From Bacilli bacterium (GTDB lineage: Bacteria > Bacillota_I > Bacilli_A > RFN20 > CAG-826), in the NCBI GenBank assembly GCA_035353055.1, contig DAOPYW010000002.1, forward strand, positions 4,574 through 68,573: a stretch of 64,000 nucleotides of DNA, given 5' to 3'. Position numbers and translations under genes: made by a program. Shown here one piece after another: positions 1-64,000 of the stretch. The notes beneath the pieces were generated by a model. It made no database searches, was not told the origin of the DNA, and worked only from the letters and a program-made list of their open reading frames with translations. Position 1 is the stretch's first letter, and every line of letters begins with the position of its first letter.

Positions 1-22
1 CTCATTACAAGTTGAGAAAACG

Positions 23-625
23 TCATCGTTTGATTAGCTGATTGATTTTTAAATAGGCTAATAGTTTATTAAGGGCTTTTCCGCGATGGGAAACTTTGTT
101 TTTCATTGTTTGGCTCATCTCCGAATAGGTTAATTGCGTATCATTTTCGATGAAGATTGGATCATAACCAAAACCAGTATCGCCTCGAGGGGCAAAAGCG
201 ATGGTCCCGGGGATACGAGCCTCAAAGTGAAGAGGCTTGTTCTCTACATTAACGAGGCAAATGCTGCAAACAAAAGTGGCTTTTCTATCTTTGCCATCTA
301 ATCGTTTGATAATATCTGCAATCGCATTTTTGTGACCGTTATGCATTTCAGCGAAGCGCGCCGAATGCAATCCAGGCTCGTTATTCAAAGCTTCTATTTC
401 CAATCCTGAATCGTCGCTTATGATGGGCATATCGGTGATTTTTTGTATCGCTAAGGCCTTAATCAAGGCATTATCAAAATATGTCTTGCCATTCTCGACG
501 ATTTCTTCAGGATGAAGATTCAAATCTTTTAACCCGTAAACTACGATGCCGTGAGGCGAGAGAATTTGACGGACCTCTTCTAACTTATGAGGGTTGTTGG
601 TGGCCAGTACGATTTCGTAATTCAT
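23..625 (-). CDS. rdgB: dITP/XTP pyrophosphatase (Ham1/RdgB family); likely start at internal ATG (MNYEIV...), 1 nt after degV stop
   Basis: Translated ORF shows Ham1 family hallmarks (ATNNPHKLEE..., FGYDPIF, SHRGKAL). TAAgATG coupling with upstream degV. Confidence 0.8.
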   Translation of the reverse strand: MNYEIVLATNNPHKLEEVRQILSPHGIVVYGLKDLNLHPEEIVENGKTYFDNALIKALAIQKITDMPIISDDSGLEIEALNNEPGLHSARFAEMHNGHKNAIADIIKRLDGKDRKATFVCSICLVNVENKPLHFEARIPGTIAFAPRGDTGFGYDPIFIENDTQLTYSEMSQTMKNKVSHRGKALNKLLAYLKINQLIKR

Positions 626-626
626 C

Positions 627-1493
627 TTAACTATTATAAGCCACAACGCTCATCCCGATACCGTCATTTCCTAAGTGAATAAAATAGACAGGTCTCACTG
701 TTCTGACTCTTGAGACAATCGCTTTTGGAAAAGCTTGGTTGATCATCTTGACAAATTTTTCGGCGATGTCGTTTTGATTTAAATCGACGATCTTAACGAA
801 CAGATTAGCAAATTTTTCTGAGAGAGATTTTATCGAATTGAGGAAGGTTCCTAAAACCTTAGTCATATTTAGCTCTTTCTTTGCGAGAACCAATTTTCCT
901 TGGCGCATTTCAATGATGGGCTTGATGTGCAGAATAGCCCCCAACAACCCGGCGATCTTAGATAGCCTTCCGCCGTTGACTAAATGCCTTAAATTTAAGA
1001 CGCTGAATTGAATATGCGTGTTAGCGACTCTTTCTCTGAATGTCTCAATAATGTCGTTGAAAGAAGCATCTTCCTTTTCAAATAAAGGCAATAGAGTCTC
1101 GATTAAATTCGCTAAGCCAAAATTGCATATGAGGGTATCGCCAACAAAAATTTCTTCCGGTCTTTTCACATAAGTTTTTCCGATGACAGCAGATTGAAAA
1201 GTGGACGATAATTCTCGCGAAAGGGGAAGGCAAATAATATGTTTAAATCCTTCATCAAATAGCTGATTGTAGGCATCAGCAAAATCATTGGGAGATGGAG
1301 AAGAGGTCGAGAGACTCTTGACATCATCCAGCACTGAGATAATCTCTTCATCCGAAGTGTCGACTTCTCTTTTATTGAATGCTTGAGTGTGGATATTTAA
1401 AGACACAACTTTGATGCCGTAATCTTTGATGAGTTGAGCATCTAAAGTAGTGGTGGAATCGATAACAATACCAATTGAGCTTTTATTTTTCAT
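627..1493 (-). CDS. DegV family fatty-acid-binding protein
   Basis: N-terminal IGIVIDSTTTL motif and overall DegV architecture (~280 aa). Confidence 0.8.
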   Translation of the reverse strand: MKNKSSIGIVIDSTTTLDAQLIKDYGIKVVSLNIHTQAFNKREVDTSDEEIISVLDDVKSLSTSSPSPNDFADAYNQLFDEGFKHIICLPLSRELSSTFQSAVIGKTYVKRPEEIFVGDTLICNFGLANLIETLLPLFEKEDASFNDIIETFRERVANTHIQFSVLNLRHLVNGGRLSKIAGLLGAILHIKPIIEMRQGKLVLAKKELNMTKVLGTFLNSIKSLSEKFANLFVKIVDLNQNDIAEKFVKMINQAFPKAIVSRVRTVRPVYFIHLGNDGIGMSVVAYNS

Positions 1494-1687
1494 GAATGGC
1501 CTCCAGTGATTTAATGTCTCAAACGCCTGATAATGAATATTTTTTAAATATTAATTAACGGGCTACGAGTAAATTATATTAACTCATTTTTATGCAACGT
1601 GCAAAGAAGATACAATTATCAATCTTTTTAATTTTTGATATCCTCATTTTCTGAATGAATTCGCAACATATGATTTTTGATAGTGAG

Positions 1688-1718
1688 AGAAAATAAAAAA
1701 ACGAGACGAATCTCGTTT
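1688..1718 (-). terminator. Rho-independent terminator downstream of hypothetical gene 1739..2278
   Basis: Hairpin acgaga-cgaa-tctcgt followed on the minus strand by a T7AT4 run, 20 nt after the stop codon. Confidence 0.45.
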
Positions 1719-1738
1719 AATGCAAATTCTTGGTATAA

Positions 1739-2278
1739 TTACTCATTCAATAAATCTTTATATTTTTTCCATGTTGAAATATATCTATTGTCCCATTTTA
1801 CACATGTAATATTGGAGTATTTAATAAGAACAGGCTTTTCCGACCATACTCCATCAGCATCAAAATATCTGAACAATACATCTGATTTATTTACTTTAAA
1901 TACTACTCCAATAAAATATTTTTCGTTATATTCATCTTCTATCGAAATAAACTTATTAAGTTTTGCCAATTGTTTGAGTATTATTTCCCAAGATGTGATA
2001 TCAATGTTTGGATTAGCTATTTGTGCAACAACGCCAATTGTTTGATTCATTTTATTGCATAGATCATTCCTAATTTCTGCCCTTGTTAAATCTGAAATTT
2101 TTCTAACCGCGTACCCATCTAAAAGAAAATCATCTTCTTCTTGTCCTAGCATAAACTTGTTATTCACATCTAACACGTAGTAATAGAAGTAATAACAATC
2201 GTATTTAAAAAAGCATCTGCACAATTCCTTGGCGTTTTTAGACTGATCCAAAATTGAAAGTTTCTCTTCTTTTTTCAT
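1739..2278 (-). CDS. Hypothetical protein in ~25% GC islet (alternative start 2311)
   Basis: ORF of 179-190 aa in a markedly AT-rich block. No recognisable motif. Own terminator. Confidence 0.4.
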   Translation of the reverse strand: MKKEEKLSILDQSKNAKELCRCFFKYDCYYFYYYVLDVNNKFMLGQEEDDFLLDGYAVRKISDLTRAEIRNDLCNKMNQTIGVVAQIANPNIDITSWEIILKQLAKLNKFISIEDEYNEKYFIGVVFKVNKSDVLFRYFDADGVWSEKPVLIKYSNITCVKWDNRYISTWKKYKDLLNE

Positions 2279-2484
2279 TGCTCTTACCTTTGAAAATGCG
2301 ATGTGCAACATCCGTTTATTGATTCTGAAAAGTATTCAATTATTCGGAAGTATGTTTCTCTTTAATGCATTTTTATTATTATACCACAAAATCACAAAGG
2401 CTTTTTCAACATCACTACCACGAATCATACCAAATAGAATTTAATCCTAAAATATTAACATATTAAATAAAAAAATACAGCAAG

Positions 2485-2510
2485 TGGTCAGTTCTCAATG
2501 CCGAAGCATG
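2485..2510. repeat. 26-bp perfect direct repeat (left copy) abutting IS left end; tggtcagttctcaatgccgaagcatg
   Basis: Identical 26-mer seen again at 3631..3656 in the same orientation. Confidence 0.7.
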
Positions 2511-3630
2511 TGTTAACTTTCAAATGATGTGAGACTTTTTTGTCCTTGCTTTGCTCTTATCTTAATAAGTTCATCGTAAAGTGACAATTCAATTTCATTC
2601 GGAGTTAAACATTTTAGTACAAACCTTGGTGTGTCATTATATCTTCTGTTCCATGATTCTCCTTGATTTCTTAAGTCTTCTAAGTTGAAGAACCTTAAGG
2701 TTCTATAGAATTTATCTTGGTCTATTCTATGGCTTCTTTCGACTTTTCCATTATGTTCAGGGGTTCTTGGTCTTATTAGCTTATGTATGATTCCTTTTTC
2801 AATACAATATTGTTCTAGATAATTTGGGTATTTTCTTGAATGAATGGTATTTGTTCTTTTCACTTTATCGGTGAATTCCAAGCCATTATCACTCTGCAAG
2901 ATGATTGGACTATATCCAAATGATCTAATAGCCTTTTTAAGAGCGGTTACGGTTTCATACAGACTATGTTCATTCGTGTAATGTAGATATCTTTTCCTGC
3001 TGCATTCGTCCAGGATTGTATATTGGTAAAACTTATTTTCGGAATGACCACCTGTATAACATTCTTTTGGAACGAATTTGACATCAATTTGCCATTTCTC
3101 ACCTATCATTGTCGGTGTGCGATAGGGCTTATCGTGTTTCTTTTTTGCGTTACTTAAATATGGTGAATATTCTTTATTTCTTTTTAAGATTCTCAGCGTA
3201 CTTGATAACGATATAACATAGTTATTTCTATGCATCTTTATCCAAATCTCCATATATGAATTATCTGGATTTCTTCGTTTTAAGTCCAGCACCTTTTTAA
3301 TTACTTCTTCTGATAATGTTTTTGGGTGAGGTGTCTTTGGTCTATGAGAGTGATCTTTTAAAGAGCCAGAAGTGCCGTCGTAAGCTTTTAACCATCTAAA
3401 CAACGATGATTTTCTGACATGATAAAAAGAACAAACCTTACTTATTTTCCAGTGCGATTCCTTTGCTCTTTTACAAGCATGGAATCTTGTTTCAATATCT
3501 ACAGGTACAAAGTTTCTTTCTTGTGTTAAAATGTCCATGGAGTCCTCCTTAACAAGTTGTGGTTAACTTATTATAAGCAAGGACTCTTTTATTTTCTTTA
3601 ATTTAGTCTCACATCAATTGAACTAGTACA
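2511..3630 (-). mobile_element. IS481-like insertion sequence (~1120 bp) with imperfect ~28-30 bp terminal inverted repeats beginning TGT (both ends contain tgatgtgagact)
   Basis: Left end tgttaactttcaaatgatgtgagact vs reverse complement of right end tgtactagttcaattgatgtgagact. Encloses a single DDE transposase ORF. Flanked by 26-bp direct repeats. Confidence 0.65.
2513..3538 (-). CDS. DDE (rve integrase-core) transposase, IS481-like, with N-terminal HTH
   Basis: Motifs DNGLEFT and RPRTPEHNGKVERSHR resemble IS481-family (RPY.P.TNGKVER) transposases. AAGGAGGA RBS upstream. Confidence 0.8.
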   Translation of the reverse strand: MDILTQERNFVPVDIETRFHACKRAKESHWKISKVCSFYHVRKSSLFRWLKAYDGTSGSLKDHSHRPKTPHPKTLSEEVIKKVLDLKRRNPDNSYMEIWIKMHRNNYVISLSSTLRILKRNKEYSPYLSNAKKKHDKPYRTPTMIGEKWQIDVKFVPKECYTGGHSENKFYQYTILDECSRKRYLHYTNEHSLYETVTALKKAIRSFGYSPIILQSDNGLEFTDKVKRTNTIHSRKYPNYLEQYCIEKGIIHKLIRPRTPEHNGKVERSHRIDQDKFYRTLRFFNLEDLRNQGESWNRRYNDTPRFVLKCLTPNEIELSLYDELIKIRAKQGQKSLTSFES

Positions 3631-3656
3631 TGGTCAGTTCTCAATGCCGAAGCATG
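3631..3656. repeat. 26-bp perfect direct repeat (right copy) abutting IS right end
   Basis: Identical to 2485..2510. Confidence 0.7.
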
Positions 3657-3703
3657 AATATAAAAAAGGTCTGGCACATTATACCAAACCTTATCTTTTC
3701 TAA

Positions 3704-3777
3704 TGGAGCAAGTGACGGGAATCGAACCCGCATAACTAGCTTGGAAGGCTAGTGTTCTACCACTGAACTACACTTGC
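3704..3777 (-). tRNA. tRNA-Gly (anticodon UCC), CCA encoded
   Basis: Reverse complement folds as a cloverleaf. Acceptor GCAAGTG/CACTTGC, D-stem GTTC/GAAC, anticodon stem CTAGC/GCTAG with loop CTTCCAA, T-arm CGGGTTCGATTCCCG, 3' TCCA. Confidence 0.9.
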
Positions 3778-3829
3778 AACTCGCAGCGGGTTATATTATA
3801 TAACTCGCATACGAATTTGACAATTGCTT

Positions 3830-4138
3830 TTATTTCAAGAAGTTAAGAAGTTGATTTTGATTCATATAACCGAGAGAATGTCTGACGATTTTTCCCTCTT
3901 CAAAAAGAATCAAAGTGGGGATTGATTGGATGCCAAATTGAGCGGCGATTGCTGGCAAGCGATCGACATCAACTTTCAAAATTAAAGTGTTGGTCACCTT
4001 TCCGCTGGCATCGACTGCTTCAACCACTGGCGAGAGCATTTTGCATGGTCCACACCAGGTGGCAAAGAAATCGACAAAGACTCTTCCTTTGTTGTACAAA
4101 GCATTAAATTCCTGAACTGTTTCAACGTGTTTAATCAT
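3830..4138 (-). CDS. trxA: Thioredoxin
   Basis: WCGPCK active site, ~102 aa from internal ATG (MIKHV) preceded by GGAGGA RBS. The upstream part of the 132-aa ORF is non-coding and overlaps the neighbouring gene. Confidence 0.85.
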   Translation of the reverse strand: MIKHVETVQEFNALYNKGRVFVDFFATWCGPCKMLSPVVEAVDASGKVTNTLILKVDVDRLPAIAAQFGIQSIPTLILFEEGKIVRHSLGYMNQNQLLNFLK

Positions 4139-4146
4139 AGTTCCTC

Positions 4147-5046
4147 CTATAAGGTTAGCAAATAAAATACTAACGCGATAATGGCGAGATGGAGGGGGTA
4201 ATATAGATACGCTCCATACTCGAACCATGGCTTATTATAGCCGCGTTTCCCACTGTAACACAAAAGTAATGCTCCAGAAAAAAGCGCCAGCCACTGATAT
4301 GGCAAAAAAGGCATGTTTCCAAACCACGACAAAGCATATAAACAAAGGCTTATCACGACCACGGCTGACATGTTTAATAAGTTTGTGGCTCGCATATCAA
4401 AAGAGGAGAGCTTTAAGACTTCCACATCAACGCCCATATCTCGAGCAATGACGCTGAGATAAAAATCTTTTATAAGACGCGCCAAGTAGAAGCTCATAAT
4501 CAGCAAAACGGAAAACCATCCATACTGGGTTCTCAAATAAAAGGGGAGCCAATAAACGAGCGTGCCGGTATTATATTCAAACGTCGTTATCGCGAATGAC
4601 AAAATGGCATAGCACGCCGGGAGTAAAGCGAGCATTTTAATGCGCCAGTTTGCCTGCATGAGACAGTACACTCCGACAGCGCCGAGAAGGAGATCAATAA
4701 AGATATTGCCCCCCTGCGTAAAGTCCTGAGAGAAAAACGGATTAGGGATATAAGCTAGTAAGGCATAGACTCCACTAATGAATAACGCCATAATGCCTAA
4801 TCTCAAAGCATATTTTTTAAAACTTCTAGTGTGAGTAACGCCCTCGTAAATGATGAAGGCAAATAGGGGCATCGCCAACCTTCCTAGGCCACGCAAAAGA
4901 ATGACGACGGGAGAGCCGGGAGAAAGATAATAATATTCGAGCATAAGCCCTACATGATCTAATGTCATGAATAAAAAAGCTAATAGTTTCAAACCGAAGT
5001 TTGATAAAAAGAGCCATTTTTGAGTGCTATCTTCGTTTTTCATCAT
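4147..5046 (-). CDS. TraX-family-like polytopic membrane protein
   Basis: Multi-TM protein with N-terminal LKLLAFLFMTLDHVG motif resembling the TraX family. 4-nt overlap with the upstream CPBP gene. Confidence 0.45.
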   Translation of the reverse strand: MMKNEDSTQKWLFLSNFGLKLLAFLFMTLDHVGLMLEYYYLSPGSPVVILLRGLGRLAMPLFAFIIYEGVTHTRSFKKYALRLGIMALFISGVYALLAYIPNPFFSQDFTQGGNIFIDLLLGAVGVYCLMQANWRIKMLALLPACYAILSFAITTFEYNTGTLVYWLPFYLRTQYGWFSVLLIMSFYLARLIKDFYLSVIARDMGVDVEVLKLSSFDMRATNLLNMSAVVVISLCLYALSWFGNMPFLPYQWLALFSGALLLCYSGKRGYNKPWFEYGAYLYYPLHLAIIALVFYLLTL

Positions 5047-5867
5047 TGACTAATTATATTTGAAATCAAAATTGAGACAACAGCAACCAAATTGTTTGTT
5101 ACATGAGCAGTCAGCGAAGCGGCAAGCCCAAAATAATCGTAAGCAAAGCAGAGCAATCCACCAGCGATTAAATAGGAAGGAAGATTAAGCAGTTCGACAA
5201 GGTATGCTTCTGGGCTACCGGCTAAAAAGTCGAAATGAATCAAGGCAAAAAAAGCGATTGTAACAAGATATGCTAGCCATTTGCCTATCCGTGCAAAAAA
5301 GGAAAATAGTCCAAGGCGGTAGGTTAATTCCTCACAAATCGGTCCAACAAATGCAAATATCAAGATGGATAGGGCTGGATATGAAATAGTAATCTTTCTT
5401 ACTAGATCTTCGTTTCCGTTAACACCAAAGTCAACAAATAACGAAGCGATATACTTATAAAAAGAACCCAAGAGAAGAATACCAACCCCTATTCCAATTC
5501 CTATTGCATATGGGACAACGCTCTTAAAAGAAGCGAGAATCTTTCGATGATTCTGGAAAGCTAGAAAAATCATGCCAATAAACAACAATCCATAGGTGAC
5601 GAATTGAGACACAGCCATATACATGATCTTGGTGCTTTCACTGTTGAGAAAAGACAATGCTAATTGGATGATAATTCCGATAATATTTAATCCCAGCCAA
5701 CCTGTTAAAAAGAAAGCAATCTCTTGCCAGCGAGGCAGCCAAATTAAACCTCGTTGCTTTTTATGCGCCTCAGGATTGGGGTTTATTTCGTCGCATTTTG
5801 GACAATTAGTATTTACCGGATCATAGTTATGACCGCATTTGTTACAAATGGTGTCTCGCATTAACAT
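5043..5867 (-). CDS. CPBP (CAAX/Abi) family intramembrane metalloprotease with N-terminal C4 zinc ribbon
   Basis: CNKCGH...CPKCDE zinc ribbon. EELTYR (EExxxR) and FALIHF (FxxxH) CPBP motifs. Multiple TM helices. Confidence 0.65.
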   Translation of the reverse strand: MLMRDTICNKCGHNYDPVNTNCPKCDEINPNPEAHKKQRGLIWLPRWQEIAFFLTGWLGLNIIGIIIQLALSFLNSESTKIMYMAVSQFVTYGLLFIGMIFLAFQNHRKILASFKSVVPYAIGIGIGVGILLLGSFYKYIASLFVDFGVNGNEDLVRKITISYPALSILIFAFVGPICEELTYRLGLFSFFARIGKWLAYLVTIAFFALIHFDFLAGSPEAYLVELLNLPSYLIAGGLLCFAYDYFGLAASLTAHVTNNLVAVVSILISNIISQ

Positions 5868-5962
5868 TTTCTTTATTTCCTAATAAAAAAACTATACACT
5901 AAAATTGACTTTAAAAGTAACAATAACTATTAGTTATGAACTGATAGAGAGAAGAGGTAATA

Positions 5963-8900
5963 ATGTCTGCTGATTTGTTTGCTCAAATTGTCAATATAGG
6001 TCTCATTGTTCTTTTTGTTGCCGCTATTGTGGGTTTCCTTATCGCGGGAATTGTCGGTTATAAACGAGGCATTTGGTCATCGACATATCGAATGCTATTC
6101 ATGCTCATTCTCGTCACTGTCGGGCTTGTATCGCTGACCGCAATCGCTGATATTTTAGGCAATATAAATCTTGATTTATTCATCCCTTACGAGACTATTA
6201 TTCTCACCAATGAAAAAACGGGAATAATTTACTACGCTCCAATCACTTCTTTCCATGATACTTTAGTGTCATGCTTCCGCGGATTTTACTATCTTTACAA
6301 TGTTTCTGGAAGCTACGCAGCCGCCACAGAATTTGCCGAAGCGCTGGCTTATTCAGTTGTCAAATTAGCCGCCTTTATGGTCATCATGATTCTCATTGTC
6401 ACGCTGGGATCGCTTTTATGCACTATCCTCTGGCATGCATTATTCAAGCACCTCATTCCCAAACTTGCGCGCAATAGAATTAAAGTTCGCTGGGTAGGCG
6501 TGGCTATGAATACCATCACATATGTAGTGGTGGGCTTTCTTTTCTTCTCGCCTTTTTCCTCAATGATAAACATTATCAATCAAAACTATTCGAGAAGAGA
6601 TGACGAAAACCAAGTGGTGGCTTATCTCAATGGCTTTGTTGAAACCTACGACAATTCTCTCTTTGCTCAGACGTTTTTTAACTGGACCGTCGATCCATCC
6701 ACTGGGATGACGATTGACACTACAATTCTCAATAGCCTGACCTCTTCCTCTTTGAAAAACGGCTCAATTGGCATCATCGAGAGCGTTTCTGAACTGACAA
6801 AAATTGCCAATGTTTTAGCTGAAAACATCGTAATTGGATCTGACAACAAGATTACTTTTAGTATTCCCGAGATGGTCAGCCAGGAGTATATCGAAACCCT
6901 CTTTGCATCTTTGAAAGATTCAAACTTGGTCATGATGATCATTCCATTAGCCATCCAGATATCCCTTAATTCTGATTTGCTCGCCGATTATGTTGACACT
7001 TCCCTTCTTGATTTATCCGATGCTGAATGGGATAAAGAACTAGATGCGATCGAAACAATCGCTATTGATGTCGCTAATAGCGGTATTGTCGATTCGTTCC
7101 TCGATGATGATGGAAACTTTGTTCTGCCAACCGACAATGCGGTTTTAATCTCTAGTTTGCTCACTAAAAAAGCTTACTCTTATACCTATCATGCTTTGAC
7201 TACCATCAGCGAGTCAAAATTGCTCTCGCGTAGCATTCCTGCTTTAATTCAGTATTTAATTAACAATGGTGGGGAAACCATGAAATCTTATTTCCCCACA
7301 ACTTTCGAAGCCTTAAACGATATCGATTGGGGATTTGAACTGAGCACTGTCTATGACTGCTTATATCAAATGTACTGCGCTGACAATCGCATCGTTACCG
7401 CGATTCTCAATATGAATTCTTCCGAAACTGGAGAAGGGGGAAGCGGACTCGCTCCTCTTCGCGCTGGAGAAGAAGATTTTACATTGATGGACGTTCTCTT
7501 AGAGAACATTGACGCCTATCGCCGCATTATTGTCGGAGAAACCAATACCGCCAATGAGCTCGTTAACCTTGATTCAAATGGGCGCACGATTGTCTATTCT
7601 AACGGCAAGAGAATCCCAGGCAGGCGCTATTCCCTCTTAGATATTTCTTTGTGCAAGACTATTTTTTCCTCTTTTGCGACAACGCTGGGCGAGCTCATCA
7701 GCGATGAGACAACCGAAACCGCTGTCTCCGCTGTTATGACAGAACTTTCCGCGGGCAAATGGATGAAAAACTATAAAGAAGAATTCAATGCTCTTTTCTA
7801 CTGCTTTTCCGCTTTTAGCGAAAACCCTGGCGCCCTTGATACTCTCACTAGCGGAGAATTAATCCCCGAGGGTGGCTCACTAAGCGATATCGACCCAGGA
7901 GTGGTTCGAGTGCTCTCTTTAGCGATGAAGAGGATGGATAAATCCAAGATTATCTATGCCATCTTAACACCCACTATAAATACTTTATTAACTACGGGAA
8001 GCATCGCCGAAGCGTTCCAGCAGAGCAACATTGACATCGCAATTGTCACGGATGGGGTTCATAAAGCTGAAGCGTCGCGAACTCTCGGCATCGAATTAGC
8101 AAAAATCATCGATTCAGTGAAACATTTTGGCACTCTTTCCGATATCTTATCGGGCGGGTATGATACCGCGACAATGATCAGCCATTTAGGCTCTGCTAGC
8201 GAGTCCATCGCTTATGCGCTTGACGCCGTCTACCGCTGCCGAATCATCAACCCTGTTCCTGAGCCAACAGATACTTACACAAAGAATGAAAACTACTTCA
8301 ATGTCATGAGTTACATCTTTGGTGATTCTCTGCATGTTGAAGGGCTAGCTTTTGACCAAACTTTGCTAAATGATCCCAACATAACTTGGGTAAACTCTAC
8401 CGATAGCAGTGGCAACTTTTACCATGACCGCTATGGAAATGCCATCTATGACGGTGAAAATGGTGCGATTGCCAATGTTATCAAAGCTCTCGCTTCATCG
8501 GGAATTATGACGGTGATGACTGATGATACATATCTATCAGGAAGCAATATGACCGATCATATCGCCTCTCTTGAAAACGATTATCATCTCTCGAGAATAT
8601 TATCTGCCGTAGGCGATAGCGCCGTCTTTTCAAGCACGATGGGGACATTCCTCGACGCTCAACTCGATCAGACTGGTATCCTCGCTCAAGGAGTCTCATT
8701 CACCAATGTCACTGACTGGAAAGATGAGGGAGAAAAACTCGGAGTTTTGCTCACGACAATCGGAGAAGCCGCGATTGATATGTCCAACCTTAATTTGAAT
8801 GCTATCACAAACGTTGTCGGCCTCAATGATCTTCTCCACGCTCTCGCTGATTCTTCAATGTTCATCGATAAGACTACTGGAAACTATTTGTTCTCCGGAT

Positions 8901-11900
8901 GGCTATATGCCAAAGCGGAAAGCAGCTTGACCAATTTCTCCGATGGAGTGAATAGCTACAACTTAATTAGAGATCCGCTAGTTTGGGACAGCACGTGGGG
9001 CACTAAAGGGCCGGACGATTATACGATTGTCAAAGGCGACTTTGCCTCATTAGATGAAAAAGGCGATTGGTGCAGCGAAGGTTTTACCCCTTCCTTTGAT
9101 ACCTCAAGCTATGTGGCTCCTTATGCGAGCTACACCAATTATTGGGACAACCCTCAGTTCATCGAGGACTACTCCGCTGTTCTAGAACTCGACGAAATCG
9201 GACGCCTCAGCAAGATTGTTTACTGGGTCACCCAAGCGGTGGCGACAAATGATTTGCTGAAACTTCCGACGAGGACTTTCGATGGGCTTGTCAATTCTCT
9301 CAATGACACCACCTGCCTGAGAGTGACGCCATACAATTTCTTTGAAATTGCTAAATCAGCCTTCCCGAGCAGTTCTTCATCTTCCTTCTTCGATCTGTCA
9401 CCCGCAAATACTTCATATTTAGTTTCGTGCGACCAATACATCAATGACTACGCTGCTTCAGCTCCGCTAAGACAAGTGGAAATTGATTATTTAACTAATA
9501 TTTATGCCACCTATCGCTTCATGGTTGATAATGGCATTTTGGATAGCAATAATCAGCTTGTGACTGATAAGATTGACGTTGAAGTATCCAATAAAGTGCG
9601 CGATTCCATCCTCGGAATTCAGGAATCATTAGTTTTCCATCGCAAAGGTTCTATTTTGGATCCTAACTTAAACGATGACACTGATGGCTATTATCCGACG
9701 GTTTTCCAAAACGGATTGTCGGCTTTCTTAACCGCTGAATATATGGGCGAAATTCTCTATAACTCCGATAGTCCAAAAGACACTTTTTACTACGATGATT
9801 ATGCCGAATATCTCGATCCAGATTTGGCAGTGGTTACTGAAAGCGATATCATAAAAGCTAAAGCCGATTATCTTCTCGACAACTACTTTGATTTTAGAGG
9901 TTTGAAAAACTTTAACTATAGCCAGCAAGTCGATGAAATCAACGCCATTTTTACTGTCGTCGATGCCATTGTCGGTGGGCCTATTGAAGGAACAACGGAA
10001 AACTATCAAGGCCTGCGCAAATCAGGCGGTGCCATCACCTTCAACTTTGAAAATTTTGACATCACCAACAGCGGCAACTCCATTGCTATAAACCAAATAA
10101 TGAATACTCTTAATGAAACGAATACGCTATTTGATTGCACTTCGAATATTATTTCTCTAGCGCTTGAAAACGCTTCTCAGTACAGCATTGTCAGCAATCT
10201 AACTCATGTTAATTTCGATGACACCAACATTTTCTATCACTATTTCGATGAGGAGAATTTGTTCGGGACACAGACATATAACTGGAATATCAGACTTGGA
10301 GAAGAAGAGATTTCCTTAGTCAGCGATATCGTGAGAGAAGTTTCAAAGTACCAAAATGGCGAGCCCTCAACCTTCCCCGATTTTGATACTATCGATACTT
10401 CGCTTACTTCTGTTCAAAATCTTGAGAATTTCCTCCACACATTGCAAGAAAGCAAAATGTTCCATACTGGCGGACCTGTGCTATCCTTATCTTTCGATGG
10501 CAGCCATAATGTTGTCTTGACCAATACCTCATCAACAGGGATGACCATCTTCCAAGAAATATGCGTGCAGATGTTCTCCGATGATACGCTATCATCTTCT
10601 CTTTTCCGCGCCGCCTCGCCAAAAGACCAAGCCAATATGGCTCTGGGATTATATTCAAACGCTGAGGAAAAAGCTGAATACTTGGCCGAGACTTTGTTCA
10701 CTCACGATGGATTAGGTGCTTCAGCCCTGTCCTTGCCTGCTCAGTCGACGGAAATCGATGACATCGGCGTATTTTTAACCGCTGCTTTGAAATTCCATGC
10801 CAATGATTTCAGCTCCATGAATTTGATGGATATCGACACCGATGATGTTCGCGAGGTGCTTGTCGCTCTCAATAATTGCGAATCCCTGTACGATACCGTT
10901 CCTAATCTCATCTCGACGATGATGGACCGCGATTTCACGACTTTCGAAGGCGTCGATTTATCCGATGCTTCTTCTTACTATCATTATCAGAGTGGTGGAA
11001 CCACCAACTACAATGTGAAATATGATGTCGATGAAATCGATAACATCGCCACCCTCCTCACTGACTATCAATCATTCACCACAATAGTTGGCACCAATAA
11101 CATGGGCGATCTCGCAGTCGTGAAAGCCCTATTGGAAAACGGATACATCTATGATTTATTCGTCGACTCCTATTCAAGCCACATTCTGCACATATCCAAT
11201 GACTACTTAACTTCTACGACCCACATGACTGTTTTCGAGCAAGTCATCAATATGTTTACTACCAAATCTGGCCTCACAAACTACGCTTACCCCGTTGACG
11301 GACCGGCAAAGATGATGGCTAAAATTAAAGCCGTCACAGCTCTCGACGAAGCTTATAAAGATGATGTGACCACTTATAATTCGACAGGCTATCACGAATG
11401 CTGGCTGAGAGTGACTGGCGATGATGAGATTCATGCTCTTGTTGACTTCATATCAACCAGCCGATCAATTCTCGGCGAAACAGGCTTGATGAATGTCGCC
11501 AACTTGCAAATGGATAACATCGATCCATCAGAAACCAGAGATGTCATGACTTCCATCAATAAAGTTGATTTTCTCAACGATGTGATGCCAGTCTTTGTCT
11601 CTCAAGGCTTTGACGCGATTGGTCTAAGTTCTCTCTCATCTTATAATTCCATCAATCATTCTTATATTAATATAGGCCAATATCAATATGGCGGAGCTCG
11701 CGGAGCAACCAACATCGATTACTGCGAAATCAACAATATTTACGCCGCTTTGAGCAACATGGTTAAATATGATACCGAGAATAATTTTGATGGTTACCAC
11801 AGCCTCGGAAACATGATTCTCCTCGCTGATAATACCAGCAATTTTGATGGCATTGTTCGCTTCATCAGCCACAGCCGCATTCTGAACACTGATCAAAGCG

Positions 11901-12706
11901 GTAGCTTTGACACGATGTGGGATTTGTCGGGCTATTCCGTTGCCACCCGCGGATTATTGATTTATAACATTCTCACCGCTGGGCAATCAGATCCCAATAG
12001 CGGAGCCAATCTTGGCCAGTATGTCACTGGCAGTACTCCGGAAGAAAAAATTGCTGTTCTATCGAGAATCTTCACCTTCGCAAACTACAACGATCAGGCC
12101 GAATCGCGCGGATTATTCACGCTGGCATCCAATTCCGATCACATTGATCAAAATAACTTGGACATCGATGATTTTGATGCCATTACTAACGCTCGCAATG
12201 AAGTCACTGTCTCGATGAAAGCGGCATATGACTCCTATGGCAATGGCAGCAATGTCCGCTCTTATTTCGCTAGCGAAATTATGTCTACCTTCCTCGATAA
12301 TATCATGGAAATCCAGTATGACGTTATCGATGGCCTTGGCTATTACTATGAAGAAATACACTTTGGTCCTACAGCGCTTGCTGGAGTCAATCAAACCGCT
12401 TATGAAAACGTCAATAGTGTGGAGTGCGATGGCTTGAACGGATCGCTCAACGCGGTGCTCATTGTGAATGGAATTATCAGCACTGGCACATTGCCGACCC
12501 GCGTAGAGTTAATCGGCGCCTTCACCCTCATGGATAATAGCGCTTCCGCGAAGGTGTTCTATCTCGCCCGCATTCACGACAACCTCGGATTAGTTACCCA
12601 GTCAGCGCCTCCAGTTTGGACTGACTATACCTCAAGTATCTACGCCCCAGGATTTGACTTCGGCGTATACGGCACATCCCTAGCTGATTATTTCTCTCTC
12701 AGTTAA
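5963..12706 (+). CDS. Giant (2247 aa) membrane-anchored surface protein of unknown function; 4 N-terminal TM helices then ~2000-aa acidic N/D/S/T/Y-rich ectodomain
   Basis: Single uninterrupted ORF. Four hydrophobic segments in the first ~200 aa. Almost no Cys. No recognisable enzymatic motif or tandem repeat. Putative own promoter (TTGACT-17-TATTAG) and GAGG RBS upstream. Confidence 0.7.
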   Translation: MSADLFAQIVNIGLIVLFVAAIVGFLIAGIVGYKRGIWSSTYRMLFMLILVTVGLVSLTAIADILGNINLDLFIPYETIILTNEKTGIIYYAPITSFHDTLVSCFRGFYYLYNVSGSYAAATEFAEALAYSVVKLAAFMVIMILIVTLGSLLCTILWHALFKHLIPKLARNRIKVRWVGVAMNTITYVVVGFLFFSPFSSMINIINQNYSRRDDENQVVAYLNGFVETYDNSLFAQTFFNWTVDPSTGMTIDTTILNSLTSSSLKNGSIGIIESVSELTKIANVLAENIVIGSDNKITFSIPEMVSQEYIETLFASLKDSNLVMMIIPLAIQISLNSDLLADYVDTSLLDLSDAEWDKELDAIETIAIDVANSGIVDSFLDDDGNFVLPTDNAVLISSLLTKKAYSYTYHALTTISESKLLSRSIPALIQYLINNGGETMKSYFPTTFEALNDIDWGFELSTVYDCLYQMYCADNRIVTAILNMNSSETGEGGSGLAPLRAGEEDFTLMDVLLENIDAYRRIIVGETNTANELVNLDSNGRTIVYSNGKRIPGRRYSLLDISLCKTIFSSFATTLGELISDETTETAVSAVMTELSAGKWMKNYKEEFNALFYCFSAFSENPGALDTLTSGELIPEGGSLSDIDPGVVRVLSLAMKRMDKSKIIYAILTPTINTLLTTGSIAEAFQQSNIDIAIVTDGVHKAEASRTLGIELAKIIDSVKHFGTLSDILSGGYDTATMISHLGSASESIAYALDAVYRCRIINPVPEPTDTYTKNENYFNVMSYIFGDSLHVEGLAFDQTLLNDPNITWVNSTDSSGNFYHDRYGNAIYDGENGAIANVIKALASSGIMTVMTDDTYLSGSNMTDHIASLENDYHLSRILSAVGDSAVFSSTMGTFLDAQLDQTGILAQGVSFTNVTDWKDEGEKLGVLLTTIGEAAIDMSNLNLNAITNVVGLNDLLHALADSSMFIDKTTGNYLFSGWLYAKAESSLTNFSDGVNSYNLIRDPLVWDSTWGTKGPDDYTIVKGDFASLDEKGDWCSEGFTPSFDTSSYVAPYASYTNYWDNPQFIEDYSAVLELDEIGRLSKIVYWVTQAVATNDLLKLPTRTFDGLVNSLNDTTCLRVTPYNFFEIAKSAFPSSSSSSFFDLSPANTSYLVSCDQYINDYAASAPLRQVEIDYLTNIYATYRFMVDNGILDSNNQLVTDKIDVEVSNKVRDSILGIQESLVFHRKGSILDPNLNDDTDGYYPTVFQNGLSAFLTAEYMGEILYNSDSPKDTFYYDDYAEYLDPDLAVVTESDIIKAKADYLLDNYFDFRGLKNFNYSQQVDEINAIFTVVDAIVGGPIEGTTENYQGLRKSGGAITFNFENFDITNSGNSIAINQIMNTLNETNTLFDCTSNIISLALENASQYSIVSNLTHVNFDDTNIFYHYFDEENLFGTQTYNWNIRLGEEEISLVSDIVREVSKYQNGEPSTFPDFDTIDTSLTSVQNLENFLHTLQESKMFHTGGPVLSLSFDGSHNVVLTNTSSTGMTIFQEICVQMFSDDTLSSSLFRAASPKDQANMALGLYSNAEEKAEYLAETLFTHDGLGASALSLPAQSTEIDDIGVFLTAALKFHANDFSSMNLMDIDTDDVREVLVALNNCESLYDTVPNLISTMMDRDFTTFEGVDLSDASSYYHYQSGGTTNYNVKYDVDEIDNIATLLTDYQSFTTIVGTNNMGDLAVVKALLENGYIYDLFVDSYSSHILHISNDYLTSTTHMTVFEQVINMFTTKSGLTNYAYPVDGPAKMMAKIKAVTALDEAYKDDVTTYNSTGYHECWLRVTGDDEIHALVDFISTSRSILGETGLMNVANLQMDNIDPSETRDVMTSINKVDFLNDVMPVFVSQGFDAIGLSSLSSYNSINHSYINIGQYQYGGARGATNIDYCEINNIYAALSNMVKYDTENNFDGYHSLGNMILLADNTSNFDGIVRFISHSRILNTDQSGSFDTMWDLSGYSVATRGLLIYNILTAGQSDPNSGANLGQYVTGSTPEEKIAVLSRIFTFANYNDQAESRGLFTLASNSDHIDQNNLDIDDFDAITNARNEVTVSMKAAYDSYGNGSNVRSYFASEIMSTFLDNIMEIQYDVIDGLGYYYEEIHFGPTALAGVNQTAYENVNSVECDGLNGSLNAVLIVNGIISTGTLPTRVELIGAFTLMDNSASAKVFYLARIHDNLGLVTQSAPPVWTDYTSSIYAPGFDFGVYGTSLADYFSLS

Positions 12707-12708
12707 TT

Positions 12709-13086
12709 ATGCAAACTGTCCAAACTAGATTCGAAGATTTATCGGAAGTAAATAAATCAAAATTTGTCGCCATTATTATCCCTCTTAACAACGCTGACGA
12801 TTTTAAGAAATTGTTGGCTGACATTAAAAAAGAACACGCTAAAGCAAAGCACATTGTTTATGCCTATCGCGTGAAAGAGAAAAGCAAATCGTGCGATGAT
12901 CAAGAGCCAAAAGGCACTGCTGGGAAACCTTTGCTTGAGCTTCTCCACAAGCGAGAGATGGATCAAGTGGTGATCTTTGTAGCTCGCTACTTCGGGGGCA
13001 CTAAACTCGGAGCATCGCGCTTATTGAGAACTTATCTTCAAGCCGGCATCAACGTGCTTAATAAAGCACAATTAGTACAAATTTAG
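12709..13086 (+). CDS. IMPACT/YigZ family N-terminal domain protein (UPF0029)
   Basis: EPKGTAGKPLL motif characteristic of the IMPACT N-domain. 125 aa, C-terminal YigZ domain absent. Confidence 0.55.
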   Translation: MQTVQTRFEDLSEVNKSKFVAIIIPLNNADDFKKLLADIKKEHAKAKHIVYAYRVKEKSKSCDDQEPKGTAGKPLLELLHKREMDQVVIFVARYFGGTKLGASRLLRTYLQAGINVLNKAQLVQI

Positions 13087-13099
13087 GAGGCTATCAAAT

Positions 13100-13924
13100 A
13101 TGTCAGAATGCAATCACGATTGCGAACATTGCGCGAGCAATGATTCTTGCGAGACTAAAAGTCTCAAAGCAAAATTAAACGAACTATCGCACATCAAAAG
13201 AATAATCGGAATACTTTCCGGAAAGGGCGGAGTGGGAAAATCTTATGTCACTTCGCTATTAGCAGTAAGTTTAATTAAGCGCGGTTTTAAAGTGGGAATC
13301 CTCGACGCGGACGTCACTGGTCCGAGCATTCCCAAGGCTTTTAACATCGGCGAAAAAGCCGCCGGTGAGAATAGCTTGATTTATCCGCTCTCTTCGAGAT
13401 TAGGCATCAAGATCATCTCCGCGAATTGTCTATTAGAAGATGATTCGGATCCAATTATATGGCGAGGTCCTTTACTCGCGAATCTCGTAAAGCAATTCTA
13501 TGAAGATGTCTTGTGGGAAGAGTTAGACTATCTTCTCATCGACATGCCACCAGGAACTGGCGATGTGGCTCTGACGATTTTTCAATCGATTCCAGTCGAT
13601 GACTTAATCATCGTCACTTCGCCGCAAGATCTCGTCTCGCTCATCGTCACAAAAGCGATAAAAATGGCCGAGATGATGCACATTAATGTTTTAGGTGTCA
13701 TTGAAAACATGTCGTACCTCACTTGCCCAGATTGCGGCAAAAAGATCGAAGTCTTTGGCACTTCGCATCTCGATAGCTTTGCTAAACAACTGCACTTCAA
13801 TATTTTAGGAAGGCTCCCCCTCAACTCTCAGAACGCTTCATTGGTCGATGAAGGAAGAGTGGAGGAAATCGCCCTGCCAGAAATCGAAGAAGTGACAAAC
13901 AAAATTTTAACGAAGGAGAATTAA
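13100..13924 (+). CDS. Mrp/ApbC/NBP35 family Fe-S cluster carrier ATPase
   Basis: GKGGVGKS deviant Walker A, N-terminal CxxC-rich region, CPxC motif. AGGAGG RBS. Confidence 0.8.
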   Translation: MSECNHDCEHCASNDSCETKSLKAKLNELSHIKRIIGILSGKGGVGKSYVTSLLAVSLIKRGFKVGILDADVTGPSIPKAFNIGEKAAGENSLIYPLSSRLGIKIISANCLLEDDSDPIIWRGPLLANLVKQFYEDVLWEELDYLLIDMPPGTGDVALTIFQSIPVDDLIIVTSPQDLVSLIVTKAIKMAEMMHINVLGVIENMSYLTCPDCGKKIEVFGTSHLDSFAKQLHFNILGRLPLNSQNASLVDEGRVEEIALPEIEEVTNKILTKEN

Positions 13925-13926
13925 TT

Positions 13927-15183
13927 ATGAGTGATATTGAAAATCGCCGCGAACGGCTCTTTGCCAAGATGAAAGAGAATTCCGCCGCCGTAGTGTTTGC
14001 CGGAGTCTCTAAACTGAGAAGCGAAGATGATACTTTTCCTTTCCAATCCAATCGCCATTTCTTTTATCTGAGCAATATCGAACAAGAGAATTCTGTCCTC
14101 TTATTTGTCAAGGGAATCAGCGAGAAGAAAGTCTATCTTTTTATCGATGATTTCAATGAGTTAAAAGAGAAGTGGACAGGAAAGAGATTGACCATCGAAG
14201 AAGCTAAAAAAATCTCCCGCATACAAAATGTTTATTTGAACGATTCTTTCGAGAGCATGCTCTCGCTAGCTCTCGTGGCAAAAAACAACCAATATGGGCA
14301 GATCGATACTCTGTATCTTGACCTTTCTCCAGAATTGAAAATCAAGGATAGCTTCTCCACCCAAGAATTCGAAAAATTTATCGCTGGAGAATACTCACAT
14401 ATCAAGACCATCAACATCTATCCGATGATTACCGAGCTGAGAATGGTCAAATCTTCCGAAGAAATCGGGGAAATCCTCAACGCCATCAATGGCACAAATA
14501 ATGGCATCAGCCAAATTATTAACGACTTAAAACCAGGGCTTTTAGAAATGCATATCGCTGATTCTTTTGAATTTTTTGGGCGAAAGCACGGCTTCAGAGA
14601 ATTGGCCTTCTCCAGCATCGTGGCTTCGGGCAAAAACGCCACTTGCCTTCACTATCCATCGCAAAATGATGTGACCAAAGATAATGACCTCATTCTATTT
14701 GATATCGGTTACAAATCTCATGGTTATTGCGCGGACATCTCCCGAACTTTTCCTGTGAGCGGAGTATTTTCTGGGTTAGCAAAAGAAGTTTATCAATCGG
14801 TTCTAAACTGCAATAAAGCCGTCATCGATTATGTTCGCGAGGGGATGACCATCGCTCAAGTTCAGGAATTTACTCGTGAATTTTTGAAAAAAGAATGCGT
14901 CAAACTCGGTTTGCTGCGCGAGGATGAAGATGTCGTTAAATATTATTATCATAATGTTTCTCATCATTTAGGACTCAACACTCACGATTGCGCAGATCGA
15001 GAAAAACCATTGGAAAATGGCAATGTCATCACCGTCGAGCCGGGTCTCTATTTAGCTGATCGAGGCTTTGGAGTTCGAATTGAAGACGATGTTTTAATCA
15101 GCAATGGTCGCGGCGAATGCCTATCAAAAGGTATCGTCAAGGAAATCAAAGATATTGAAAGGATGTTTAAGTCGCGTTTTTAA
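13927..15183 (+). CDS. pepP: Xaa-Pro aminopeptidase (M24B family)
   Basis: M24 metal-ligand pattern (HHLGLNTHD, DIG..., E..ITVEPG, RIED). Confidence 0.75.
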   Translation: MSDIENRRERLFAKMKENSAAVVFAGVSKLRSEDDTFPFQSNRHFFYLSNIEQENSVLLFVKGISEKKVYLFIDDFNELKEKWTGKRLTIEEAKKISRIQNVYLNDSFESMLSLALVAKNNQYGQIDTLYLDLSPELKIKDSFSTQEFEKFIAGEYSHIKTINIYPMITELRMVKSSEEIGEILNAINGTNNGISQIINDLKPGLLEMHIADSFEFFGRKHGFRELAFSSIVASGKNATCLHYPSQNDVTKDNDLILFDIGYKSHGYCADISRTFPVSGVFSGLAKEVYQSVLNCNKAVIDYVREGMTIAQVQEFTREFLKKECVKLGLLREDEDVVKYYYHNVSHHLGLNTHDCADREKPLENGNVITVEPGLYLADRGFGVRIEDDVLISNGRGECLSKGIVKEIKDIERMFKSRF

Positions 15184-15185
15184 AC

Positions 15186-16664
15186 ATGAAAAGATATATT
15201 CTCTCACTTGATCAAGGCACGACCTCCACGCGAGCTATTTTGTTTGACAATCAAGGCCAAGCCAAATTTATCGCTCAGAGAGAAATACAATGCCTCTATC
15301 CTCATCCAGGCTGGGTTGAAGCGGATGCCCTCTCCATTTGGGTTTCCGTTATTGATGTAATCAATGAAGTCTTAATTAAGGCTAATATCACCATGAGCGA
15401 CATTGATTCTATTGGCTTATCCAATCAGCGCGAGACCACAGTGGTGTGGAATAAAGAGACAGGCATGCCAATTTATCATGCTATTGTGTGGCAATCCCGC
15501 CAGTCGCTAGACATTTGCGAAAAGTTGAATGACAAGCGAGATTTTATTCATCAAAAAACTGGGCTGTTAATCAATCCTTATTTTTCCGCAAGCAAAATCA
15601 GATTCATCCTCGACCATATTCCCGACGGACAAAAGAAAGCGGAAAATGGCGAACTGCTGTGTGGCACTATTGATTCCTGGCTGATTTATAAAATGACCAA
15701 AGGAAAGGTTCACGCCACCGATATATCGAATGCATCACGCACTTTATTGTTTAATATCAATTCATTAATGTGGGATAAAGAAATATGCGAGATATTCCAT
15801 ATTCCAATGAAGATGTTGCCAACCGTTAGGCCATCTTCTTTCTGCTATGGAAATGCTAGCTTTTTTGATCCCAACATCACTATTCAAGGAGTGGCAGGTG
15901 ATCAGCAGGCTGCTTTGTTCGGACAAGCATGTTTTGAAAAAGGCGAGAGCAAAAACACCTATGGTACAGGTTGCTTCATGCTTTTAAATACTGGCGAGTC
16001 CCCTGTTTTTTCTCATAGCGGTTTGTTGACAACTGTCGCTTGGCAAATTGGAAATCAAGTCACTTATGCTTTAGAAGGCTCGGTATTTGTCGGTGGAGCC
16101 GCCGTTCAATGGCTGCGTGATGAAATGAAAATAATCTCTCAATCTAGCGAGAGCGAACATGCTGCTTTTTCTGCATCTGATACTGAGGGCTTGTATTTCG
16201 TTCCTTCTTTCGTCGGCTTAGGAACGCCATATTGGGACAATGAAGCTCGAGGTGCTATTGTTGGAATTACTCGCGGCACTGATAAAAATCAAATCATCCG
16301 CGCCACTTTGGAAGGCATTGCTTACCAATGCAAAGACGTTTTTAGTGTCATGGACAAAGAAACTAAATGTAGTATAAAAAGTTTACGAGTTGATGGCGGA
16401 GCAACTGCCAACAAATATTTAATGCAGTTCCAAAGCGATATCCTTCAGCTGGATATTATCCTCCCCAAATGTTTAGAAACAACCGCTCTCGGAGCGGCTT
16501 ATCTCGCCGGTTTAAACAGCGGATTTTTCAAGAGCATCGACGAGATAAAAAAAATCCATTGTTACCAGACTATCTACCATCCACAAATGTCAAAAATCGA
16601 GATGGCACGAAGATATAAAGGCTGGGGCAAGGCGATCAAAGCTGTGCGCAGTTTTAAGTTATAG
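15186..16664 (+). CDS. glpK: Glycerol kinase
   Basis: N-terminal LSLDQGTTSTRAILFD and FGGY-kinase architecture, 492 aa. Confidence 0.9.
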   Translation: MKRYILSLDQGTTSTRAILFDNQGQAKFIAQREIQCLYPHPGWVEADALSIWVSVIDVINEVLIKANITMSDIDSIGLSNQRETTVVWNKETGMPIYHAIVWQSRQSLDICEKLNDKRDFIHQKTGLLINPYFSASKIRFILDHIPDGQKKAENGELLCGTIDSWLIYKMTKGKVHATDISNASRTLLFNINSLMWDKEICEIFHIPMKMLPTVRPSSFCYGNASFFDPNITIQGVAGDQQAALFGQACFEKGESKNTYGTGCFMLLNTGESPVFSHSGLLTTVAWQIGNQVTYALEGSVFVGGAAVQWLRDEMKIISQSSESEHAAFSASDTEGLYFVPSFVGLGTPYWDNEARGAIVGITRGTDKNQIIRATLEGIAYQCKDVFSVMDKETKCSIKSLRVDGGATANKYLMQFQSDILQLDIILPKCLETTALGAAYLAGLNSGFFKSIDEIKKIHCYQTIYHPQMSKIEMARRYKGWGKAIKAVRSFKL

Positions 16665-16720
16665 TCGCTATTGCAGGCTGAGCACTGGTGGAATAGAATA
16701 ATTTCAAAGGAGAAATACAT

Positions 16721-17047
16721 ATGGAAGAGAAAGAAAACTTAAATGTCGAGCCATTTGAACAAGATCCCGCTGGAGGCATGTCGCCTAACGATAAAAACGC
16801 TCTCGTGTCCTTCATTTTAGCGCTTGTAGGGTTATTTCTTTGCGAAACATTTATTGGTCCTATTGTTCTCGGAATTATTTCATTATCTTTAAACAAGAAG
16901 TCAAATGGTGGCAACAAGAAGCCATTCACTGTCTTTGCAAAGATAGCCAAACCAGTCGCAATTATCGACATCATTTTAGGGCCTATCGCATTAATTATCA
17001 TCATTGCTAGCATTGTTGCATTTGTTGCGGCCGGCCTTGCTGCTTAA
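16721..17047 (+). CDS. Small two-TM membrane protein (DUF4190-like)
   Basis: 108 aa. Acidic N-terminus then two hydrophobic helices. Confidence 0.4.
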   Translation: MEEKENLNVEPFEQDPAGGMSPNDKNALVSFILALVGLFLCETFIGPIVLGIISLSLNKKSNGGNKKPFTVFAKIAKPVAIIDIILGPIALIIIIASIVAFVAAGLAA

Positions 17048-17077
17048 GCTTATTTGCTTTAGCAAAAAAGACTACTA

Positions 17078-17106
17078 AAAGCGGTTCCTCGAACCGTTTT
17101 TCTTTT
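17078..17106 (+). terminator. Rho-independent terminator
   Basis: Stem cggttc/gaaccg with loop ctc, followed by tttttctttt. Confidence 0.5.
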
Positions 17107-17182
17107 AATTATTAAGAATTTTGTTATTTTTATGCGGCCGTTCGCCTATAATTAAGGTGCATACAATAAAGGGGGTTTACTT

Positions 17183-18358
17183 ATGAAAGTTAAAAAAATT
17201 TTATTTGTTGCAGCTAGTACTTTTCTTCTTGCAGCGTGTTTTGAAAGCGGAATGAGTGCTGGCTCTTTGCCAAAAGGCGGAACGCCTGCCACAGCCCAGA
17301 GCACAGTCCTAGCAATTGGAAATGCTTACGATTCTTTAATGGATTTAGACTCCTTCGAAGCTAATTTCGATTTAAAGAAAGCTCATGTTGACTTAAAACT
17401 AGGACAAACTTTTGAAGCACCAGCCTCGAAACAAGGAGGAATCCTTGGCAATCGCATGGTTGAAGAAGTCGATGGATTTGGCATCATTCAAGCTGATGCT
17501 TCAATGAAAGCTAAATTTGCGGTCACTGGTCTAACCAGCACTTCTGTTGACGATGTTGAAGCAGAAGCGAGCATTAGCGATCTCGGCATCGATCTCTATG
17601 TCGGAACTGAAATAGGCACTGAAGTTACACCAGAAGTCGACTTTGATTTCTCAGGTGTCGATGTTGCCGCTTACATTTCTACAGGCAATTTGTACGTCAA
17701 TGCTTCTGACAATGAACTCCGCTCCATGATTTCTGAAATTTTAGTCGCGACCGGCACTCCTGAAGAAGAAGTCGGACAAACGATGGAAAATATTCCAGAA
17801 AAATTCTATCAACCAGGTGTCATTAACGCTGATGCCCTCCCACTCCTTGATACTTTCTTCAATCAAGTTCTTGGAATTGAAACCCTGCCAACAAAAGAAG
17901 ATGTTATGACAGGTCTCGGCGAGGTTCTCAACGAATCATCATTTGCTACTTTGGCAGATTATATCACCCTGCTTGATTATGAAGACGGAAGCTTTGGCAT
18001 TTCTGTTGATTTGAGCAAAGAAGATGTCCTCTCATTATTAACTCTTGTCCTCTCTTCAAATGGTGACCAAATGACTGAAGAACAAATTCAAACAGCCGTT
18101 ACTGAATATGGCAAAATGTTTGAAATTGGCGCGCTAAAAGCAACCATTTTGCTCAATAGCGATGCTTTATTGACCGATGTATTATTTGACATTGATGTCT
18201 CAGTCGATACTTCTAAAAGCGAACTTTACACTCAAAGCGAAGAAACTCCAATTCTCCTTGATCTTGCTTATAAATCAGCATTGACCTTCAAATATGGAGA
18301 CAATGTGAGCGTCAATCTTCCTACCGATTTATCCTCATACGCCGTATTGGCAAACTAG
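17183..18358 (+). CDS. Acidic lipoprotein, unknown function
   Basis: Signal peptide with lipobox LLAAC. Highly acidic mature part. GGGGG RBS and own promoter. Confidence 0.6.
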   Translation: MKVKKILFVAASTFLLAACFESGMSAGSLPKGGTPATAQSTVLAIGNAYDSLMDLDSFEANFDLKKAHVDLKLGQTFEAPASKQGGILGNRMVEEVDGFGIIQADASMKAKFAVTGLTSTSVDDVEAEASISDLGIDLYVGTEIGTEVTPEVDFDFSGVDVAAYISTGNLYVNASDNELRSMISEILVATGTPEEEVGQTMENIPEKFYQPGVINADALPLLDTFFNQVLGIETLPTKEDVMTGLGEVLNESSFATLADYITLLDYEDGSFGISVDLSKEDVLSLLTLVLSSNGDQMTEEQIQTAVTEYGKMFEIGALKATILLNSDALLTDVLFDIDVSVDTSKSELYTQSEETPILLDLAYKSALTFKYGDNVSVNLPTDLSSYAVLAN

Positions 18359-18434
18359 TCATTATTCGATTTCCAATAAGAGCCCTAGGGCTCTTTTTTC
18401 TTTGCCTTTTGGACGTACGCACATTGATATCTAG

Positions 18435-20789
18435 ATGGTAATTCATTATAATAAGCACATGGCAAAACGCTTAATAATTGCTCCCTTTTCAATGCACGAG
18501 AGTCTATTGAATGCTTTTCGGCAAAAAGACTCATTTACTGATCTCAAAATAATCGATAAAAATGAATTGCTTCACTCTTTTTATGATCAGCTAGATCAAA
18601 AGAGCATCAAGGAAGTGATGATTTCTGAAAACATCTCGCATGATGCGGCGATAAAAATTGTCCGCGCTCTCCCTTTTGCAACAGCAGATGTATCTACCGA
18701 AAAAATGAGTCATTTGCACGATATTAAAGCTCAGTTAAAAACCCTTGGTTTGTTGAAAAGAAATCCATATATAACAATGCTATTTAAAGGAAAAGATGTC
18801 GAAGTTTTTGGTTACTCTTCTCTCGATAAAGAGTTGGTCGGAGTTTTAACATCTTTGAAATGCTGCATCAACTTTAACATCAATGAAGTGGTAAAAAAAG
18901 ATCAGCCGCTCCTTCAATTTTCTTCCATTCCTGAAGAAGTGCTGTTTAATCTAAATCAAATTGCCCAACTACTTGATTCAGGAGTTAAGGCTAGCGATAT
19001 CTATGTTTATTGTTGCGACCATGATTATTATTACTACCTCGATGAGTTTCAAAATAGTTTTCATTTTCGCCTCAATATTCCCCAATATCAAACTCTATAT
19101 TCTCAAAATTCCACCTGTTGGCTTCTACAAGAGATTCGCCAGCGTCAAAGCTTTGATCAGATAGGGGAAATCTTCTCGCAAATAAGCATTCCAATCGATC
19201 ATCAAAAAATGATCCAGAAAATGATAAAAGAAGTGATGGATGAACGGCTATCGTTCGCTCGGCAATATCAATATCTTGTTTATTTGCTGAAGCAAACTCA
19301 TATTTCTGATAATGTTTATAGCCCTGCAGTCAATTTTATCGAAGAGCCAATTATGGCTAATCACGCTAATGTTTTTGTGCTGGGATTTCACGAAGGCCTT
19401 TTCCCTATCTCCTACCAAGATAATGATTTCTTAACGGACCAAGAAAAGAGTCTTCTTGGGCTTAATACTTCGCTGGATAAGGGAAAGATGTCCATTCATA
19501 TGCTTACAAACTTCTTTGCTCAAGATAATGCTTATCACTTCTCTTATTCCCGCCGACATTTAAACAACCAATATTATCCTTCTCCCTTTGCTAAAATTTG
19601 GGGTATGCATATTGCCAACGCTGAATTGCCTGAGACATACTTCAGCCATCGCTATGCTGAAATGACCCTTGCAAATCTGTGCGATTTAAATAAATTTTTT
19701 AAGGAGCAGACCGAAGACTACCGGGCTCTTCTCGATATTATATCCATCCCTTACGATTCTTATGATAACCAATTCACTGGCGCCAAAGTTTTCGATGATT
19801 CCACCTCTTTAAAGCACTCATATTCAAGCATGAAAGCTTATTATGCTTGCCCATTTCAATATTATCTTGCTTATGGTCTCGACCTTGATCCTTTCAAGGG
19901 CAATTTTTCTTCCGCTCTCGGCAATATTGCCCACCAAATTTTCCAGAATATGAGCAATCAAGACTTTGATTTTGAACAAGCTTATCAAAACGCTTACGCC
20001 GGAAGCGATTATCAATTCACAGAGTCAGAAAAAACTCTTTTAATAGAATTAAAAACGGATATGAATGCTGCGGTCCAAGCAATCAAATTGCATCAATCGA
20101 AGATGTCTAGTCATCAGATCTTCGCTGAGCTAAAAATTAAAATGCCTCTTGATGATCGCACGATAATTGAAGGCATTGTTGATAAAATCATCATTGTTAG
20201 CAATCAATATATGTTTTTGGTTGACTACAAAACTGGCAAAGAAACTTTCGTGCCGGCTCTTTTAAAATATGGCAGTTCCTTTCAACTTCCTACCTATGCA
20301 TTGTTAACCAGCCAGTCGCCTCAGTTTAAGGATTACACTCTGACAGGTCTATACATCCAGCATGTCATACCAGATTCAATCTCTCGCACCATTAAAGAAG
20401 ATGATTTAATTCCATATTATCTTAAACTTGATGGCTATTCGATTGATGACGCCAGCATTATTCATATGTTCGATGACACTTTTGGAGTGCCTGGCGAAGA
20501 ATCATCTTTCATCAAAGGTATAAAACTGACAAAAGATAATCAATTTAGTAAAAGAAGTCGCATTCAATCACAAGAGTATCTCCACTCCTTAAGCAAAAGT
20601 GCTCTCGATCTTTTCGTTGAAGGGAACAAAAGCATTCGCCGGAATATTTTTCCTGTTCGCCCACTTTTTGCCGATAGTGATGGAGCGTGTAAATATTGCC
20701 CATACCACGATATCTGCTATGTGAAGTTTGAGCAGATAGTCGATGTAAAGGATATCCAAGAGCAGGAGGCAGAAGACAATGGCATTTAA
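18435..20789 (+). CDS. rexB: ATP-dependent helicase/nuclease subunit B, RexB/AddB type (no Walker A)
   Basis: C-terminal PD-(D/E)xK region (LVDYKTGK) and Fe-S Cys cluster CKYCPYHDIC. No GxGKT motif at the N-terminus. Overlaps addA start. Confidence 0.75.
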   Translation: MVIHYNKHMAKRLIIAPFSMHESLLNAFRQKDSFTDLKIIDKNELLHSFYDQLDQKSIKEVMISENISHDAAIKIVRALPFATADVSTEKMSHLHDIKAQLKTLGLLKRNPYITMLFKGKDVEVFGYSSLDKELVGVLTSLKCCINFNINEVVKKDQPLLQFSSIPEEVLFNLNQIAQLLDSGVKASDIYVYCCDHDYYYYLDEFQNSFHFRLNIPQYQTLYSQNSTCWLLQEIRQRQSFDQIGEIFSQISIPIDHQKMIQKMIKEVMDERLSFARQYQYLVYLLKQTHISDNVYSPAVNFIEEPIMANHANVFVLGFHEGLFPISYQDNDFLTDQEKSLLGLNTSLDKGKMSIHMLTNFFAQDNAYHFSYSRRHLNNQYYPSPFAKIWGMHIANAELPETYFSHRYAEMTLANLCDLNKFFKEQTEDYRALLDIISIPYDSYDNQFTGAKVFDDSTSLKHSYSSMKAYYACPFQYYLAYGLDLDPFKGNFSSALGNIAHQIFQNMSNQDFDFEQAYQNAYAGSDYQFTESEKTLLIELKTDMNAAVQAIKLHQSKMSSHQIFAELKIKMPLDDRTIIEGIVDKIIIVSNQYMFLVDYKTGKETFVPALLKYGSSFQLPTYALLTSQSPQFKDYTLTGLYIQHVIPDSISRTIKEDDLIPYYLKLDGYSIDDASIIHMFDDTFGVPGEESSFIKGIKLTKDNQFSKRSRIQSQEYLHSLSKSALDLFVEGNKSIRRNIFPVRPLFADSDGACKYCPYHDICYVKFEQIVDVKDIQEQEAEDNGI

Positions 20790-23700
20790 TTGGTCAAAAA
20801 ATCAAATCGATGCGATTCAATCTCTTGGATGCAATGTCTTAGTCTCCGCTGGGGCGGGAAGCGGAAAGACAGCGGTTTTAACTGAGCGAATTTTTCAGCT
20901 CGTCAAATCTGGCAAATCGCTCTCCAAATTTTTAGTTTTGACTTTTACCAACGCTGCAGCGAGCGAAATGAAAATTCGACTTCGCGATAAATTGTTGAGC
21001 CATCCCGAAACAAGCCACCTCACCAGTGAATTAGAAGCTTCGCATATTGAAACATTTGATGCTTTCTGTCTTTATCTTGTCAAAAAATACAGCCAATATC
21101 TAAGTATTTCAAGCGACATTAGCATCATGGATTCAAGCTTGCTTGCCATGCAAAAGCAAAAGATTATCGATCAAGTTTTTGACGAATATTATCTCGAACA
21201 AGACCCCTTATTCGTAAAAATGATAAATGCTTTTTGCTTGAAGAACGATTTAGCCTTGAAAGATTTTGTCAACCGCATTACATGCGCCTCTAATTTGAAA
21301 ATTGATCAAGAAGCATTCTGGCATTATCTAGCAGAAGAATGCTATGAAAAAGAGCATGTTTTGACTTACATTAATGCTTATTATCAGGAAGCCATTAAAG
21401 CGTTCAAAAAAATAAGGAAAATGTGCGAAACATTGAGCGATTTAGATGATAGCAATTGCCTGTGTGCAGTTTTTGATCAGGCAATCAACGCCAAGAATTA
21501 TGATCATTTAATCGATTTGCTCGAATCGCTATCCTTACCTAATAAAAAGAAAAATTACCCTGAAGAAGATAAACATTTGCGTCAATATATTACCGATTTT
21601 TTTTCGAGTTGGAAAAAACGGCATTTTGGACACAGTGAAGACATCTATCAAGGTTTTATCTACTATCAACCCTATGCCAAAATATTAATTGCGATTGCAA
21701 AAGCTGTCGAAGAGCGGTTTTTAACTTTTAAAAAGCAGAGTCAACATTACGGTTTCTCTGACATTGCAAGAATGGCCCTAGAAGTCATTGATATCCCAAT
21801 GGTAAGAGAAGAAATAAAACAGAGTTTTGACTATATCATGGTCGACGAATATCAAGACACTTCTGATGTTCAAGAACAAGTCATTCAAGCCCTGTCTCAA
21901 AATAACCTCTATATGGTGGGAGACGTCAAGCAATCAATCTATCGCTTTAGGAATGCTAATTGCCAGATTTTCCAAGATAAATTCAATAGCTATAAAAAGA
22001 ACATTAGCGGCAAAGAAATTGATTTGAATGTCAGCTTCCGTTCTCGCTATCAAATTATCGAGTTCATAAACGAGTTATTTAGCAAAATAATGACTCCGGA
22101 GAATAACATCATCAACTATCAAGATGGGCATCATTTTGTCTATGAACCCGTCATATACGGAGACTCCGATAAAAAAAGCAAAGACTATCAGCCTCTTATC
22201 TATCGTTATGAAGGGCAAAAAAGTGAAGAAAACATCAAAAAAGAGATTGCTATTATCGCTGATGATGTCTTGGAAAAGATTAATTCTCAGTATCAGATTC
22301 TTGATAAGGACTCAAGGACAAACACCACAAAGATGCGCCCAGTTCGCTTTAGCGATTTTGCCATCATCGTTGACCGCGGTAGCGATTTTGATGAGTATCA
22401 CCGCCAATTTTCTAGCCTAGGAATTCCCCTAAGCATTATCAGAGATGAAAAAATTGACAATTCCATGCTCGGATATGTCACCAAGAATCTCATTAAGTTA
22501 TTTAATCGCGTGGCAAACAATCAACTCGACGATGAGTTCAATCACGCCTATGTTGCCATCGCGCGTTCTTTTCTTTTAAGCATTCCTGATCAAGATATCT
22601 ACACAATCGTGAAACAAAAACTTTTCCTTCACACTGATCTCTATCAGAAGATTGAAAAAGTGGTGGGGCTAACAAAAGACAAATCCTTATTTGAAATTTT
22701 GCGCGCCTTATATGAGGAATTTGACATCTATCAATGCCTCATTAAACTCGATCGTTGTAACGATAACATAGAGCTGGTAGAAACATTCCTCTCGTTTACA
22801 AAATCGATGGACGATCTCGGCTATTCGATCAGCGAATTATCAGCATATTTTGAAGACTTGGCAGCGTTCGACTTGGATGTAAAAGTGCCCCGACAAACCA
22901 GTCATAAGGATGCTGTCACTTTGATTACCATCCACCGCTCAAAGGGATTGGAATACCCAATTGTCTATCTTTCTGGGCTGTTCAAAAAATTTAACCGAGA
23001 TGAGATACAAACATCATTTCTTGTCTCTCCTCTCTATGGAATTTCTTTTCCAATGCCACCGGATTATCCCTTCGAAAATTTTGCCAATTATCTCATAAAA
23101 GAAAGAGTAACAAGGGAAGACTTTGAAGAAAAACTCCGCCTTTTCTATGTGGCAGTAACCAGAGTCAGAGAAAAACTAATCTTCCTATATCCGCAAAAAG
23201 CCAAGCCTTCTTTCCTTGTTGATTTAAGAGAAGCCACCTCGTTTAAGGACTTCCTTGATTTCCTTGAGATTCCCGAAAAATGCGGCTGCGAATATGAGAT
23301 GAAGAACGCGCATATTTCTGTGAAAAACCTGCAAAAAGCGCTCAAAAAAATAGAAATTAAGCAAATTTCTTTGCCTAGCCAGCTGATTGAAAAGAGAATC
23401 GCTAGCCATGAAATTAGCGAAGAAGTTGATCAAGGTGTCTTGGACTTTGGCACGCAACTACACCAGTTGCTCGAAGTGGTGGATTACGAAAAAAAAGATC
23501 TTTCTTTCATCAGAGATAAGCGATTAGCTCAATGCGTATCTAATGTTTTTATGACTTCATTATTCTCGAATGTTAAAAACGAAAATCTCCGCCACGAATT
23601 TAAATTTTACGATGCTAAAAATCAAATTCACGGCGTCATCGACTGCTTGATTATGAGTCAAGAAGAAATCAAAATCGTTGATTTTAAGTTAAAAAACATT

Positions 23701-23823
23701 GATGATGAACAATACATTAAACAATTGCATGCGTATCGCGATTATGTCCGAAGCATTAGCGCATTGCCTATTCGCATGTATCTGATCAGCGCGATGACGG
23801 GGGAGGAAAGAGAAATTGAATAA
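20779..23823 (+). CDS. addA: ATP-dependent helicase/nuclease subunit A (UvrD-like helicase + C-terminal nuclease)
   Basis: GAGSGKT Walker A, UvrD/PcrA helicase motifs, C-terminal nuclease motif (IDCLIM...VDFK). Confidence 0.85.
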   Translation: MAFNWSKNQIDAIQSLGCNVLVSAGAGSGKTAVLTERIFQLVKSGKSLSKFLVLTFTNAAASEMKIRLRDKLLSHPETSHLTSELEASHIETFDAFCLYLVKKYSQYLSISSDISIMDSSLLAMQKQKIIDQVFDEYYLEQDPLFVKMINAFCLKNDLALKDFVNRITCASNLKIDQEAFWHYLAEECYEKEHVLTYINAYYQEAIKAFKKIRKMCETLSDLDDSNCLCAVFDQAINAKNYDHLIDLLESLSLPNKKKNYPEEDKHLRQYITDFFSSWKKRHFGHSEDIYQGFIYYQPYAKILIAIAKAVEERFLTFKKQSQHYGFSDIARMALEVIDIPMVREEIKQSFDYIMVDEYQDTSDVQEQVIQALSQNNLYMVGDVKQSIYRFRNANCQIFQDKFNSYKKNISGKEIDLNVSFRSRYQIIEFINELFSKIMTPENNIINYQDGHHFVYEPVIYGDSDKKSKDYQPLIYRYEGQKSEENIKKEIAIIADDVLEKINSQYQILDKDSRTNTTKMRPVRFSDFAIIVDRGSDFDEYHRQFSSLGIPLSIIRDEKIDNSMLGYVTKNLIKLFNRVANNQLDDEFNHAYVAIARSFLLSIPDQDIYTIVKQKLFLHTDLYQKIEKVVGLTKDKSLFEILRALYEEFDIYQCLIKLDRCNDNIELVETFLSFTKSMDDLGYSISELSAYFEDLAAFDLDVKVPRQTSHKDAVTLITIHRSKGLEYPIVYLSGLFKKFNRDEIQTSFLVSPLYGISFPMPPDYPFENFANYLIKERVTREDFEEKLRLFYVAVTRVREKLIFLYPQKAKPSFLVDLREATSFKDFLDFLEIPEKCGCEYEMKNAHISVKNLQKALKKIEIKQISLPSQLIEKRIASHEISEEVDQGVLDFGTQLHQLLEVVDYEKKDLSFIRDKRLAQCVSNVFMTSLFSNVKNENLRHEFKFYDAKNQIHGVIDCLIMSQEEIKIVDFKLKNIDDEQYIKQLHAYRDYVRSISALPIRMYLISAMTGEEREIE

Positions 23824-24949
23824 GATCACTGCTTTAAGCAAAGAACAAATTTTCAAAATCGTCGATTATTTAAAAGTTCCGGCTATCGTCGAAAAAGGTT
23901 TTATCTATGAGACTTATGAGTTGGCTGTCGAAGCTATTTCTCAGCTCTCTGAACTAGCCCCCTTTGAGCAGATTGCGAATATCAATTCTTTTGAGATTGT
24001 CGAATACTGCGTCGGAGAATTTTTGTACAGTGTAGCCGTTCGCTCTCCTGAACAAATAAAAGAATTTATTGCCAATGAAAATATCAAAACTTCCATGGCT
24101 TCCATCGTGGCCGATAAGTACATCAGCATATCTAAACTGCAGCACCGGGAGAGGAGAATTGCTAATTCATACTTCCCTCCGATTTCTTCTCTCAGTGTCT
24201 ATTTAAACTTCACTTTAAATATTTTGCAAAAATATGACAAAAATGATCCCGTCTCAACTCTATTAACTGATCTATTGATGAAATCTCTCAGCATCGCAAA
24301 ATGCAGCCTTTCCCTTTTGGTCGATGGCTTTGAAACTGAAGCCTTTTCTTCTTGGAGAACTCTGCACGAATGTGAGTGTACTTTAATTCTTTTGGAACAT
24401 TATGGTGATCCTTTAATCAATCTCTACTTAAAACACATGAAATATGGCATTGCCTTCAAAGATGTGATGGATGATAAAGATAAGCAAACCGATATCTTCA
24501 ATAACATGAAGGAAGAGATGAAACAATACGATCTAAAGAGCAAAGATATCAAAAAATACATCGAATATGGTTGGCTCTATGGCATTCCAGAAGTAAAAAA
24601 GGATGAAGCGTTCAAATTGAACTTCCGCGATGGCTTAGAAAAAGTGGCTGGATTATCGATGTATAATTCCCGCTACGAGATGAGCTCTGAGATCATTCAC
24701 AGCACCCCGATGCTCATCTATTCAAACAAAGACTATTTTTACTACATCACATTGCTCAGCCTTTACGAATCTTTCTTCCGCTTGGAGAAAGTCTTCGTTT
24801 CCTTGTTTTCCAAATGCGTCAGCCCCGAGCAGATGAAGCGCTACGAAGCGATGAGGAACGTCTATTATACGCAATTGGTAAACATACATAAACGGGAGAG
24901 CGCCAATTTCAAAATCCTCCAGCAAAAAGACAAGAAAAAAGGGAACTAA
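23816..24949 (+). CDS. Hypothetical 377-aa protein translationally coupled to addA
   Basis: Start overlaps the addA stop by 8 nt. No recognisable motif. Predicted soluble. Confidence 0.5.
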   Translation: MNKITALSKEQIFKIVDYLKVPAIVEKGFIYETYELAVEAISQLSELAPFEQIANINSFEIVEYCVGEFLYSVAVRSPEQIKEFIANENIKTSMASIVADKYISISKLQHRERRIANSYFPPISSLSVYLNFTLNILQKYDKNDPVSTLLTDLLMKSLSIAKCSLSLLVDGFETEAFSSWRTLHECECTLILLEHYGDPLINLYLKHMKYGIAFKDVMDDKDKQTDIFNNMKEEMKQYDLKSKDIKKYIEYGWLYGIPEVKKDEAFKLNFRDGLEKVAGLSMYNSRYEMSSEIIHSTPMLIYSNKDYFYYITLLSLYESFFRLEKVFVSLFSKCVSPEQMKRYEAMRNVYYTQLVNIHKRESANFKILQQKDKKKGN

Positions 24950-24966
24950 GTTCCCTTTTATTTTGG
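24935..24966. terminator. Bidirectional Rho-independent terminator
   Basis: gggaac-taa-gttccc hairpin flanked by A-run upstream and T-run downstream, between convergent genes. The loop TAA is the stop codon of the 377-aa ORF. Confidence 0.5.
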
Positions 24967-24979
24967 TGCTTTTCTAGTA

Positions 24980-26620
24980 TTACACATCAGCGTAGCAAGA
25001 TCCGCCGATGAACTCGCGCATCAAGGAATTGCATGGGACCCATTGATCGGGAAGATCTTCGAAGAATTTGAGCATTCTAATCAGCCTTTCGGCGACGGGG
25101 AAGTATTCGCTTTCCACATCGATAACTTCCAATAATGGCAAGGCATATTTCTTCATGCAGCATAACTCGTAAGTTAAGAAGGAATTGAAGACATAATTAG
25201 CGCCTTCTTGGTTGTTGTAAATCCACTTGAATTCGCCGCGGCGAACACTATCCCACATTGAGATGGTTTCAATCGCGCTGCTGCCTCGGAATTGGTAATC
25301 GCGAACGATGCGGCGCAATAGGCGTAAATCAGTGAGAGACAAAGGATTGTGATTGTCGATATTCACTTGCGCTTGAGGAGCGATGAAAATCTTGAATTTT
25401 TGATGGCTGGGAATGGAAGCTGTCATTCTCTCATTTAAAGCATGGATGCCTTCGATGATGATCGGTTGATCACTAGCCACTTGGAGAGTTCTGCCTTTTA
25501 CGCGGTGCCCGACTTTGAAATCAAACTTTGGCAAATCGACACTGAGTCCACAAATTAAATCGGAGATGTTTTGGTTAAATGTTTCGATATCCAGAGCATC
25601 GACGGATTCCAAATCCGGGTTGCCATCTTCATCTTTTGGAGCCTCATTTTTTGGGCGATAGTAGTCATCCATAGAAATTCTGATTGGATTGATTCCGCGA
25701 GATAATAATTCGATTCTTAAGCGGTTAGCAAAAGTGGTTTTTCCAGAGGAAGAAGGACCAGCGATGCAGATTAATCGAATGCTTTCTTTATCGTTTTCAA
25801 TCAGATTGCCTAATTCGGTAAATTGCTGATTGTGCTTGTGCTCGCTGAGGTTGATAAAATCAACTGGGCCACCCTTTGCAAGGTGACGGTTGATGCTGAC
25901 GATGGTGTCTCCTCCCGTCGCTTTTGCCCATTGGTGCGCTCTCTTGAGAGTTTTGCCAAATGTTGGGGCATCTTCGAAAGGTGGAATCTCGCCACCGCAT
26001 TCGGGGCGAGGATACCGAATGATGATGCCAGGATGATAGAATTTGACATCCCATTTGCGAATATAGCCTGTTGATGGCACCATGCGGTTGTACATGTAGT
26101 TGTTGTATCCATCGCAAGTGTAAATATGAGCGGTCTTCTCTGGGCGGTAATCAAGAATATCGACTTTGTCTTGATAACCTTCTTCTTTAAAGATGCGAGC
26201 AGCTTCTTCTTTGCTGACGATATTCCTGACGAGAGGAAGATCTTTTGCAATAATGCTGTTCATCTCATCGATTAATTCTTTGACCATTTGATTGGTGCTG
26301 GTGACACCGGGATTAAGAATCTGCATGAAAATTGAGCGAGAAACGTTGTAGGAAAAACGAATATCGATCTCTGGGTGAATATTGCGCATGGCCATGGCCA
26401 CTAAAAAGCGAAGGGATGCTTCGTAAGATGGCTTGGCATCGCGATCTTTGATAGTCAAGGGAGTCACTTCTGAATCCTTGCTGATCAAATAAGTCAATTC
26501 GCGAACCCGCTTGTTGACATAAGCACAGATATAATCTCTATTATCACCTACTACTTCCAGCACGCTCACTGGCTTCTCATAGGTTTTTGTTTCCTGATTA
26601 AAGGTCACGTTAAATGACAT
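24980..26620 (-). CDS. Uridine kinase/phosphoribulokinase-family P-loop kinase fused to an N-terminal ThrRS-like (TGS) region
   Basis: Walker A GPSSSGKTTF followed by Udk-like region. ~290-aa N-terminal extension resembles the threonyl-tRNA synthetase N-terminus. Confidence 0.55.
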   Translation of the reverse strand: MSFNVTFNQETKTYEKPVSVLEVVGDNRDYICAYVNKRVRELTYLISKDSEVTPLTIKDRDAKPSYEASLRFLVAMAMRNIHPEIDIRFSYNVSRSIFMQILNPGVTSTNQMVKELIDEMNSIIAKDLPLVRNIVSKEEAARIFKEEGYQDKVDILDYRPEKTAHIYTCDGYNNYMYNRMVPSTGYIRKWDVKFYHPGIIIRYPRPECGGEIPPFEDAPTFGKTLKRAHQWAKATGGDTIVSINRHLAKGGPVDFINLSEHKHNQQFTELGNLIENDKESIRLICIAGPSSSGKTTFANRLRIELLSRGINPIRISMDDYYRPKNEAPKDEDGNPDLESVDALDIETFNQNISDLICGLSVDLPKFDFKVGHRVKGRTLQVASDQPIIIEGIHALNERMTASIPSHQKFKIFIAPQAQVNIDNHNPLSLTDLRLLRRIVRDYQFRGSSAIETISMWDSVRRGEFKWIYNNQEGANYVFNSFLTYELCCMKKYALPLLEVIDVESEYFPVAERLIRMLKFFEDLPDQWVPCNSLMREFIGGSCYADV

Positions 26621-26681
26621 ATAATTGCCTCCTTAGTATAAAAAACTAGCACATTGATTTTATATGGGCTGTCGTTATTAT

Positions 26682-26733
26682 GCAAATAAAATATGCATTT
26701 ATGTCCGCGGTTTCTTCAGACTATTTTATTTGC
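26682..26733. promoter_or_regulatory. 12-bp perfect inverted repeat (gcaaataaaata ... tattttatttgc, 28-bp spacer) in divergent promoter region
   Basis: Seen directly in the 231-bp intergenic region between the udk-like gene and pfk. Candidate operator. Confidence 0.25.
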
Positions 26734-26851
26734 TCGAAAGAAAATTGAAGATTTATCTTTCCTTATATTAGCCACTTGGACTAATTTTTATTGTAATTTG
26801 GGCGGAATATTAGGATAATATTACCTAGTTGGAAAAGGAATAATTTTATAT

Positions 26852-28060
26852 ATGGAAAACAAAAATATGGTCTATATTCAATCGGGTGGTCCTACCTCGG
26901 TGATAAACTCCTCTTTATACGGAGCTATCCTCGAAGCTAAGAGGCACCCTGACAGCATCGGCCATATTTATGGTTCTCAACACGGCATTGAAGGATTGAT
27001 TGATGATGATCTCATTGATCTCGGTTTAGAAGATAGCGAGCAAATTGAATTGCTCTTGCAGACTCCCGGTTCAATTCTTGGAACCACCAGGAGAAAATTG
27101 CCCAAGGATTTTCATGATTCCATCTATCTCAAAATTATCGAAAATTTAAAAAAACACCATATTAAGTACGTCTTCGTCAATGGCGGAAATGATTCGATGG
27201 ATACGTGCAATAAGCTCTCTTTATTAGTTGATGAACTCGGATTAGACATGGTGGTCGTTGGCGTCCCAAAAACCATCGACAACGATCTAGCTTGTACCGA
27301 TCACTCTCTCGGCTTCCCCAGCGCCGCAAAATTCGTCATTAATGCGATTAACGGCTTTGCGATGGATGCCAAGTGCTTCAAAAAAGGCAAGATTCACATC
27401 ATTGAAATCATGGGTCGAAACGCTGGTTGGCTCACCGCTGCCCCTGATGTCCTTCCCGAGGATACCAGACCTCATCTTTTCTATATTCCCGAGCGCCCAT
27501 TTGACCTCGAACAATTTTTGATTGATGTCCAAAAAGTTTATGAAAAATTCGGCTATGCTTTAGTGGCTATTTCCGAAGGAATTCAATTCCCCAGAGATAT
27601 GTCTCGTGTCCGCGTCGACGGATTCGGCCACGCTCAGCTAGGAGGAGCGGCTGCTGACTTATGCAATATCGTGGAAGATCGCTTAAATATTCCCACTCGT
27701 TCAGTGGAGCTATCTCTTACCCAACGAGCTTTCCCTGCTTTTATTTCCTTAACTGATCGCAACGAAGCAATTCGCACCGGAGAAATCGCCGTTCAAGCAG
27801 CCCTGCAAGGCTTCACTGGAAACATGATTGTTTTCAAGCGCATATCTTCTCATCCTTATATCATTAATTACGAGTTAGCCAACTTAGGCAAAATCGCCAA
27901 CGCTGAAGCGCGCATCCCTGCCTCAATGATGGTTGACAACACGCGCATGTCAGATGAATTTCGCGAATATCTTTCCCCTCTCATTGAAGGAGAAATCACT
28001 CTTAAGTGTAAAGACGGCATTGCTGAAGTTACCCGCTTAAAAAGAATCGCAGTGAAATAA
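26852..28060 (+). CDS. pfp: 6-phosphofructokinase, probably pyrophosphate-dependent (GGNDS and PKTIDND signatures)
   Basis: PFK family fold. Asp at the position of Gly104 and Lys at the position of Gly124 (E. coli numbering), which is the classical PPi-PFK signature. Confidence 0.7.
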   Translation: MENKNMVYIQSGGPTSVINSSLYGAILEAKRHPDSIGHIYGSQHGIEGLIDDDLIDLGLEDSEQIELLLQTPGSILGTTRRKLPKDFHDSIYLKIIENLKKHHIKYVFVNGGNDSMDTCNKLSLLVDELGLDMVVVGVPKTIDNDLACTDHSLGFPSAAKFVINAINGFAMDAKCFKKGKIHIIEIMGRNAGWLTAAPDVLPEDTRPHLFYIPERPFDLEQFLIDVQKVYEKFGYALVAISEGIQFPRDMSRVRVDGFGHAQLGGAAADLCNIVEDRLNIPTRSVELSLTQRAFPAFISLTDRNEAIRTGEIAVQAALQGFTGNMIVFKRISSHPYIINYELANLGKIANAEARIPASMMVDNTRMSDEFREYLSPLIEGEITLKCKDGIAEVTRLKRIAVK

Positions 28061-28064
28061 TCGC

Positions 28065-28469
28065 ATGAAAGAGAAATTCAACCACTTAAATATATATTTT
28101 AAAGTGACTGTTTTTTCAGCCTCTCTTTTAGTCTTGTTTGTTCTAGGCATGTCCTTTTTGCTTTTCATCGGACATCCAGACATCCCATTAGGGATGGTCG
28201 TTGGGGCTGCCATCAGCATTATGAGTTACCTCTCATTGGGCTTGCTAGAGCAAAAATCAAAGCAAAATTCCAAAGGGATAGGCAGCATTGTTGTCGCTAT
28301 TGTTCGCTTTGTTATTTTGGCTTTAGCAATGGTTATCTCCGGCTGGTTAATCTTTGAAAAGGGATGCTTAATTTTTAATATTTTTGCAATATTAGGTGGA
28401 TATTTTTATCCACTCTTAGTCTTGCTAATACTGACGGTCCTCAAAAAGAAGGAAATTCCAAATGTTTGA
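28065..28469 (+). CDS. AtpI-like small membrane protein preceding the ATP synthase operon
   Basis: 134 aa, 4 predicted TM helices. Position immediately upstream of atpB, overlapping it. Confidence 0.4.
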   Translation: MKEKFNHLNIYFKVTVFSASLLVLFVLGMSFLLFIGHPDIPLGMVVGAAISIMSYLSLGLLEQKSKQNSKGIGSIVVAIVRFVILALAMVISGWLIFEKGCLIFNIFAILGGYFYPLLVLLILTVLKKKEIPNV

Positions 28470-29223
28470 TGATTTTTTCTCATGGACATTTCCGCCCGAA
28501 ATTATTTCATCACTTATTGTGATGGTAATCGTGGCGCTTCTCTCTGTTATTATCGGCATCAGAGCGCATTTTCATAATCCTTTAAAAAAGCCAAAAGGTT
28601 TGCTTCTTATTGGTGAGATGGGCGTTGAATTCTTTGATAGCTTTACCAAGAACATGATTGGTTCTAGACTTCCCGGAATGGGCGGATTTATTATGGCAAT
28701 TGCCATATATCTTTTTATCTCTTTTATCTTTGGATTGACCGGCCTCCCATCCCCAGTCACCAATATGGCAGTTCCTCTCTCCTTGGGGTTGATTTCTTTT
28801 CTTTCTATCCACATCATTTCAATTCGATTTACTAAATGGCGATATTTTAAAAGATATATAGAGCCATTCCCGGTCTTTTTGCCAGTTAATCTTCTGTCAA
28901 TGTGGGCCCCTTTATTGTCGTTGACACTGCGTTTATTTGGAAATGCAGTTGCTGGCTTTACTTTAATGTCCATCATATATTATGCTTTAGAAAATCTATC
29001 AACTACGATATTTGGCGGTCTTATTGCCACAGAATGGAGCGGCATTTTCATCGCTCCGATAGTAACGCCAATACTACATGCCTACTTTGATCTATTCTCT
29101 GGCTTTATTCAAACGACTATTTTTATCTCCTTGACGACAATTTTTGTCGGTCAAGAGATACCCGATGAAGATGAAATTCAATCTTCTGATATCAAACTAA
29201 TAAGGGAAGGAGGTAAGCAATAA
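28462..29223 (+). CDS. atpB: F0 ATP synthase subunit a
   Basis: LRLFGN motif with essential Arg. Polytopic. Confidence 0.85.
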   Translation: MFDDFFSWTFPPEIISSLIVMVIVALLSVIIGIRAHFHNPLKKPKGLLLIGEMGVEFFDSFTKNMIGSRLPGMGGFIMAIAIYLFISFIFGLTGLPSPVTNMAVPLSLGLISFLSIHIISIRFTKWRYFKRYIEPFPVFLPVNLLSMWAPLLSLTLRLFGNAVAGFTLMSIIYYALENLSTTIFGGLIATEWSGIFIAPIVTPILHAYFDLFSGFIQTTIFISLTTIFVGQEIPDEDEIQSSDIKLIREGGKQ

Positions 29224-29224
29224 T

Positions 29225-29443
29225 ATGAATTATCTCGCAGCAGCTATTGCTGTTTGGGGCGTTATGCCAAGCGCTCTTGGCGAAGGGCTTGTTTGCGCCC
29301 ATGCGATTGATGGAATTTCTCGCAATCCGGAAGCCGCTAAAACAATTCGCAATAGTATGATTTTAGCCTGTGCCTTAGTTGAAACAACCGCGATTTATTC
29401 GCTTCTTATTTCAATTTTATGTGTGTTCCAGTTCGCTGGTTAA
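29225..29443 (+). CDS. atpE: F0 ATP synthase subunit c
   Basis: 72-aa hairpin proteolipid with conserved acidic residue (LVET). Confidence 0.85.
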   Translation: MNYLAAAIAVWGVMPSALGEGLVCAHAIDGISRNPEAAKTIRNSMILACALVETTAIYSLLISILCVFQFAG

Positions 29444-29458
29444 AAAGGAGCCTTTATT

Positions 29459-30004
29459 ATGATTTATGGCATCAATATGATGATACTCATTGACATAGGC
29501 GAAGAGATTGGCAAAATTGGCGCAAATCTTATTCCTCACCTATTTCCTTTTATCGTGCAATTATGTTCCCTTGTAGTGCTCATTATTATCGTTATGTTTG
29601 TCGCTTATAAGCCTTTAAAAAAGATGCTGAAAAAACGCGCAGACTATATTGAGAATAACATCTCTGACAGTGAGAAAGACAAAGCGATTGCTAAGCAGAA
29701 TCTCGAACAATCTCGAGAGACAATTTTGTCTAGCAAAAAAGAAGCTTCAAGCATCATCGATCGAGCCAATCAAGAAGCGACTAAACAGCGGGAATCAATC
29801 ATTCAAGAAACCAAATTAGATGTCATACGGCTTCAAAATGAAGCGGAGATGGACATCCAAAAGTCCAAGGAGAAATCCTTAGAAAACATTCGCCGCGAAA
29901 TGATATCGGTCGCTCTGGCAGCAAGCCAAGAAATTCTCCAGCGCGAGGTCAATGAAAAAGACAATGCCAAACTTGCCGAGGATTTCATTGAGAAATTGAA
30001 CTAA
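29459..30004 (+). CDS. atpF: F0 ATP synthase subunit b
   Basis: One N-terminal TM helix then long charged coiled coil. Operon position. Confidence 0.7.
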   Translation: MIYGINMMILIDIGEEIGKIGANLIPHLFPFIVQLCSLVVLIIIVMFVAYKPLKKMLKKRADYIENNISDSEKDKAIAKQNLEQSRETILSSKKEASSIIDRANQEATKQRESIIQETKLDVIRLQNEAEMDIQKSKEKSLENIRREMISVALAASQEILQREVNEKDNAKLAEDFIEKLN

Positions 30005-30006
30005 TT

Positions 30007-30564
30007 ATGAGTGAAGTCACCTCTTCTTACGGATTAGCTTTATTCTCTTTGTCTCTAGAACAAAACGTTGTTGAGACACGGCAAAAAGAGATAAAAGAAC
30101 TAAGAAACATTTTATTGCAAAATGCTGATTTTATCACTGTACTCAGCTCATCTTTTCTGTCTTTGGAAGAGAGACTCAACATTATTGACAAGAATCTCAA
30201 TAGCCTCGATGAAGATGTCAAAAACTTCTTAAAAATTATATGCCAAAATAATCGCGCGAAACTGCTGATAGAGATATTCGACAGTTTCAATTCTTACTGC
30301 AATGAACATCTCGGCGTTAAAGAAGGAATTCTCTATTCGACAGTTCCTGTTCCCGAAGAAACAAAGCGGAAAATTGAAAGCAAAATCGCTCAGTTAGAAA
30401 AATGTTCAATCGAACTAGTTAGCAGGATTGACCCAGCCTTAATCGGAGGCATTAAAGTTCTGATTAATAGCCACATCTATGATGGATCTGTCAGTGGAAA
30501 AATTGAAAAAATGAAAGTTAGCCTTTTAGAAAAGGAGAATCGCTCATATGAAAATAAACGCTAA
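30007..30564 (+). CDS. atpH: F1 ATP synthase subunit delta
   Basis: 185 aa, OSCP-like. Operon position between b and alpha. Confidence 0.7.
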
Positions 30565-32059
30565 TGAAATCAGCGCTCTTATTAAAGAACAAATCAAAAA
30601 TTATCATCACGAAATTGAAAGCAGTGATGTGGGGGTAGTGGTGACAGTAGGAGACGGCATCGCCGTAGTCTATGGTCTCGATCAAGCTATGCTTGGCGAA
30701 CTGCTCTTGTTCCCCCACGATATCCGTGGAATGGTGATGAATCTAGAAGCCGATCAAGTGGGAGTTGTTCTTTTAGGTGACGATACTTTAATCAAAGAAG
30801 GCGACACTGTTAAGCGAACCAAAGAAGTGATGGAGGTCCCGGTTGGGGATGGAATGCTTGGCAGAGTGGTTAACGCTCTCGGTCAACCCATCGATGGATT
30901 AGGAGAAATCAAGAGCACAAAGCGGCGTCCAATTGAAGTGATTGCTCCTGGAGTTATCATGCGTGAAAGCGTCAACACTCCTTTGGAGACAGGTATTAAA
31001 GCCATTGACTCGATGATACCAATTGGTCGCGGACAACGAGAATTGATTATTGGCGACCGCCAAATCGGAAAAACCGCGATTGCCATCGACACGATTATCA
31101 ATCAAAAAGACAAAGGTGTTTTGTGCATCTATGTCGCGATCGGTCAAAAGAATTCCACGGTGGCTCAGATCGTCGATCGATTAAAGAAATTTGATGCGAT
31201 GGATTACACGGTCGTCGTGGCCGCTACAGCTAGCGAACCAGCTCCTCTACTTTACATTGCCCCTTATTCAGGATGCGCGATTGGAGAGGAATGGATGCAC
31301 CAAGGCAAAGATGTGTTAATCATTTATGATGATTTAAGCAAACACGCAGTCAGCTATCGTGCCCTTTCACTTTTGCTCAAGCGCTCGCCCGGAAGAGAAG
31401 CCTATCCTGGCGATGTCTTCTATTTGCATAGCCGCCTGTTAGAAAGAGCATGTAAACTCGACAAAAAATATGGAGGAGGTTCTTTAACCGCTCTTCCGAT
31501 TGTCGAAACTCAATCAGGCGATATCTCCGCCTATATTCCCACCAATGTTATCTCTATTACCGACGGGCAGATATTTCTGAGCAATGATTTATTTAATGCT
31601 GGTCAAAGACCAGCCATCGATAGCGGCCTATCGGTTTCTCGTGTGGGAGGAGATGCCCAATACCAAGCGATGAAACAAGTTACTCGCTCTTTGAAAATTG
31701 ACCTAGCCAATTTTTCTGAAATGAAAAGCTTTGCTCAATTTGGCAGCGACTTAGATTCCAGCACATTAAAAGTACTCAAGCATGGAGAAGTGCTGATGCG
31801 CGTTTTACGGCAAAATCAATATCAGCCTTATTCCTTAGCTCATCAAGTATTTGATTTATTCATGGCAAAAAATAGCTTTTTAGATGAGATTAATCCCGAT
31901 GAAGTTCAGCCGACTCTCGAGAAGTGTTATCACTATGTTAAAACTAGCCATAAAGCTTTATTGAATTCTATCGACAAAGAAAAGAAAATTTCCCCCGAAT
32001 TGGAAGGTAAATTGCGCTCTGCAATCGAGGAATATTTCGCAATCAGCAAACAAGAATAA
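30548..32059 (+). CDS. atpA: F1 ATP synthase subunit alpha
   Basis: GDRQIGKT Walker A and conserved alpha-subunit sequence. Confidence 0.95.
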
Positions 32060-32068
32060 AGGAAGAGT

Positions 32069-32914
32069 ATGTCTCAGCAAATCACTCGTATTAAACAGCG
32101 TATCAAAACAGTGAATGGCGCTTATAAAGTCACTAGCGCAATGAAACTGGTTTCGACGGTAAAACTTAAAAAGTGGAAGAATAAAATGTTCACCAACCGC
32201 ATTTATTCTAACCAAATTGCAAAAATTACCGATGATGTTTTGCGCTATGCCAAAAAGGTTCACAATCCCCTCATTAATGAGAATAGTGAAGCAAAGAAAA
32301 ATCTATATATTATCGTTTCTTCAACTTTAGGATTATGCGGAGCATATAATAATAACATTTTTAAAATAGCCGATGTTTCATTAAAAGAAAATGATGATGC
32401 AGTCATACTCGGCAAAAAAGGACTCAGCCATTTTGAAAATGGCAAATTCACCTTGCTTGAAGATTTTTCAAATTATCACTCTATCGATAATCAAGCTATT
32501 ATTCGTCAGCTCACCAGCTTTGTCATTGAGCAATTTGCTGCGGGTCGATATAAACAAATTCACTTGATCTATTCTTCATTTAAAAATTCTTTTGTCTTTC
32601 TTGCTAAAGACGTCATTATTCTCCCAGCCAAGAAGCCTTGCGAGAATAATGAGTTAACATTCGCTCCCATTTTGGAGCCTACGCCCCAAAAATTGGTTGA
32701 CAGCCTTCTTGCGCTTTACTTAAAAACATTTATTTATAGCAAATTACTCGAATCAGAAGTATGCGAACACGCCGCGCGCAGAAACGCGATGGATAGCGCT
32801 ACTGATAACGCTCAAGAACTGCTGGAGAATTTGCATATTGAATTTAATAAAGCTCGCCAGTCATCAATCACTCAAGAAATAACCGAAATTGTTGCATCCG
32901 CACAAGCCCTATAG
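32069..32914 (+). CDS. atpG: F1 ATP synthase subunit gamma
   Basis: 281 aa. Conserved N- and C-terminal helices (ITEIVASAQAL end). Confidence 0.85.
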   Translation: MSQQITRIKQRIKTVNGAYKVTSAMKLVSTVKLKKWKNKMFTNRIYSNQIAKITDDVLRYAKKVHNPLINENSEAKKNLYIIVSSTLGLCGAYNNNIFKIADVSLKENDDAVILGKKGLSHFENGKFTLLEDFSNYHSIDNQAIIRQLTSFVIEQFAAGRYKQIHLIYSSFKNSFVFLAKDVIILPAKKPCENNELTFAPILEPTPQKLVDSLLALYLKTFIYSKLLESEVCEHAARRNAMDSATDNAQELLENLHIEFNKARQSSITQEITEIVASAQAL

Positions 32915-34327
<1,413 letters not shown>

Positions 34328-34328
34328 T

Positions 34329-34736
34329 ATGGCAAGTTTTTTTCTGGATATTTATACTCCTTTTGGGCACTATTTAAAAACCAATGCCTCATTTTTGGAA
34401 GTTCAATCAGAAGATTACTTGCTTGGAATTTTGCCTGAGCACGCGCCATTAGTATCATCGCTAGTGATTTCGAAGATGGTGATTGAGATAAATGCTACTC
34501 GCTATATCTATGCGATTGGCGGAGGTATTATCAGCATCGACAAAGATGGTGTAACCCTTTTGCTCGATTCAATTGAACGAAGCGATGAGATTAATTTGCA
34601 ACGAGCACTTGACGCAAAAATGAGAGCGGAACAAAGGTTAAGTGATAGCTCGGATAAAACCATTGATAAAAAGCGAGCTGAATTAGCTTTAGCCCGCGCT
34701 ATTAATCGCATCCATCTTATTCAGACAGATAAATAG
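34329..34736 (+). CDS. atpC: F1 ATP synthase subunit epsilon
   Basis: 135 aa. Operon position and epsilon-like N-terminal beta-sandwich sequence. Confidence 0.8.
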   Translation: MASFFLDIYTPFGHYLKTNASFLEVQSEDYLLGILPEHAPLVSSLVISKMVIEINATRYIYAIGGGIISIDKDGVTLLLDSIERSDEINLQRALDAKMRAEQRLSDSSDKTIDKKRAELALARAINRIHLIQTDK

Positions 34737-35547
34737 TAAACCATTCGCTTAATTCCACTCCATTATCGCTCAAATATGGAGTGGTTTTTATTCCGCCTTT
34801 TTTGTTTTGCCAAATTGCTATGTTGCTCTCGCTTTCAGCAATTTGGAATGAGGCGCAAATATTAGAAAATACGCCATTTTGAAGGATTTTTTTGTCAATT
34901 AGTGTGACTTTTTTATTTTTTTGATCGATTGCTAATGGGAATAATATCTCGTTGAATAATTCCAGTGATGGAGCATCAAAATTATCATAGATAAAAAAGA
35001 AATTATCTTCCTGATTATCCAGAATATAATCAAAGCTATTTTGCTCGGTAAAGGCTTGAATTGGCGAGTAGAGAAGATGCTGATTCGCTACCGGTCGAAA
35101 TTGACCGTAGTTAAGCAGCACATTTGTTTGAAAGTTATAGGTTAATGAGCTCTCACTAATTAAATATAGTGAAGGACTCACAAATTGATTTGGAAAGAGA
35201 TTGGGATAGGAAGCGACAAGCAGCGAATAACTTTGTGGAGCATACTCGTAAGAATAGATAAGACAGTGATAATTGGATGCATAAGAAGCTAGGGTTTGTT
35301 TGGCTGTTTCACAATATGAGCAAGACTCCGAAAATAAGAACAGCGGAAAGCTAGTTCCAGAATCAATCAAAGAAGATAATTCAGAATTAGATATTTCCAC
35401 AAAAGTTGACGCGTTGATAGCCAATTGCATGTCGACATTTTGACAAGTAAAAATAGCGTAAGGATTACGCGCCTTGTCACAGCTAGTAAGCGAGAGAACT
35501 AATACCGCTAAAAAAGGCCACTTTTTCATAAAAAAACTATAAACCAT
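34717..35547 (-). CDS. Thioredoxin-like CxxC lipoprotein (paralogue of 43593..44057)
   Basis: Signal peptide and lipobox LTSC. CSYC motif in the context FLFSESCSYCETAKQTL, similar to the second lipoprotein's VSNCSHCIELKETL. Convergent 20-bp overlap with atpC. Confidence 0.55.
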   Translation of the reverse strand: MVYSFFMKKWPFLAVLVLSLTSCDKARNPYAIFTCQNVDMQLAINASTFVEISNSELSSLIDSGTSFPLFLFSESCSYCETAKQTLASYASNYHCLIYSYEYAPQSYSLLVASYPNLFPNQFVSPSLYLISESSLTYNFQTNVLLNYGQFRPVANQHLLYSPIQAFTEQNSFDYILDNQEDNFFFIYDNFDAPSLELFNEILFPLAIDQKNKKVTLIDKKILQNGVFSNICASFQIAESESNIAIWQNKKGGIKTTPYLSDNGVELSEWFTIYLSE

Positions 35548-35664
35548 TTTCTCTTAAAATTAAACGAGCCATCTGCTAAATGAACCTACTTGTTGTTGAA
35601 AAACGCAAAAAAATATAAACTGATATAGTATTAAAGTCTAAAAGTCTTTAAGTGAGGTAAGAAT

Positions 35665-38280
35665 ATGGCGAATACCACCCCAATTCCTGAATTCCAAAAA
35701 GAAGTAGACAAATTAGTCGCTAATGCGGTTAAGGCTCTCAACGAATTTGAGAACTTTTCGCAAGAACAAATCGACTATATTGTCGCAAAATGCAGCGTGG
35801 CTGGACTCGATCATCATGGTTCCTTAGCCAAAGCTGCCATCGATGAAACTAAGCGCGGCGTTTTTGAAGATAAAGCGACTAAGAATCTATTCGCTTGTGA
35901 ATATGTCGTCAATAACATGCGACATCTAAAAACTGTTGGAGTCATCTCCGATGATCCAGTGACGGGAATCACTGAAATTGCCGAACCCATTGGAGTTATT
36001 TGTGGTATTACTCCTGTTACCAACCCCACCTCGACAGTAATTTTTAAATGTTTAATTTGCTTAAAAACACGCAACCCAATAATCTTTTCTTTTCATCCAA
36101 GCGCCCAGCAATGTAGCAAACTAGCCGCTCAAGTCATGAAAGAGACGGCCGAAGCCGCTGGCGCCCCAAAGAATTGCATTCAATGGATTGAAAAACCTAG
36201 CATGGAAGCGACGAGTGCTCTGATGAATCACCCCGATGTGGCCACTATTTTAGCCACTGGTGGAAACGCGATGGTCAAAGCCGCTTACAGTTGTGGAAAA
36301 CCCGCCATGGGTGTCGGAGCAGGTAACGTCCCTGCCTACATGAACAAATCTTGCGATATCCATCAAGCAGTCAATGACATTGTCTTATCTAAATCGTTCG
36401 ATAACGGCATGGTGTGCGCTTCTGAGCAAGCAGCCATCATTGATGCCGATATTTACGACCAATCAATCAAACTATTCGAGCAATTTAAAGCCTATTTTGT
36501 CAGCGAAGAAGAAAAAATTAAACTCTCTCGCTACATGTTTGGTTTTGCATCTGGCGATCAAGGTGTTGAACAAGGCAAGTTGAACCCTGATGTGGTGGGC
36601 AAATCCGCTCACTTCATCGCTGAGCAAGCTGGTTTTAGCGTTCCAAAAGATACATCAATACTTGGCGTTCCATGCAAAGCGGTTGGACCCCAGGAACCAA
36701 TGAGCCGCGAAAAGCTTTCTCCCGTGCTAGCCTTCTTCAAAGTTAAAAGCGAAGAAGAAGGATTTGAAAGAGCAGAAGAGATGGTCTGCTTTAACGGTTT
36801 AGGACATAGCGCAGTCATACACTGTAAAGAACAAGAGATGGCTGACAAATACGGCGAAAAAGTCAAAGCCATGAGAATCATTTGGAATTCTCCAGCCACC
36901 TTTGGTGGAATAGGCAATGTCTACAATTCCTTCCTCCCATCCATGACTCTTGGATGCGGAAGCTATGGACACAATTCCATCGGTGGAAACATCAGCGCTG
37001 TCAATCTATTAAACATTAAAAAAGTGGGAAAAAGGAGAAATACTGTGCAATGGTTCAAAGTGCCTCGAAAAATATACTTCGAGCGAAATTCAATCCAATA
37101 TCTTCAATCTTGTAAAAATCTTACAAAAGTCTTCATTGTCACCGATACCTCGATGGTGGAGTTCGGCTTCTTTAAAAAGATTGCCGACATGCTCAATTCC
37201 CGAAGGAATAAAGTTACCATGCAACTATTCTGCGATGTTGAACCCGATCCCGATATTCAGACCGTCCGCAAAGGCACGGAAATGATGAATATCTTTAAGC
37301 CCGATACCATCATCGCCCTTGGAGGTGGGTCCGTCATGGATGCCGCTAAAGGAATGTGGCTGTTCTACGAGCACCCGGAAGTCAACTTCGACGATCTCAA
37401 ACAGAAATTCATGGATATCCGCAAGAGAGCGTTTAAGTATCCTGAATTAGGAAAACAATCAAGCTTAATTTGCATTCCTACCACTAGTGGTACAGGCAGC
37501 GAAGTGACTCCTTTCGCGGTCATTTCTGATAAAAAGAATAATAAAAAATACCCGCTCACTGATTACTCTCTAACTCCGACCATCGCCATTATCGATCCTG
37601 AGTTCACGACTAATCTTCCTCCCAAAGCGACAGCGATGACGGGAATGGATGTCTTGACTCACGCTATTGAAGCATACGTTTCAGTGATGGCTAGCGATTT
37701 TACTGATGGGCTATGCTTAAAAGCCATCAAATTGGTTTTTGACTATTTGCCGAGAGCAGTAAAAGACGGGCCTCACGACTTAGAGGCTCGCGAAAAGATG
37801 CACAATGCCGCGACAATTGCCGGCATGGCTTTTGCTAATGCTTTCTTAGGCATGACTCACTCTCTCGCTCATAAAGTCGGAGCAGAATTCCACACCGTTC
37901 ACGGTTATACATGCGCTATTTTATTGCCGCATGTCATTCGCTATAACGGAGTGACGCCAAGCAAGCTATCGGTTTGGCCTAAATATAATGTCTACTGCGC
38001 CGACAAGAAATACTTAGAAATCGCTCAGCTATTAGGGCTCAACGCCAAGACTCCTGCTGAAGGAGTGGAAGCCCTTGCTCAAGCCGTCACAAATCTCTGC
38101 AAAGAAGTCGGGCTCAATCCTAATTTTGAAGCCTGTGGCATCAAAGAAGAAAATTGGGAAGCTCGCTTATCAGATATCGCCGTCTTAGCCTATGAAGATC
38201 AATGCTCACCCGCCAATCCTCGCCTCCCAATGGTGGACGATATGGTGGAGATTTTAAGAAAAGCCTATCGAGGTAACTAA
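35665..38280 (+). CDS. adhE: Bifunctional acetaldehyde-CoA/alcohol dehydrogenase
   Basis: 871 aa. N-terminal ALDH domain and C-terminal Fe-ADH domain (GGGSVMDAAK). Confidence 0.9.
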   Translation: MANTTPIPEFQKEVDKLVANAVKALNEFENFSQEQIDYIVAKCSVAGLDHHGSLAKAAIDETKRGVFEDKATKNLFACEYVVNNMRHLKTVGVISDDPVTGITEIAEPIGVICGITPVTNPTSTVIFKCLICLKTRNPIIFSFHPSAQQCSKLAAQVMKETAEAAGAPKNCIQWIEKPSMEATSALMNHPDVATILATGGNAMVKAAYSCGKPAMGVGAGNVPAYMNKSCDIHQAVNDIVLSKSFDNGMVCASEQAAIIDADIYDQSIKLFEQFKAYFVSEEEKIKLSRYMFGFASGDQGVEQGKLNPDVVGKSAHFIAEQAGFSVPKDTSILGVPCKAVGPQEPMSREKLSPVLAFFKVKSEEEGFERAEEMVCFNGLGHSAVIHCKEQEMADKYGEKVKAMRIIWNSPATFGGIGNVYNSFLPSMTLGCGSYGHNSIGGNISAVNLLNIKKVGKRRNTVQWFKVPRKIYFERNSIQYLQSCKNLTKVFIVTDTSMVEFGFFKKIADMLNSRRNKVTMQLFCDVEPDPDIQTVRKGTEMMNIFKPDTIIALGGGSVMDAAKGMWLFYEHPEVNFDDLKQKFMDIRKRAFKYPELGKQSSLICIPTTSGTGSEVTPFAVISDKKNNKKYPLTDYSLTPTIAIIDPEFTTNLPPKATAMTGMDVLTHAIEAYVSVMASDFTDGLCLKAIKLVFDYLPRAVKDGPHDLEAREKMHNAATIAGMAFANAFLGMTHSLAHKVGAEFHTVHGYTCAILLPHVIRYNGVTPSKLSVWPKYNVYCADKKYLEIAQLLGLNAKTPAEGVEALAQAVTNLCKEVGLNPNFEACGIKEENWEARLSDIAVLAYEDQCSPANPRLPMVDDMVEILRKAYRGN

Positions 38281-38281
38281 A

Positions 38282-39310
38282 TTGAGAAAGATTGGAATAT
38301 TAGGTGCTGGCACTTGGGGCACTGCTTTAGCTAATATGCTTGCCAGGAGCGAACACAAGGTTACTTTATGGTCGCGTTTTGAAGCAGAAGTCGCCACTTT
38401 AAAAGAGAACCTTGTGCATAAGAATTTACCTGGTTGCACTCTGTCAAAAAGCCTGCACTTTTCTTGCGATGTTCAGGAAACTTGTCTAGGAAAAGACATC
38501 ATCGTTTTTGCGACCCCATCAGTCTTTATTCGCCAGACCGCGGAACTAACTAAACCCTTTTTAAAAAAGAATCAAATCATCGTCAATGTCGCAAAAGGCA
38601 TTGAACCGACCACTCTTTTTACCATGAGCGAAGTGCTAGAGGACGTTTTAGGAAGCGATTTCGATTACGTTTCTCTATCGGGGCCAACCCACGCGGAAGA
38701 GGTGGCGATTGGCTTGCCAACTTTAATCGTCTCAGCTTGCCAAAACCCAAAGACTGCCCAAATTGTGCAGGACACTTTTTCCAATCAAACCATGCGCGTC
38801 TATACCAACCCTGATGTCAGAGGGGTGGAGATCAGCGGCGCGCTTAAAAACATCATTGCTCTCGCCGCTGGCATGTCCGATGGATTAGGATATGGAGATA
38901 ACGCTAAAGCAGCTATCATCACTCGCGGCTTAGTGGAGATCACTCGGCTAGGAAAAGCTATGGGCTGTCACGAGAAGACCTTCTTTGGTCTCGCCGGTAT
39001 CGGCGACATTGTCGTCACAGCTACCAGCGTCCATTCTCGCAACCACAAAGCCGGCTATCTCTTGGGCCAAGGCCATTCTTTAGAAAAAACTCTCGAAGAA
39101 GTCGGTCAAGTAGTCGAAGGAATATACGCGCTTGAAGCCGCCAAACAACTAGAAGAAAAATATCAAGTTGAGCTGCCGATTATCGATGTGGTCTACGAAG
39201 TAGCACACAATAAACTCGATGTGTCGCAAGCCGTCAATCAGCTATTCGCTCGAAAGAAGCGCGATGAGATTAAAGGCGTTATTTTCACCGAAGACGACGT
39301 GATGAATTAA
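38282..39310 (+). CDS. gpsA: NAD(P)H-dependent glycerol-3-phosphate dehydrogenase (TTG start)
   Basis: GAGTWGTALA Rossmann motif at the extreme N-terminus. Starts 2 nt after the adhE stop. Confidence 0.85.
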   Translation: MRKIGILGAGTWGTALANMLARSEHKVTLWSRFEAEVATLKENLVHKNLPGCTLSKSLHFSCDVQETCLGKDIIVFATPSVFIRQTAELTKPFLKKNQIIVNVAKGIEPTTLFTMSEVLEDVLGSDFDYVSLSGPTHAEEVAIGLPTLIVSACQNPKTAQIVQDTFSNQTMRVYTNPDVRGVEISGALKNIIALAAGMSDGLGYGDNAKAAIITRGLVEITRLGKAMGCHEKTFFGLAGIGDIVVTATSVHSRNHKAGYLLGQGHSLEKTLEEVGQVVEGIYALEAAKQLEEKYQVELPIIDVVYEVAHNKLDVSQAVNQLFARKKRDEIKGVIFTEDDVMN

Positions 39311-39477
39311 ACACCATATTTTTGATTATTTATTTATCCATTTTTAACTAAAAAAGTATCGAAGATTTGCTATTTTCACCATAAAGGTGCGCAACTTTCA
39401 ATAAAATATATCTTACTAATCTCATTTTTTGCTAAAATAACTTTAAGATTGTTCTTAACTTGGGGAGGAGACTAAAC

Positions 39478-40707
39478 ATGTCTAAAAAATACCAAGAAGA
39501 ATATGAAGCAGGGTATAGCCCTCGTTTAGTGATGGAGGAAGCCTCTCGTTGCTTGCTATGTCTTGATGCTCCATGTTCATCCAGTTGTCCCGCTGGAACT
39601 GACCCAGCAAAATTCATTCGCTCGGTGCGCTTTAAAAATGTTAAAGGTGCTGCTGAAACCGTGAGAATCAATAACGCTCTCGGAGCCATCTGCGCCAGAG
39701 TATGCCCAACAGAGAGATACTGCCAAGAAGGTTGCTCTCGCAGCGGCATTGATAAGCCCATTGATATCGGCCGCATTCAGCGCTATATCACCGATTTTGA
39801 AGCCGCCACCAAAATGGACATTTGGGAACCGAAACCAGCCAACGGCAAAAAAGTCGCCGTGGTGGGAAGTGGTCCTGGTGGATTATCCGCTGCTGCCGAA
39901 CTCGCATTAGAAGGGTTCAAAGTCACGATTTATGAAAAGGATGCCAAAGCCGGCGGTTATCTCCGCTATGGCATTCCTGAATATCGCTTGCCCAACGCGG
40001 TCGTTGATCGAGAGATTGATCGCATCGTTAATCTCGGTGTGGATATCGCTCTTAACACTCGTGTTGGCACAGATGTTTCTTTAAAAGATTTAGAGAAAGA
40101 TAACGATGCAGTCATCCTTTCCATCGGTGCGAACCAAGGAAAGATGCTTCCGATGTTCGCCAACAACCGCAAAGTCAAATTAGCGGTCGATTGGCTGAAA
40201 CAAGTTAAGTCAAGAAAAGGAAAAGTAAAGATCCCCGAGAATGTTTTAGTGATCGGTGGTGGCGACGTCGCAATGGATACAGTCACCTCTTTAAAACTCT
40301 TGGGTTGCCCTCATGTCACTGATGTTGTCTACGAGCAATTCAGCGAATTTAGAGCGAGCAAAAAAGAGCTCCTCGGCGCGCAAGAACAAGGTGTTACCAT
40401 CATCGATGGATATGTCCCTGTTGGCACCGCCCGTGGTGGCATCGTCAAATTCAAGCACCGCGTCATTCCTTGCGAATTAAAAATCAAGGCTGATTTAATC
40501 ATTCTCGCAGTTGGCCAAATGGTCGACCCAGCGGGATTAGGCCTCGAGATTGAACGCGGCGAAGCCAAAGTCGAAGGCAATCACCTTCATGGCAGCAAGA
40601 TCTTCATCGCTGGAGATATTGCCCACGGAGAAAAAACCGTGGTTTGGGGCGTCAGAACCGGCAAAGAAGTCGCTTACGCAGTAAAGCAATTTGTAAGAGG
40701 TAAATAA
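39478..40707 (+). CDS. preT: NAD-dependent dihydropyrimidine dehydrogenase subunit PreT
   Basis: Near-colinear with E. coli PreT ([30 protein letters not shown] Rossmann GSGPGG). Start at MSKKYQ after GGAGGAG RBS. Confidence 0.85.
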
Positions 40708-40709
40708 GT

Positions 40710-41981
40710 ATGGTACACAAAGATTTATCAATCACCTTCATGGGTGTTAAATTCCCAAATCCTTTCTGCTTATCTTCTTCGCCTGTCGGCAACTGCTACG
40801 ATATGTGCGCGAAGGCCTACGAATCAGGTTGGGGAGGCGTCGTATTTAAGACCATCGGTCCTAAGCACTATGTCATCGATGAAGTCTCTCCTCGCTTCGA
40901 TGCTTTAACCAAAGAAAACGAGCCATTTGTCGGCTTTAAAAACATGGAGCAAATCGCCGAGCATTCTCTCGAAGAGAACCTCGCCGATCTCCGCAAATTA
41001 AAAAAGAATTATCCCCATCAAGTCCTTATCGCATCCATCATGGGTAGCAATGAGGAAGATTGGGAAGTATTAGCTCGCTTAGTCACTGAAGCTGGCGCGG
41101 ACATGATTGAACTCAACTTCTCTTGCCCACAGATGACTTCGCACGCGATGGGTTCTGACGTTGGAAGCAACCCAGAACTATGCCGCAAATATTGCGCCGC
41201 TGTCCGCCGCGCAACAAAGTTACCATTCATGGCCAAGATGACACCTAATATCACTGATATGTGCGATCCTGCTATCGCCAGCTTAGAAGGCGGAGCGGAT
41301 GGCATCTCAGCCATCAACACCATCAAATCAATTATCAATGTTGATTTGGATAAGAAAGTCGGCTTGCCAATCATCAATGGCAAATCATCCATCTCTGGCT
41401 ATTCCGGAAAAGCCGTTAAACCAGTCGCCCTTCGTTTCATTCAACAGATGAGAAATCATCCCAAACTCAAGAATGCCGAAATCTCTGGCATCGGGGGAAT
41501 TGAAACCTGGGAAGATGCTGCCGAATTTATCTTATTAGGGTGCAAAAACTTGCAGATCACAACCGCTATCATGCAATATGGTTATCGCATTGTCGAAGAT
41601 CTATGCAATGGCTTAACCCATTATATGGATGAGCAAAAAGTTGACCATCTTGAAGATTTAGTGGGATTGGCCAATAAGAACCTCATCCCTGCTGAAGAGC
41701 TCGACCGCGACTATGTCGTCTATCCAGAGATTGATTTGGATAAGTGCGTTGGCTGTGGCCGCTGCGTCATCTCCTGCTATGATGGCGCCCACCAAGCGAT
41801 GGAATGGGATGAAGAAAAACGCCATCCAAGTTGTAACCATGATAAATGCGTCGGCTGCTTGCTGTGCGGATTAGTCTGCCCGACCGGAGCGATTAGCCTT
41901 GGCGAGAGAGTCTTGAAAAAAGGCCGCAAACCAAGAAACTTAGCGCGAATTGTCTTACAAGATTCCGTCGAAAAAATCTAA
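40710..41981 (+). CDS. preA: NAD-dependent dihydropyrimidine dehydrogenase subunit PreA (DHOD-like TIM barrel + 2x[4Fe-4S])
   Basis: DHOD-like core and two C-terminal ferredoxin CxxCxxCxxxCP motifs. Confidence 0.85.
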
Positions 41982-41992
41982 TTTAATTGCTT

Positions 41993-42029
41993 GCCCATCG
42001 TTCGCATGACGATGGGCTTTTATTTAATT
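41993..42029 (+). terminator. Rho-independent terminator after preA
   Basis: gcccatcgt ... acgatgggc stem followed by ttttatttaatt. Confidence 0.55.
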
Positions 42030-42051
42030 AAAAGAAAGTGAAAATTTATTT

Positions 42052-42423
42052 ATGAAGACGTTCGGCAATATTTTATGGGCTATTTTCGTGGGATGGTGGT
42101 TGATGCTTTTCTTTGGATTTTGCGGAACCATTCTCTGCGTCACCATTCTATTCATTCCAATCGGACTCCAATATTTCAAATTGGCCCGCCTCGCTCTCTG
42201 GCCGTTTGGCTATGAACCAACATTTACGAAATTGACTGGCTTTAAGATGTTTCTCAATATCTTATGGGCTATCTTTTTTGGCTGGGAGAGCGCTTTATCT
42301 TGTTATATTATTGGTGGGATTCTATGCGTGACCATTCTCTTTATCCCTTGCGGCCTGCAAATGTTCAAATTTGGGCGATTGGTATTCTTGCCTCTCGGAA
42401 CCACAATTGAAAAGATGCAATAG
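42052..42423 (+). CDS. yccF: YccF-family inner membrane protein (two DUF307 repeats)
   Basis: Internal duplication NILWAIF(V/F)GW...ILCVTILFIP(I/C)GLQ.FK..RL..(W/L)P.G. Confidence 0.7.
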   Translation: MKTFGNILWAIFVGWWLMLFFGFCGTILCVTILFIPIGLQYFKLARLALWPFGYEPTFTKLTGFKMFLNILWAIFFGWESALSCYIIGGILCVTILFIPCGLQMFKFGRLVFLPLGTTIEKMQ

Positions 42424-42503
42424 CCAATCTAATCTTGAGAAACATACCCCATTTTTTATCTTTGTGATAAAATAACAACTAGTGTATTGCAGGAGGATTT
42501 TAT

Positions 42504-43073
42504 ATGCATTGTTGGCATGATGTTAAAGCCGGGAGAGTAACCCCTGATTCATTCCTCGCATTAATCGAAATTTCTAAGGGAAGCAAAAACAAATATGAGC
42601 TAGATAAAGAAACCGGCCATTTAATTTTGGATCGCGTTTTATTCACCTCTACTCACTATCCTCAAAACTACGGTTTCATTCCTCGCACTTTCGCGCGTGA
42701 TTTCGACCCTCTCGATGTCTTAGTGCTCTGCTCCGAAGCTATCCTTCCGATGGCTTTTGTGGAATGCACTCCCATCGGTGTCCTAATCATGATTGATAAT
42801 GGCCTTCCCGATGAAAAAATCATCGCCGTCGCCAAAAACGATCCCTTCTACAATCAATATAAAGATATCTCCGAGATTCCTGATCACATCATGGATGAAA
42901 TCAAACACTTCTTTGCCGTTTATAAAACCTTAGAGGGCAAAGATACCGCGATCGATGAAGTGAAAGATCGCGAAGCGGCAAAAGAGATTATCGTCGAATG
43001 CATTAAAGCCTATCATCATCAGATTGAACCAAAGGTTAATGCCGAAAGGAAAGCTCGCGGATTTACTCTATGA
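42504..43073 (+). CDS. ppa: Inorganic pyrophosphatase, family I
   Basis: Family I signature (KYE.DKETG, DPLDVLVL). Confidence 0.9.
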   Translation: MHCWHDVKAGRVTPDSFLALIEISKGSKNKYELDKETGHLILDRVLFTSTHYPQNYGFIPRTFARDFDPLDVLVLCSEAILPMAFVECTPIGVLIMIDNGLPDEKIIAVAKNDPFYNQYKDISEIPDHIMDEIKHFFAVYKTLEGKDTAIDEVKDREAAKEIIVECIKAYHHQIEPKVNAERKARGFTL

Positions 43074-43603
43074 TCCATGTCGTCTTGTTTCGTCCTGAAA
43101 AACCACAAAATACGGGAAATATCATGAGGACCTGTGTAGCCGTGCATGCGGCTCTTCACATTATTGGTCCTCTCTCTTTTTCTTTAGAGAGCAAGGATTT
43201 AAAGCGCGTCGGTTTAGATTACATCGATGACTTAAAACTTTTCTATTACCCTGATTATCAAGATTTTCAAATGAAGCATCCGGATGAAAAAATCTTTTAT
43301 GTCACACGCTACGCTAATCGCAGTTATTCCACTTTTAATTTCTCGGATCCAGTGAAAGATTACTTCATTATGTTTGGAAGAGAGTCTACCGGCATTCCTC
43401 ACGAGATTTTACGTGATCACCCAGACTACTTATTGCGTTTGCCGATGGTTCCCGAAGCGAGAAGCTTAAACCTTTCCAACTGCGTCGCTGTTTTAGTGTA
43501 CGAAATCTTGCGGCAGCAAAACTTCCTGAATTTGTCGACTAGTGAATCAATCAAAGGCGAAGATTTTTTGAATAAAGAAAATAAAGGCATCGATGAAAAA
43601 TAA
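43070..43603 (+). CDS. trmL: tRNA (cytidine/uridine-2'-O)-methyltransferase, SpoU/TrmL type
   Basis: SPOUT fold motifs (PQNTGNIMRTC, LNLSN.VA). 4-nt overlap with ppa. Confidence 0.75.
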   Translation: MIHVVLFRPEKPQNTGNIMRTCVAVHAALHIIGPLSFSLESKDLKRVGLDYIDDLKLFYYPDYQDFQMKHPDEKIFYVTRYANRSYSTFNFSDPVKDYFIMFGRESTGIPHEILRDHPDYLLRLPMVPEARSLNLSNCVAVLVYEILRQQNFLNLSTSESIKGEDFLNKENKGIDEK

Positions 43604-44057
43604 ATTTGCCTTACTTTTTCTATCGATATTACTGACGGGTTGTCATTCCTATCAAGGACCTTATTTTTATGTTGCTTATGATGCCAACCCCCGCTACATT
43701 TTGTGGGAAACCGTTAGCGAAATGTCTGAGACGGTTGATAGCGCATCAAACTTGATTTTCGTTCTTGGAGTCTCTAATTGCAGCCACTGCATTGAATTAA
43801 AAGAGACATTGCCCGATTATTTGACCGGCAAAAAGTTTTCCATCTATCACATCGATTATGATGCGTCGATAAAAACCGCGGAAGATTACGGCGTTCTTCT
43901 AAATATTACCAATGGTGGAGAGGAACAATTTCTTCCAGCCTATCAAGAGAATTTTTATGTCCCAAAAATGTTTGTTATAGAAAACAAAGTCGCTGTTTAT
44001 TTAATTGATAAGAATTTTACTCAGACGCTTGATGATTGCATCAAAGTCAATTGCTAA
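43593..44057 (+). CDS. Thioredoxin-like CxxC lipoprotein (paralogue of 34717..35547)
   Basis: Lipobox LLTGC, CSHC motif. Overlaps trmL by 11 nt and the convergent rqcH-like gene by 11 nt. Confidence 0.5.
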   Translation: MKNKFALLFLSILLTGCHSYQGPYFYVAYDANPRYILWETVSEMSETVDSASNLIFVLGVSNCSHCIELKETLPDYLTGKKFSIYHIDYDASIKTAEDYGVLLNITNGGEEQFLPAYQENFYVPKMFVIENKVAVYLIDKNFTQTLDDCIKVNC

Positions 44058-45438
44058 CTTTTTGATAGTTGCTTAATAGTCCAAATGTTTCGCGCCTGAT
44101 ATTTTTGATGGTTAAAGCTTTCGAATGAAGAATATTTACCTGTCCAACTTTTGGAGATTTCTTAACCTCTTTAACTTGAGCAAAATTAATTTCTCCCGAA
44201 GTTTTATTTGAAAGAATTAAGCACATTTCGCCAGCGATTAACATCTGATCATCAGTTGGGCTGGAACTATTGATAACGACATGAGAGCCGGGATAATCTT
44301 TGATGTGAAAAAACCAATCTAACGGCTGAGCGATTTTAAAGGTAATTTGTTCGTTTTGTTTTGCGTTTTTGCCAAAATAGATTTTGGTCTTATCTTTTAA
44401 TACATATGCAATTCCCGCTTTTTCTGTGCTCTTTTTGAGATTATTGGTTTCAAATAGATGAGGTGCTTCCTGGAGGGCCAATTCGTTAAGTTCTGGAATA
44501 CTCATATATTTTGATTGCCCTAATAGAACATCAAGCTTTTGAATTTCTCCGAGAGCTTTTTGCCGCTCTTCTTCAGCCATTTGGATTGTTCTTTTGGCTT
44601 TCTTATACTTTTTAAAATAATGATTAGCGTTGACACCGATGCTCATTTTTTCATCGTAATTTAATTGATGATTTTTAACGTACAAAAGCGCATCTTCTAA
44701 ATTACCATTAAGCGATAATAACATGTTGCCATGCTCTAAATAAAGCAGATCTTTTTGAGCGTTTTCGATTTCCTCTTTTAGAATAATTTCTTTTTTTGCG
44801 AGGCTTTTTGAGCGGCTTTTAAAATATCGAAAAAGAGGAGCGAATCGCTCTTGATGCTGCCGGTTTGAAGCTTCCATCAATTTTTCTTCCGCCGCATTTT
44901 TAATTTCTGATAAGTCCACGCTTTCAATTGCTGGCTGATAGCTGCTATTTTTTATTGGCAGTTCATATAGCAGACCTCTCATTAATGGGCGGGATTTCTC
45001 TAAAGAATTTTCATGCACTGCGAAAATTATTTTGTGGTTTTCATCAGCGATAATTAAATTGGGCTTTGTGGGAATAAGCTCAATGATTAAGTTCTTTTTA
45101 ATTTTTTCAAATACATCGTTAGTTTTTAAAATGCTCATTTTCACAATTCGGTCATCATTCAGCATTTCAATATCGGTAATAAGGCCATCCTTAATTTCTT
45201 TTCTCGCGCTCTCATTAATGCGACCCGACATCGTAGGAAAAGACATTTGGCTATCGACAAAATACATAAAAGGAGACTGGTGATTTAAAGATAAAAAAAG
45301 CCTCTCTTCGCGATATTTGGAAAAGGATATAAGAATGTCGGTGCTGCTGATAACTGAGATGTTGCTAATGTAGTTATTCGCAATCTTGGCCTTCAAATTA
45401 TCGATAATGCTCTTTAATGCCGAAAAAGTCAGTTTCAT
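44047..45438 (-). CDS. NFACT-domain protein (FbpA/RqcH-like ribosome quality control factor), short form
   Basis: N-terminal NFACT-N-like region, central coiled coil, C-terminal DYPGSHVVI (NFACT-R). 463 aa. Confidence 0.6.
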   Translation of the reverse strand: MKLTFSALKSIIDNLKAKIANNYISNISVISSTDILISFSKYREERLFLSLNHQSPFMYFVDSQMSFPTMSGRINESARKEIKDGLITDIEMLNDDRIVKMSILKTNDVFEKIKKNLIIELIPTKPNLIIADENHKIIFAVHENSLEKSRPLMRGLLYELPIKNSSYQPAIESVDLSEIKNAAEEKLMEASNRQHQERFAPLFRYFKSRSKSLAKKEIILKEEIENAQKDLLYLEHGNMLLSLNGNLEDALLYVKNHQLNYDEKMSIGVNANHYFKKYKKAKRTIQMAEEERQKALGEIQKLDVLLGQSKYMSIPELNELALQEAPHLFETNNLKKSTEKAGIAYVLKDKTKIYFGKNAKQNEQITFKIAQPLDWFFHIKDYPGSHVVINSSSPTDDQMLIAGEMCLILSNKTSGEINFAQVKEVKKSPKVGQVNILHSKALTIKNIRRETFGLLSNYQKVSN

Positions 45439-45460
45439 TGCCCATATTTTAGCATATTAG

Positions 45461-45490
45461 TTGGACTTAGTATAAATATGTATTTATAAT
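45461..45490 (+). promoter_or_regulatory. Putative sigma-70-type promoter for gmk (TTGGAC ~17-18 nt TATAAT)
   Basis: Consensus-like hexamers in the 67-bp divergent intergenic region. Confidence 0.3.
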
Positions 45491-45505
45491 TAACGCATAC
45501 GAATT

Positions 45506-46087
45506 ATGAAAAAAGGATTGCTAATTATTCTCAGCGGACCTTCCGGAGTAGGAAAAGGGACGATCAGGAAGCGTATCATGAAAAATGGTAAGCTAAATTT
45601 GAGCTACTCGATTTCTATGACCACCCGCCATCCTCGCAATATGGAGCAAGATGGTGTTGACTACTATTTTGTCACGCCAGAAGAATTCCAACGGAATATC
45701 GACAATCACAACTTTCTCGAATGGGCTGAGTTTGTTGGAAACCGCTACGGAACGCCAATCGACAAAGTGACCGAACAACGCGAGCAAGGAAAAAATGTTT
45801 TTCTTGAAATTGAAATCAATGGAGCGGAACAAGTCCTTTCAAAGGTAAAAGACGAAGGCGTTATCTCTTTCTTTTTGATGCCTCCATCTCTTAAAGCCTT
45901 AGAGAAAAGAATCCGCAACCGCCGCAGCGAATCAGAAGAGATAATTCAAGAGCGCCTCGCCAAAGGTCAAAAAGAAATGACTATGACGCAGCATTATGAT
46001 CACATCGTCATGAATGACCGAGTTGGAAGGGCAGCTTCAGAAATAACCCATTTAATCTTGAAAAAAATGCACCAGACAAAAGCTTAG
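45506..46087 (+). CDS. gmk: Guanylate kinase
   Basis: GPSGVGKGT P-loop and GMP-binding region. Confidence 0.9.
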   Translation: MKKGLLIILSGPSGVGKGTIRKRIMKNGKLNLSYSISMTTRHPRNMEQDGVDYYFVTPEEFQRNIDNHNFLEWAEFVGNRYGTPIDKVTEQREQGKNVFLEIEINGAEQVLSKVKDEGVISFFLMPPSLKALEKRIRNRRSESEEIIQERLAKGQKEMTMTQHYDHIVMNDRVGRAASEITHLILKKMHQTKA

Positions 46088-46099
46088 GACGAACTCGAA

Positions 46100-48295
46100 A
46101 TGCGAATAGTACAACTCTTCATTGAATATGCTAGTCACACGTTGGATCGTCCTTTTTCTTATCTCTATAAAGGGAATAAAAATCTCGGTCCAGGTTTTCG
46201 AGTGCTGGTGAACTTTAATCATCGCCAATTGGTCGGATATGTTCTATCGGTAAAAGAAAGCAATGCTTCTGCTGAACAATTAGAAGAAGAGACAGGCTAT
46301 CACCTCGACTATCTTGTCGATGTCATCGATGATGCGCCACTCCTCAACGAAGACTTAATTTCGCTCGCTAAGCGAGTTTCCGAATATTACCTAGCTCCTT
46401 TTATCAGCGTGCTTCAATCGATGCTTCCTCCCTCTTTATCGCCAAGAAAGTCATCTCTTAGAGCTCCAAAAATTGCCTATGACCAATATCTATCAATCAA
46501 TCATTACAGCGAAGAAAGCTTAACCGATAAGCAAACAGAAATCCTCCGCTTGATTAAAAAAGAAAGAAAAATACTCAAAAGAGAAGTCGGGTCTCCAAGC
46601 GTGGTGGAGAAATTGCTCTCTCGAGGGCTAATCAAAATTGTCAAAAAAGAAAAAAGGCGACTAGCGATTCCTAACTATGAATATCAAAAGCCACCTTTAT
46701 TAACCGCTGATCAGCAAAAGGTAATCGATGAATTTAATAATAGCAGCGACCCCGTCTTTCTTTTGCAGGGAGTAACTGGCAGCGGCAAAACTGAAGTATA
46801 TTTGACTCTTTGCGACGAAGAGCTTAAAAAAGGGCATAGCGTCTTATTCTTAGTTCCCGAGATTTCGCTCACTCCGATGATGATGGAATATTTCATTCGG
46901 CGATTTGAACATCAAGTCGCAATTTTGCATAGCGAGCTCACTCCCGCCGAAAAATACGATGAATATCGAAAGATTGCTCGCGGGGAAGCGCGAGTCGTAA
47001 TTGGCGCTCGCAGCGCGATTTTCGCTCCGCTAGCTAATATTGGTCTCATCATCCTTGACGAAGAGCACGTCGAATCCTATAAGCAAGATTCCATCCCTTT
47101 TTATCACGCTCGAGAAGTGGCTATTATGCGCGGAGAAATGCATCACTCAAAAGTGCTTTTAGGCAGTGCTACCCCCTCTTTAGAGTCCCGAGCAAGAGGC
47201 AAAAATGGAGTCTATCATCTCTTGCGACTAGACAAGCGCATCAATGAGCAGAAATTACCAGCCACCAAGATTATCAATTTAGCGGATTATCACAATATTG
47301 ACCGCGATTCTTATATCTTTTCTATTCCCTTGCGGGAAAAGCTATCTGCCGTGCTCAAAGCTCGTCAACAAGCGATTCTATTGATTAATAGAAGGGGCTT
47401 TTCGACCAGTGTTTCTTGCCGCAACTGCGGATATGTTTTTCGCTGCCCAACCTGCGGGATTGCTTTAACCTTTCACAAGAGCGATAACATGCTCAAATGC
47501 CATCATTGCGACTACGTGCAAGTAATGCCTGATACTTGCCCAAAATGCGGGTCAAAATATCTGATGAAAACCGGTTTTGGTACCGAGAGGATTCAAGATG
47601 AAGTCCACCGCCTATTTCCTGAAGCTAAGACATTGCGGCTAGATAGCGATTCCGCTAAGGTTCGCAACAAAATCCCTTCAATTATTGAATCTTTTCGAAA
47701 AAAAGAGGCCGATATTTTGATTGGCACTCAGATGATTGCAAAAGGCCATGACTTTCCTGATGTTACTCTCGTCGGCATCGTCCTAGCGGATATTGGCTTA
47801 TCCATGCCTTCTTTTCGCAGCTCCGAAAGAGTCTTTCAATTAATCACTCAAGCGGTTGGCAGATCAGGCCGAAGCGACAAAGTCGGACAAGCAATAATTC
47901 AAACCTACAATCCTATGCATTATGCGATTACATATGGCGCTCGTCAAGACTATGAAGGCTTCTTCAATAAAGAGATGGGAATGCGCAAATTGCAAAACTA
48001 TCCACCTTACTATTTTTTAACGAGCCTCACCGTTTCTGGAAAGAAAGAAGAGACTGTCATTTCCCACACTTATAGCGTGGTCGATTATTTGAATGAACAC
48101 CTTGGCGACAAAGCGATTATTCTCGGCCCAACCACCCCCTACATCGCGAGAGACCACCTTCAGTTTTTGCGAACTGTTCTGATTAAATACCGCGACTATT
48201 TAGCGATCCAAAATACTCTTAAGGAATTGATAGAAATCTATGCCAAAAAATCAAGCATCGACATCTCAATCAATATTGACCCATACAATTTTTAA
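46100..48295 (+). CDS. priA: Primosomal protein N' (PriA helicase)
   Basis: GVTGSGKTEVY Walker A, DEEH, Cys4 zinc-binding cluster (CRNCGY...CPTCG...CHHCDY...CPKCG). Confidence 0.9.
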   Translation: MRIVQLFIEYASHTLDRPFSYLYKGNKNLGPGFRVLVNFNHRQLVGYVLSVKESNASAEQLEEETGYHLDYLVDVIDDAPLLNEDLISLAKRVSEYYLAPFISVLQSMLPPSLSPRKSSLRAPKIAYDQYLSINHYSEESLTDKQTEILRLIKKERKILKREVGSPSVVEKLLSRGLIKIVKKEKRRLAIPNYEYQKPPLLTADQQKVIDEFNNSSDPVFLLQGVTGSGKTEVYLTLCDEELKKGHSVLFLVPEISLTPMMMEYFIRRFEHQVAILHSELTPAEKYDEYRKIARGEARVVIGARSAIFAPLANIGLIILDEEHVESYKQDSIPFYHAREVAIMRGEMHHSKVLLGSATPSLESRARGKNGVYHLLRLDKRINEQKLPATKIINLADYHNIDRDSYIFSIPLREKLSAVLKARQQAILLINRRGFSTSVSCRNCGYVFRCPTCGIALTFHKSDNMLKCHHCDYVQVMPDTCPKCGSKYLMKTGFGTERIQDEVHRLFPEAKTLRLDSDSAKVRNKIPSIIESFRKKEADILIGTQMIAKGHDFPDVTLVGIVLADIGLSMPSFRSSERVFQLITQAVGRSGRSDKVGQAIIQTYNPMHYAITYGARQDYEGFFNKEMGMRKLQNYPPYYFLTSLTVSGKKEETVISHTYSVVDYLNEHLGDKAIILGPTTPYIARDHLQFLRTVLIKYRDYLAIQNTLKELIEIYAKKSSIDISINIDPYNF

Positions 48296-48313
48296 CAAAA
48301 AATTAGTATTATA

Positions 48314-48805
48314 TTGTATTATATAAACTCGAAGGAGCAATTTATGATTACACTTATTTTCTATGGTCTCGATCAATTTGTGGTTGGCCATTTATCTCGC
48401 GAACTAACTCCCCTAGTGGCTAAGCTATATGAGGTCGAGGAGGATGAGGTCAATTTCATCGCTCCCAATGACATGGTTTTTCATAAAGGGACCGAACAAA
48501 CTTCATGGAATTTACTGATTCATGTTCATGCTCCAATGAAGGTCAGCGTCTTGCAAGATATGATGGCTAATCTCCTCTTAAACGGCATCGGCGAAGTCGC
48601 GATTCATACCGCGGTGGAATTCTATTATTATTCTCAGGACAATCGCTACCAAAAAATCAATGATAAATATCCACGCTATATCACGGAAGAGAATCTCGTC
48701 TCCACCGACACGGAAGACGTCGATGAAGAGGAGCTTGAAGAAGGCGAAGAAGATGACCAGATTTATACTGGCGATGTCTTCAAGGATTTTAAACCAGGTA
48801 AATAA
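48314..48805 (+). CDS. Hypothetical protein with acidic C-terminal tail (start possibly at 48344)
   Basis: 163 aa. C-terminal DTEDVDEEELEEGEEDD. Occupies the position where def/fmt are normally found. Confidence 0.4.
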   Translation: MYYINSKEQFMITLIFYGLDQFVVGHLSRELTPLVAKLYEVEEDEVNFIAPNDMVFHKGTEQTSWNLLIHVHAPMKVSVLQDMMANLLLNGIGEVAIHTAVEFYYYSQDNRYQKINDKYPRYITEENLVSTDTEDVDEEELEEGEEDDQIYTGDVFKDFKPGK

Positions 48806-50082
48806 TGAATAAGATAGTTGCTTTATCATCAGAAATACTTCGCGCCATTCTCGAAAAGAATCTTCCTTTTAATCTAGCGATTCGAAGCATCTTAAAAGAT
48901 GAAAAGATCACTCCCATCGAGAGGAGCGAGGTCAATAAATGCGTCGGCTGCTCTCTCCGCCATTACTACATTTTTACTTATCTTTCCGAGAAGACCTTTG
49001 GCTCCTTAGAGATCGAGAATAAAATCATTGCTTTGCTTTATTTTTCTAATCGGCTTTTTATTCGCTCTGTTCCGATGGAAGAAATGAGCCAAATTTTAGT
49101 CGAAAGCATCTCGCAAGTGGAGAGATTCAAAACTCAAGATGTCGCGAAGATCGTTGCCAGCATCGATGTGAATACCGAAAACCTCATCCCTTCCGAAATC
49201 AACAAGGAATCTCCGGATTTCTTATCTTACCGCTATAACACTCCTCTGTGGCTTGTCAAGATGTGGATTAAGCATTATGGTGAGCATTTGACATATCGCA
49301 TTTTACGTAGTAACTCTCGTCCATCCAGCAGTTTTTGCTTAGTGAATAAGGAAGCGCACACCGAAGAAGAATTATTGAATAAATACTCTGATTTAGCCCC
49401 CACCGCCTTTCCTGATTTTGTCATGCCAAAGGAAAAGGCTAACATCAAAAAGCATATAGCTTTCTCTAAAAAAGAGATCATTGATATCTCCCCGTCTATC
49501 TATGAAGTATTTTCACAAGCGGATATCGATCCAATTAGGGGAATTGCCATCTATTCAAACTACCCAAACAATGCATTTCTCTGCTTGATGAATAAGTTTT
49601 CTCGCGATGTCAAATTTGACCTAGTTATCGGCGACGCTCAAGCATTTTTTGCCAGCAAGAAAACCATCATGAGTTTTAATCTTAAAAACGCTTCATTTTT
49701 CGAAGCTGACCCCTCACAGATTATCACCTGCATCTCAAAACCAGTCCACACCTTCTTTTTATTCCCTGATAGTTCCAAATTGTCTCTCTTAAAATCAACC
49801 CCTGATTATTTCTTGCGGTTCACCGCGGATCAATTGGATGGGATTATTAAATCTCAAGAATTGGCTCTCGAGGAATGCGGCGCTCTTGTCGAAGAGGGCG
49901 GACAACTGATCTATGCTATTCCCACAATCAACAAAAAAGAATCTCGCAGACTAATCAAGCGGTTCATTGAAAATAACCCGTCTTTCTCGCTCGTAGTGGA
50001 CAAGCAAATTTTCCCATTCAGCGAATATGAAGATAGCTTATTTTTTGCCATATTAAAAAAAGAGGTCAGCAAGGATGCTTAA
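48805..50082 (+). CDS. RsmB/Sun-like protein, degenerate (NusB-like N-domain present; SAM-binding and catalytic Cys motifs not recognisable)
   Basis: RsmB-like N-terminal and linker regions (SYRYNTPLWLVKMW...YG). The canonical (D/E)xCAAPGGKT, DAPCSG and TCS motifs are absent. Confidence 0.55.
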   Translation: MNKIVALSSEILRAILEKNLPFNLAIRSILKDEKITPIERSEVNKCVGCSLRHYYIFTYLSEKTFGSLEIENKIIALLYFSNRLFIRSVPMEEMSQILVESISQVERFKTQDVAKIVASIDVNTENLIPSEINKESPDFLSYRYNTPLWLVKMWIKHYGEHLTYRILRSNSRPSSSFCLVNKEAHTEEELLNKYSDLAPTAFPDFVMPKEKANIKKHIAFSKKEIIDISPSIYEVFSQADIDPIRGIAIYSNYPNNAFLCLMNKFSRDVKFDLVIGDAQAFFASKKTIMSFNLKNASFFEADPSQIITCISKPVHTFFLFPDSSKLSLLKSTPDYFLRFTADQLDGIIKSQELALEECGALVEEGGQLIYAIPTINKKESRRLIKRFIENNPSFSLVVDKQIFPFSEYEDSLFFAILKKEVSKDA

Positions 50083-51121
50083 TCTTTTCGCTCAAGAAAT
50101 AAATAAACTAGCTGAGCAGATGGTACGGGAGGGACAAAAGCCCTATCGCGCCACTCAACTTTTTACTTGGATTTACGAAAAGAGAGCTCGCTCCTTTGAC
50201 GAGATGAGCGATGTCTCGCTGAAATTTCGCGAAGTTCTCAAAGAAAAATATTCTCTCGATTTGCCATCTATCTTTCTCAAGCAAGAGAGTTCCGATGGCA
50301 CAATTAAGCTATTAGTCTTATTAGCTGATGGAGCAAAAATTGAGACCGTTCTCATGCGCTATTCCTATGGAAACGCCATCTGCATCTCCAGCCAAGTAGG
50401 CTGCAACATGGGATGTTCTTTCTGCTCTTCTGGGCGCTTAGGAAAACAAAGAAATTTGACAGCCGATGAAATGATCGGTCAAATCCTGATCGTCAATCAA
50501 ATTCTTGAAGCAGAAGGCAAAGGCCAAAAAGTCACTCATGTAGTGGTGATGGGAACCGGCGAACCCTTTGATAATTATGATAACCTCATGGATTTTATTC
50601 GCATTGTCAATCATCCAAAAGGCCTAGCGATTGGCGCTCGCCACATCACGGTTTCAACCTGCGGAATTCCTGACGCCATCAGAAGATACGCTCATGAAGG
50701 CCTTCAGACCAATCTCGCCATCTCTTTGCACGCGCCTAATAATACTCTCCGGGACCAGCTGATGAAGATTAATAAAGCTTACCCCTTAGAAGTATTAATG
50801 CCAGCCATCCGTGAATATGAAAAAGTCAGCGGTCGTCGCGTGACTTATGAATACCTTTTGCTCGCCGATATTAACGACACCCAAGAATGCGCCCAACAAT
50901 TAATACAATTAATTAAGGGAACGATGGGATATGTGAATTTAATACCTTATAATGAAACCAATCTCTGCAGCTATAAAAGAAGCAGTGGCAACCGCATTCA
51001 TCTCTTTCTCGACTATTTGACCAAGGGTGGCGTTACTGCGACTATTCGCAAAGAATTTGGCTCCGATATTGACGCCGCATGCGGGCAATTAAAAGCTAAA
51101 GTGGAAGATAAATTAGTATGA
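50075..51121 (+). CDS. rlmN: 23S rRNA/tRNA adenine-C2 methyltransferase (radical SAM)
   Basis: CNMGCSFC radical-SAM cluster. Conserved RlmN layout. Confidence 0.85.
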   Translation: MLNLFAQEINKLAEQMVREGQKPYRATQLFTWIYEKRARSFDEMSDVSLKFREVLKEKYSLDLPSIFLKQESSDGTIKLLVLLADGAKIETVLMRYSYGNAICISSQVGCNMGCSFCSSGRLGKQRNLTADEMIGQILIVNQILEAEGKGQKVTHVVVMGTGEPFDNYDNLMDFIRIVNHPKGLAIGARHITVSTCGIPDAIRRYAHEGLQTNLAISLHAPNNTLRDQLMKINKAYPLEVLMPAIREYEKVSGRRVTYEYLLLADINDTQECAQQLIQLIKGTMGYVNLIPYNETNLCSYKRSSGNRIHLFLDYLTKGGVTATIRKEFGSDIDAACGQLKAKVEDKLV

Positions 51122-51873
51122 AACAAAAGAACTATATTTCCGGTACATATGCCTTTGGAACCGACATTGGCAAAATCCGTTTAACTAACGAAGACCGCGC
51201 CAATGCTTTAACTAATACCAAGGGCAATATTCTCTTGCTTGTTTGCGACGGAATGGGCGGAGCAAATAAAGGAGACTATGCCTCCTCAATCGCCATCAAG
51301 ATGATCAGCGAATCATTTTTTGATAAGCAGAAATTCCTCAATCGCTTTTCAGCAGTTAAGTGGGCGATGGAAATCATCAAAAAAGCCAATGATGCCATCT
51401 ATCAAGAAGCGCAAAAAAATGCAATTTATCAAGGCATGGGCACCACCTTAACCATGGTCTTAATTATGTCAAATCATATGATTACTGCTCAGATTGGCGA
51501 TTCGCGAGCCTATGTGCTTCACGACCAAGAAGTCGTCCAAATCACTGAAGATCAAACCTATGTCGCTTATCTATACCGCACGGGAAAAATTCGCAAAGAA
51601 GAAATGCTCACTCATCCGAAGCGCCATGTCCTCACCAATGCTTTGGGCATTTATCCATCCCTTAATGTCGACATTAAAATCACTGATTACTGCAACGAAA
51701 ATGTCTTAGTTTGCAGCGATGGTTTATATAATAACGTCGAAGATAACTCAATCTACTCAATTCTTAAAAGCGATGATTCCACTGAACAAAAAGTTAATGA
51801 ATTGATCGCTTTGGCTAACGCTAATGGCGGAAGCGATAACATCGCCATCGTCCTCTGGGAGGCTAATAAATAA
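51118..51873 (+). CDS. stp: PP2C-family Ser/Thr protein phosphatase
   Basis: PP2C motifs (DGMGG, GSDN) at conserved positions. Confidence 0.8.
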   Translation: MKQKNYISGTYAFGTDIGKIRLTNEDRANALTNTKGNILLLVCDGMGGANKGDYASSIAIKMISESFFDKQKFLNRFSAVKWAMEIIKKANDAIYQEAQKNAIYQGMGTTLTMVLIMSNHMITAQIGDSRAYVLHDQEVVQITEDQTYVAYLYRTGKIRKEEMLTHPKRHVLTNALGIYPSLNVDIKITDYCNENVLVCSDGLYNNVEDNSIYSILKSDDSTEQKVNELIALANANGGSDNIAIVLWEANK

Positions 51874-52757
51874 TGCCGATCAAGATAGGTTCTATTATTG
51901 ATGAAAGATATCGAGTGACTGCTCGCATCGGTCATGGAGGCATGGCGGAAGTGTATGAAGCCACTGACTTCATCACAAAAAAACGCATCGCTATTAAATT
52001 GATTCGCGAAGACGTGATGAAGAATCCCATCAATCTCCGCCGCTTTCAAAACGAAGCTACAATTGCTGCCTCTTTAGACCACCCGAACATCGTCAAGGTT
52101 TATAACCATGGCACTTTTGAAGGCGTTCCGTATATCGCTAATGAATATGTGGCGGGGCAGAATCTAAAAGATGTTTTGGATTTCCGCTCATCTTTGCCTA
52201 TCCAAGAAGCCGTCAGCATCATGATTCAACTGACTGCTGCTCTTCAATATGCTCACCAGCACAACATCGTTCATCGCGATGTAAAGCCTCAAAATGTATT
52301 CTATCTTCCAGACGGAACGATAAAGCTTGGCGATTTTGGCATCGCCGAAATAATAAACATCTCAATGAATAAAGGAAAGCCAAAAGAAATCATTGGCTCA
52401 GTCCATTATTTGGCTCCCGAGATATCTCGCGGTTATCCCGCCTCACCTCAATCCGATATTTATTCTGCTGGAATTACTTTCTTTGAGCTAATTACCGGCC
52501 GCGTTCCCTTTAATGAAGTCGACCCTGTCTCAGTTGTGGTCGCTCATATTCGCGACCGAGTCCCCTCCCCCAAAAAATATCTTCCTCACTGCTCTAAAGA
52601 GGTAGAAAAAGTCATCGCCAAGGCCACTGCCAGAAGCTTTAAAGAGCGATATCATTCCGCGCAAGAATTCCACGATGATTTAGTCCTCTTGACCCAGAAC
52701 ACTGAACTTCTCAAAGAGAAGAAGAGCTTTTTTGCTCGCATTTTTGGTTTCAAATAA
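51873..52757 (+). CDS. Ser/Thr protein kinase, catalytic domain only (no TM, no PASTA)
   Basis: GxGxxG (IGHGGMAEVY), AIK, HRDVKPQN, DFG, APE motifs. 294 aa with no hydrophobic segment after the kinase domain. Confidence 0.85.
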   Translation: MPIKIGSIIDERYRVTARIGHGGMAEVYEATDFITKKRIAIKLIREDVMKNPINLRRFQNEATIAASLDHPNIVKVYNHGTFEGVPYIANEYVAGQNLKDVLDFRSSLPIQEAVSIMIQLTAALQYAHQHNIVHRDVKPQNVFYLPDGTIKLGDFGIAEIINISMNKGKPKEIIGSVHYLAPEISRGYPASPQSDIYSAGITFFELITGRVPFNEVDPVSVVVAHIRDRVPSPKKYLPHCSKEVEKVIAKATARSFKERYHSAQEFHDDLVLLTQNTELLKEKKSFFARIFGFK

Positions 52758-53623
52758 TGGAAGGAAAAATACTCGCTCTTAACTGTGGAATGTACTCAGT
52801 CTTAAGCGATGGAGCAATTTACTGTGTTCCCGCCCGAGGCCTTTTTAGACACGAGTCAATCAAACCGATGGTGGGAGATGATGTCGAAATCGATGAAGTT
52901 AATTTAGTGATCCAAGCGGTCTACCCTCGCCACAGCCAACTTAAAAGGCCTCAAGTGGCAAATATTGACCAAATGCTCATTGTCTCTTCTCTGGTGGAAC
53001 CATCGTTTTCTTTTCTTTTGATTTTTAAATATCTCACTTATGCGAACATGAATGGAATCAAAGCCAGCATAATCATCACTAAAGCGGATAAAAATGATGA
53101 CCAAAACCTCATTGATGGCATCAAAGAGACTTTTCAAAAGATGAACATCGATACCTATTTTGTCAGCAACAAAGAAAAGATTGGCTTAGAAGAAGTCCGC
53201 CATCTCTTCGCTAACCGCATTACTTGCTTAATCGGTCAAACTGGCGTGGGGAAATCTTCCTTAATCAATGCCATCGATCCTCAATTTGAGCGAGCGGTCG
53301 GAGAATACTCTCGCGCTCTTGGGAGAGGAAAACACAAAACCAAAGAAGTAATTCTGCTCCCATATGAAGGTGGATACATCGCTGATACTCCTGGATTCTC
53401 TTCTCTTGAATTAAACCTGTTTAAAGAAGAATTAGCAAAATATTTCCCCGGTTTTGCTGATCGCTCTTTAAAGTGTTATTTTTCCAATTGCCTGCACATC
53501 TCCGAGGAGCGCTGTGAAGTTAAAAAAGCTCTAGAAGATGGTATAATTCCTAAAGTAGCTTATGACTGCTACTTAACGTTATCAAATGAAGCGATTTTTG
53601 AAATACGGAGGTACGAAAAATGA
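52757..53623 (+). CDS. rsgA: Ribosome small-subunit biogenesis GTPase
   Basis: Circularly permuted GTPase (TKADK ... GQTGVGKSSL) and C-terminal zinc finger (CYFSNC...C). Confidence 0.85.
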   Translation: MEGKILALNCGMYSVLSDGAIYCVPARGLFRHESIKPMVGDDVEIDEVNLVIQAVYPRHSQLKRPQVANIDQMLIVSSLVEPSFSFLLIFKYLTYANMNGIKASIIITKADKNDDQNLIDGIKETFQKMNIDTYFVSNKEKIGLEEVRHLFANRITCLIGQTGVGKSSLINAIDPQFERAVGEYSRALGRGKHKTKEVILLPYEGGYIADTPGFSSLELNLFKEELAKYFPGFADRSLKCYFSNCLHISEERCEVKKALEDGIIPKVAYDCYLTLSNEAIFEIRRYEK

Positions 53624-54279
53624 AAACTGCTCTCGTCGCACCATCAATCTTATCCGCTAATTTCTCTCATCTAGGAGATGATATTAAGCAAATTCAGGAA
53701 GCCGGCGCTGATTGGCTTCATTTCGATGTGATGGATGGGCACTTTGTTCCCAATATTTCTTTTGGCTTACCAGTTTTAAAGGACATCGCTCACACACATA
53801 AATTAGTTAATGATGTTCATATTATGATTTCCAATCCTCGTGAATATGCCGCTAAATTTGTGGAAGCCGGCGCTGATTACTTAACCTTCCATTATGAAGC
53901 TTGCCAAAGCGATGCCGAGGTTTTCGATATCATCGATATCATTCATAAAGCTGGCGCAAAAGCCGGCATTTCCGTCAAACCAAAAACTCCAATTTCGAAA
54001 ATCTTTCCCTTTTTATATAGCCTTGATCTCGTGCTCATCATGAGCGTTGAACCAGGTTTCGGCGGTCAGAGTTTTATCCGCGATTCATTGGGCAAAATTT
54101 TGAGATTAAGAAATTATCTTGATGAAAATGAGCTCAAAACCCTCATCGAAGTCGATGGTGGAATCAATGAAACGACTGCTCTCGAATGCAAGAAAATGGG
54201 TGCTGAAGTCTTTGTGGCTGGTTCCTATGTTTTTGGAGCTGAGAATATCAAAGAGGCAATTCGGAGTTTAAAGATCTAA
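53620..54279 (+). CDS. rpe: Ribulose-phosphate 3-epimerase
   Basis: Conserved Rpe sequence (PSILSA, HFDVMDGHFVPNISFG, GGQSF, VDGGIN). Confidence 0.9.
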   Translation: MKTALVAPSILSANFSHLGDDIKQIQEAGADWLHFDVMDGHFVPNISFGLPVLKDIAHTHKLVNDVHIMISNPREYAAKFVEAGADYLTFHYEACQSDAEVFDIIDIIHKAGAKAGISVKPKTPISKIFPFLYSLDLVLIMSVEPGFGGQSFIRDSLGKILRLRNYLDENELKTLIEVDGGINETTALECKKMGAEVFVAGSYVFGAENIKEAIRSLKI

Positions 54280-54944
54280 TGCGCTTCACTTTACCTTCTT
54301 TACTGCTATCGATTTTATTCGGTGCCTTGTTTCTAGTCACCTCTTTTATTCGCTATAAAAATAAGTATAAAGTCACCTATAATGTCCGAAATATGTTTCC
54401 TTATGAGCTTAATTACAAAAGCCCCTTTGCGGAGAATTTCTACGGCAATGTTTCCCTTATTTTAGCAATTTTGTCTTCCTGCGTTTTCTTTTTCACTTTT
54501 GATTTAAAGTTTGACAACGGCTTTTTCATCATGATTTTCATCTCGGGAATTATCTCCTCGATTTTATTTATAGCTATTGCCTTTATCCCCTTGGATTTCA
54601 TTCGCCTTCACAGCGCGCTTTTTATCTTGTACATGATTTTCTCTTTCTTGCTTCCGACATCCATCAGCATTGGATCTTATGTCTATAATCAGCAGATTGG
54701 AGGGAGCTCGCCCATTCCTTTCATCATTTTCATTATCGCCTTCATTATTACATTGGTGACGATGGTTCTTCTCTTGAATCCAAAATTGACTCTCAACTTG
54801 CGCATGAAAGAAGAAATTGCCCCAGATGGCAGCATCAAATACGTTCGTCCAAACATTATTACGATGGCCTTTACCGAATGGCTATTGTTTTTCTTCCTGT
54901 TTGCGAACGAGATCTTGGTTTTCGTTTTATCTCTAGCTTTCTAG
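54279..54944 (+). CDS. Hypothetical polytopic membrane protein
   Basis: 221 aa, about 6 hydrophobic helices. 1-nt overlap with the rpe stop. Confidence 0.4.
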   Translation: MRFTLPSLLLSILFGALFLVTSFIRYKNKYKVTYNVRNMFPYELNYKSPFAENFYGNVSLILAILSSCVFFFTFDLKFDNGFFIMIFISGIISSILFIAIAFIPLDFIRLHSALFILYMIFSFLLPTSISIGSYVYNQQIGGSSPIPFIIFIIAFIITLVTMVLLLNPKLTLNLRMKEEIAPDGSIKYVRPNIITMAFTEWLLFFFLFANEILVFVLSLAF

Positions 54945-54950
54945 ATAAAT

Positions 54951-54980
54951 AAAAAAGCGGAATCATCCGCATTTTTTATC
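54951..54980. terminator. Bidirectional Rho-independent terminator between convergent membrane-protein gene and rpmB
   Basis: gcgga-atca-tccgc hairpin with A6 upstream and T6 downstream. Confidence 0.5.
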
Positions 54981-55001
54981 ACAGGTTAATTTAACCTATA
55001 T

Positions 55002-55190
55002 TTACTTATATTGTTTGTTGAGACTGCGATAAGCGCGAGTCGACATACGAACTCGCATCTCTTGGCCGTCAACCACGACAGTGCGGACTTGAAGATTGCA
55101 GTTCCATCTACGGCGTGAAGCCCTTAAAGAATGGGAGCGATTATTACCACTCAAAGGTCCTTTTCCGGTTATTGGACATACTCTTGACAT
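55002..55190 (-). CDS. rpmB: 50S ribosomal protein L28
   Basis: 62 aa. MSRVCPITGKGPLSGNNRSHSL N-terminus typical of L28. AAGGAGG RBS. Confidence 0.85.
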   Translation of the reverse strand: MSRVCPITGKGPLSGNNRSHSLRASRRRWNCNLQVRTVVVDGQEMRVRMSTRAYRSLNKQYK

Positions 55191-55264
55191 ATCGTAGGCC
55201 TCCTTTTGTTCTTGAAAATGTTAGCACAATCAACTAGTTTATGCAATAAACAAATGAACGTTTT

Positions 55265-55756
55265 TTATAACTTAATTCTCGGGAATTTTTGTTGAATTTC
55301 GGCTTTGGAAAGCAAATGGTCGCAATTGTTCGACAGCGACTGGTAAACCTGATTTTGCAAATCTGGCATTAAATATATGCTCTGCCCACTTTTCATTATT
55401 ATTGTGATGGTGGCATTTTTCTTTTTCGAATTTTGCTCGATGTATATGATATCCGAATAGGGATAGTTAAAAGCGCGCCTAAATTTGACGACAATCAACT
55501 CTTTTTTCTTTATCACGTAAAAGTAGTTCATAAAAGAGAAGACAAAAATCAAAATTGATGTGACGACAAATGCAGCGATAATCAGCCATTGAATGTATCC
55601 CCAGTCTTGAAAGACAAAGATGTTAAAGCAGGTGGCGAATATGACGCTAGCGGAAAACAAAAACACCACCAGGGCGGTTATGAGCATCTTTTTAAAAGAG
55701 GGTCTGACTTTCATCATATTGAGTTTACCGATTTTTTCGTTGAATAAAAAGGGCAA
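55265..55756 (-). CDS. Membrane protein with bacterial PH-like (YdbS/DUF304-like) domain; true start probably the internal MMKVR
   Basis: Two TM helices followed by a small soluble domain. A hairpin overlaps the most upstream part of the ORF. Confidence 0.4.
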   Translation of the reverse strand: MPFLFNEKIGKLNMMKVRPSFKKMLITALVVFLFSASVIFATCFNIFVFQDWGYIQWLIIAAFVVTSILIFVFSFMNYFYVIKKKELIVVKFRRAFNYPYSDIIYIEQNSKKKNATITIIMKSGQSIYLMPDLQNQVYQSLSNNCDHLLSKAEIQQKFPRIKL

Positions 55757-55794
55757 ACAACAATATTTTGTTGCCCCCTATCTTGTTTTTGGTT

Positions 55795-55822
55795 TGTGAG
55801 TTCTCGTGCGTGTGCTACAATG
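55795..55822 (+). promoter_or_regulatory. Putative promoter for glgC operon (TTGTGA-16-TACAAT with TGn extension); coordinates +/-1
   Basis: Consensus-like hexamers ~25 nt upstream of the GGAGG RBS. Confidence 0.35.
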
Positions 55823-55846
55823 TGTTTATACGCGGAGGTACATATA

Positions 55847-56977
55847 ATGCCATATAAAATTGTCGCGATGATTTTGGCAGGAGGCAAGGGAACAAGGCTT
55901 GAATCACTGACCAAAAAAATCGCTAAACCAGCCGTTTCTTTTGCTGCGAAATATCGAATTATAGATTTCCCTCTCAGCAACTGCGCGAATAGCGGAATCA
56001 ACAACGTCGGAGTCTTGATGCAATACGAGGCTTTAGCTCTTGACAGCTATGTCAGCAACGGAGAGAAATGGGGTTTGAATGGCGTGCACTCCTTCATGGC
56101 CACCCTCACTCCAAGGCAGACTGAAGATAGCGCAAAATGGTATAAAGGCACCGCCGACGCCATCACCCAAAACATTGATTTCCTCGATGCTCAAAATCCA
56201 GACTATGTTCTAATTTTGTCTGGCGATCACATATATAAAACCCTCTACAATGAAATGATAGATCTCCACGTTTCCAGCGCAGCGGATGCGACAATTTCCG
56301 TCATTGAAGTTGACCCAAGCGAAGCAAGTCGCTTTGGCATCATGGCTGTCAATAAAAATGATGTCATCACTGAATTCCAAGAGAAACCAAAGGTTCCCAA
56401 GAGCAACTTAGCCTCGATGGGCATCTATGTTTTCACTTGGAAGACCTTGCGGAGCTATCTCAAAGAAGATGAAAAAAATGATGAATCTGACCATGATTTT
56501 GGCAAAAACATCATCCCGACAATGCTAGCGACTGGCAAAAAGCTACAAGCTTTTCGCTTCCAAGGATATTGGAAAGATGTCGGAACGCTTGTCTCTCTGC
56601 ACCAAGCAAACATGGACATCGCTCTCGACCGAAGAGAGCTTGATTTATTCGATGGCGATGATTTAACAAAAATATATAGTGAGGACACTCACAGCGTCCC
56701 TCAATATGTCGGCACAAAAGGTTCGATTAAAAGAAGCATAGCTAACCAAGGCGCCATCATTTTAGGCTCGGTTGATTCATGCGTCGTTTCTAATGAAGTG
56801 GTCATCGAGGAGGGCGCTATTTGCACTCGCTGTGTCATCATGGCTGGCGCTCGCATCAAAAAGGGCACCAAAATCAACAATGCTATTGTCGCTCCTGACA
56901 CCGTTGTCGGTGGAAAGCAGGAGATCAATTTAGGTAAACCCGATGTTGTCCTTGTTTCAGGAGGTAGTTACAAATGA
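55847..56977 (+). CDS. glgC: Glucose-1-phosphate adenylyltransferase
   Basis: LAGGKGTRL motif at N-terminus from internal ATG (MPYKIV). Left-handed beta-helix C-terminus. Confidence 0.9.
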   Translation: MPYKIVAMILAGGKGTRLESLTKKIAKPAVSFAAKYRIIDFPLSNCANSGINNVGVLMQYEALALDSYVSNGEKWGLNGVHSFMATLTPRQTEDSAKWYKGTADAITQNIDFLDAQNPDYVLILSGDHIYKTLYNEMIDLHVSSAADATISVIEVDPSEASRFGIMAVNKNDVITEFQEKPKVPKSNLASMGIYVFTWKTLRSYLKEDEKNDESDHDFGKNIIPTMLATGKKLQAFRFQGYWKDVGTLVSLHQANMDIALDRRELDLFDGDDLTKIYSEDTHSVPQYVGTKGSIKRSIANQGAIILGSVDSCVVSNEVVIEEGAICTRCVIMAGARIKKGTKINNAIVAPDTVVGGKQEINLGKPDVVLVSGGSYK

Positions 56978-58092
56978 ACAGAGTAATTGGCATCTGCAAT
57001 CTTCACGACGGACCGGATCTTGGTCTATTGACTGAAAACCGCCCGCTTGGGGCAGTCACTTTCCTCGGCCGCTATGGCTTGATGGACTTTGCTTTATCAA
57101 ACCTCTCGAACTCTGGCATCGACCGCATCAATATCTTGGTCGAAAAAAATGTCCGCGCTGTCCGAGCTCACGTCCGCGAAGGACAGACTTGGATCAATAA
57201 TACAAAAACTGGATATCTGCGGTTATTTTTCAATGAAAAAACAATTGCTAATCCTCGCTTCAATACTGACATTTCGAATTTGCTCGCCAACCGCTCCTTC
57301 TTCGAAGATGAAACTGGCGACTTTATTCTCATCACCAATCCCTTTATGCTCGCTTCCGTCGATTTCCGTCCTTTTATCGACGCGCATATTGCTTCTGGAG
57401 CCGAAGCTTCGGTCATCTATAAGCATGTTATTACCGCTGACACCGATTATCTCAACTGTGGAACTCTCAGCATTGAAAAAGATGGCTTAGTGAGCAAGAT
57501 CTCAAACAATGCTGGCATGAAAAAAGCGGTGGATGTTTCTTTGGGCACCTATGTTTTCAACCGCGAAACCTTTGAAAAAATATTGAGAATGTCCCGCGAA
57601 GTCTCCCTTCTTTATGGCCTTCGAAAAATGCTCCGATACTGCATCGATGAAAAATTGCTCAAGCTTAACGCTTGGGAATTCACTGGTTTTGTGGCTCCAA
57701 TGCTAAACTTATCTGACTATATTAATCATTCATTGGAACTCCTCACTTATTCTCTTCGCTCAAAACTATTCCTCGATGACTGGCCGATATACACGGTCAC
57801 GCATAACACTCCGCCCGCTTTATATGGGCCGGATGCAGATGTGAAAAACTGCTTTATTGCTAACGGCTGCATCATCAAAGGCAAAGTTCGCAATTCCATC
57901 ATTTCCCGCGACGTGATTATCGAAGAGGGAACATCAGTGGACAATTCGATCATCTTCACCAAATCGGTGGTTGGAAAAGGAATCAAAGTGAACTACGTTT
58001 TAGCAGACAAGTCTGTTAAAATACTCCAGTGCCATGAAGTGAATGGCCAAAAAGATGAATTTTTGTTCATCGAACAAGGAGCTCATATTTAA
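56974..58092 (+). CDS. glgD: Glycogen biosynthesis protein GlgD (non-catalytic GlgC paralogue)
   Basis: GlgC-like fold lacking the GGxGxRL motif. Translationally coupled to glgC. Confidence 0.75.
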   Translation: MNRVIGICNLHDGPDLGLLTENRPLGAVTFLGRYGLMDFALSNLSNSGIDRINILVEKNVRAVRAHVREGQTWINNTKTGYLRLFFNEKTIANPRFNTDISNLLANRSFFEDETGDFILITNPFMLASVDFRPFIDAHIASGAEASVIYKHVITADTDYLNCGTLSIEKDGLVSKISNNAGMKKAVDVSLGTYVFNRETFEKILRMSREVSLLYGLRKMLRYCIDEKLLKLNAWEFTGFVAPMLNLSDYINHSLELLTYSLRSKLFLDDWPIYTVTHNTPPALYGPDADVKNCFIANGCIIKGKVRNSIISRDVIIEEGTSVDNSIIFTKSVVGKGIKVNYVLADKSVKILQCHEVNGQKDEFLFIEQGAHI

Positions 58093-59537
58093 TGAAAATA
58101 GTGATGGTTGCTAGCGAAGCTAGACCGTTATGCAAAACCGGCGGGCTCGCCGATGTCATATATTCCCTATCAAAAGAGCTGGCGGTGATGGGCGAAGAAG
58201 TCTTCATTATTCTTCCCTATTATCGCTTTATTAAGCAGAGCACTCGGCCTTCAGTAAAAAAGGTCTGCTCTTATGTGGTGCCCATGTCATGGCGCAGCGA
58301 GAGAGCTGATGTCTATTATACCTACGATAGCGGAATCACCTACTATCTCATCGACAACGCTCGATACTTTGATCGCGACCATTTTTATGGTGACTGGGAT
58401 GACAATGAGAGATTTGCTTTCTTCGCTCTTGCGAGCAAAGAATTGCTCTATCACATCTCTCTCGTTCCCGATATCATCCATTGCCACGATTGGCATGTGG
58501 GGATGATTCCCTGCCTTTTCAAGGAAGATGAAAACGCTATCAAACATTTCAAAAAGACCAAATTTGTCTTCTCTATTCACAACCCAGCTTTTCAAGGTAT
58601 GATGCCTGAATCAGTATTAGGAGACTATTTCAATCTTCCCGACTCTCTTTACGAAAATGGGAATCTGCGCTTCAAAGATCAAGTCTCCAGCCTCAAAGCC
58701 GGCATTATTTATGCCGATAAGATTACTACTGTATCCCCCAATCATCAGAAAGAATTGCTCTCACTAGAAGGCGGAATGGGCCTGGATTCAGTCTTGCACT
58801 TCCGCGAATATGATTTCATCGGCGTTTTAAACGGCATCGACTACCAAGAATTCAATCCCGTCAACGATGAGATGATTATTTATCCATATAATGGCGTCAG
58901 CATTTTCCGAGAAAAAACAAACAATAAAAAAGCTTTGTTTGAGCAGCTGCACATCACCGATTATGGGCAGCCATTATTTGCCTTAATCTCGAGATTAACC
59001 TGGCAGAAAGGCATGGATATCATCCTCCCCGCGATTGAAAATCTCGCGCAAAAAGGAGCGAATATTGTTCTGCTCGGCTCTGGCGAGTACAAATACGAGC
59101 AAATGCTCGAGCGCGTCAGAAGTCGATATCCAAATAATATCGCTATCTATATCGGCTACAGCGATAAGCTAGCGCACCAAATATATGCCAGCAGCGATTT
59201 CTTCTTGATGCCTTCGCTATTTGAGCCTTGTGGCTTGGGGCAAATGATCGCCCAGAGATATGGCAGTTTGCCCATCGTCCGCCGCACTGGAGGACTAAAG
59301 GATTCTGTCACCGGCTATGATGGTACTAACGAGCGACTCGCTAATGGATTTAGCTTTGACGACTATAACTCCGAAGCTTTTTCCAATACCTGTCTCTACG
59401 CTCTAGACATCTGGCAGAATGTGCCGCTGAGAAAATTGCTGATTAGAAATGCTTTCAAAACCGACAATTCTTGGAGCAAGAGCGCAAAAGAATATCTCTC
59501 TATTTACAAAAATCTGACCAAAACTTTTAAGGAGTAA
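58092..59537 (+). CDS. glgA: Glycogen synthase (ADP-glucose type)
   Basis: KTGGLADV motif near the N-terminus. GT5 family length. Confidence 0.9.
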   Translation: MKIVMVASEARPLCKTGGLADVIYSLSKELAVMGEEVFIILPYYRFIKQSTRPSVKKVCSYVVPMSWRSERADVYYTYDSGITYYLIDNARYFDRDHFYGDWDDNERFAFFALASKELLYHISLVPDIIHCHDWHVGMIPCLFKEDENAIKHFKKTKFVFSIHNPAFQGMMPESVLGDYFNLPDSLYENGNLRFKDQVSSLKAGIIYADKITTVSPNHQKELLSLEGGMGLDSVLHFREYDFIGVLNGIDYQEFNPVNDEMIIYPYNGVSIFREKTNNKKALFEQLHITDYGQPLFALISRLTWQKGMDIILPAIENLAQKGANIVLLGSGEYKYEQMLERVRSRYPNNIAIYIGYSDKLAHQIYASSDFFLMPSLFEPCGLGQMIAQRYGSLPIVRRTGGLKDSVTGYDGTNERLANGFSFDDYNSEAFSNTCLYALDIWQNVPLRKLLIRNAFKTDNSWSKSAKEYLSIYKNLTKTFKE

Positions 59538-59539
59538 TT

Positions 59540-61936
59540 ATGACTTACGACCATCGAAAAATTGAAAATAAGTGGCAAAAATATTGGGAAGACCATCAGA
59601 CATTTAAAACTGATGTCTATGATTTTTCTAAGCCCAAATACTACGTTTTAGACATGTTTCCCTATCCCTCTGGTGTCGGCCTTCACGCCGGGCACCCAGA
59701 AGGCTATACAGCCACGGATATCCTCAGCCGCATGAAAAGGATGCAAGGATTTAATGTCCTTCACCCGATGGGCTACGATTCCTTTGGGCTTCCTGCGGAG
59801 CAATACGCGATTCAAACCGGGCATAATCCTAAAGGATTTACCGAGAAAAACATCGCTTATTTTACCAACCAGCTCAAAGAGCTCGGCTTCGATTACGATT
59901 GGAGCAAGCAAATATCCACCAGCGACCCATCTTTCTATAAATGGACTCAATGGATTTTTAGAGGTCTATTCCTCGATGGATATGCTAAGTATGTCGATAT
60001 GCCAGTCAACTGGTGCGAAGCGTTGGGCACTGTTCTCTCTAATGATGAAGTCATCGATGGCAAATCAGAGCGCGGTGGTTTCCCAGTCGTCAGAAAAAAT
60101 TTAAAGCAGTGGGTCATCGATCAGCCTCAATTCGCTGAGTCGCTATTATCTGGTCTCGATTATCTCGATTGGCCAGAATCCACGAAAGAAATACAGCGAA
60201 ACTGGATTGGCAGAAGCGAAGGAGCAGCGATTCGCTTTGCTGTCGCTGATTCCGATCAAACCTTTGAAGTTTTTACCACTCGCGTCGACACATTATTTGG
60301 CGCGACTTATTGCGTCTTATCTCCGGAGCATCCTCTAGTGAATATGATCGTTGCCGAAGATAAAAAAGCTGAAGTGAGAGCCTACATTGAAGAGGCTAGT
60401 TCAAAGAGCGAATTAGAGAGGACTTCTTTAAATAAAGAAAAAACCGGATGTTTCATCGGCAGGTACGCGATTAATCCCGCGAATCAAAAGAGGATTCCGA
60501 TCTTTATTTCTGACTATGTCCTATCTTCTTATGGCACGGGAGCGATTATGGCGGTTCCCGCCCACGATAGCCGCGATTATGCTTTCGCGAAGAAATTTCA
60601 TCTCGATATCATCCAAGTCCTGGAAGGCGGAAACGTGGAAAGCGAAGCCTTTGAGGGAGATGGACTCCATATCAATTCCGGCTTTATCAACGGGTTGAAT
60701 AAGCAGGAAGCCATCGATAAGATAATCGAATTCATTTCCTCTCGCCAAATTGGGGAGAGAAAAGTTAACTATAAATTCCGCGAATGGGTTTTCGCTAGGC
60801 AGAGATACTGGGGCGAACCCGTTCCAGTCGTTCACCTGAGCGATGGAAGCATCCACGCATTAAGCGATCAAGAGCTTCCCCTCATCCTTCCCGATTTAAA
60901 AGATTATTCCGGTCACAATGGCCTAGCTCCTTTGGAGAACGCGGCCGAATGGAAGCGCTATTCTCACGATGGCATCAAAGGTCTCCGCGAGACTTCAACC
61001 ATGCCCGGAAGCGCTGGATCCAGCTGGTATTTCTTGCGCTATGTTGACCCACAAAATAATGATATTTTCTGCGATAAAAAACTAGCGGACCACTGGTTGC
61101 CAGTCGACTTATATGTCGGCGGTTCAGAACACGCGGTCGGACATCTAATCTACGCGCGAATTTGGACCAAATATCTCCACCAAAAAGGCTATCTTTCTTT
61201 TGATGAGCCATTCAAGAAGTTATATCATCAGGGAATGATTTTGGGAGCTAATGGAATTAAAATGGGCAAGCGATATGCCGAATTTGCCATTGATCCCAGC
61301 GATATAGTGAAGAAGTACGGCGCTGACACGCTCCGCCTATATGAGATGTTCATGGGGCCATTGGAGGCCAGCAAACCCTGGAGTGATCAAGGCGTTGAAG
61401 GAGCTAGAAGATTTATCGACCGCGTCTTTCGCTTGTTTGCTGAATCAAACTGCGTGACCAATGAAACGGTACCAGAGCTCGATCTCGTCTATCATCAGAC
61501 CGTTAAAAAAGTTTCCGAAGATTACGAAAATTTAGCTTTTAACACTGCGATTAGTCAGATGATGATTTTCATCAATGAAGTCTATCGCCTCAATCGCATT
61601 TCTCTTCCCTACGCGGAAGGATTTGTCAAACTAATTTCCTGCATTATTCCTCATGTTGGTGAAGAGCTATGGGAAATACTTGGACATCATGAGACCATCG
61701 CTTTTTCATCTTGGCCCACCTATGATCCAAGCAAAATTGTCACCTCTACGGTCAACATGGCGGTCTCAGTCAATGGAAAGCTGAGAGCGACGATTGAAGT
61801 TAATAAAGACCTCGATGACAAGGAAGTGGAAGAGATAGCTTTGAAGCAAGAAGGCGTCCTCCGTCACACCGAGGGCAAAGCCATCAAAAAAATTATTGTC
61901 GTTAAAAATAAAATAATTAACATTGTTGTTGTATAA
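59540..61936 (+). CDS. leuS: Leucine--tRNA ligase
   Basis: HAGH (HIGH) and KMGKR (KMSKS) class I signatures. 798 aa. Confidence 0.95.
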   Translation: MTYDHRKIENKWQKYWEDHQTFKTDVYDFSKPKYYVLDMFPYPSGVGLHAGHPEGYTATDILSRMKRMQGFNVLHPMGYDSFGLPAEQYAIQTGHNPKGFTEKNIAYFTNQLKELGFDYDWSKQISTSDPSFYKWTQWIFRGLFLDGYAKYVDMPVNWCEALGTVLSNDEVIDGKSERGGFPVVRKNLKQWVIDQPQFAESLLSGLDYLDWPESTKEIQRNWIGRSEGAAIRFAVADSDQTFEVFTTRVDTLFGATYCVLSPEHPLVNMIVAEDKKAEVRAYIEEASSKSELERTSLNKEKTGCFIGRYAINPANQKRIPIFISDYVLSSYGTGAIMAVPAHDSRDYAFAKKFHLDIIQVLEGGNVESEAFEGDGLHINSGFINGLNKQEAIDKIIEFISSRQIGERKVNYKFREWVFARQRYWGEPVPVVHLSDGSIHALSDQELPLILPDLKDYSGHNGLAPLENAAEWKRYSHDGIKGLRETSTMPGSAGSSWYFLRYVDPQNNDIFCDKKLADHWLPVDLYVGGSEHAVGHLIYARIWTKYLHQKGYLSFDEPFKKLYHQGMILGANGIKMGKRYAEFAIDPSDIVKKYGADTLRLYEMFMGPLEASKPWSDQGVEGARRFIDRVFRLFAESNCVTNETVPELDLVYHQTVKKVSEDYENLAFNTAISQMMIFINEVYRLNRISLPYAEGFVKLISCIIPHVGEELWEILGHHETIAFSSWPTYDPSKIVTSTVNMAVSVNGKLRATIEVNKDLDDKEVEEIALKQEGVLRHTEGKAIKKIIVVKNKIINIVVV

Positions 61937-61982
61937 TAAAAAAGCACGATACTCACATAGTGAGATTGTAGCGGAGGTAAAC

Positions 61983-62762
61983 ATGAACTTATGCATAGAT
62001 GTGGGCAATACCACAATCAACATTGGCCTATTTGTTGATAATCGGCTAATTGATCAATTTTCTTTGACTGTCGACATGGTTAAAACCCAGGATGAATACG
62101 CGGCTTTAATCAAGCAGCAAGTAGAGACAAAACGCATTGATATAAAACTAATCAATAATATCATTTTCTCTTCAGTGGTTCCGCTTTTAAACGTCCCATT
62201 AAAAGGAGCTTTGAAAAGCGTTTTTCATCATGAATTAATGGTCATTGAACCAGGAGTTAAAACCGGCCTGACCTTTAAAGTTGATAACCCCTTAGAAATC
62301 GGCAATGATTTGATCGCTGATTTAGTGGGCGTCAAAGAGATTTATGGTTACCCATGTATCATCGCTGACCTAGGGACAGCTAGCAAGATCCTTCTCCTCG
62401 ATAAAGATGGATACTTTTCTTCAGCATTGATTATGCCTGGCATATCTATCAGCGCGGAAAACTTGACCAATCGCGCTGCCCTATTACCCAGCGTTTCTTT
62501 AGAAAAGCCCAAATCTGTTTTGGCGAAGAACACAATTGAAGCGATGAATTCCGGAATTCTTTATGGCCATAGCGACATGATTTTAGGCTTGATTGCTCGC
62601 GTGGAAAAAGAGCTGGGATATTCGACAAAACATATCCTCACTGGTGGTGGGGCTGTCTACATTAAAGACATCTTAAAAAATGATTTTATATTCGATCAAA
62701 ACATCAATTTGATTGGCTTGAATATTATCATCAATAAAAATGGTGGCCGCTATGAGAAATAA
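61983..62762 (+). CDS. coaX: Type III pantothenate kinase
   Basis: N-terminal DVGNTTINIG (Bvg accessory factor/CoaX family). Start at internal ATG after GGAGG RBS. Confidence 0.8.
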   Translation: MNLCIDVGNTTINIGLFVDNRLIDQFSLTVDMVKTQDEYAALIKQQVETKRIDIKLINNIIFSSVVPLLNVPLKGALKSVFHHELMVIEPGVKTGLTFKVDNPLEIGNDLIADLVGVKEIYGYPCIIADLGTASKILLLDKDGYFSSALIMPGISISAENLTNRAALLPSVSLEKPKSVLAKNTIEAMNSGILYGHSDMILGLIARVEKELGYSTKHILTGGGAVYIKDILKNDFIFDQNINLIGLNIIINKNGGRYEK

Positions 62763-63360
62763 CAAGATTTTTCAGATGACTCTGTCTGCGGTTATAATCG
62801 CCATTATTGCAGTGATTTCATTTGTGCCTAATGTGGGTTATATATCTTACGGAATTGTTTCGATCTGTACCATTCACATTATTGTCTTAATTGTCGCTTT
62901 GTTATTTGGATGGAAACAAGGATTAGTCGCTGGAACGGCCTTTGGCGTTTTTAGCTTATTAAGAGCGCTAACGATGCCTGCTAGCTCGATAGACTTTGCC
63001 TTCGTGAATCCATTAATCTCCGTTCTCCCTCGCGCAGCCTTTGGCTTGCTTGCCGGACTCTTATTTGAAGCTGCCAAAAAAACCAAATCGCTTCCAACCC
63101 GATCAATTCTATTTGTCGTTAGTTCGATTATGATGACCATCTTTCACACAGTCACTGTCCTTTTAATGCTTTGGGCTTTCAAATCAACCGCCGCCTTTAA
63201 CGATAACTTTATGAATGTTTTAACAATCATTATCTCGCTGAATGCAGTGATTGAAATGGTGTCCGCCGGAATTGTAGTCCCGCTTTTAGCTTGGCCTCTT
63301 TCCAAAGCGTTCCCTAAATATAATCCTTATCAAAAAAATCAGGATACGAATTCTATTTAA
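62740..63360 (+). CDS. ECF transporter substrate-specific (S) component, possibly pantothenate (PanT) by context
   Basis: ~200-aa 5-6 TM protein typical of ECF S-components. Overlaps coaX by 23 nt. Confidence 0.5.
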   Translation: MVAAMRNNKIFQMTLSAVIIAIIAVISFVPNVGYISYGIVSICTIHIIVLIVALLFGWKQGLVAGTAFGVFSLLRALTMPASSIDFAFVNPLISVLPRAAFGLLAGLLFEAAKKTKSLPTRSILFVVSSIMMTIFHTVTVLLMLWAFKSTAAFNDNFMNVLTIIISLNAVIEMVSAGIVVPLLAWPLSKAFPKYNPYQKNQDTNSI

Positions 63361-63383
63361 TTAAGTCATCAAGGAGAAAATAT

Positions 63384-64000
63384 ATGCAAAAACCTTCCAT
63401 TTATCAAAAATTAGCCCGTAATTATCACGATTTATTATTAGAAAATCTCACTTCTTTCGTAGCAATTGATTCGACCTATGATCAAAGCAGTGTCGACGAA
63501 AATAATCCCTTCGGAAAAGGGGTGAGCCAAGCTTTAAACTTTGTGGCTGACCTGGCCAAAAAAGACGGATTTATCGTCAACAATTACGACAACAAAGTCG
63601 TAGAAATTTTGCTAGGCGAAGGAAAGAAAAATATTACTATCATGGCGCATGTTGACGTAGTTCCTGCCGGAACAGGTTGGCATCAAGATCCCTTTACTGT
63701 CACTGACCACCGAGGCGTTCTTTGCGCACGGGGAGTAGCGGATGATAAAGGCCCTCTTTTAGCATCTTATTACGCAATGAAATTACTTCGGGACAATCAT
63801 CTCTTAGGAGAATACCAAGTTCGCTTTTTAGCAGGCGGAAACGAAGAGCGTGGCTCCCAATGTATGGAGCATTATTTTAAAGAGTTAAAAAAACCTCAAC
63901 CAACCTTGGGCTTTTCTCCAGACTCGGATTTCCCATTGATATATGGCGAAAAAGGAATTATCAATTTTGAGGTTAAAAAATCCATGGATATTAATGGAGT
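63384..64000 (+). CDS. M20-family dipeptidase (PepV/Sapep-like), 3'-truncated by window edge
   Basis: HVDVVPAG and GVADDKGP M20 motifs. Confidence 0.6.
   Translation, partial: MQKPSIYQKLARNYHDLLLENLTSFVAIDSTYDQSSVDENNPFGKGVSQALNFVADLAKKDGFIVNNYDNKVVEILLGEGKKNITIMAHVDVVPAGTGWHQDPFTVTDHRGVLCARGVADDKGPLLASYYAMKLLRDNHLLGEYQVRFLAGGNEERGSQCMEHYFKELKKPQPTLGFSPDSDFPLIYGEKGIINFEVKKSMDING

Follow-up and report, generated by a model that had tools for sequence, protein, structure and literature searches.

A recently inserted, probably still active IS481-family element of the ISSsu8-like clade with 26-bp target-site duplications next to tRNA-Gly

The length of a target-site duplication tells how far apart the two active sites of a transpososome lie along its target, and thus reports transpososome geometry. 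To our knowledge, almost every DDE transposase or retroviral integrase generates duplications of 2–9 bp; duplications of ~25–28 bp have been described for IS1202 and, in rare copies, for IS481EU, and we know of no structure that accounts for this length. In the 64,000-nucleotide stretch of DNA analysed here (the window), an initial annotation had described a 1,120-bp element with one DDE transposase and imperfect TGT...ACA terminal repeats, bracketed by perfect 26-bp direct repeats. Are these repeats the product of transposition and, if so, what kind of transposase makes them? The element and its borders comprise the following features:

2485–2510, no strand: target-site duplication, IRR-side copy, 26 bp, TGGTCAGTTCTCAATGCCGAAGCATG, perfect repeat of 3631–3656
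2511–3630, minus strand: insertion sequence (IS), IS481 family, ISSsu8-like clade, 1,120 bp, TGT...ACA, delimited by the homology limits of other copies
2511–2536, minus strand: IRR, transposase-distal inverted repeat, containing the stop and last codons of the transposase
2513–3538, minus strand: transposase gene, 341 aa, one intact ORF (Pfam rve 5.8e-16, rve_3, HTH_32)
3605–3630, minus strand: IRL, transposase-proximal inverted repeat, containing a -10-like TTCAAT that faces inward and lies 8 nt from the tip
3631–3656, no strand: target-site duplication, IRL-side copy, 26 bp, perfect repeat

Each part of the initial description was recovered. The two copies of the 26-mer are the only ones in the window with up to three mismatches allowed, while 0 of 100 shuffled controls matched. 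A BLAST comparison of the window to itself returned no further repeat, and no other full or degenerate copy of the IS lies within the 64 kb. The GC content of the IS is 33%, as against 41% for the window. The terminal inverted repeats, TGTTAACTTTCAAATGATGTGAGACT and the reverse complement of the opposite end, TGTACTAGTTCAATTGATGTGAGACT, match at 20 of 26 positions and at 17 of the 18 positions of their core; the duplication is as long as the inverted repeat. An outward-facing -35-like TTGAAA is located in the IRR, 7 nt from the tip.

The transposase ORF is preceded by an AGGAGG ribosome-binding site, and its product is identical in sequence to HNX15841.1 ('DDE-type integrase/transposase/recombinase [Bacilli bacterium]'). 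[quoted passage not shown]

Nearly identical copies of the IS are present at other genomic sites. DNA identity is 99.8% for the copy at locus L008 and 99.5% for L013 and L014, in each case over exactly bases 1–1120, and copies elsewhere differ from the window IS by 2 and 6 nucleotides. At L008 and L013, similarity stops exactly at the TGT/ACA tips. L013 carries its own 26-bp repeat, AATCAACAAATATTTAGCAAATATGA, on both sides, whereas the flanks of L008 possess neither the window 26-mer nor any flanking repeat. The Logan contig L014 consists of the IS from tip to tip, 1,120 bp, and such tip-to-tip contigs indicate that several copies of the IS exist in other samples.

These observations agree with the initial impression of a recent, possibly active element, and we consider it very probable that the window holds a recently inserted, probably still active IS481-family IS of the ISSsu8-like clade, which generates 24–26-bp duplications by staggered cutting. 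The alternative that survives best accepts the 26-bp duplication as real and regards the element as a dead relic, fixed in the population and immobile. The IS occupies the same position in an identical arrangement in 9/9 contigs of the window locus, and a single copy is present in the 64-kb window, as a relic would have it. However, the intact ORF with its ribosome-binding site, the invariant DDE residues, the perfect duplication, the copies only 2 and 6 nucleotides apart at other sites and the tip-to-tip contigs speak against immobility, and we judge this alternative to be unlikely.

Which family does the transposase belong to? Among NCBIfam models, IS481 (NF033577) scored best at 170.5 bits (E = 5.5e-50, profile positions 2–280 of 284), below its curated cut-off of 224 bits, followed by IS3 (73 bits), IS21 (70 bits) and ISNCY_2 (40.5 bits); the ISSsu8 core alone reached 138.7 bits on NF033577. 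BLASTP against ISfinder catalytic cores taken from Kojima 2023 returned, as by far the nearest catalogued core, that of ISSsu8, an IS481-family element of Streptococcus suis (50% identity, 163 bits; overall protein identity ~44–50%); the next best match, likewise an IS481 member, scored 60 bits, and the core of IS481 itself 35 bits at ~22% core identity. The earlier assignment as IS481-like is thereby upheld. With canonical members such as IS481 and IS1002, the element shares a single-ORF rve DDE transposase with an N-terminal HTH and TGT...ACA ends; the ORF possesses no programmed frameshift, and 1,120 bp lies within the ~0.95–1.3 kb of the family.

The duplication does not conform to this family. 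IS481-family duplications in ISfinder (as of 2022) range from 2 to 15 bp and are mostly 6 bp, and entries in the data file of the same paper reach 16 bp (PMC10045372), as compared to the 26 bp observed here and 24–26 bp in 29 relatives. As had been pointed out at the outset, this length is instead that of the IS1202 class, where duplications are 24–29 bp, mostly 27–28 bp, with hosts among Firmicutes and Tenericutes (bioRxiv 10.1101/2022.12.17.520857). One could then regard the element as an undersized representative of the IS1202 family (formerly ISNCY), since with IS1202 and ISSeq2 it has in common the long duplication, the TGT ends, the host range and the Gln at E+7, Q274. It is, however, too short: IS1202-family elements measure 1,320–1,990 bp and encode transposases of 400–500 aa (bioRxiv 10.1101/2022.12.17.520857), compared to 1,120 bp and 341 aa for the window element. 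Besides Gln at E+7, the IS1202-family signature comprises two extra Asp residues between the catalytic Asp residues (IDDA; bioRxiv 10.1101/2022.12.17.520857), and the IS1202 subgroup possesses a ~30-aa insertion ahead of the catalytic domain together with IDDA and TDK motifs. The corresponding DD position of the window transposase, D177-E178 (ILDE), holds a single Asp, and its motifs ILDE, SDNGxEF and HNGKVER are IS481-like, where IS1202-like motifs would read IDDA, TDK and AKGRVER. The scores also separate the two families. NF033594 (ISNCY_2) can be taken as the IS1202-family model because on it the IS1202 core by itself reaches 187 bits (the ISAba32 core, 215 bits); the window transposase scored 40.5 bits, far below the cut-off of 250. 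BLASTP, in which IS1202 was compared by cores only, gave no match to the IS1202 core and a non-significant one to ISSeq2 (E = 4.3), versus 163 bits for ISSsu8. Membership in the IS1202 family is thus very unlikely; judged by its sequence, the transposase is of the IS481 type and not of the IS1202 type, and its kinship to IS1202 would extend to the general DDE fold only.

We surveyed 56 relative loci for the same behaviour, each complete at both ends and with 30 bp or more of flank. Perfect repeats abutting the fixed TGT/ACA tips were found at 29/56 loci, with lengths of 24 bp (n=2), 25 bp (n=16) and 26 bp (n=11); allowing mismatches or shifting the tips had stretched the duplications to 27–29 bp, and it is with fixed tips that they measure 24–26 bp. 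The 29 repeat-bearing insertions are independent, spanning 41–76% protein identity, mutually unrelated repeat sequences and hosts among Bacilli, Clostridia and Tenericutes, from both MAGs and isolates. At L011 (76% protein identity), for example, the 26-bp flanking repeat is ATAATTGCTATCATACATTAACTTAA; the complete Ihubacter genome CP187532 contributes two copies to the survey loci and one 1-Mb MAG contig three of its four, and at L054 a 25-bp repeat overlaps the IRR tip. Some 26 of the 56 loci carry no perfect repeat, L026 and L035 among them having imperfect ones; others may be explained by chimeric metagenome assembly or by copies having recombined with one another. Now and then, the tips of different family members are separated by exactly one duplication length.

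Closer relatives of ISSsu8 display the same features: the end motif TGT-N12-GATGTGAGAC, a length of ~1.11–1.13 kb and duplications of 25–26 bp (L119, 92% core identity, 26 bp; L046, 78%, 25 bp). A 92%-identical ISSsu8-like copy in the chromosome assembly of Streptococcus pluranimalium (CM132539.1) is flanked by a perfect 26-bp duplication, ATACTTGGATAGGAGATAGAACTACT. ISSsu8 itself resides in Streptococcus, and the window element in the MAG of an uncultured member of the Bacilli from anaerobic digesters. Genomic relatives number more than 565 among the matches listed; a plasmid collection contained only relatives of at most 31% identity, and such distant plasmid relatives are named 'IS481 family transposase' by PGAP. 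The long duplication is a clade-wide trait and not a peculiarity of the window copy. That near-identical and related copies carry different repeats of equal length settles in the affirmative the initial supposition that the repeats are target duplications. We regard the limits of the element and the family of its transposase as established, as well as a clade-wide 24–26-bp duplication whose sequence changes from site to site.

The insertion site itself invites a different explanation, as the IS is located next to a tRNA gene and within a segment that varies among strains:

3704–3777, minus strand: tRNA-Gly(UCC), 3' end toward the IS (ARAGORN; Rfam tRNA, 75.8 bits)
3666–3692, minus strand: intrinsic-terminator-like hairpin of tRNA-Gly, with the T-tract 3657–3665 adjoining
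1614–3703, no strand: strain-variable segment holding the IS, delimited by comparison with the strains at L100, L102, L104 and L105
1739–2311, minus strand: ORF190, no Pfam or NCBIfam match

The distance between tRNA-Gly and the duplication copy at 3631–3656 is 47 bp, close to the ~50 bp estimated originally, and the duplicated target starts straight after the terminator T-tract. An Rfam scan of the entire window returned tRNA only. Homology to the other strains ends precisely at the tRNA 3' end (3704) and restarts at 1613; between these points the window has 2,090 bp (918 bp of 28%-GC DNA with ORF190, the IS and the extra duplication copy), versus 97 unrelated bp in all four strains. Given the nearby tRNA 3' end and a low-GC variable segment bordered exactly by it, the 26-mers might be att-like cores left by site-specific integration at the tRNA, or the outcome of recombination or duplication in which the transposase had no part. 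We find this hardly credible: no integrase or recombinase besides the DDE transposase was found, the variable segment is not bordered by att-like or tRNA-derived repeats, and the repeat differs in sequence at 29 sites while remaining 24–26 bp in length and always abutting the tips, a combination that argues for staggered cutting over a fixed att core. Intergenic and beside a tRNA gene, the insertion is neutral-looking for the host.

The last alternative, that the 26-mer belongs to the element as a sub-terminal repeat or that the element really extends 26 bp beyond the assumed tips, cannot be told apart from a duplication at one locus, where 9/9 contigs are alike, yet it is virtually eliminated by L008 and L013, which lack the 26-mer with similarity ending at the tips (L013 having its own repeat), by L014, which ends at both tips, and by an exact metagenome-contig scan in which the 26-mer occurred in two contigs only, both of this locus and both filled. 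The 26-mer is accordingly not seen beside the same IS elsewhere, which removes the principal reservation attached to it initially. An ORF190 look-up returned filled loci throughout. In a look-up of the neighbouring thioredoxin gene, IS-free strains lacked the entire 2,090-bp segment, so that no precise empty site was obtained; the gene adjoining the S. pluranimalium copy had no homologue in other genomes, and no empty site was obtained there either.

Returning to a staggered-cutting IS481-family element, a mechanistic model can be outlined. The 341-aa DDE transposase would recognise the 25–26-bp inverted repeats (TGT...GATGTGAsAC) and attach both 3' ends of the IS to phosphates in the target with a stagger of 24–26 bp, or ~2.5 helical turns. 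The two resulting single-stranded gaps would be filled by host repair, giving rise to the 26-bp direct repeat. The target is AT-rich intergenic DNA following the tRNA-Gly terminator, within the low-GC strain-specific segment, and the pre-insertion site would read ...TATTTTTTTATTT...CAGCAAG-[one 26-mer]-AATATAAAAAAGG.

The ends of the clade are asymmetric, and this asymmetry is conserved across 71 IRL and 69 IRR sequences. The IRR consensus is TCACATCA-TTGACA-N8-tip and the IRL consensus tip-TGTAGtGT-TACAAT-TGATGTGAgAC, with TACAAT located 8 nt from the IRL tip in 58/71 sequences and TTGACA 8 nt from the IRR tip. Copy-out-paste-in IS typically have an outward -35 in the IRR and an inward -10 in the IRL (Siguier et al., bioRxiv 10.1101/2022.12.17.520857). 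From homology with IS3/IS481 and the conserved asymmetry of the ends, we infer that transposition probably proceeds copy-out-paste-in, via a circle or an abutted-ends intermediate. As the -35 and the -10 each lie 8 nt from their tip, abutted ends separated by a 0–2-bp spacer would create a predicted promoter. No circle junction was seen among the matches listed in the collection scans. L031 and L073 hold head-to-tail IRR-(24/25 bp)-IRL arrangements, which, if they are junctions, would argue against the 0–2-bp spacer of such a promoter. An assembly artefact was considered for these arrangements; the two copies in L073 are different elements.

The target bias of the clade is symmetric: 24/29 sites have A at position -5 (p=8e-7) and 20/29 have T at position +5 (p=3e-4), suggesting that the transpososome makes weak symmetric contacts 5–7 bp outside each cut (CAA...TTG). 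Its active sites would be situated ~85–90 Å apart along the target. The equal lengths of duplication and inverted repeat, the CAA...TTG contacts and the spacing of family members by one duplication length hint that transposase subunits binding along the target act as the ruler for the stagger. IS21 requires the helper ATPase IstB and makes short duplications. Its IstA transpososome (IS5376; PDB 8B4H, 8Q4D) is the only solved structure detectable by profile (E ~1e-6, catalytic core) and, with a DDE core and an HTH N-terminus, serves as the best available structural template, albeit from a different family.

Duplications of this size are also encountered in IS481EU/Banshee of Trichomonas and other parabasalids, eukaryotic IS481-derived elements with TGT ends whose core is 24.6% identical to the window transposase (37.7 bits). 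Their duplications fall into classes of ~4, 15 and 24–25 bp spaced by approximately one helical turn, and classes of ~5, 15 and 25 bp across IS481, IS1202 and IS481EU follow a ~10-bp periodicity (PMC10045372). The ~25-bp class is represented by rare copies only in IS481EU, whereas it is the uniform outcome in the clade of the window element. Our literature search found no earlier account of long duplications in IS481/ISSsu8-like elements. With a little less than even confidence, we propose that the ISSsu8-like elements constitute an unrecognised IS481 subgroup with a uniform 24–26-bp (2.5-turn) stagger set by a compact 341-aa transposase, separate in sequence from IS1202; from this separation it would follow that the long stagger either arose repeatedly or is ancestral to both.

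ISfinder, as relayed in Kojima 2023 DataS2, lists a 3-bp duplication for ISSsu8, and this label suggests that annotation tools expecting short duplications will mis-set the ends of such elements or miss the duplication altogether. Repeats of 26 bp flanking a repeated element may also affect short-k-mer assembly. An IS481 lineage that is small and abundant, needs a single protein and invariably generates 24–26-bp duplications would be a convenient model for the geometry of long-stagger transposition.

The insertion sequence (IS) beside tRNA-Gly(UCC) spans 1,120 bp, starts with TGT, ends with ACA, and lies between two identical copies of a 26-nt perfect direct repeat, TGGTCAGTTCTCAATGCCGAAGCATG, in the following arrangement.

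Features at the insertion site (window coordinates)
1718-1699, minus strand: own terminator of the ORF190 segment
1739-2311, minus strand: ORF190, 190 aa, within a 918-bp low-GC segment
2485-2510: first copy of the 26-nt repeat
2511-3630: the IS, 1,120 bp
2513-3538, minus strand: transposase ORF, 341 aa, filling the IS, with AGGAGG upstream of its ATG start
3631-3656: second copy of the 26-nt repeat
3692-3666: terminator-like hairpin, then a T-tract, downstream of tRNA-Gly
3704-3777, minus strand: tRNA-Gly(UCC)

The terminal inverted repeats are 26 bp long, match at 20 of 26 positions and contain the core TTCAAWTGATGTGAGACT; the transposase stop codon is positioned 2 bp from the IS tip, so that the final codons are encoded within the inverted repeat. 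The duplicated 26-mer starts directly past the T-tract behind the tRNA-Gly hairpin. Elsewhere in the 64-kb window, no further copy of the 26-mer was found at up to three mismatches, none of 100 control shuffles gave a 26-mer match, and self-BLAST detected no other repeats. The initial annotation, which had described a one-transposase element with imperfect TGT...ACA ends, immediately flanked by identical 26-bp repeats and close to the tRNA-Gly 3' end, was accurate throughout.

Other copies of the IS establish that the 26-mer is target rather than element DNA. An exact-protein look-up placed the transposase in 18 contigs; nine of the ten places listed represent this locus again and carry identical repeats. 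At the tenth, L008, the IS differs by 2 mismatches in 1,120 bp and sits in another context, with the end of an IS3-type element on one side and tRNA-Met on the other, and the window 26-mer is absent from both flanks. A 99.5%-identical copy between unrelated genes (L013) has AATCAACAAATATTTAGCAAATATGA at either end, 26 bp with the tips fixed at TGT/ACA, and in L011, a copy at 76% protein identity, the flanking repeat is ATAATTGCTATCATACATTAACTTAA, likewise 26 bp. A Logan contig (L014) measures 1,120 bp, exactly tip to tip, the expected assembler output for a multi-copy repeat with differing flanks. Since the L008, L013 and L011 flanks differ and L014 ends at the tips, the possibility that the 26-mer is part of the element is ruled out. 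The proposed target-site duplication thus holds on two counts: the 26-mer does not accompany the IS to L008 or L013, and L013 and L011 possess 26-bp repeats of their own. The 99.8%-identical L008 copy (L008:2042-3161) is without any flanking direct repeat, which may reflect a chimeric assembly or between-copy recombination.

A one-genome-per-species scan yielded more than 565 relatives, and the 80 top-ranking loci (41-61% protein identity) were inspected. These derive from MAGs of Bacilli, Clostridia and Tenericutes and from isolates, Ihubacter, Peptoniphilus, Gallibacter and Streptococcus among them, and all 80 share the end motif TGT-N12-GATGTGA(G/C/A)AC, from which the tips were set. Repeats were counted at those 56 loci for which both ends plus 30 bp or more of flanking sequence were available.

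Perfect direct repeats abutting the element tips
24 bp: 2/56 loci
25 bp: 16/56 loci
26 bp: 11/56 loci
16 bp: 1/56 loci (L054, where a 25-bp repeat overlaps the tip of the transposase-distal inverted repeat, IRR)
3 bp or less: 26/56 loci

The repeat sequences all differ between loci; the two copies in a complete Ihubacter chromosome both bear one, as do three of the four on a 1-Mb MAG contig. L026 and L035, which lack a perfect repeat, carry one-mismatch versions; the other loci lacking one may be decayed copies, products of between-copy recombination or chimeric assemblies, and repeat-less IS1202 copies have been ascribed to recombination between copies (Siguier et al., 10.1101/2022.12.17.520857). 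The 24-26-bp duplications of any sequence show that strand transfer is staggered by ~2.5 turns and followed by gap repair.

The transposase possesses the Pfam domains rve, rve_3 and HTH_32. Its top NCBIfam model is IS481 (170.5 bits, below the curated cut-off of 224), followed by IS3 (73 bits), IS21 (70 bits) and ISNCY_2 (40.5 bits); ISNCY_2 is the IS1202-family model, on which the isolated catalytic cores of IS1202 and ISAba32 reach 187 and 215 bits, respectively. In BLASTP against ISfinder catalytic cores from IS481 and IS1202 elements, labelled by recorded duplication length (Kojima 2023 supplement, PMC10045372), ISSsu8 was nearest (50% identity, 163 bits), with ISMtsp15 next (60 bits), IS481 at 35 bits, ISSeq2 at E = 4.3, and no match to the IS1202 core. 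The motifs WQIDV, ILDECSR, SDNGLEF and HNGKVERSHR are IS481-like, and the residues D152, D217 and E267 do not vary; a Gln at E+7 (Q274) is shared with IS1202. The IS1202 family is defined by elements of 1,320-1,990 bp with transposases of 400-500 aa (Siguier et al., 10.1101/2022.12.17.520857), and the window element (1,120 bp, 341 aa) is too small to fit. The element is thus IS1202-like in outcome, yet by its sequence is a member of the ISSsu8-like branch of the IS481 family. Of the initial annotation, the IS481-like assignment is borne out, as is the likeness of the duplication to those of the IS1202/ISNCY group; the transposase itself is of the IS481 type. In public records the protein has a generic name (HNX15841.1, ‘DDE-type integrase/transposase/recombinase [Bacilli bacterium]’), and among solved structures sequence comparison picks up only the IS21 IstA transposase (PDB 8B4H, 8Q4D; E about 1e-6).

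As the initial annotation had noted, 26 bp far exceeds the usual IS481 length. IS481 duplications in ISfinder 2022 are 2-15 bp, mostly 6 with some around 15, and single IS481 entries reach 16 bp in the accompanying data file, which labels ISSsu8 ‘3bp’ (PMC10045372). The same source gives classes of 5-6, 15-17 and 24-29 bp for the IS1202 group and about 4, 15 and 24-25 bp for IS481EU, spaced by approximately one helical turn. Against the ISSsu8 core, L046 (25-bp duplication) shows 78% identity, and many further loci that carry 25-26-bp duplications show 69-74%. In the chromosome assembly CM132539.1 of Streptococcus pluranimalium, an ISSsu8-like copy with 92% identity (L119) has perfect 26-mer flanks, ATACTTGGATAGGAGATAGAACTACT; this copy is split by an inserted IS3-family element. 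An ISSsu8-like element also ends at least 13 contigs of the Streptococcus sp. H49 draft (GCA_040930525.1; L109-L118), and the different flank at each of ten inspected contig ends indicates a recent burst of copies. Our literature search found no earlier report of long duplications in the ISSsu8-like lineage.

Four other strains (L100, L102, L104 and L105) match the window at 96-99.9% identity on both sides and carry 97 unrelated bp in place of its 2,090 bp (1614-3703); homology ends exactly at the tRNA-Gly 3' end (3704) and restarts at 1613. The extra DNA of the window comprises the IS, the extra duplication copy and 918 bp at 28% GC (window average 41%). As strains without the IS differ over the whole segment at the tRNA end, the IS landed in a strain-variable islet; a precise empty site was not recovered. 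The islet (1614-3703) contains no integrase, its borders bear no att-like repeats, and ORF190 matches no Pfam or NCBIfam family. A few kb from the IS, a 2,247-aa ORF (5963-12706), called at 1,122 aa in some contigs, adjoins Rce1-like and TraX-like genes.

The duplicated DNA is AT-rich (21% GC). Immediately beyond the duplication, the flanks of 29 insertions (L011-L086, L119) show a weak bias with two-fold symmetry, C-7 A-6 A-5 ... T+5 T+6 G+7: position -5 is A at 24/29 sites (p=8e-7), and position +5 is T at 20/29 (p=3e-4). A tRNA gene lies 26-75 bp away, upstream or downstream and in either orientation, in six of 51 insertions examined (the window and 50 loci), far above expectation from tRNA density: the window, L008 (3232), L025 (1723), L026 (1748), L034 (3074) and L066 (3124). 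Such proximity may come from a tendency to insert into AT-rich promoter or terminator DNA, or from neutral insertions being the ones that survive. At 24-26 bp, the duplication is as long as the inverted repeat conserved in the clade (25 nt).

The DDE transposase has intact catalytic residues, and the 25-nt inverted repeats are conserved. From the differences between its two ends, the IS is hypothesized to transpose by copy-out-paste-in with a junction promoter. End asymmetry is kept across the clade (consensus from L011-L094; window ends 2511-2536 and 3605-3630). The IRR consensus, TCACATCA-TTGACA-N8-tip, places an outward TTGACA-like -35 8 nt from the tip; that of the transposase-proximal repeat (IRL), tip-N8-TACAAT-TGATGTGA, places an inward TACAAT -10 likewise 8 nt from the tip, with TACAAT present in 58/71 IRLs. 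The window element carries TTGAAA and TTCAAT. Given these positions, ends abutted with a 0-2-bp spacer would create TTGACA-N16-18-TACAAT, a sigma-70-type promoter, a layout also given for copy-out-paste-in IS (Siguier et al., 10.1101/2022.12.17.520857); no such junction was observed. Two different clade members stand head-to-tail as IRR-(25 bp)-IRL at L073:1700-1790, exactly one duplication length tip to tip, and L031:1829-1900 has, also head-to-tail, an isolated 40-bp piece of IRR placed 24 bp ahead of a full copy; these could represent targeting of DNA beside a resident end, or a junction relic.

The perfect duplication, intact gene, near-identical copies elsewhere and IS GC content (33% vs 41% for the host) suggest recent activity, in keeping with the recent, possibly active element first proposed, and the overall interpretation in the initial annotation is supported. 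The IS is functionally ordinary; its 26-bp duplication is the norm across a large, ISSsu8-like IS481 branch. The element is of interest as a small system for asking how a 2.5-turn stagger is fixed by DDE transposases, and the result corrects the annotation of the ISSsu8-like lineage.

Follow-up and report, generated by a model that had tools for sequence, protein, structure and literature searches.

What kind of protein does the giant gene of this locus encode, and on which side of the membrane does it act? The window, i.e. the whole 64-kb stretch of DNA that was analysed, carries the gene on its forward strand, and it tops the ORFs listed there, as the original prediction had stated. The gene and the parts of its product are as follows.

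5963..12706, + strand: giant gene, 2,247 aa plus stop codon, ATG start (ORF list and translation)
5963..6607, + strand: four-helix membrane anchor, aa 1-215 (hydropathy, AF2 secondary structure, loop charges)
6647..6694, + strand: juxtamembrane signature YDNSLFAQTFFNWTVD, aa 229-244, the family's most conserved motif
6641..9565, + strand: degenerate or partial repeat copies (iterated repeat HMM, hhalign tile comparisons)
9581..10393, + strand: repeat unit A, aa 1207-1477 (profile methods; motifs SLVFH, TVFQ, SPKD, LFDCTSN, FYHY)
10406..11122, + strand: repeat unit B, aa 1482-1720 (motifs SKMFH, TIFQ, SPKD, LYDTVPN, YYHY)
11135..11815, + strand: repeat unit C, aa 1725-1951 (unit A HMM E 3.2e-6; hhalign 98.8% vs unit B)
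11816..12703, + strand: C-terminal domain, aa 1952-2247, non-repeated, helical, conserved and without membrane anchor

The composition of the giant protein agreed with the earlier description of an acidic, N/D/S/T/Y-rich and nearly Cys-free product, with a pI of 4.23, S, T, D, N and Y contents of 9.7, 8.1, 7.9, 7.3 and 5.3%, respectively, and 16 Cys among the 2247 residues (0.7%). The ectodomain was fairly hydrophobic (GRAVY about -0.3 to +0.2). Profile searches of the whole protein against Pfam and NCBIfam gave no match at E<=0.1, in line with a family that could not be recognised from the letters. Neither an LPXTG-like motif ([LIVN]PX[TSA][GNDA]) anywhere in the protein nor a C-terminal hydrophobic anchor was found, confirming the predicted lack of a sortase signal and ruling out a sortase-anchored (LPXTG) protein. 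A bacterial lipoprotein was ruled out as well, since the first 60 residues carry no lipobox; Cys first occurs at position 104.

An identical giant protein was found on two contigs from two samples, and collinear, full-length orthologues were present in 42 species-level genomes (GTDB species); the ORF is therefore not an assembly chimera, and the gene is real. Since these orthologues are intact with synteny kept and the structure prediction was of high confidence, the chance that the ORF is a mis-assembled or decaying artefact appears negligible. The 42 genomes were recovered using the YDNSLFAQTFFNWTVD signature as a search pattern, in which Y229, S232 and W241 are invariant and A235, F239 and N240 are near-invariant. 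Every carrier recovered had one conserved giant-gene locus per genome, and the carriers came from rumen, gut and digester communities. Searching with a profile of the full family alignment contributed no more than one partial protein and two distant giants (P0045 and P0046, see below). The giant protein is a member of a large, unannotated family in uncultured small-genome Bacilli, which bears out the suggestion that its family may be undescribed. The family sequences diverge rapidly, and the number of repeat units differs between species and thus sets the length of the protein.

Hydropathy gave four hydrophobic helices within aa 8-205, as originally proposed (TM1 to TM4, residues ~8-32, 44-66, 135-160 and 178-205), and no hydrophobic segment past residue ~342. 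TM2 and TM3 are separated by an ecto-loop of 68 aa (67-134), in which AF2 secondary structure placed a beta-hairpin. Loop charges across 203 family members (net +6.7 for loop 3) strongly predict an N-out/C-out topology with the large domain outside.

The likeness of this anchor to CvpA/Colicin_V (PF02674) lies in its size (~200 aa), its four TM helices, the R-G motif that follows TM1 and the outside position of both termini; four TM helices with outside termini were indeed obtained for the giant anchor by hydropathy and loop-charge statistics. We take the membrane part of MarP to belong to PF02674. In MarP, such a four-TM anchor carries an outside, periplasmic C-terminal domain (PMC4992679). 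The giant anchor differs from CvpA in its long TM2-TM3 ecto-loop, and Colicin_V matched neither the giant protein nor five of the seven anchors tested, even at E<=10. The best score in the superfamily, that of the P0045 anchor (28.2 bits, E 2e-6), lay below the gathering threshold of PF02674 (29.3 bits) and covered model positions 2-55, i.e. TM1-TM2 only. When the N-terminal profile of 203 sequences was compared with E. coli K-12 CvpA (L048) by hhalign, the probability was 2% over 28 columns. CvpA membership was rejected on account of this value and of a Pfam match that was sub-threshold and confined to a distant relative. P0045 and P0046 themselves are uncharacterised metagenomic giants whose four-helix anchor and first ecto-module are homologous to those of the giant protein; the family anchor aligned with P0045 at 97.6% (hhalign, E 4e-12), and the family HMM matched it over residues 14-405 (E 7e-23). 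Like the giant family, they are long (2.4-2.5 kaa) and have helical-looking tandem repeats, whereas their repeats, of ~93 aa each, hardly differ from one another, and their genes have Lgt upstream and no CPBP or TraX.

The earlier statement that the ectodomain has no tandem repeats held for pairwise self-BLAST, which found none, and failed for profile methods, which revealed three full units and degenerate copies from residue ~230 onwards. Unit B was found by an HMM made from unit A columns alone (E 2.4e-30; hhalign 99.7%). The iterated repeat HMM placed the degenerate copies at aa 227-355, 341-496, 563-742, 802-917, 911-972 and 1044-1201, and hhalign paired the tiles 339-436 with 1304-1404 (95.6%) and 316-473 with 557-725 (93.9%). 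In the family alignment, unit B was missing in ~60% of the members (occupancy 0.40), and the C-terminal domain showed an occupancy of 0.90-0.98, with AF2 pLDDT mostly ~90. A word-indexed search for the repeat-unit profile yielded just two fragments, and the units scanned singly against Pfam gave scattered noise only.

The giant protein was predicted to be almost entirely alpha-helical. In Foldseek comparisons covering the PDB and viral (BFVD) libraries, its modules matched helical bundles in the PDB at the score level of generic helical bundles, and no transporter or lipid-binding fold was matched among PDB structures. Recognised S-layer domains (SLH, CWB2) or a known S-layer fold were not matched. 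The proposed S-layer-like coat or adhesin was thus not upheld by domain match, as no recognised S-layer or adhesin domain was present in what is instead an almost all alpha-helical chain. A phage-derived large protein (tape measure, polyvalent) was ruled out by the best BFVD match (E 0.079, probability 0.05) and by the housekeeping neighbours. The idea of a polymorphic surface factor, in the sense of a polymorphic toxin, was discarded because the C-terminal ~300 aa and the downstream gene, always YigZ/IMPACT-N, are both conserved family-wide; no toxin domain was found.

Ebh of S. aureus and Embp of S. epidermidis are, like the giant protein, large surface proteins of Bacilli whose bulk consists of tandem alpha-helical repeats, although the surface location of the giant protein is a predicted one. 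The Ebh/Embp repeats, acidic and of low identity, are alpha-helical bundles that form an elongated rod held by a transmembrane segment without LPXTG, and Embp repeats bind fibronectin (PMC7587433). By analogy, the giant chain appears most like Ebh/Embp in design, perhaps including the rod shape, while being unrelated in sequence. The FIVAR, GA-module and DUF1542 domains of Ebh/Embp were not found in the giant protein (Pfam E<=0.1; noise for single units), and its unit fold differs from that of Ebh. Ebh/Embp have a YSIRK-type N-terminal export signal and a C-terminal TM, whereas the giant protein has the four-helix N-terminal module and a bare C-terminus. The talin rod, vinculin and alpha-catenin are helical-bundle chains of cytoplasmic eukaryotic mechanical scaffolds without sequence similarity to the giant protein, and their likeness to it is an analogy only.

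The surroundings of the giant gene consist of the following features.

3830..4138, - strand: thioredoxin gene, closing the divergent operon in most lineages and lost from L049 and L051
4147..5046, - strand: TraX-family polytopic membrane protein, encoded in the same direction as CPBP (PF05857 E 5e-24; adjacency conserved)
5043..5867, - strand: CPBP/Rce1-like intramembrane protease with N-terminal zinc ribbon (PF02517 E 5e-13)
5868..5962, no strand: divergent intergenic region, 95 nt, with putative back-to-back promoter-like elements
5905..5910 and 5928..5933: candidate promoter for the giant gene, TTGACT and TATTAG spaced by 17 nt
5925..5935: palindrome AACTAnTAGTT in the intergenic region
5953..5957: putative ribosome-binding site AGAGG upstream of the giant gene
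12709..13086, + strand: YigZ/IMPACT-N gene, beginning 2 nt past the giant stop, conserved downstream partner
13100..13924, + strand: Mrp/ApbC-type P-loop ATPase gene, which usually follows in this co-oriented run

These Pfam matches agree with the divergent TraX-like/CPBP pair described originally. The CPBP catalytic motifs are intact here (EELTYR, FALIH, HVTNN), and EExxxR, FxxxH and HxxxN were present in 44 of 44 orthologues. The CPBP gene adjoins the giant gene divergently in essentially all loci, distant ones included, and the comparison of orthologues and synteny showed that the core TraX<-CPBP / GIANT->YigZ->Mrp is kept across the family; it stays where the flanks have changed, as in L049 and L051. 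Since collinearity extends to the wider region in many lineages, the CPBP/TraX adjacency may be an inherited order; collinearity as its sole cause was favoured at first, and then weakened rather than excluded by the changed flanks of L049 and L051. Other genes near the giant locus are DegV, GlpK and GpsA (lipid or glycerol metabolism).

The left half of the intergenic region can be read, on the minus strand, as a putative -10 box, UTR and RBS serving the CPBP operon, and is conserved even in lineages with 28-33% identity. In six species, the intergenic region is ~91% identical, with giant proteins that are 47-73% identical. A generic promoter scan was at chance level (18 sites vs 15.7 ± 3.7 expected).

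Taken together, these observations lead us to lean, tentatively, towards an undescribed giant surface family of small-genome Bacilli, in which a four-helix-anchored chain of helical modules would serve as a structural coat or spacer. The four-helix N-terminal module is strongly predicted to be embedded in the cytoplasmic membrane, both of its ends facing outward, with TM4 as the export anchor for the ~2,040-residue acidic, Cys-poor domain. This domain consists of homologous alpha-helical modules (three full ones of ~230-270 aa and about six degenerate ones) followed by the unique C-terminal domain. The chain may form a rod or fibril, elongated and fairly rigid, that projects from the membrane in an Ebh/Embp-like design, and the rod may act as a coat or spacer, which may or may not also attach to surfaces or partner cells. 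The organisms bearing it would lack sortase anchoring, and their wall would be reduced or absent. The candidate orders are predicted to be a mix of walled and peptidoglycan-deficient families (Field et al., PMC10868615). Cell-wall genes were not seen among the annotated genes of the 64-kb window, whose content cannot decide wall status. The CPBP protease and the TraX-like protein might, speculatively, process or modify the giant protein. It seems quite unlikely that the protein goes as far as to be the main exoskeletal element of a wall-reduced or wall-less clade, with a membrane-rooted forest of helical-bundle rods of repeat-tuned length replacing the peptidoglycan/sortase architecture and a dedicated, co-regulated CPBP/TraX pair, encoded divergently, maturing the protein.

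The conserved neighbours also suit a shed or matured exoprotein, whose anchor would be cleaved or modified by the CPBP protease and the TraX modifier and whose ectodomain would be released or re-anchored; were this true, the conserved cluster would be a dedicated maturation system. The persistence of the core despite changed outer flanks, its family-wide presence, the CPBP motifs and the unusually conserved shared control region all point in this direction. CPBP-family proteins of S. aureus affect YSIRK surface-protein display and envelope integrity, and LnsB participates in N-terminal lipoprotein acylation (PMC7387801). Nevertheless, the related P0045 has the same type of anchor without a CPBP or TraX neighbour, the adjacency may be inherited as noted above, no cleavage motif was identified, and CPBP proteins are numerous with many roles, so that we regard this reading as rather unlikely. 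Much the same standing is given to a specific adhesin that would act like Embp on ligands of hosts, plant fibres or partner cells instead of forming a structural coat. The predicted exposure, the rapid divergence and repeat-number variation, the provenance of the carriers and the fibronectin binding of Embp would fit such a role, whereas the single locus per genome and the conserved C-terminal domain look housekeeping rather than accessory, and Pfam found no known binding domain in the whole protein or its units.

Mycoplasma surface proteins are known for lipid uptake, and the anchor could provide a CvpA-like route for solutes or lipids, for which the ectodomain captures or channels substrates such as lipids. 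We consider such a transport role improbable: the homologous P0045 anchor touches Colicin_V, lipid/glycerol genes lie nearby and the ectodomain is fairly hydrophobic, but the Colicin_V match is partial and below the gathering score, the family profile hardly resembles E. coli CvpA, and the PDB yielded no transporter or lipid-binding fold. The function of CvpA is itself, to our knowledge, not settled. If the topology were inverted, the helical chain would be a cytoskeleton-like scaffold inside the cell, as are its nearest fold analogues (talin, vinculin, alpha-catenin, FAT). The positive-inside rule across the 203 members strongly favours the opposite orientation, and the very acidic, Cys-poor, N/S/T-rich makeup is typical of exported Firmicute proteins, making a cytoplasmic scaffold highly improbable.

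Bacilli orders with reduced genomes abound in gut, rumen and digesters without having been cultured, and all that is known of their envelopes comes from gene-loss inventories. A family model built from the giant-protein alignments would annotate several hundred "hypothetical" giant ORFs, and the four-helix N-terminal anchor is hereby defined as a module common to at least two giant-protein families. As modelled, the protein would add to the earlier example of Ebh/Embp an independent, sequence-unrelated case of a surface rod built as a string of helical bundles. Being ~250 kDa, encoded by a single gene per genome in a fixed position, predicted outside and unannotated, the giant protein is a prime candidate for what the surfaces of the carriers consist of and for the face that they turn to phages, hosts and neighbours.

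The largest among the ORFs listed in the window was an uninterrupted plus-strand frame at 5963-12706, starting with ATG and comprising 2,247 codons and a stop. Hydropathy analysis located four hydrophobic helices (TM1-TM4) within the first ca. 207 residues of its product and no convincing hydrophobic helix beyond them. This giant protein has a pI of 4.23, is abundant in S, T, D, N, and Y, and contains 16 Cys residues (0.7%); scanning for an LPXTG-like motif, a lipobox, and a C-terminal hydrophobic anchor detected none. No match at E ≤ 0.1 came from Pfam or NCBIfam, and a phmmer search of PDB sequences was also empty. The gene lies divergently from a pair encoding a CPBP/Rce1-like and a TraX-like protein, after which thioredoxin follows. 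Since the checks on the ORF, helices, composition, motifs, and neighbours agreed, the original prediction was correct in its descriptive core, including the lack of a sortase signal; its view that the family is unrecognisable was likewise upheld.

The same protein, identical, was encoded by two contigs from two different sequencing runs, and when one genome per GTDB species was scanned with a degenerate pattern, 42 loci turned up, each in a different assembly. These results ruled out an assembly artefact, including the chimera against which the original prediction had cautioned. The 42 assemblies were all MAGs of uncultured organisms, sampled from rumen, gut, digesters, and sediments, and bore the labels Bacilli, Erysipelotrichaceae, or Mollicutes. 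A word-indexed protein search yielded 43 clusters, 2.0-3.0 kaa in length and devoid of precomputed Pfam domains; the small number named by a source were called "hypothetical protein". In an exhaustive HMMER search of 1.84 billion cluster representatives with a profile of residues 1-470, the number of proteins found was 567 at a cut-off of E ≤ 1e-3, falling to 332 at ≤ 1e-10 and to 207 at ≤ 1e-30. The best 150 matches were nearly all 1.5-3.0 kaa, and the sole names given in ten sampled clusters were "hypothetical protein [Bacilli bacterium]". Five distant members checked for Pfam domains had none, and no cultured organism was among the family carriers found. The giant protein (ca. 250 kDa) thus represents a real, conserved, and undescribed family with a single locus per recovered genome.

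Net charges averaged over 203 superfamily members came to −0.9 in the N-terminal tail, +2.5 in loop 1, −2.8 in loop 2 (66 residues), and +6.7 in loop 3. Based on the positive-inside rule, loops 1 and 3 were assigned to the cytoplasm, and the N-terminal tail, loop 2, and everything beyond TM4 to the outside. All 193 long members had an acidic ectodomain (pI 4.05-4.64) that was poor in Cys (median 0.55%). A four-helix N-terminal anchor and extracellular exposure are therefore strongly predicted, and MarP-type proteins provide a precedent for a periplasmic C-terminal domain borne by four N-terminal TM helices (PMC4992679). The anchor was shared (hhalign 97.6%, E 4e-12, 185 columns) with an unannotated second giant family, P0045/P0046, of 2.4-2.5 kaa, which carries near-identical tandem repeats of ca. 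93 aa (WKNTY...GEIS.LL...ILKS). One of its genes is located as follows.

Locus L045, 10001-17515: P0045 gene, beside lgt and not CPBP/TraX

The P0045 anchor was the sole anchor that nearly reached the Pfam Colicin_V (CvpA) threshold (28.2 against 29.3 bits, covering TM1-TM2 only); the match was absent in the giant protein and most family members. A 203-sequence anchor profile gave only 2% probability against genuine E. coli CvpA. Membership in CvpA was thus rejected, and "CvpA-like" is taken here as topological resemblance.

The absence of tandem repeats claimed by the original prediction held for self-BLASTP alone, which showed no off-diagonal match and probably explains why none were noticed. 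Five short motifs, [ES]xx[VM]FH, T[VI]F[QE], SPKD, L[FY]Dxx[PS]N, and [FY]YHY, recurred in fixed order with a spacing of about 275 residues. When 220-aa tiles of the family alignment were compared profile to profile, residues 1231-1410 matched 1522-1662 (99.7% probability, E 2e-26) and 1523-1704 matched 1751-1935 (98.8%), and weaker yet significant echoes extended back to residues 316-473. An HMM built from the columns of the first full unit alone detected the second (E 2.4e-30) and the third (3.2e-6). After iteration, the repeat HMM placed these three full units at 1207-1477, 1482-1720, and 1725-1951 and, between residues 227 and 1201, six copies that are partial or degenerate. A conserved, non-repeated C-terminal domain (1952-2247) completes the protein. 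Family members had two to six full units, the count tracking protein length, and the region of the second unit was occupied in just ca. 40% of the sequences.

The protein was modelled by AlphaFold2 in two halves, with 42 aligned sequences for each, giving a mean pLDDT of 81.9 and pTM of 0.59 for residues 1-1100, and 88.3 and 0.64 for residues 1101-2247. Both models were nearly all alpha-helical apart from a few short beta-hairpins, and each unit comprised roughly eight to ten helices. Foldseek of the models against viral models found nothing, nor did profiles of the repeat unit and the anchor region against PDB sequences and Pfam. The models thus point to a chain of helical-bundle modules as the best description of the fold, for which no homologue could be recognised.

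A generic promoter scan, at chance level, gave no support to the claim that the giant gene has its own promoter; the conserved 95-nt intergenic region (5868-5962), however, contains the promoter-like TTGACT-17 nt-TATTAG. This divergent region was ca. 91% identical in six species whose giant proteins were 47-73% identical, and was conserved better than the genes flanking it. Over the giant gene's putative −10 lies an operator-like palindrome, AACTAnTAGTT (5925-5935), whose arms are conserved and whose centre varies. The left half of the region persisted to lineages with 28-33% giant-protein identity; in minus-strand orientation it can be read as a −10 box, a UTR, and an AGGA site of the CPBP operon. 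Since only 2 nt separate the giant gene stop from the yigZ start, the giant gene heads a co-oriented run.

The divergent gene order Trx<-TraX<-CPBP, GIANT->YigZ->(Mrp)->PepP->GlpK was found at essentially all loci, even at 21-25% giant-protein identity. The giant gene was the fastest evolving of the block; at locus L006, identity was 28% for the giant protein, 34% for CPBP, 42% for TraX, and 56-69% for PepP, YigZ, GlpK, and Mrp. Since collinearity reaches further (AddAB-like, DUF5677) in a 1.63-Mb contig, the adjacency of CPBP/TraX could simply be inherited order. In more distant members, however, the outer flanks were replaced while the TraX<-CPBP/GIANT->YigZ->Mrp core stayed: at L049, the upstream flank carries an ABC transporter and the downstream flank GlnA/GuaA, and L051 is missing Trx, PepP, and GlpK. 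The P0045-type gene has no CPBP or TraX neighbour. All three catalytic motifs of CPBP were kept in 44 of 44 orthologues, and S. aureus CPBP-family proteins affect surface-protein display and envelope integrity, one of them, LnsB, having a role in N-terminal lipoprotein acylation (PMC7387801). Based on the conserved core, the intact motifs, and these roles, it is possible that the CPBP/TraX pair processes or modifies the giant protein.

Several other features of the region were observed. The CPBP protease (5043-5867) carries a cytoplasmic zinc-ribbon (CNKCGH...CPKC) N-terminal to its membrane domain. Thioredoxin (3830-4228) is a mechanical ORF of 132 aa overlapping the traX end, and starts later on sister contigs (102 aa, about 3830-4138); a minus-strand tRNA gene (3707-3777) lies just past it, adjoining the boundary of a 2.09-kb segment (1614-3703). 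The sister contig L044 has 97 bp in place of this segment, which contains the following.

1739-2311, minus strand: 190-aa ORF
2513-3538, minus strand: IS481-family transposase

Identity to L044 was 96.5% to the left of the segment and 99.87% to the right, which, with its absence there, suggests that the insertion is recent and that a strain-level recombination boundary lies here. An AddAB-like nuclease/helicase pair and then a DUF5677 gene (18435-24949) are collinear with the giant-gene block in two distant relatives (L046 and L047). Mid-sized ORFs at 17183-18358, 48314-50082, and 34717-35547 (391, 163, 425, and 276 aa) lacked Pfam matches at E ≤ 1e-5; of these, the 391-aa ORF was 53-54% conserved in the closest relatives.

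No cell-wall synthesis genes were present among the annotated (housekeeping) genes of the window. At 51118-52757, a PP2C phosphatase precedes a PrkC-type Ser/Thr kinase of only 294 aa, a bare kinase domain without a transmembrane or PASTA extension, as would be expected of a lineage no longer sensing muropeptides. It is plausible that the carrier lineage is wall-less.

Among known proteins, the closest in kind are Ebh/Embp of staphylococci. The repeats of these giant surface proteins, 125-170 aa long and made up of two three-helix bundles each, form a rigid rod estimated at about 320 nm for Ebh; a YSIRK signal directs export, and C-terminal DUF1542 modules together with a TM segment hold the proteins (PMC7587433). 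Fibronectin is a ligand of Embp, and osmoresistance has been linked to a region of Ebh (PMC7587433). The giant protein shares with them a Bacilli lineage and a giant, acidic surface design of tandem helical bundles, and is likewise membrane-held rather than sortase-anchored. In contrast, it has no FIVAR, GA, or DUF1542 domains, and signal type, anchor position, and unit fold all differ. It departs from Ebh/Embp in all of these testable features and is an analogue rather than a member. We infer that the giant protein forms an elongated surface rod, serving as a coat, spacer, or adhesive element, which may be matured by the neighbouring CPBP/TraX pair.
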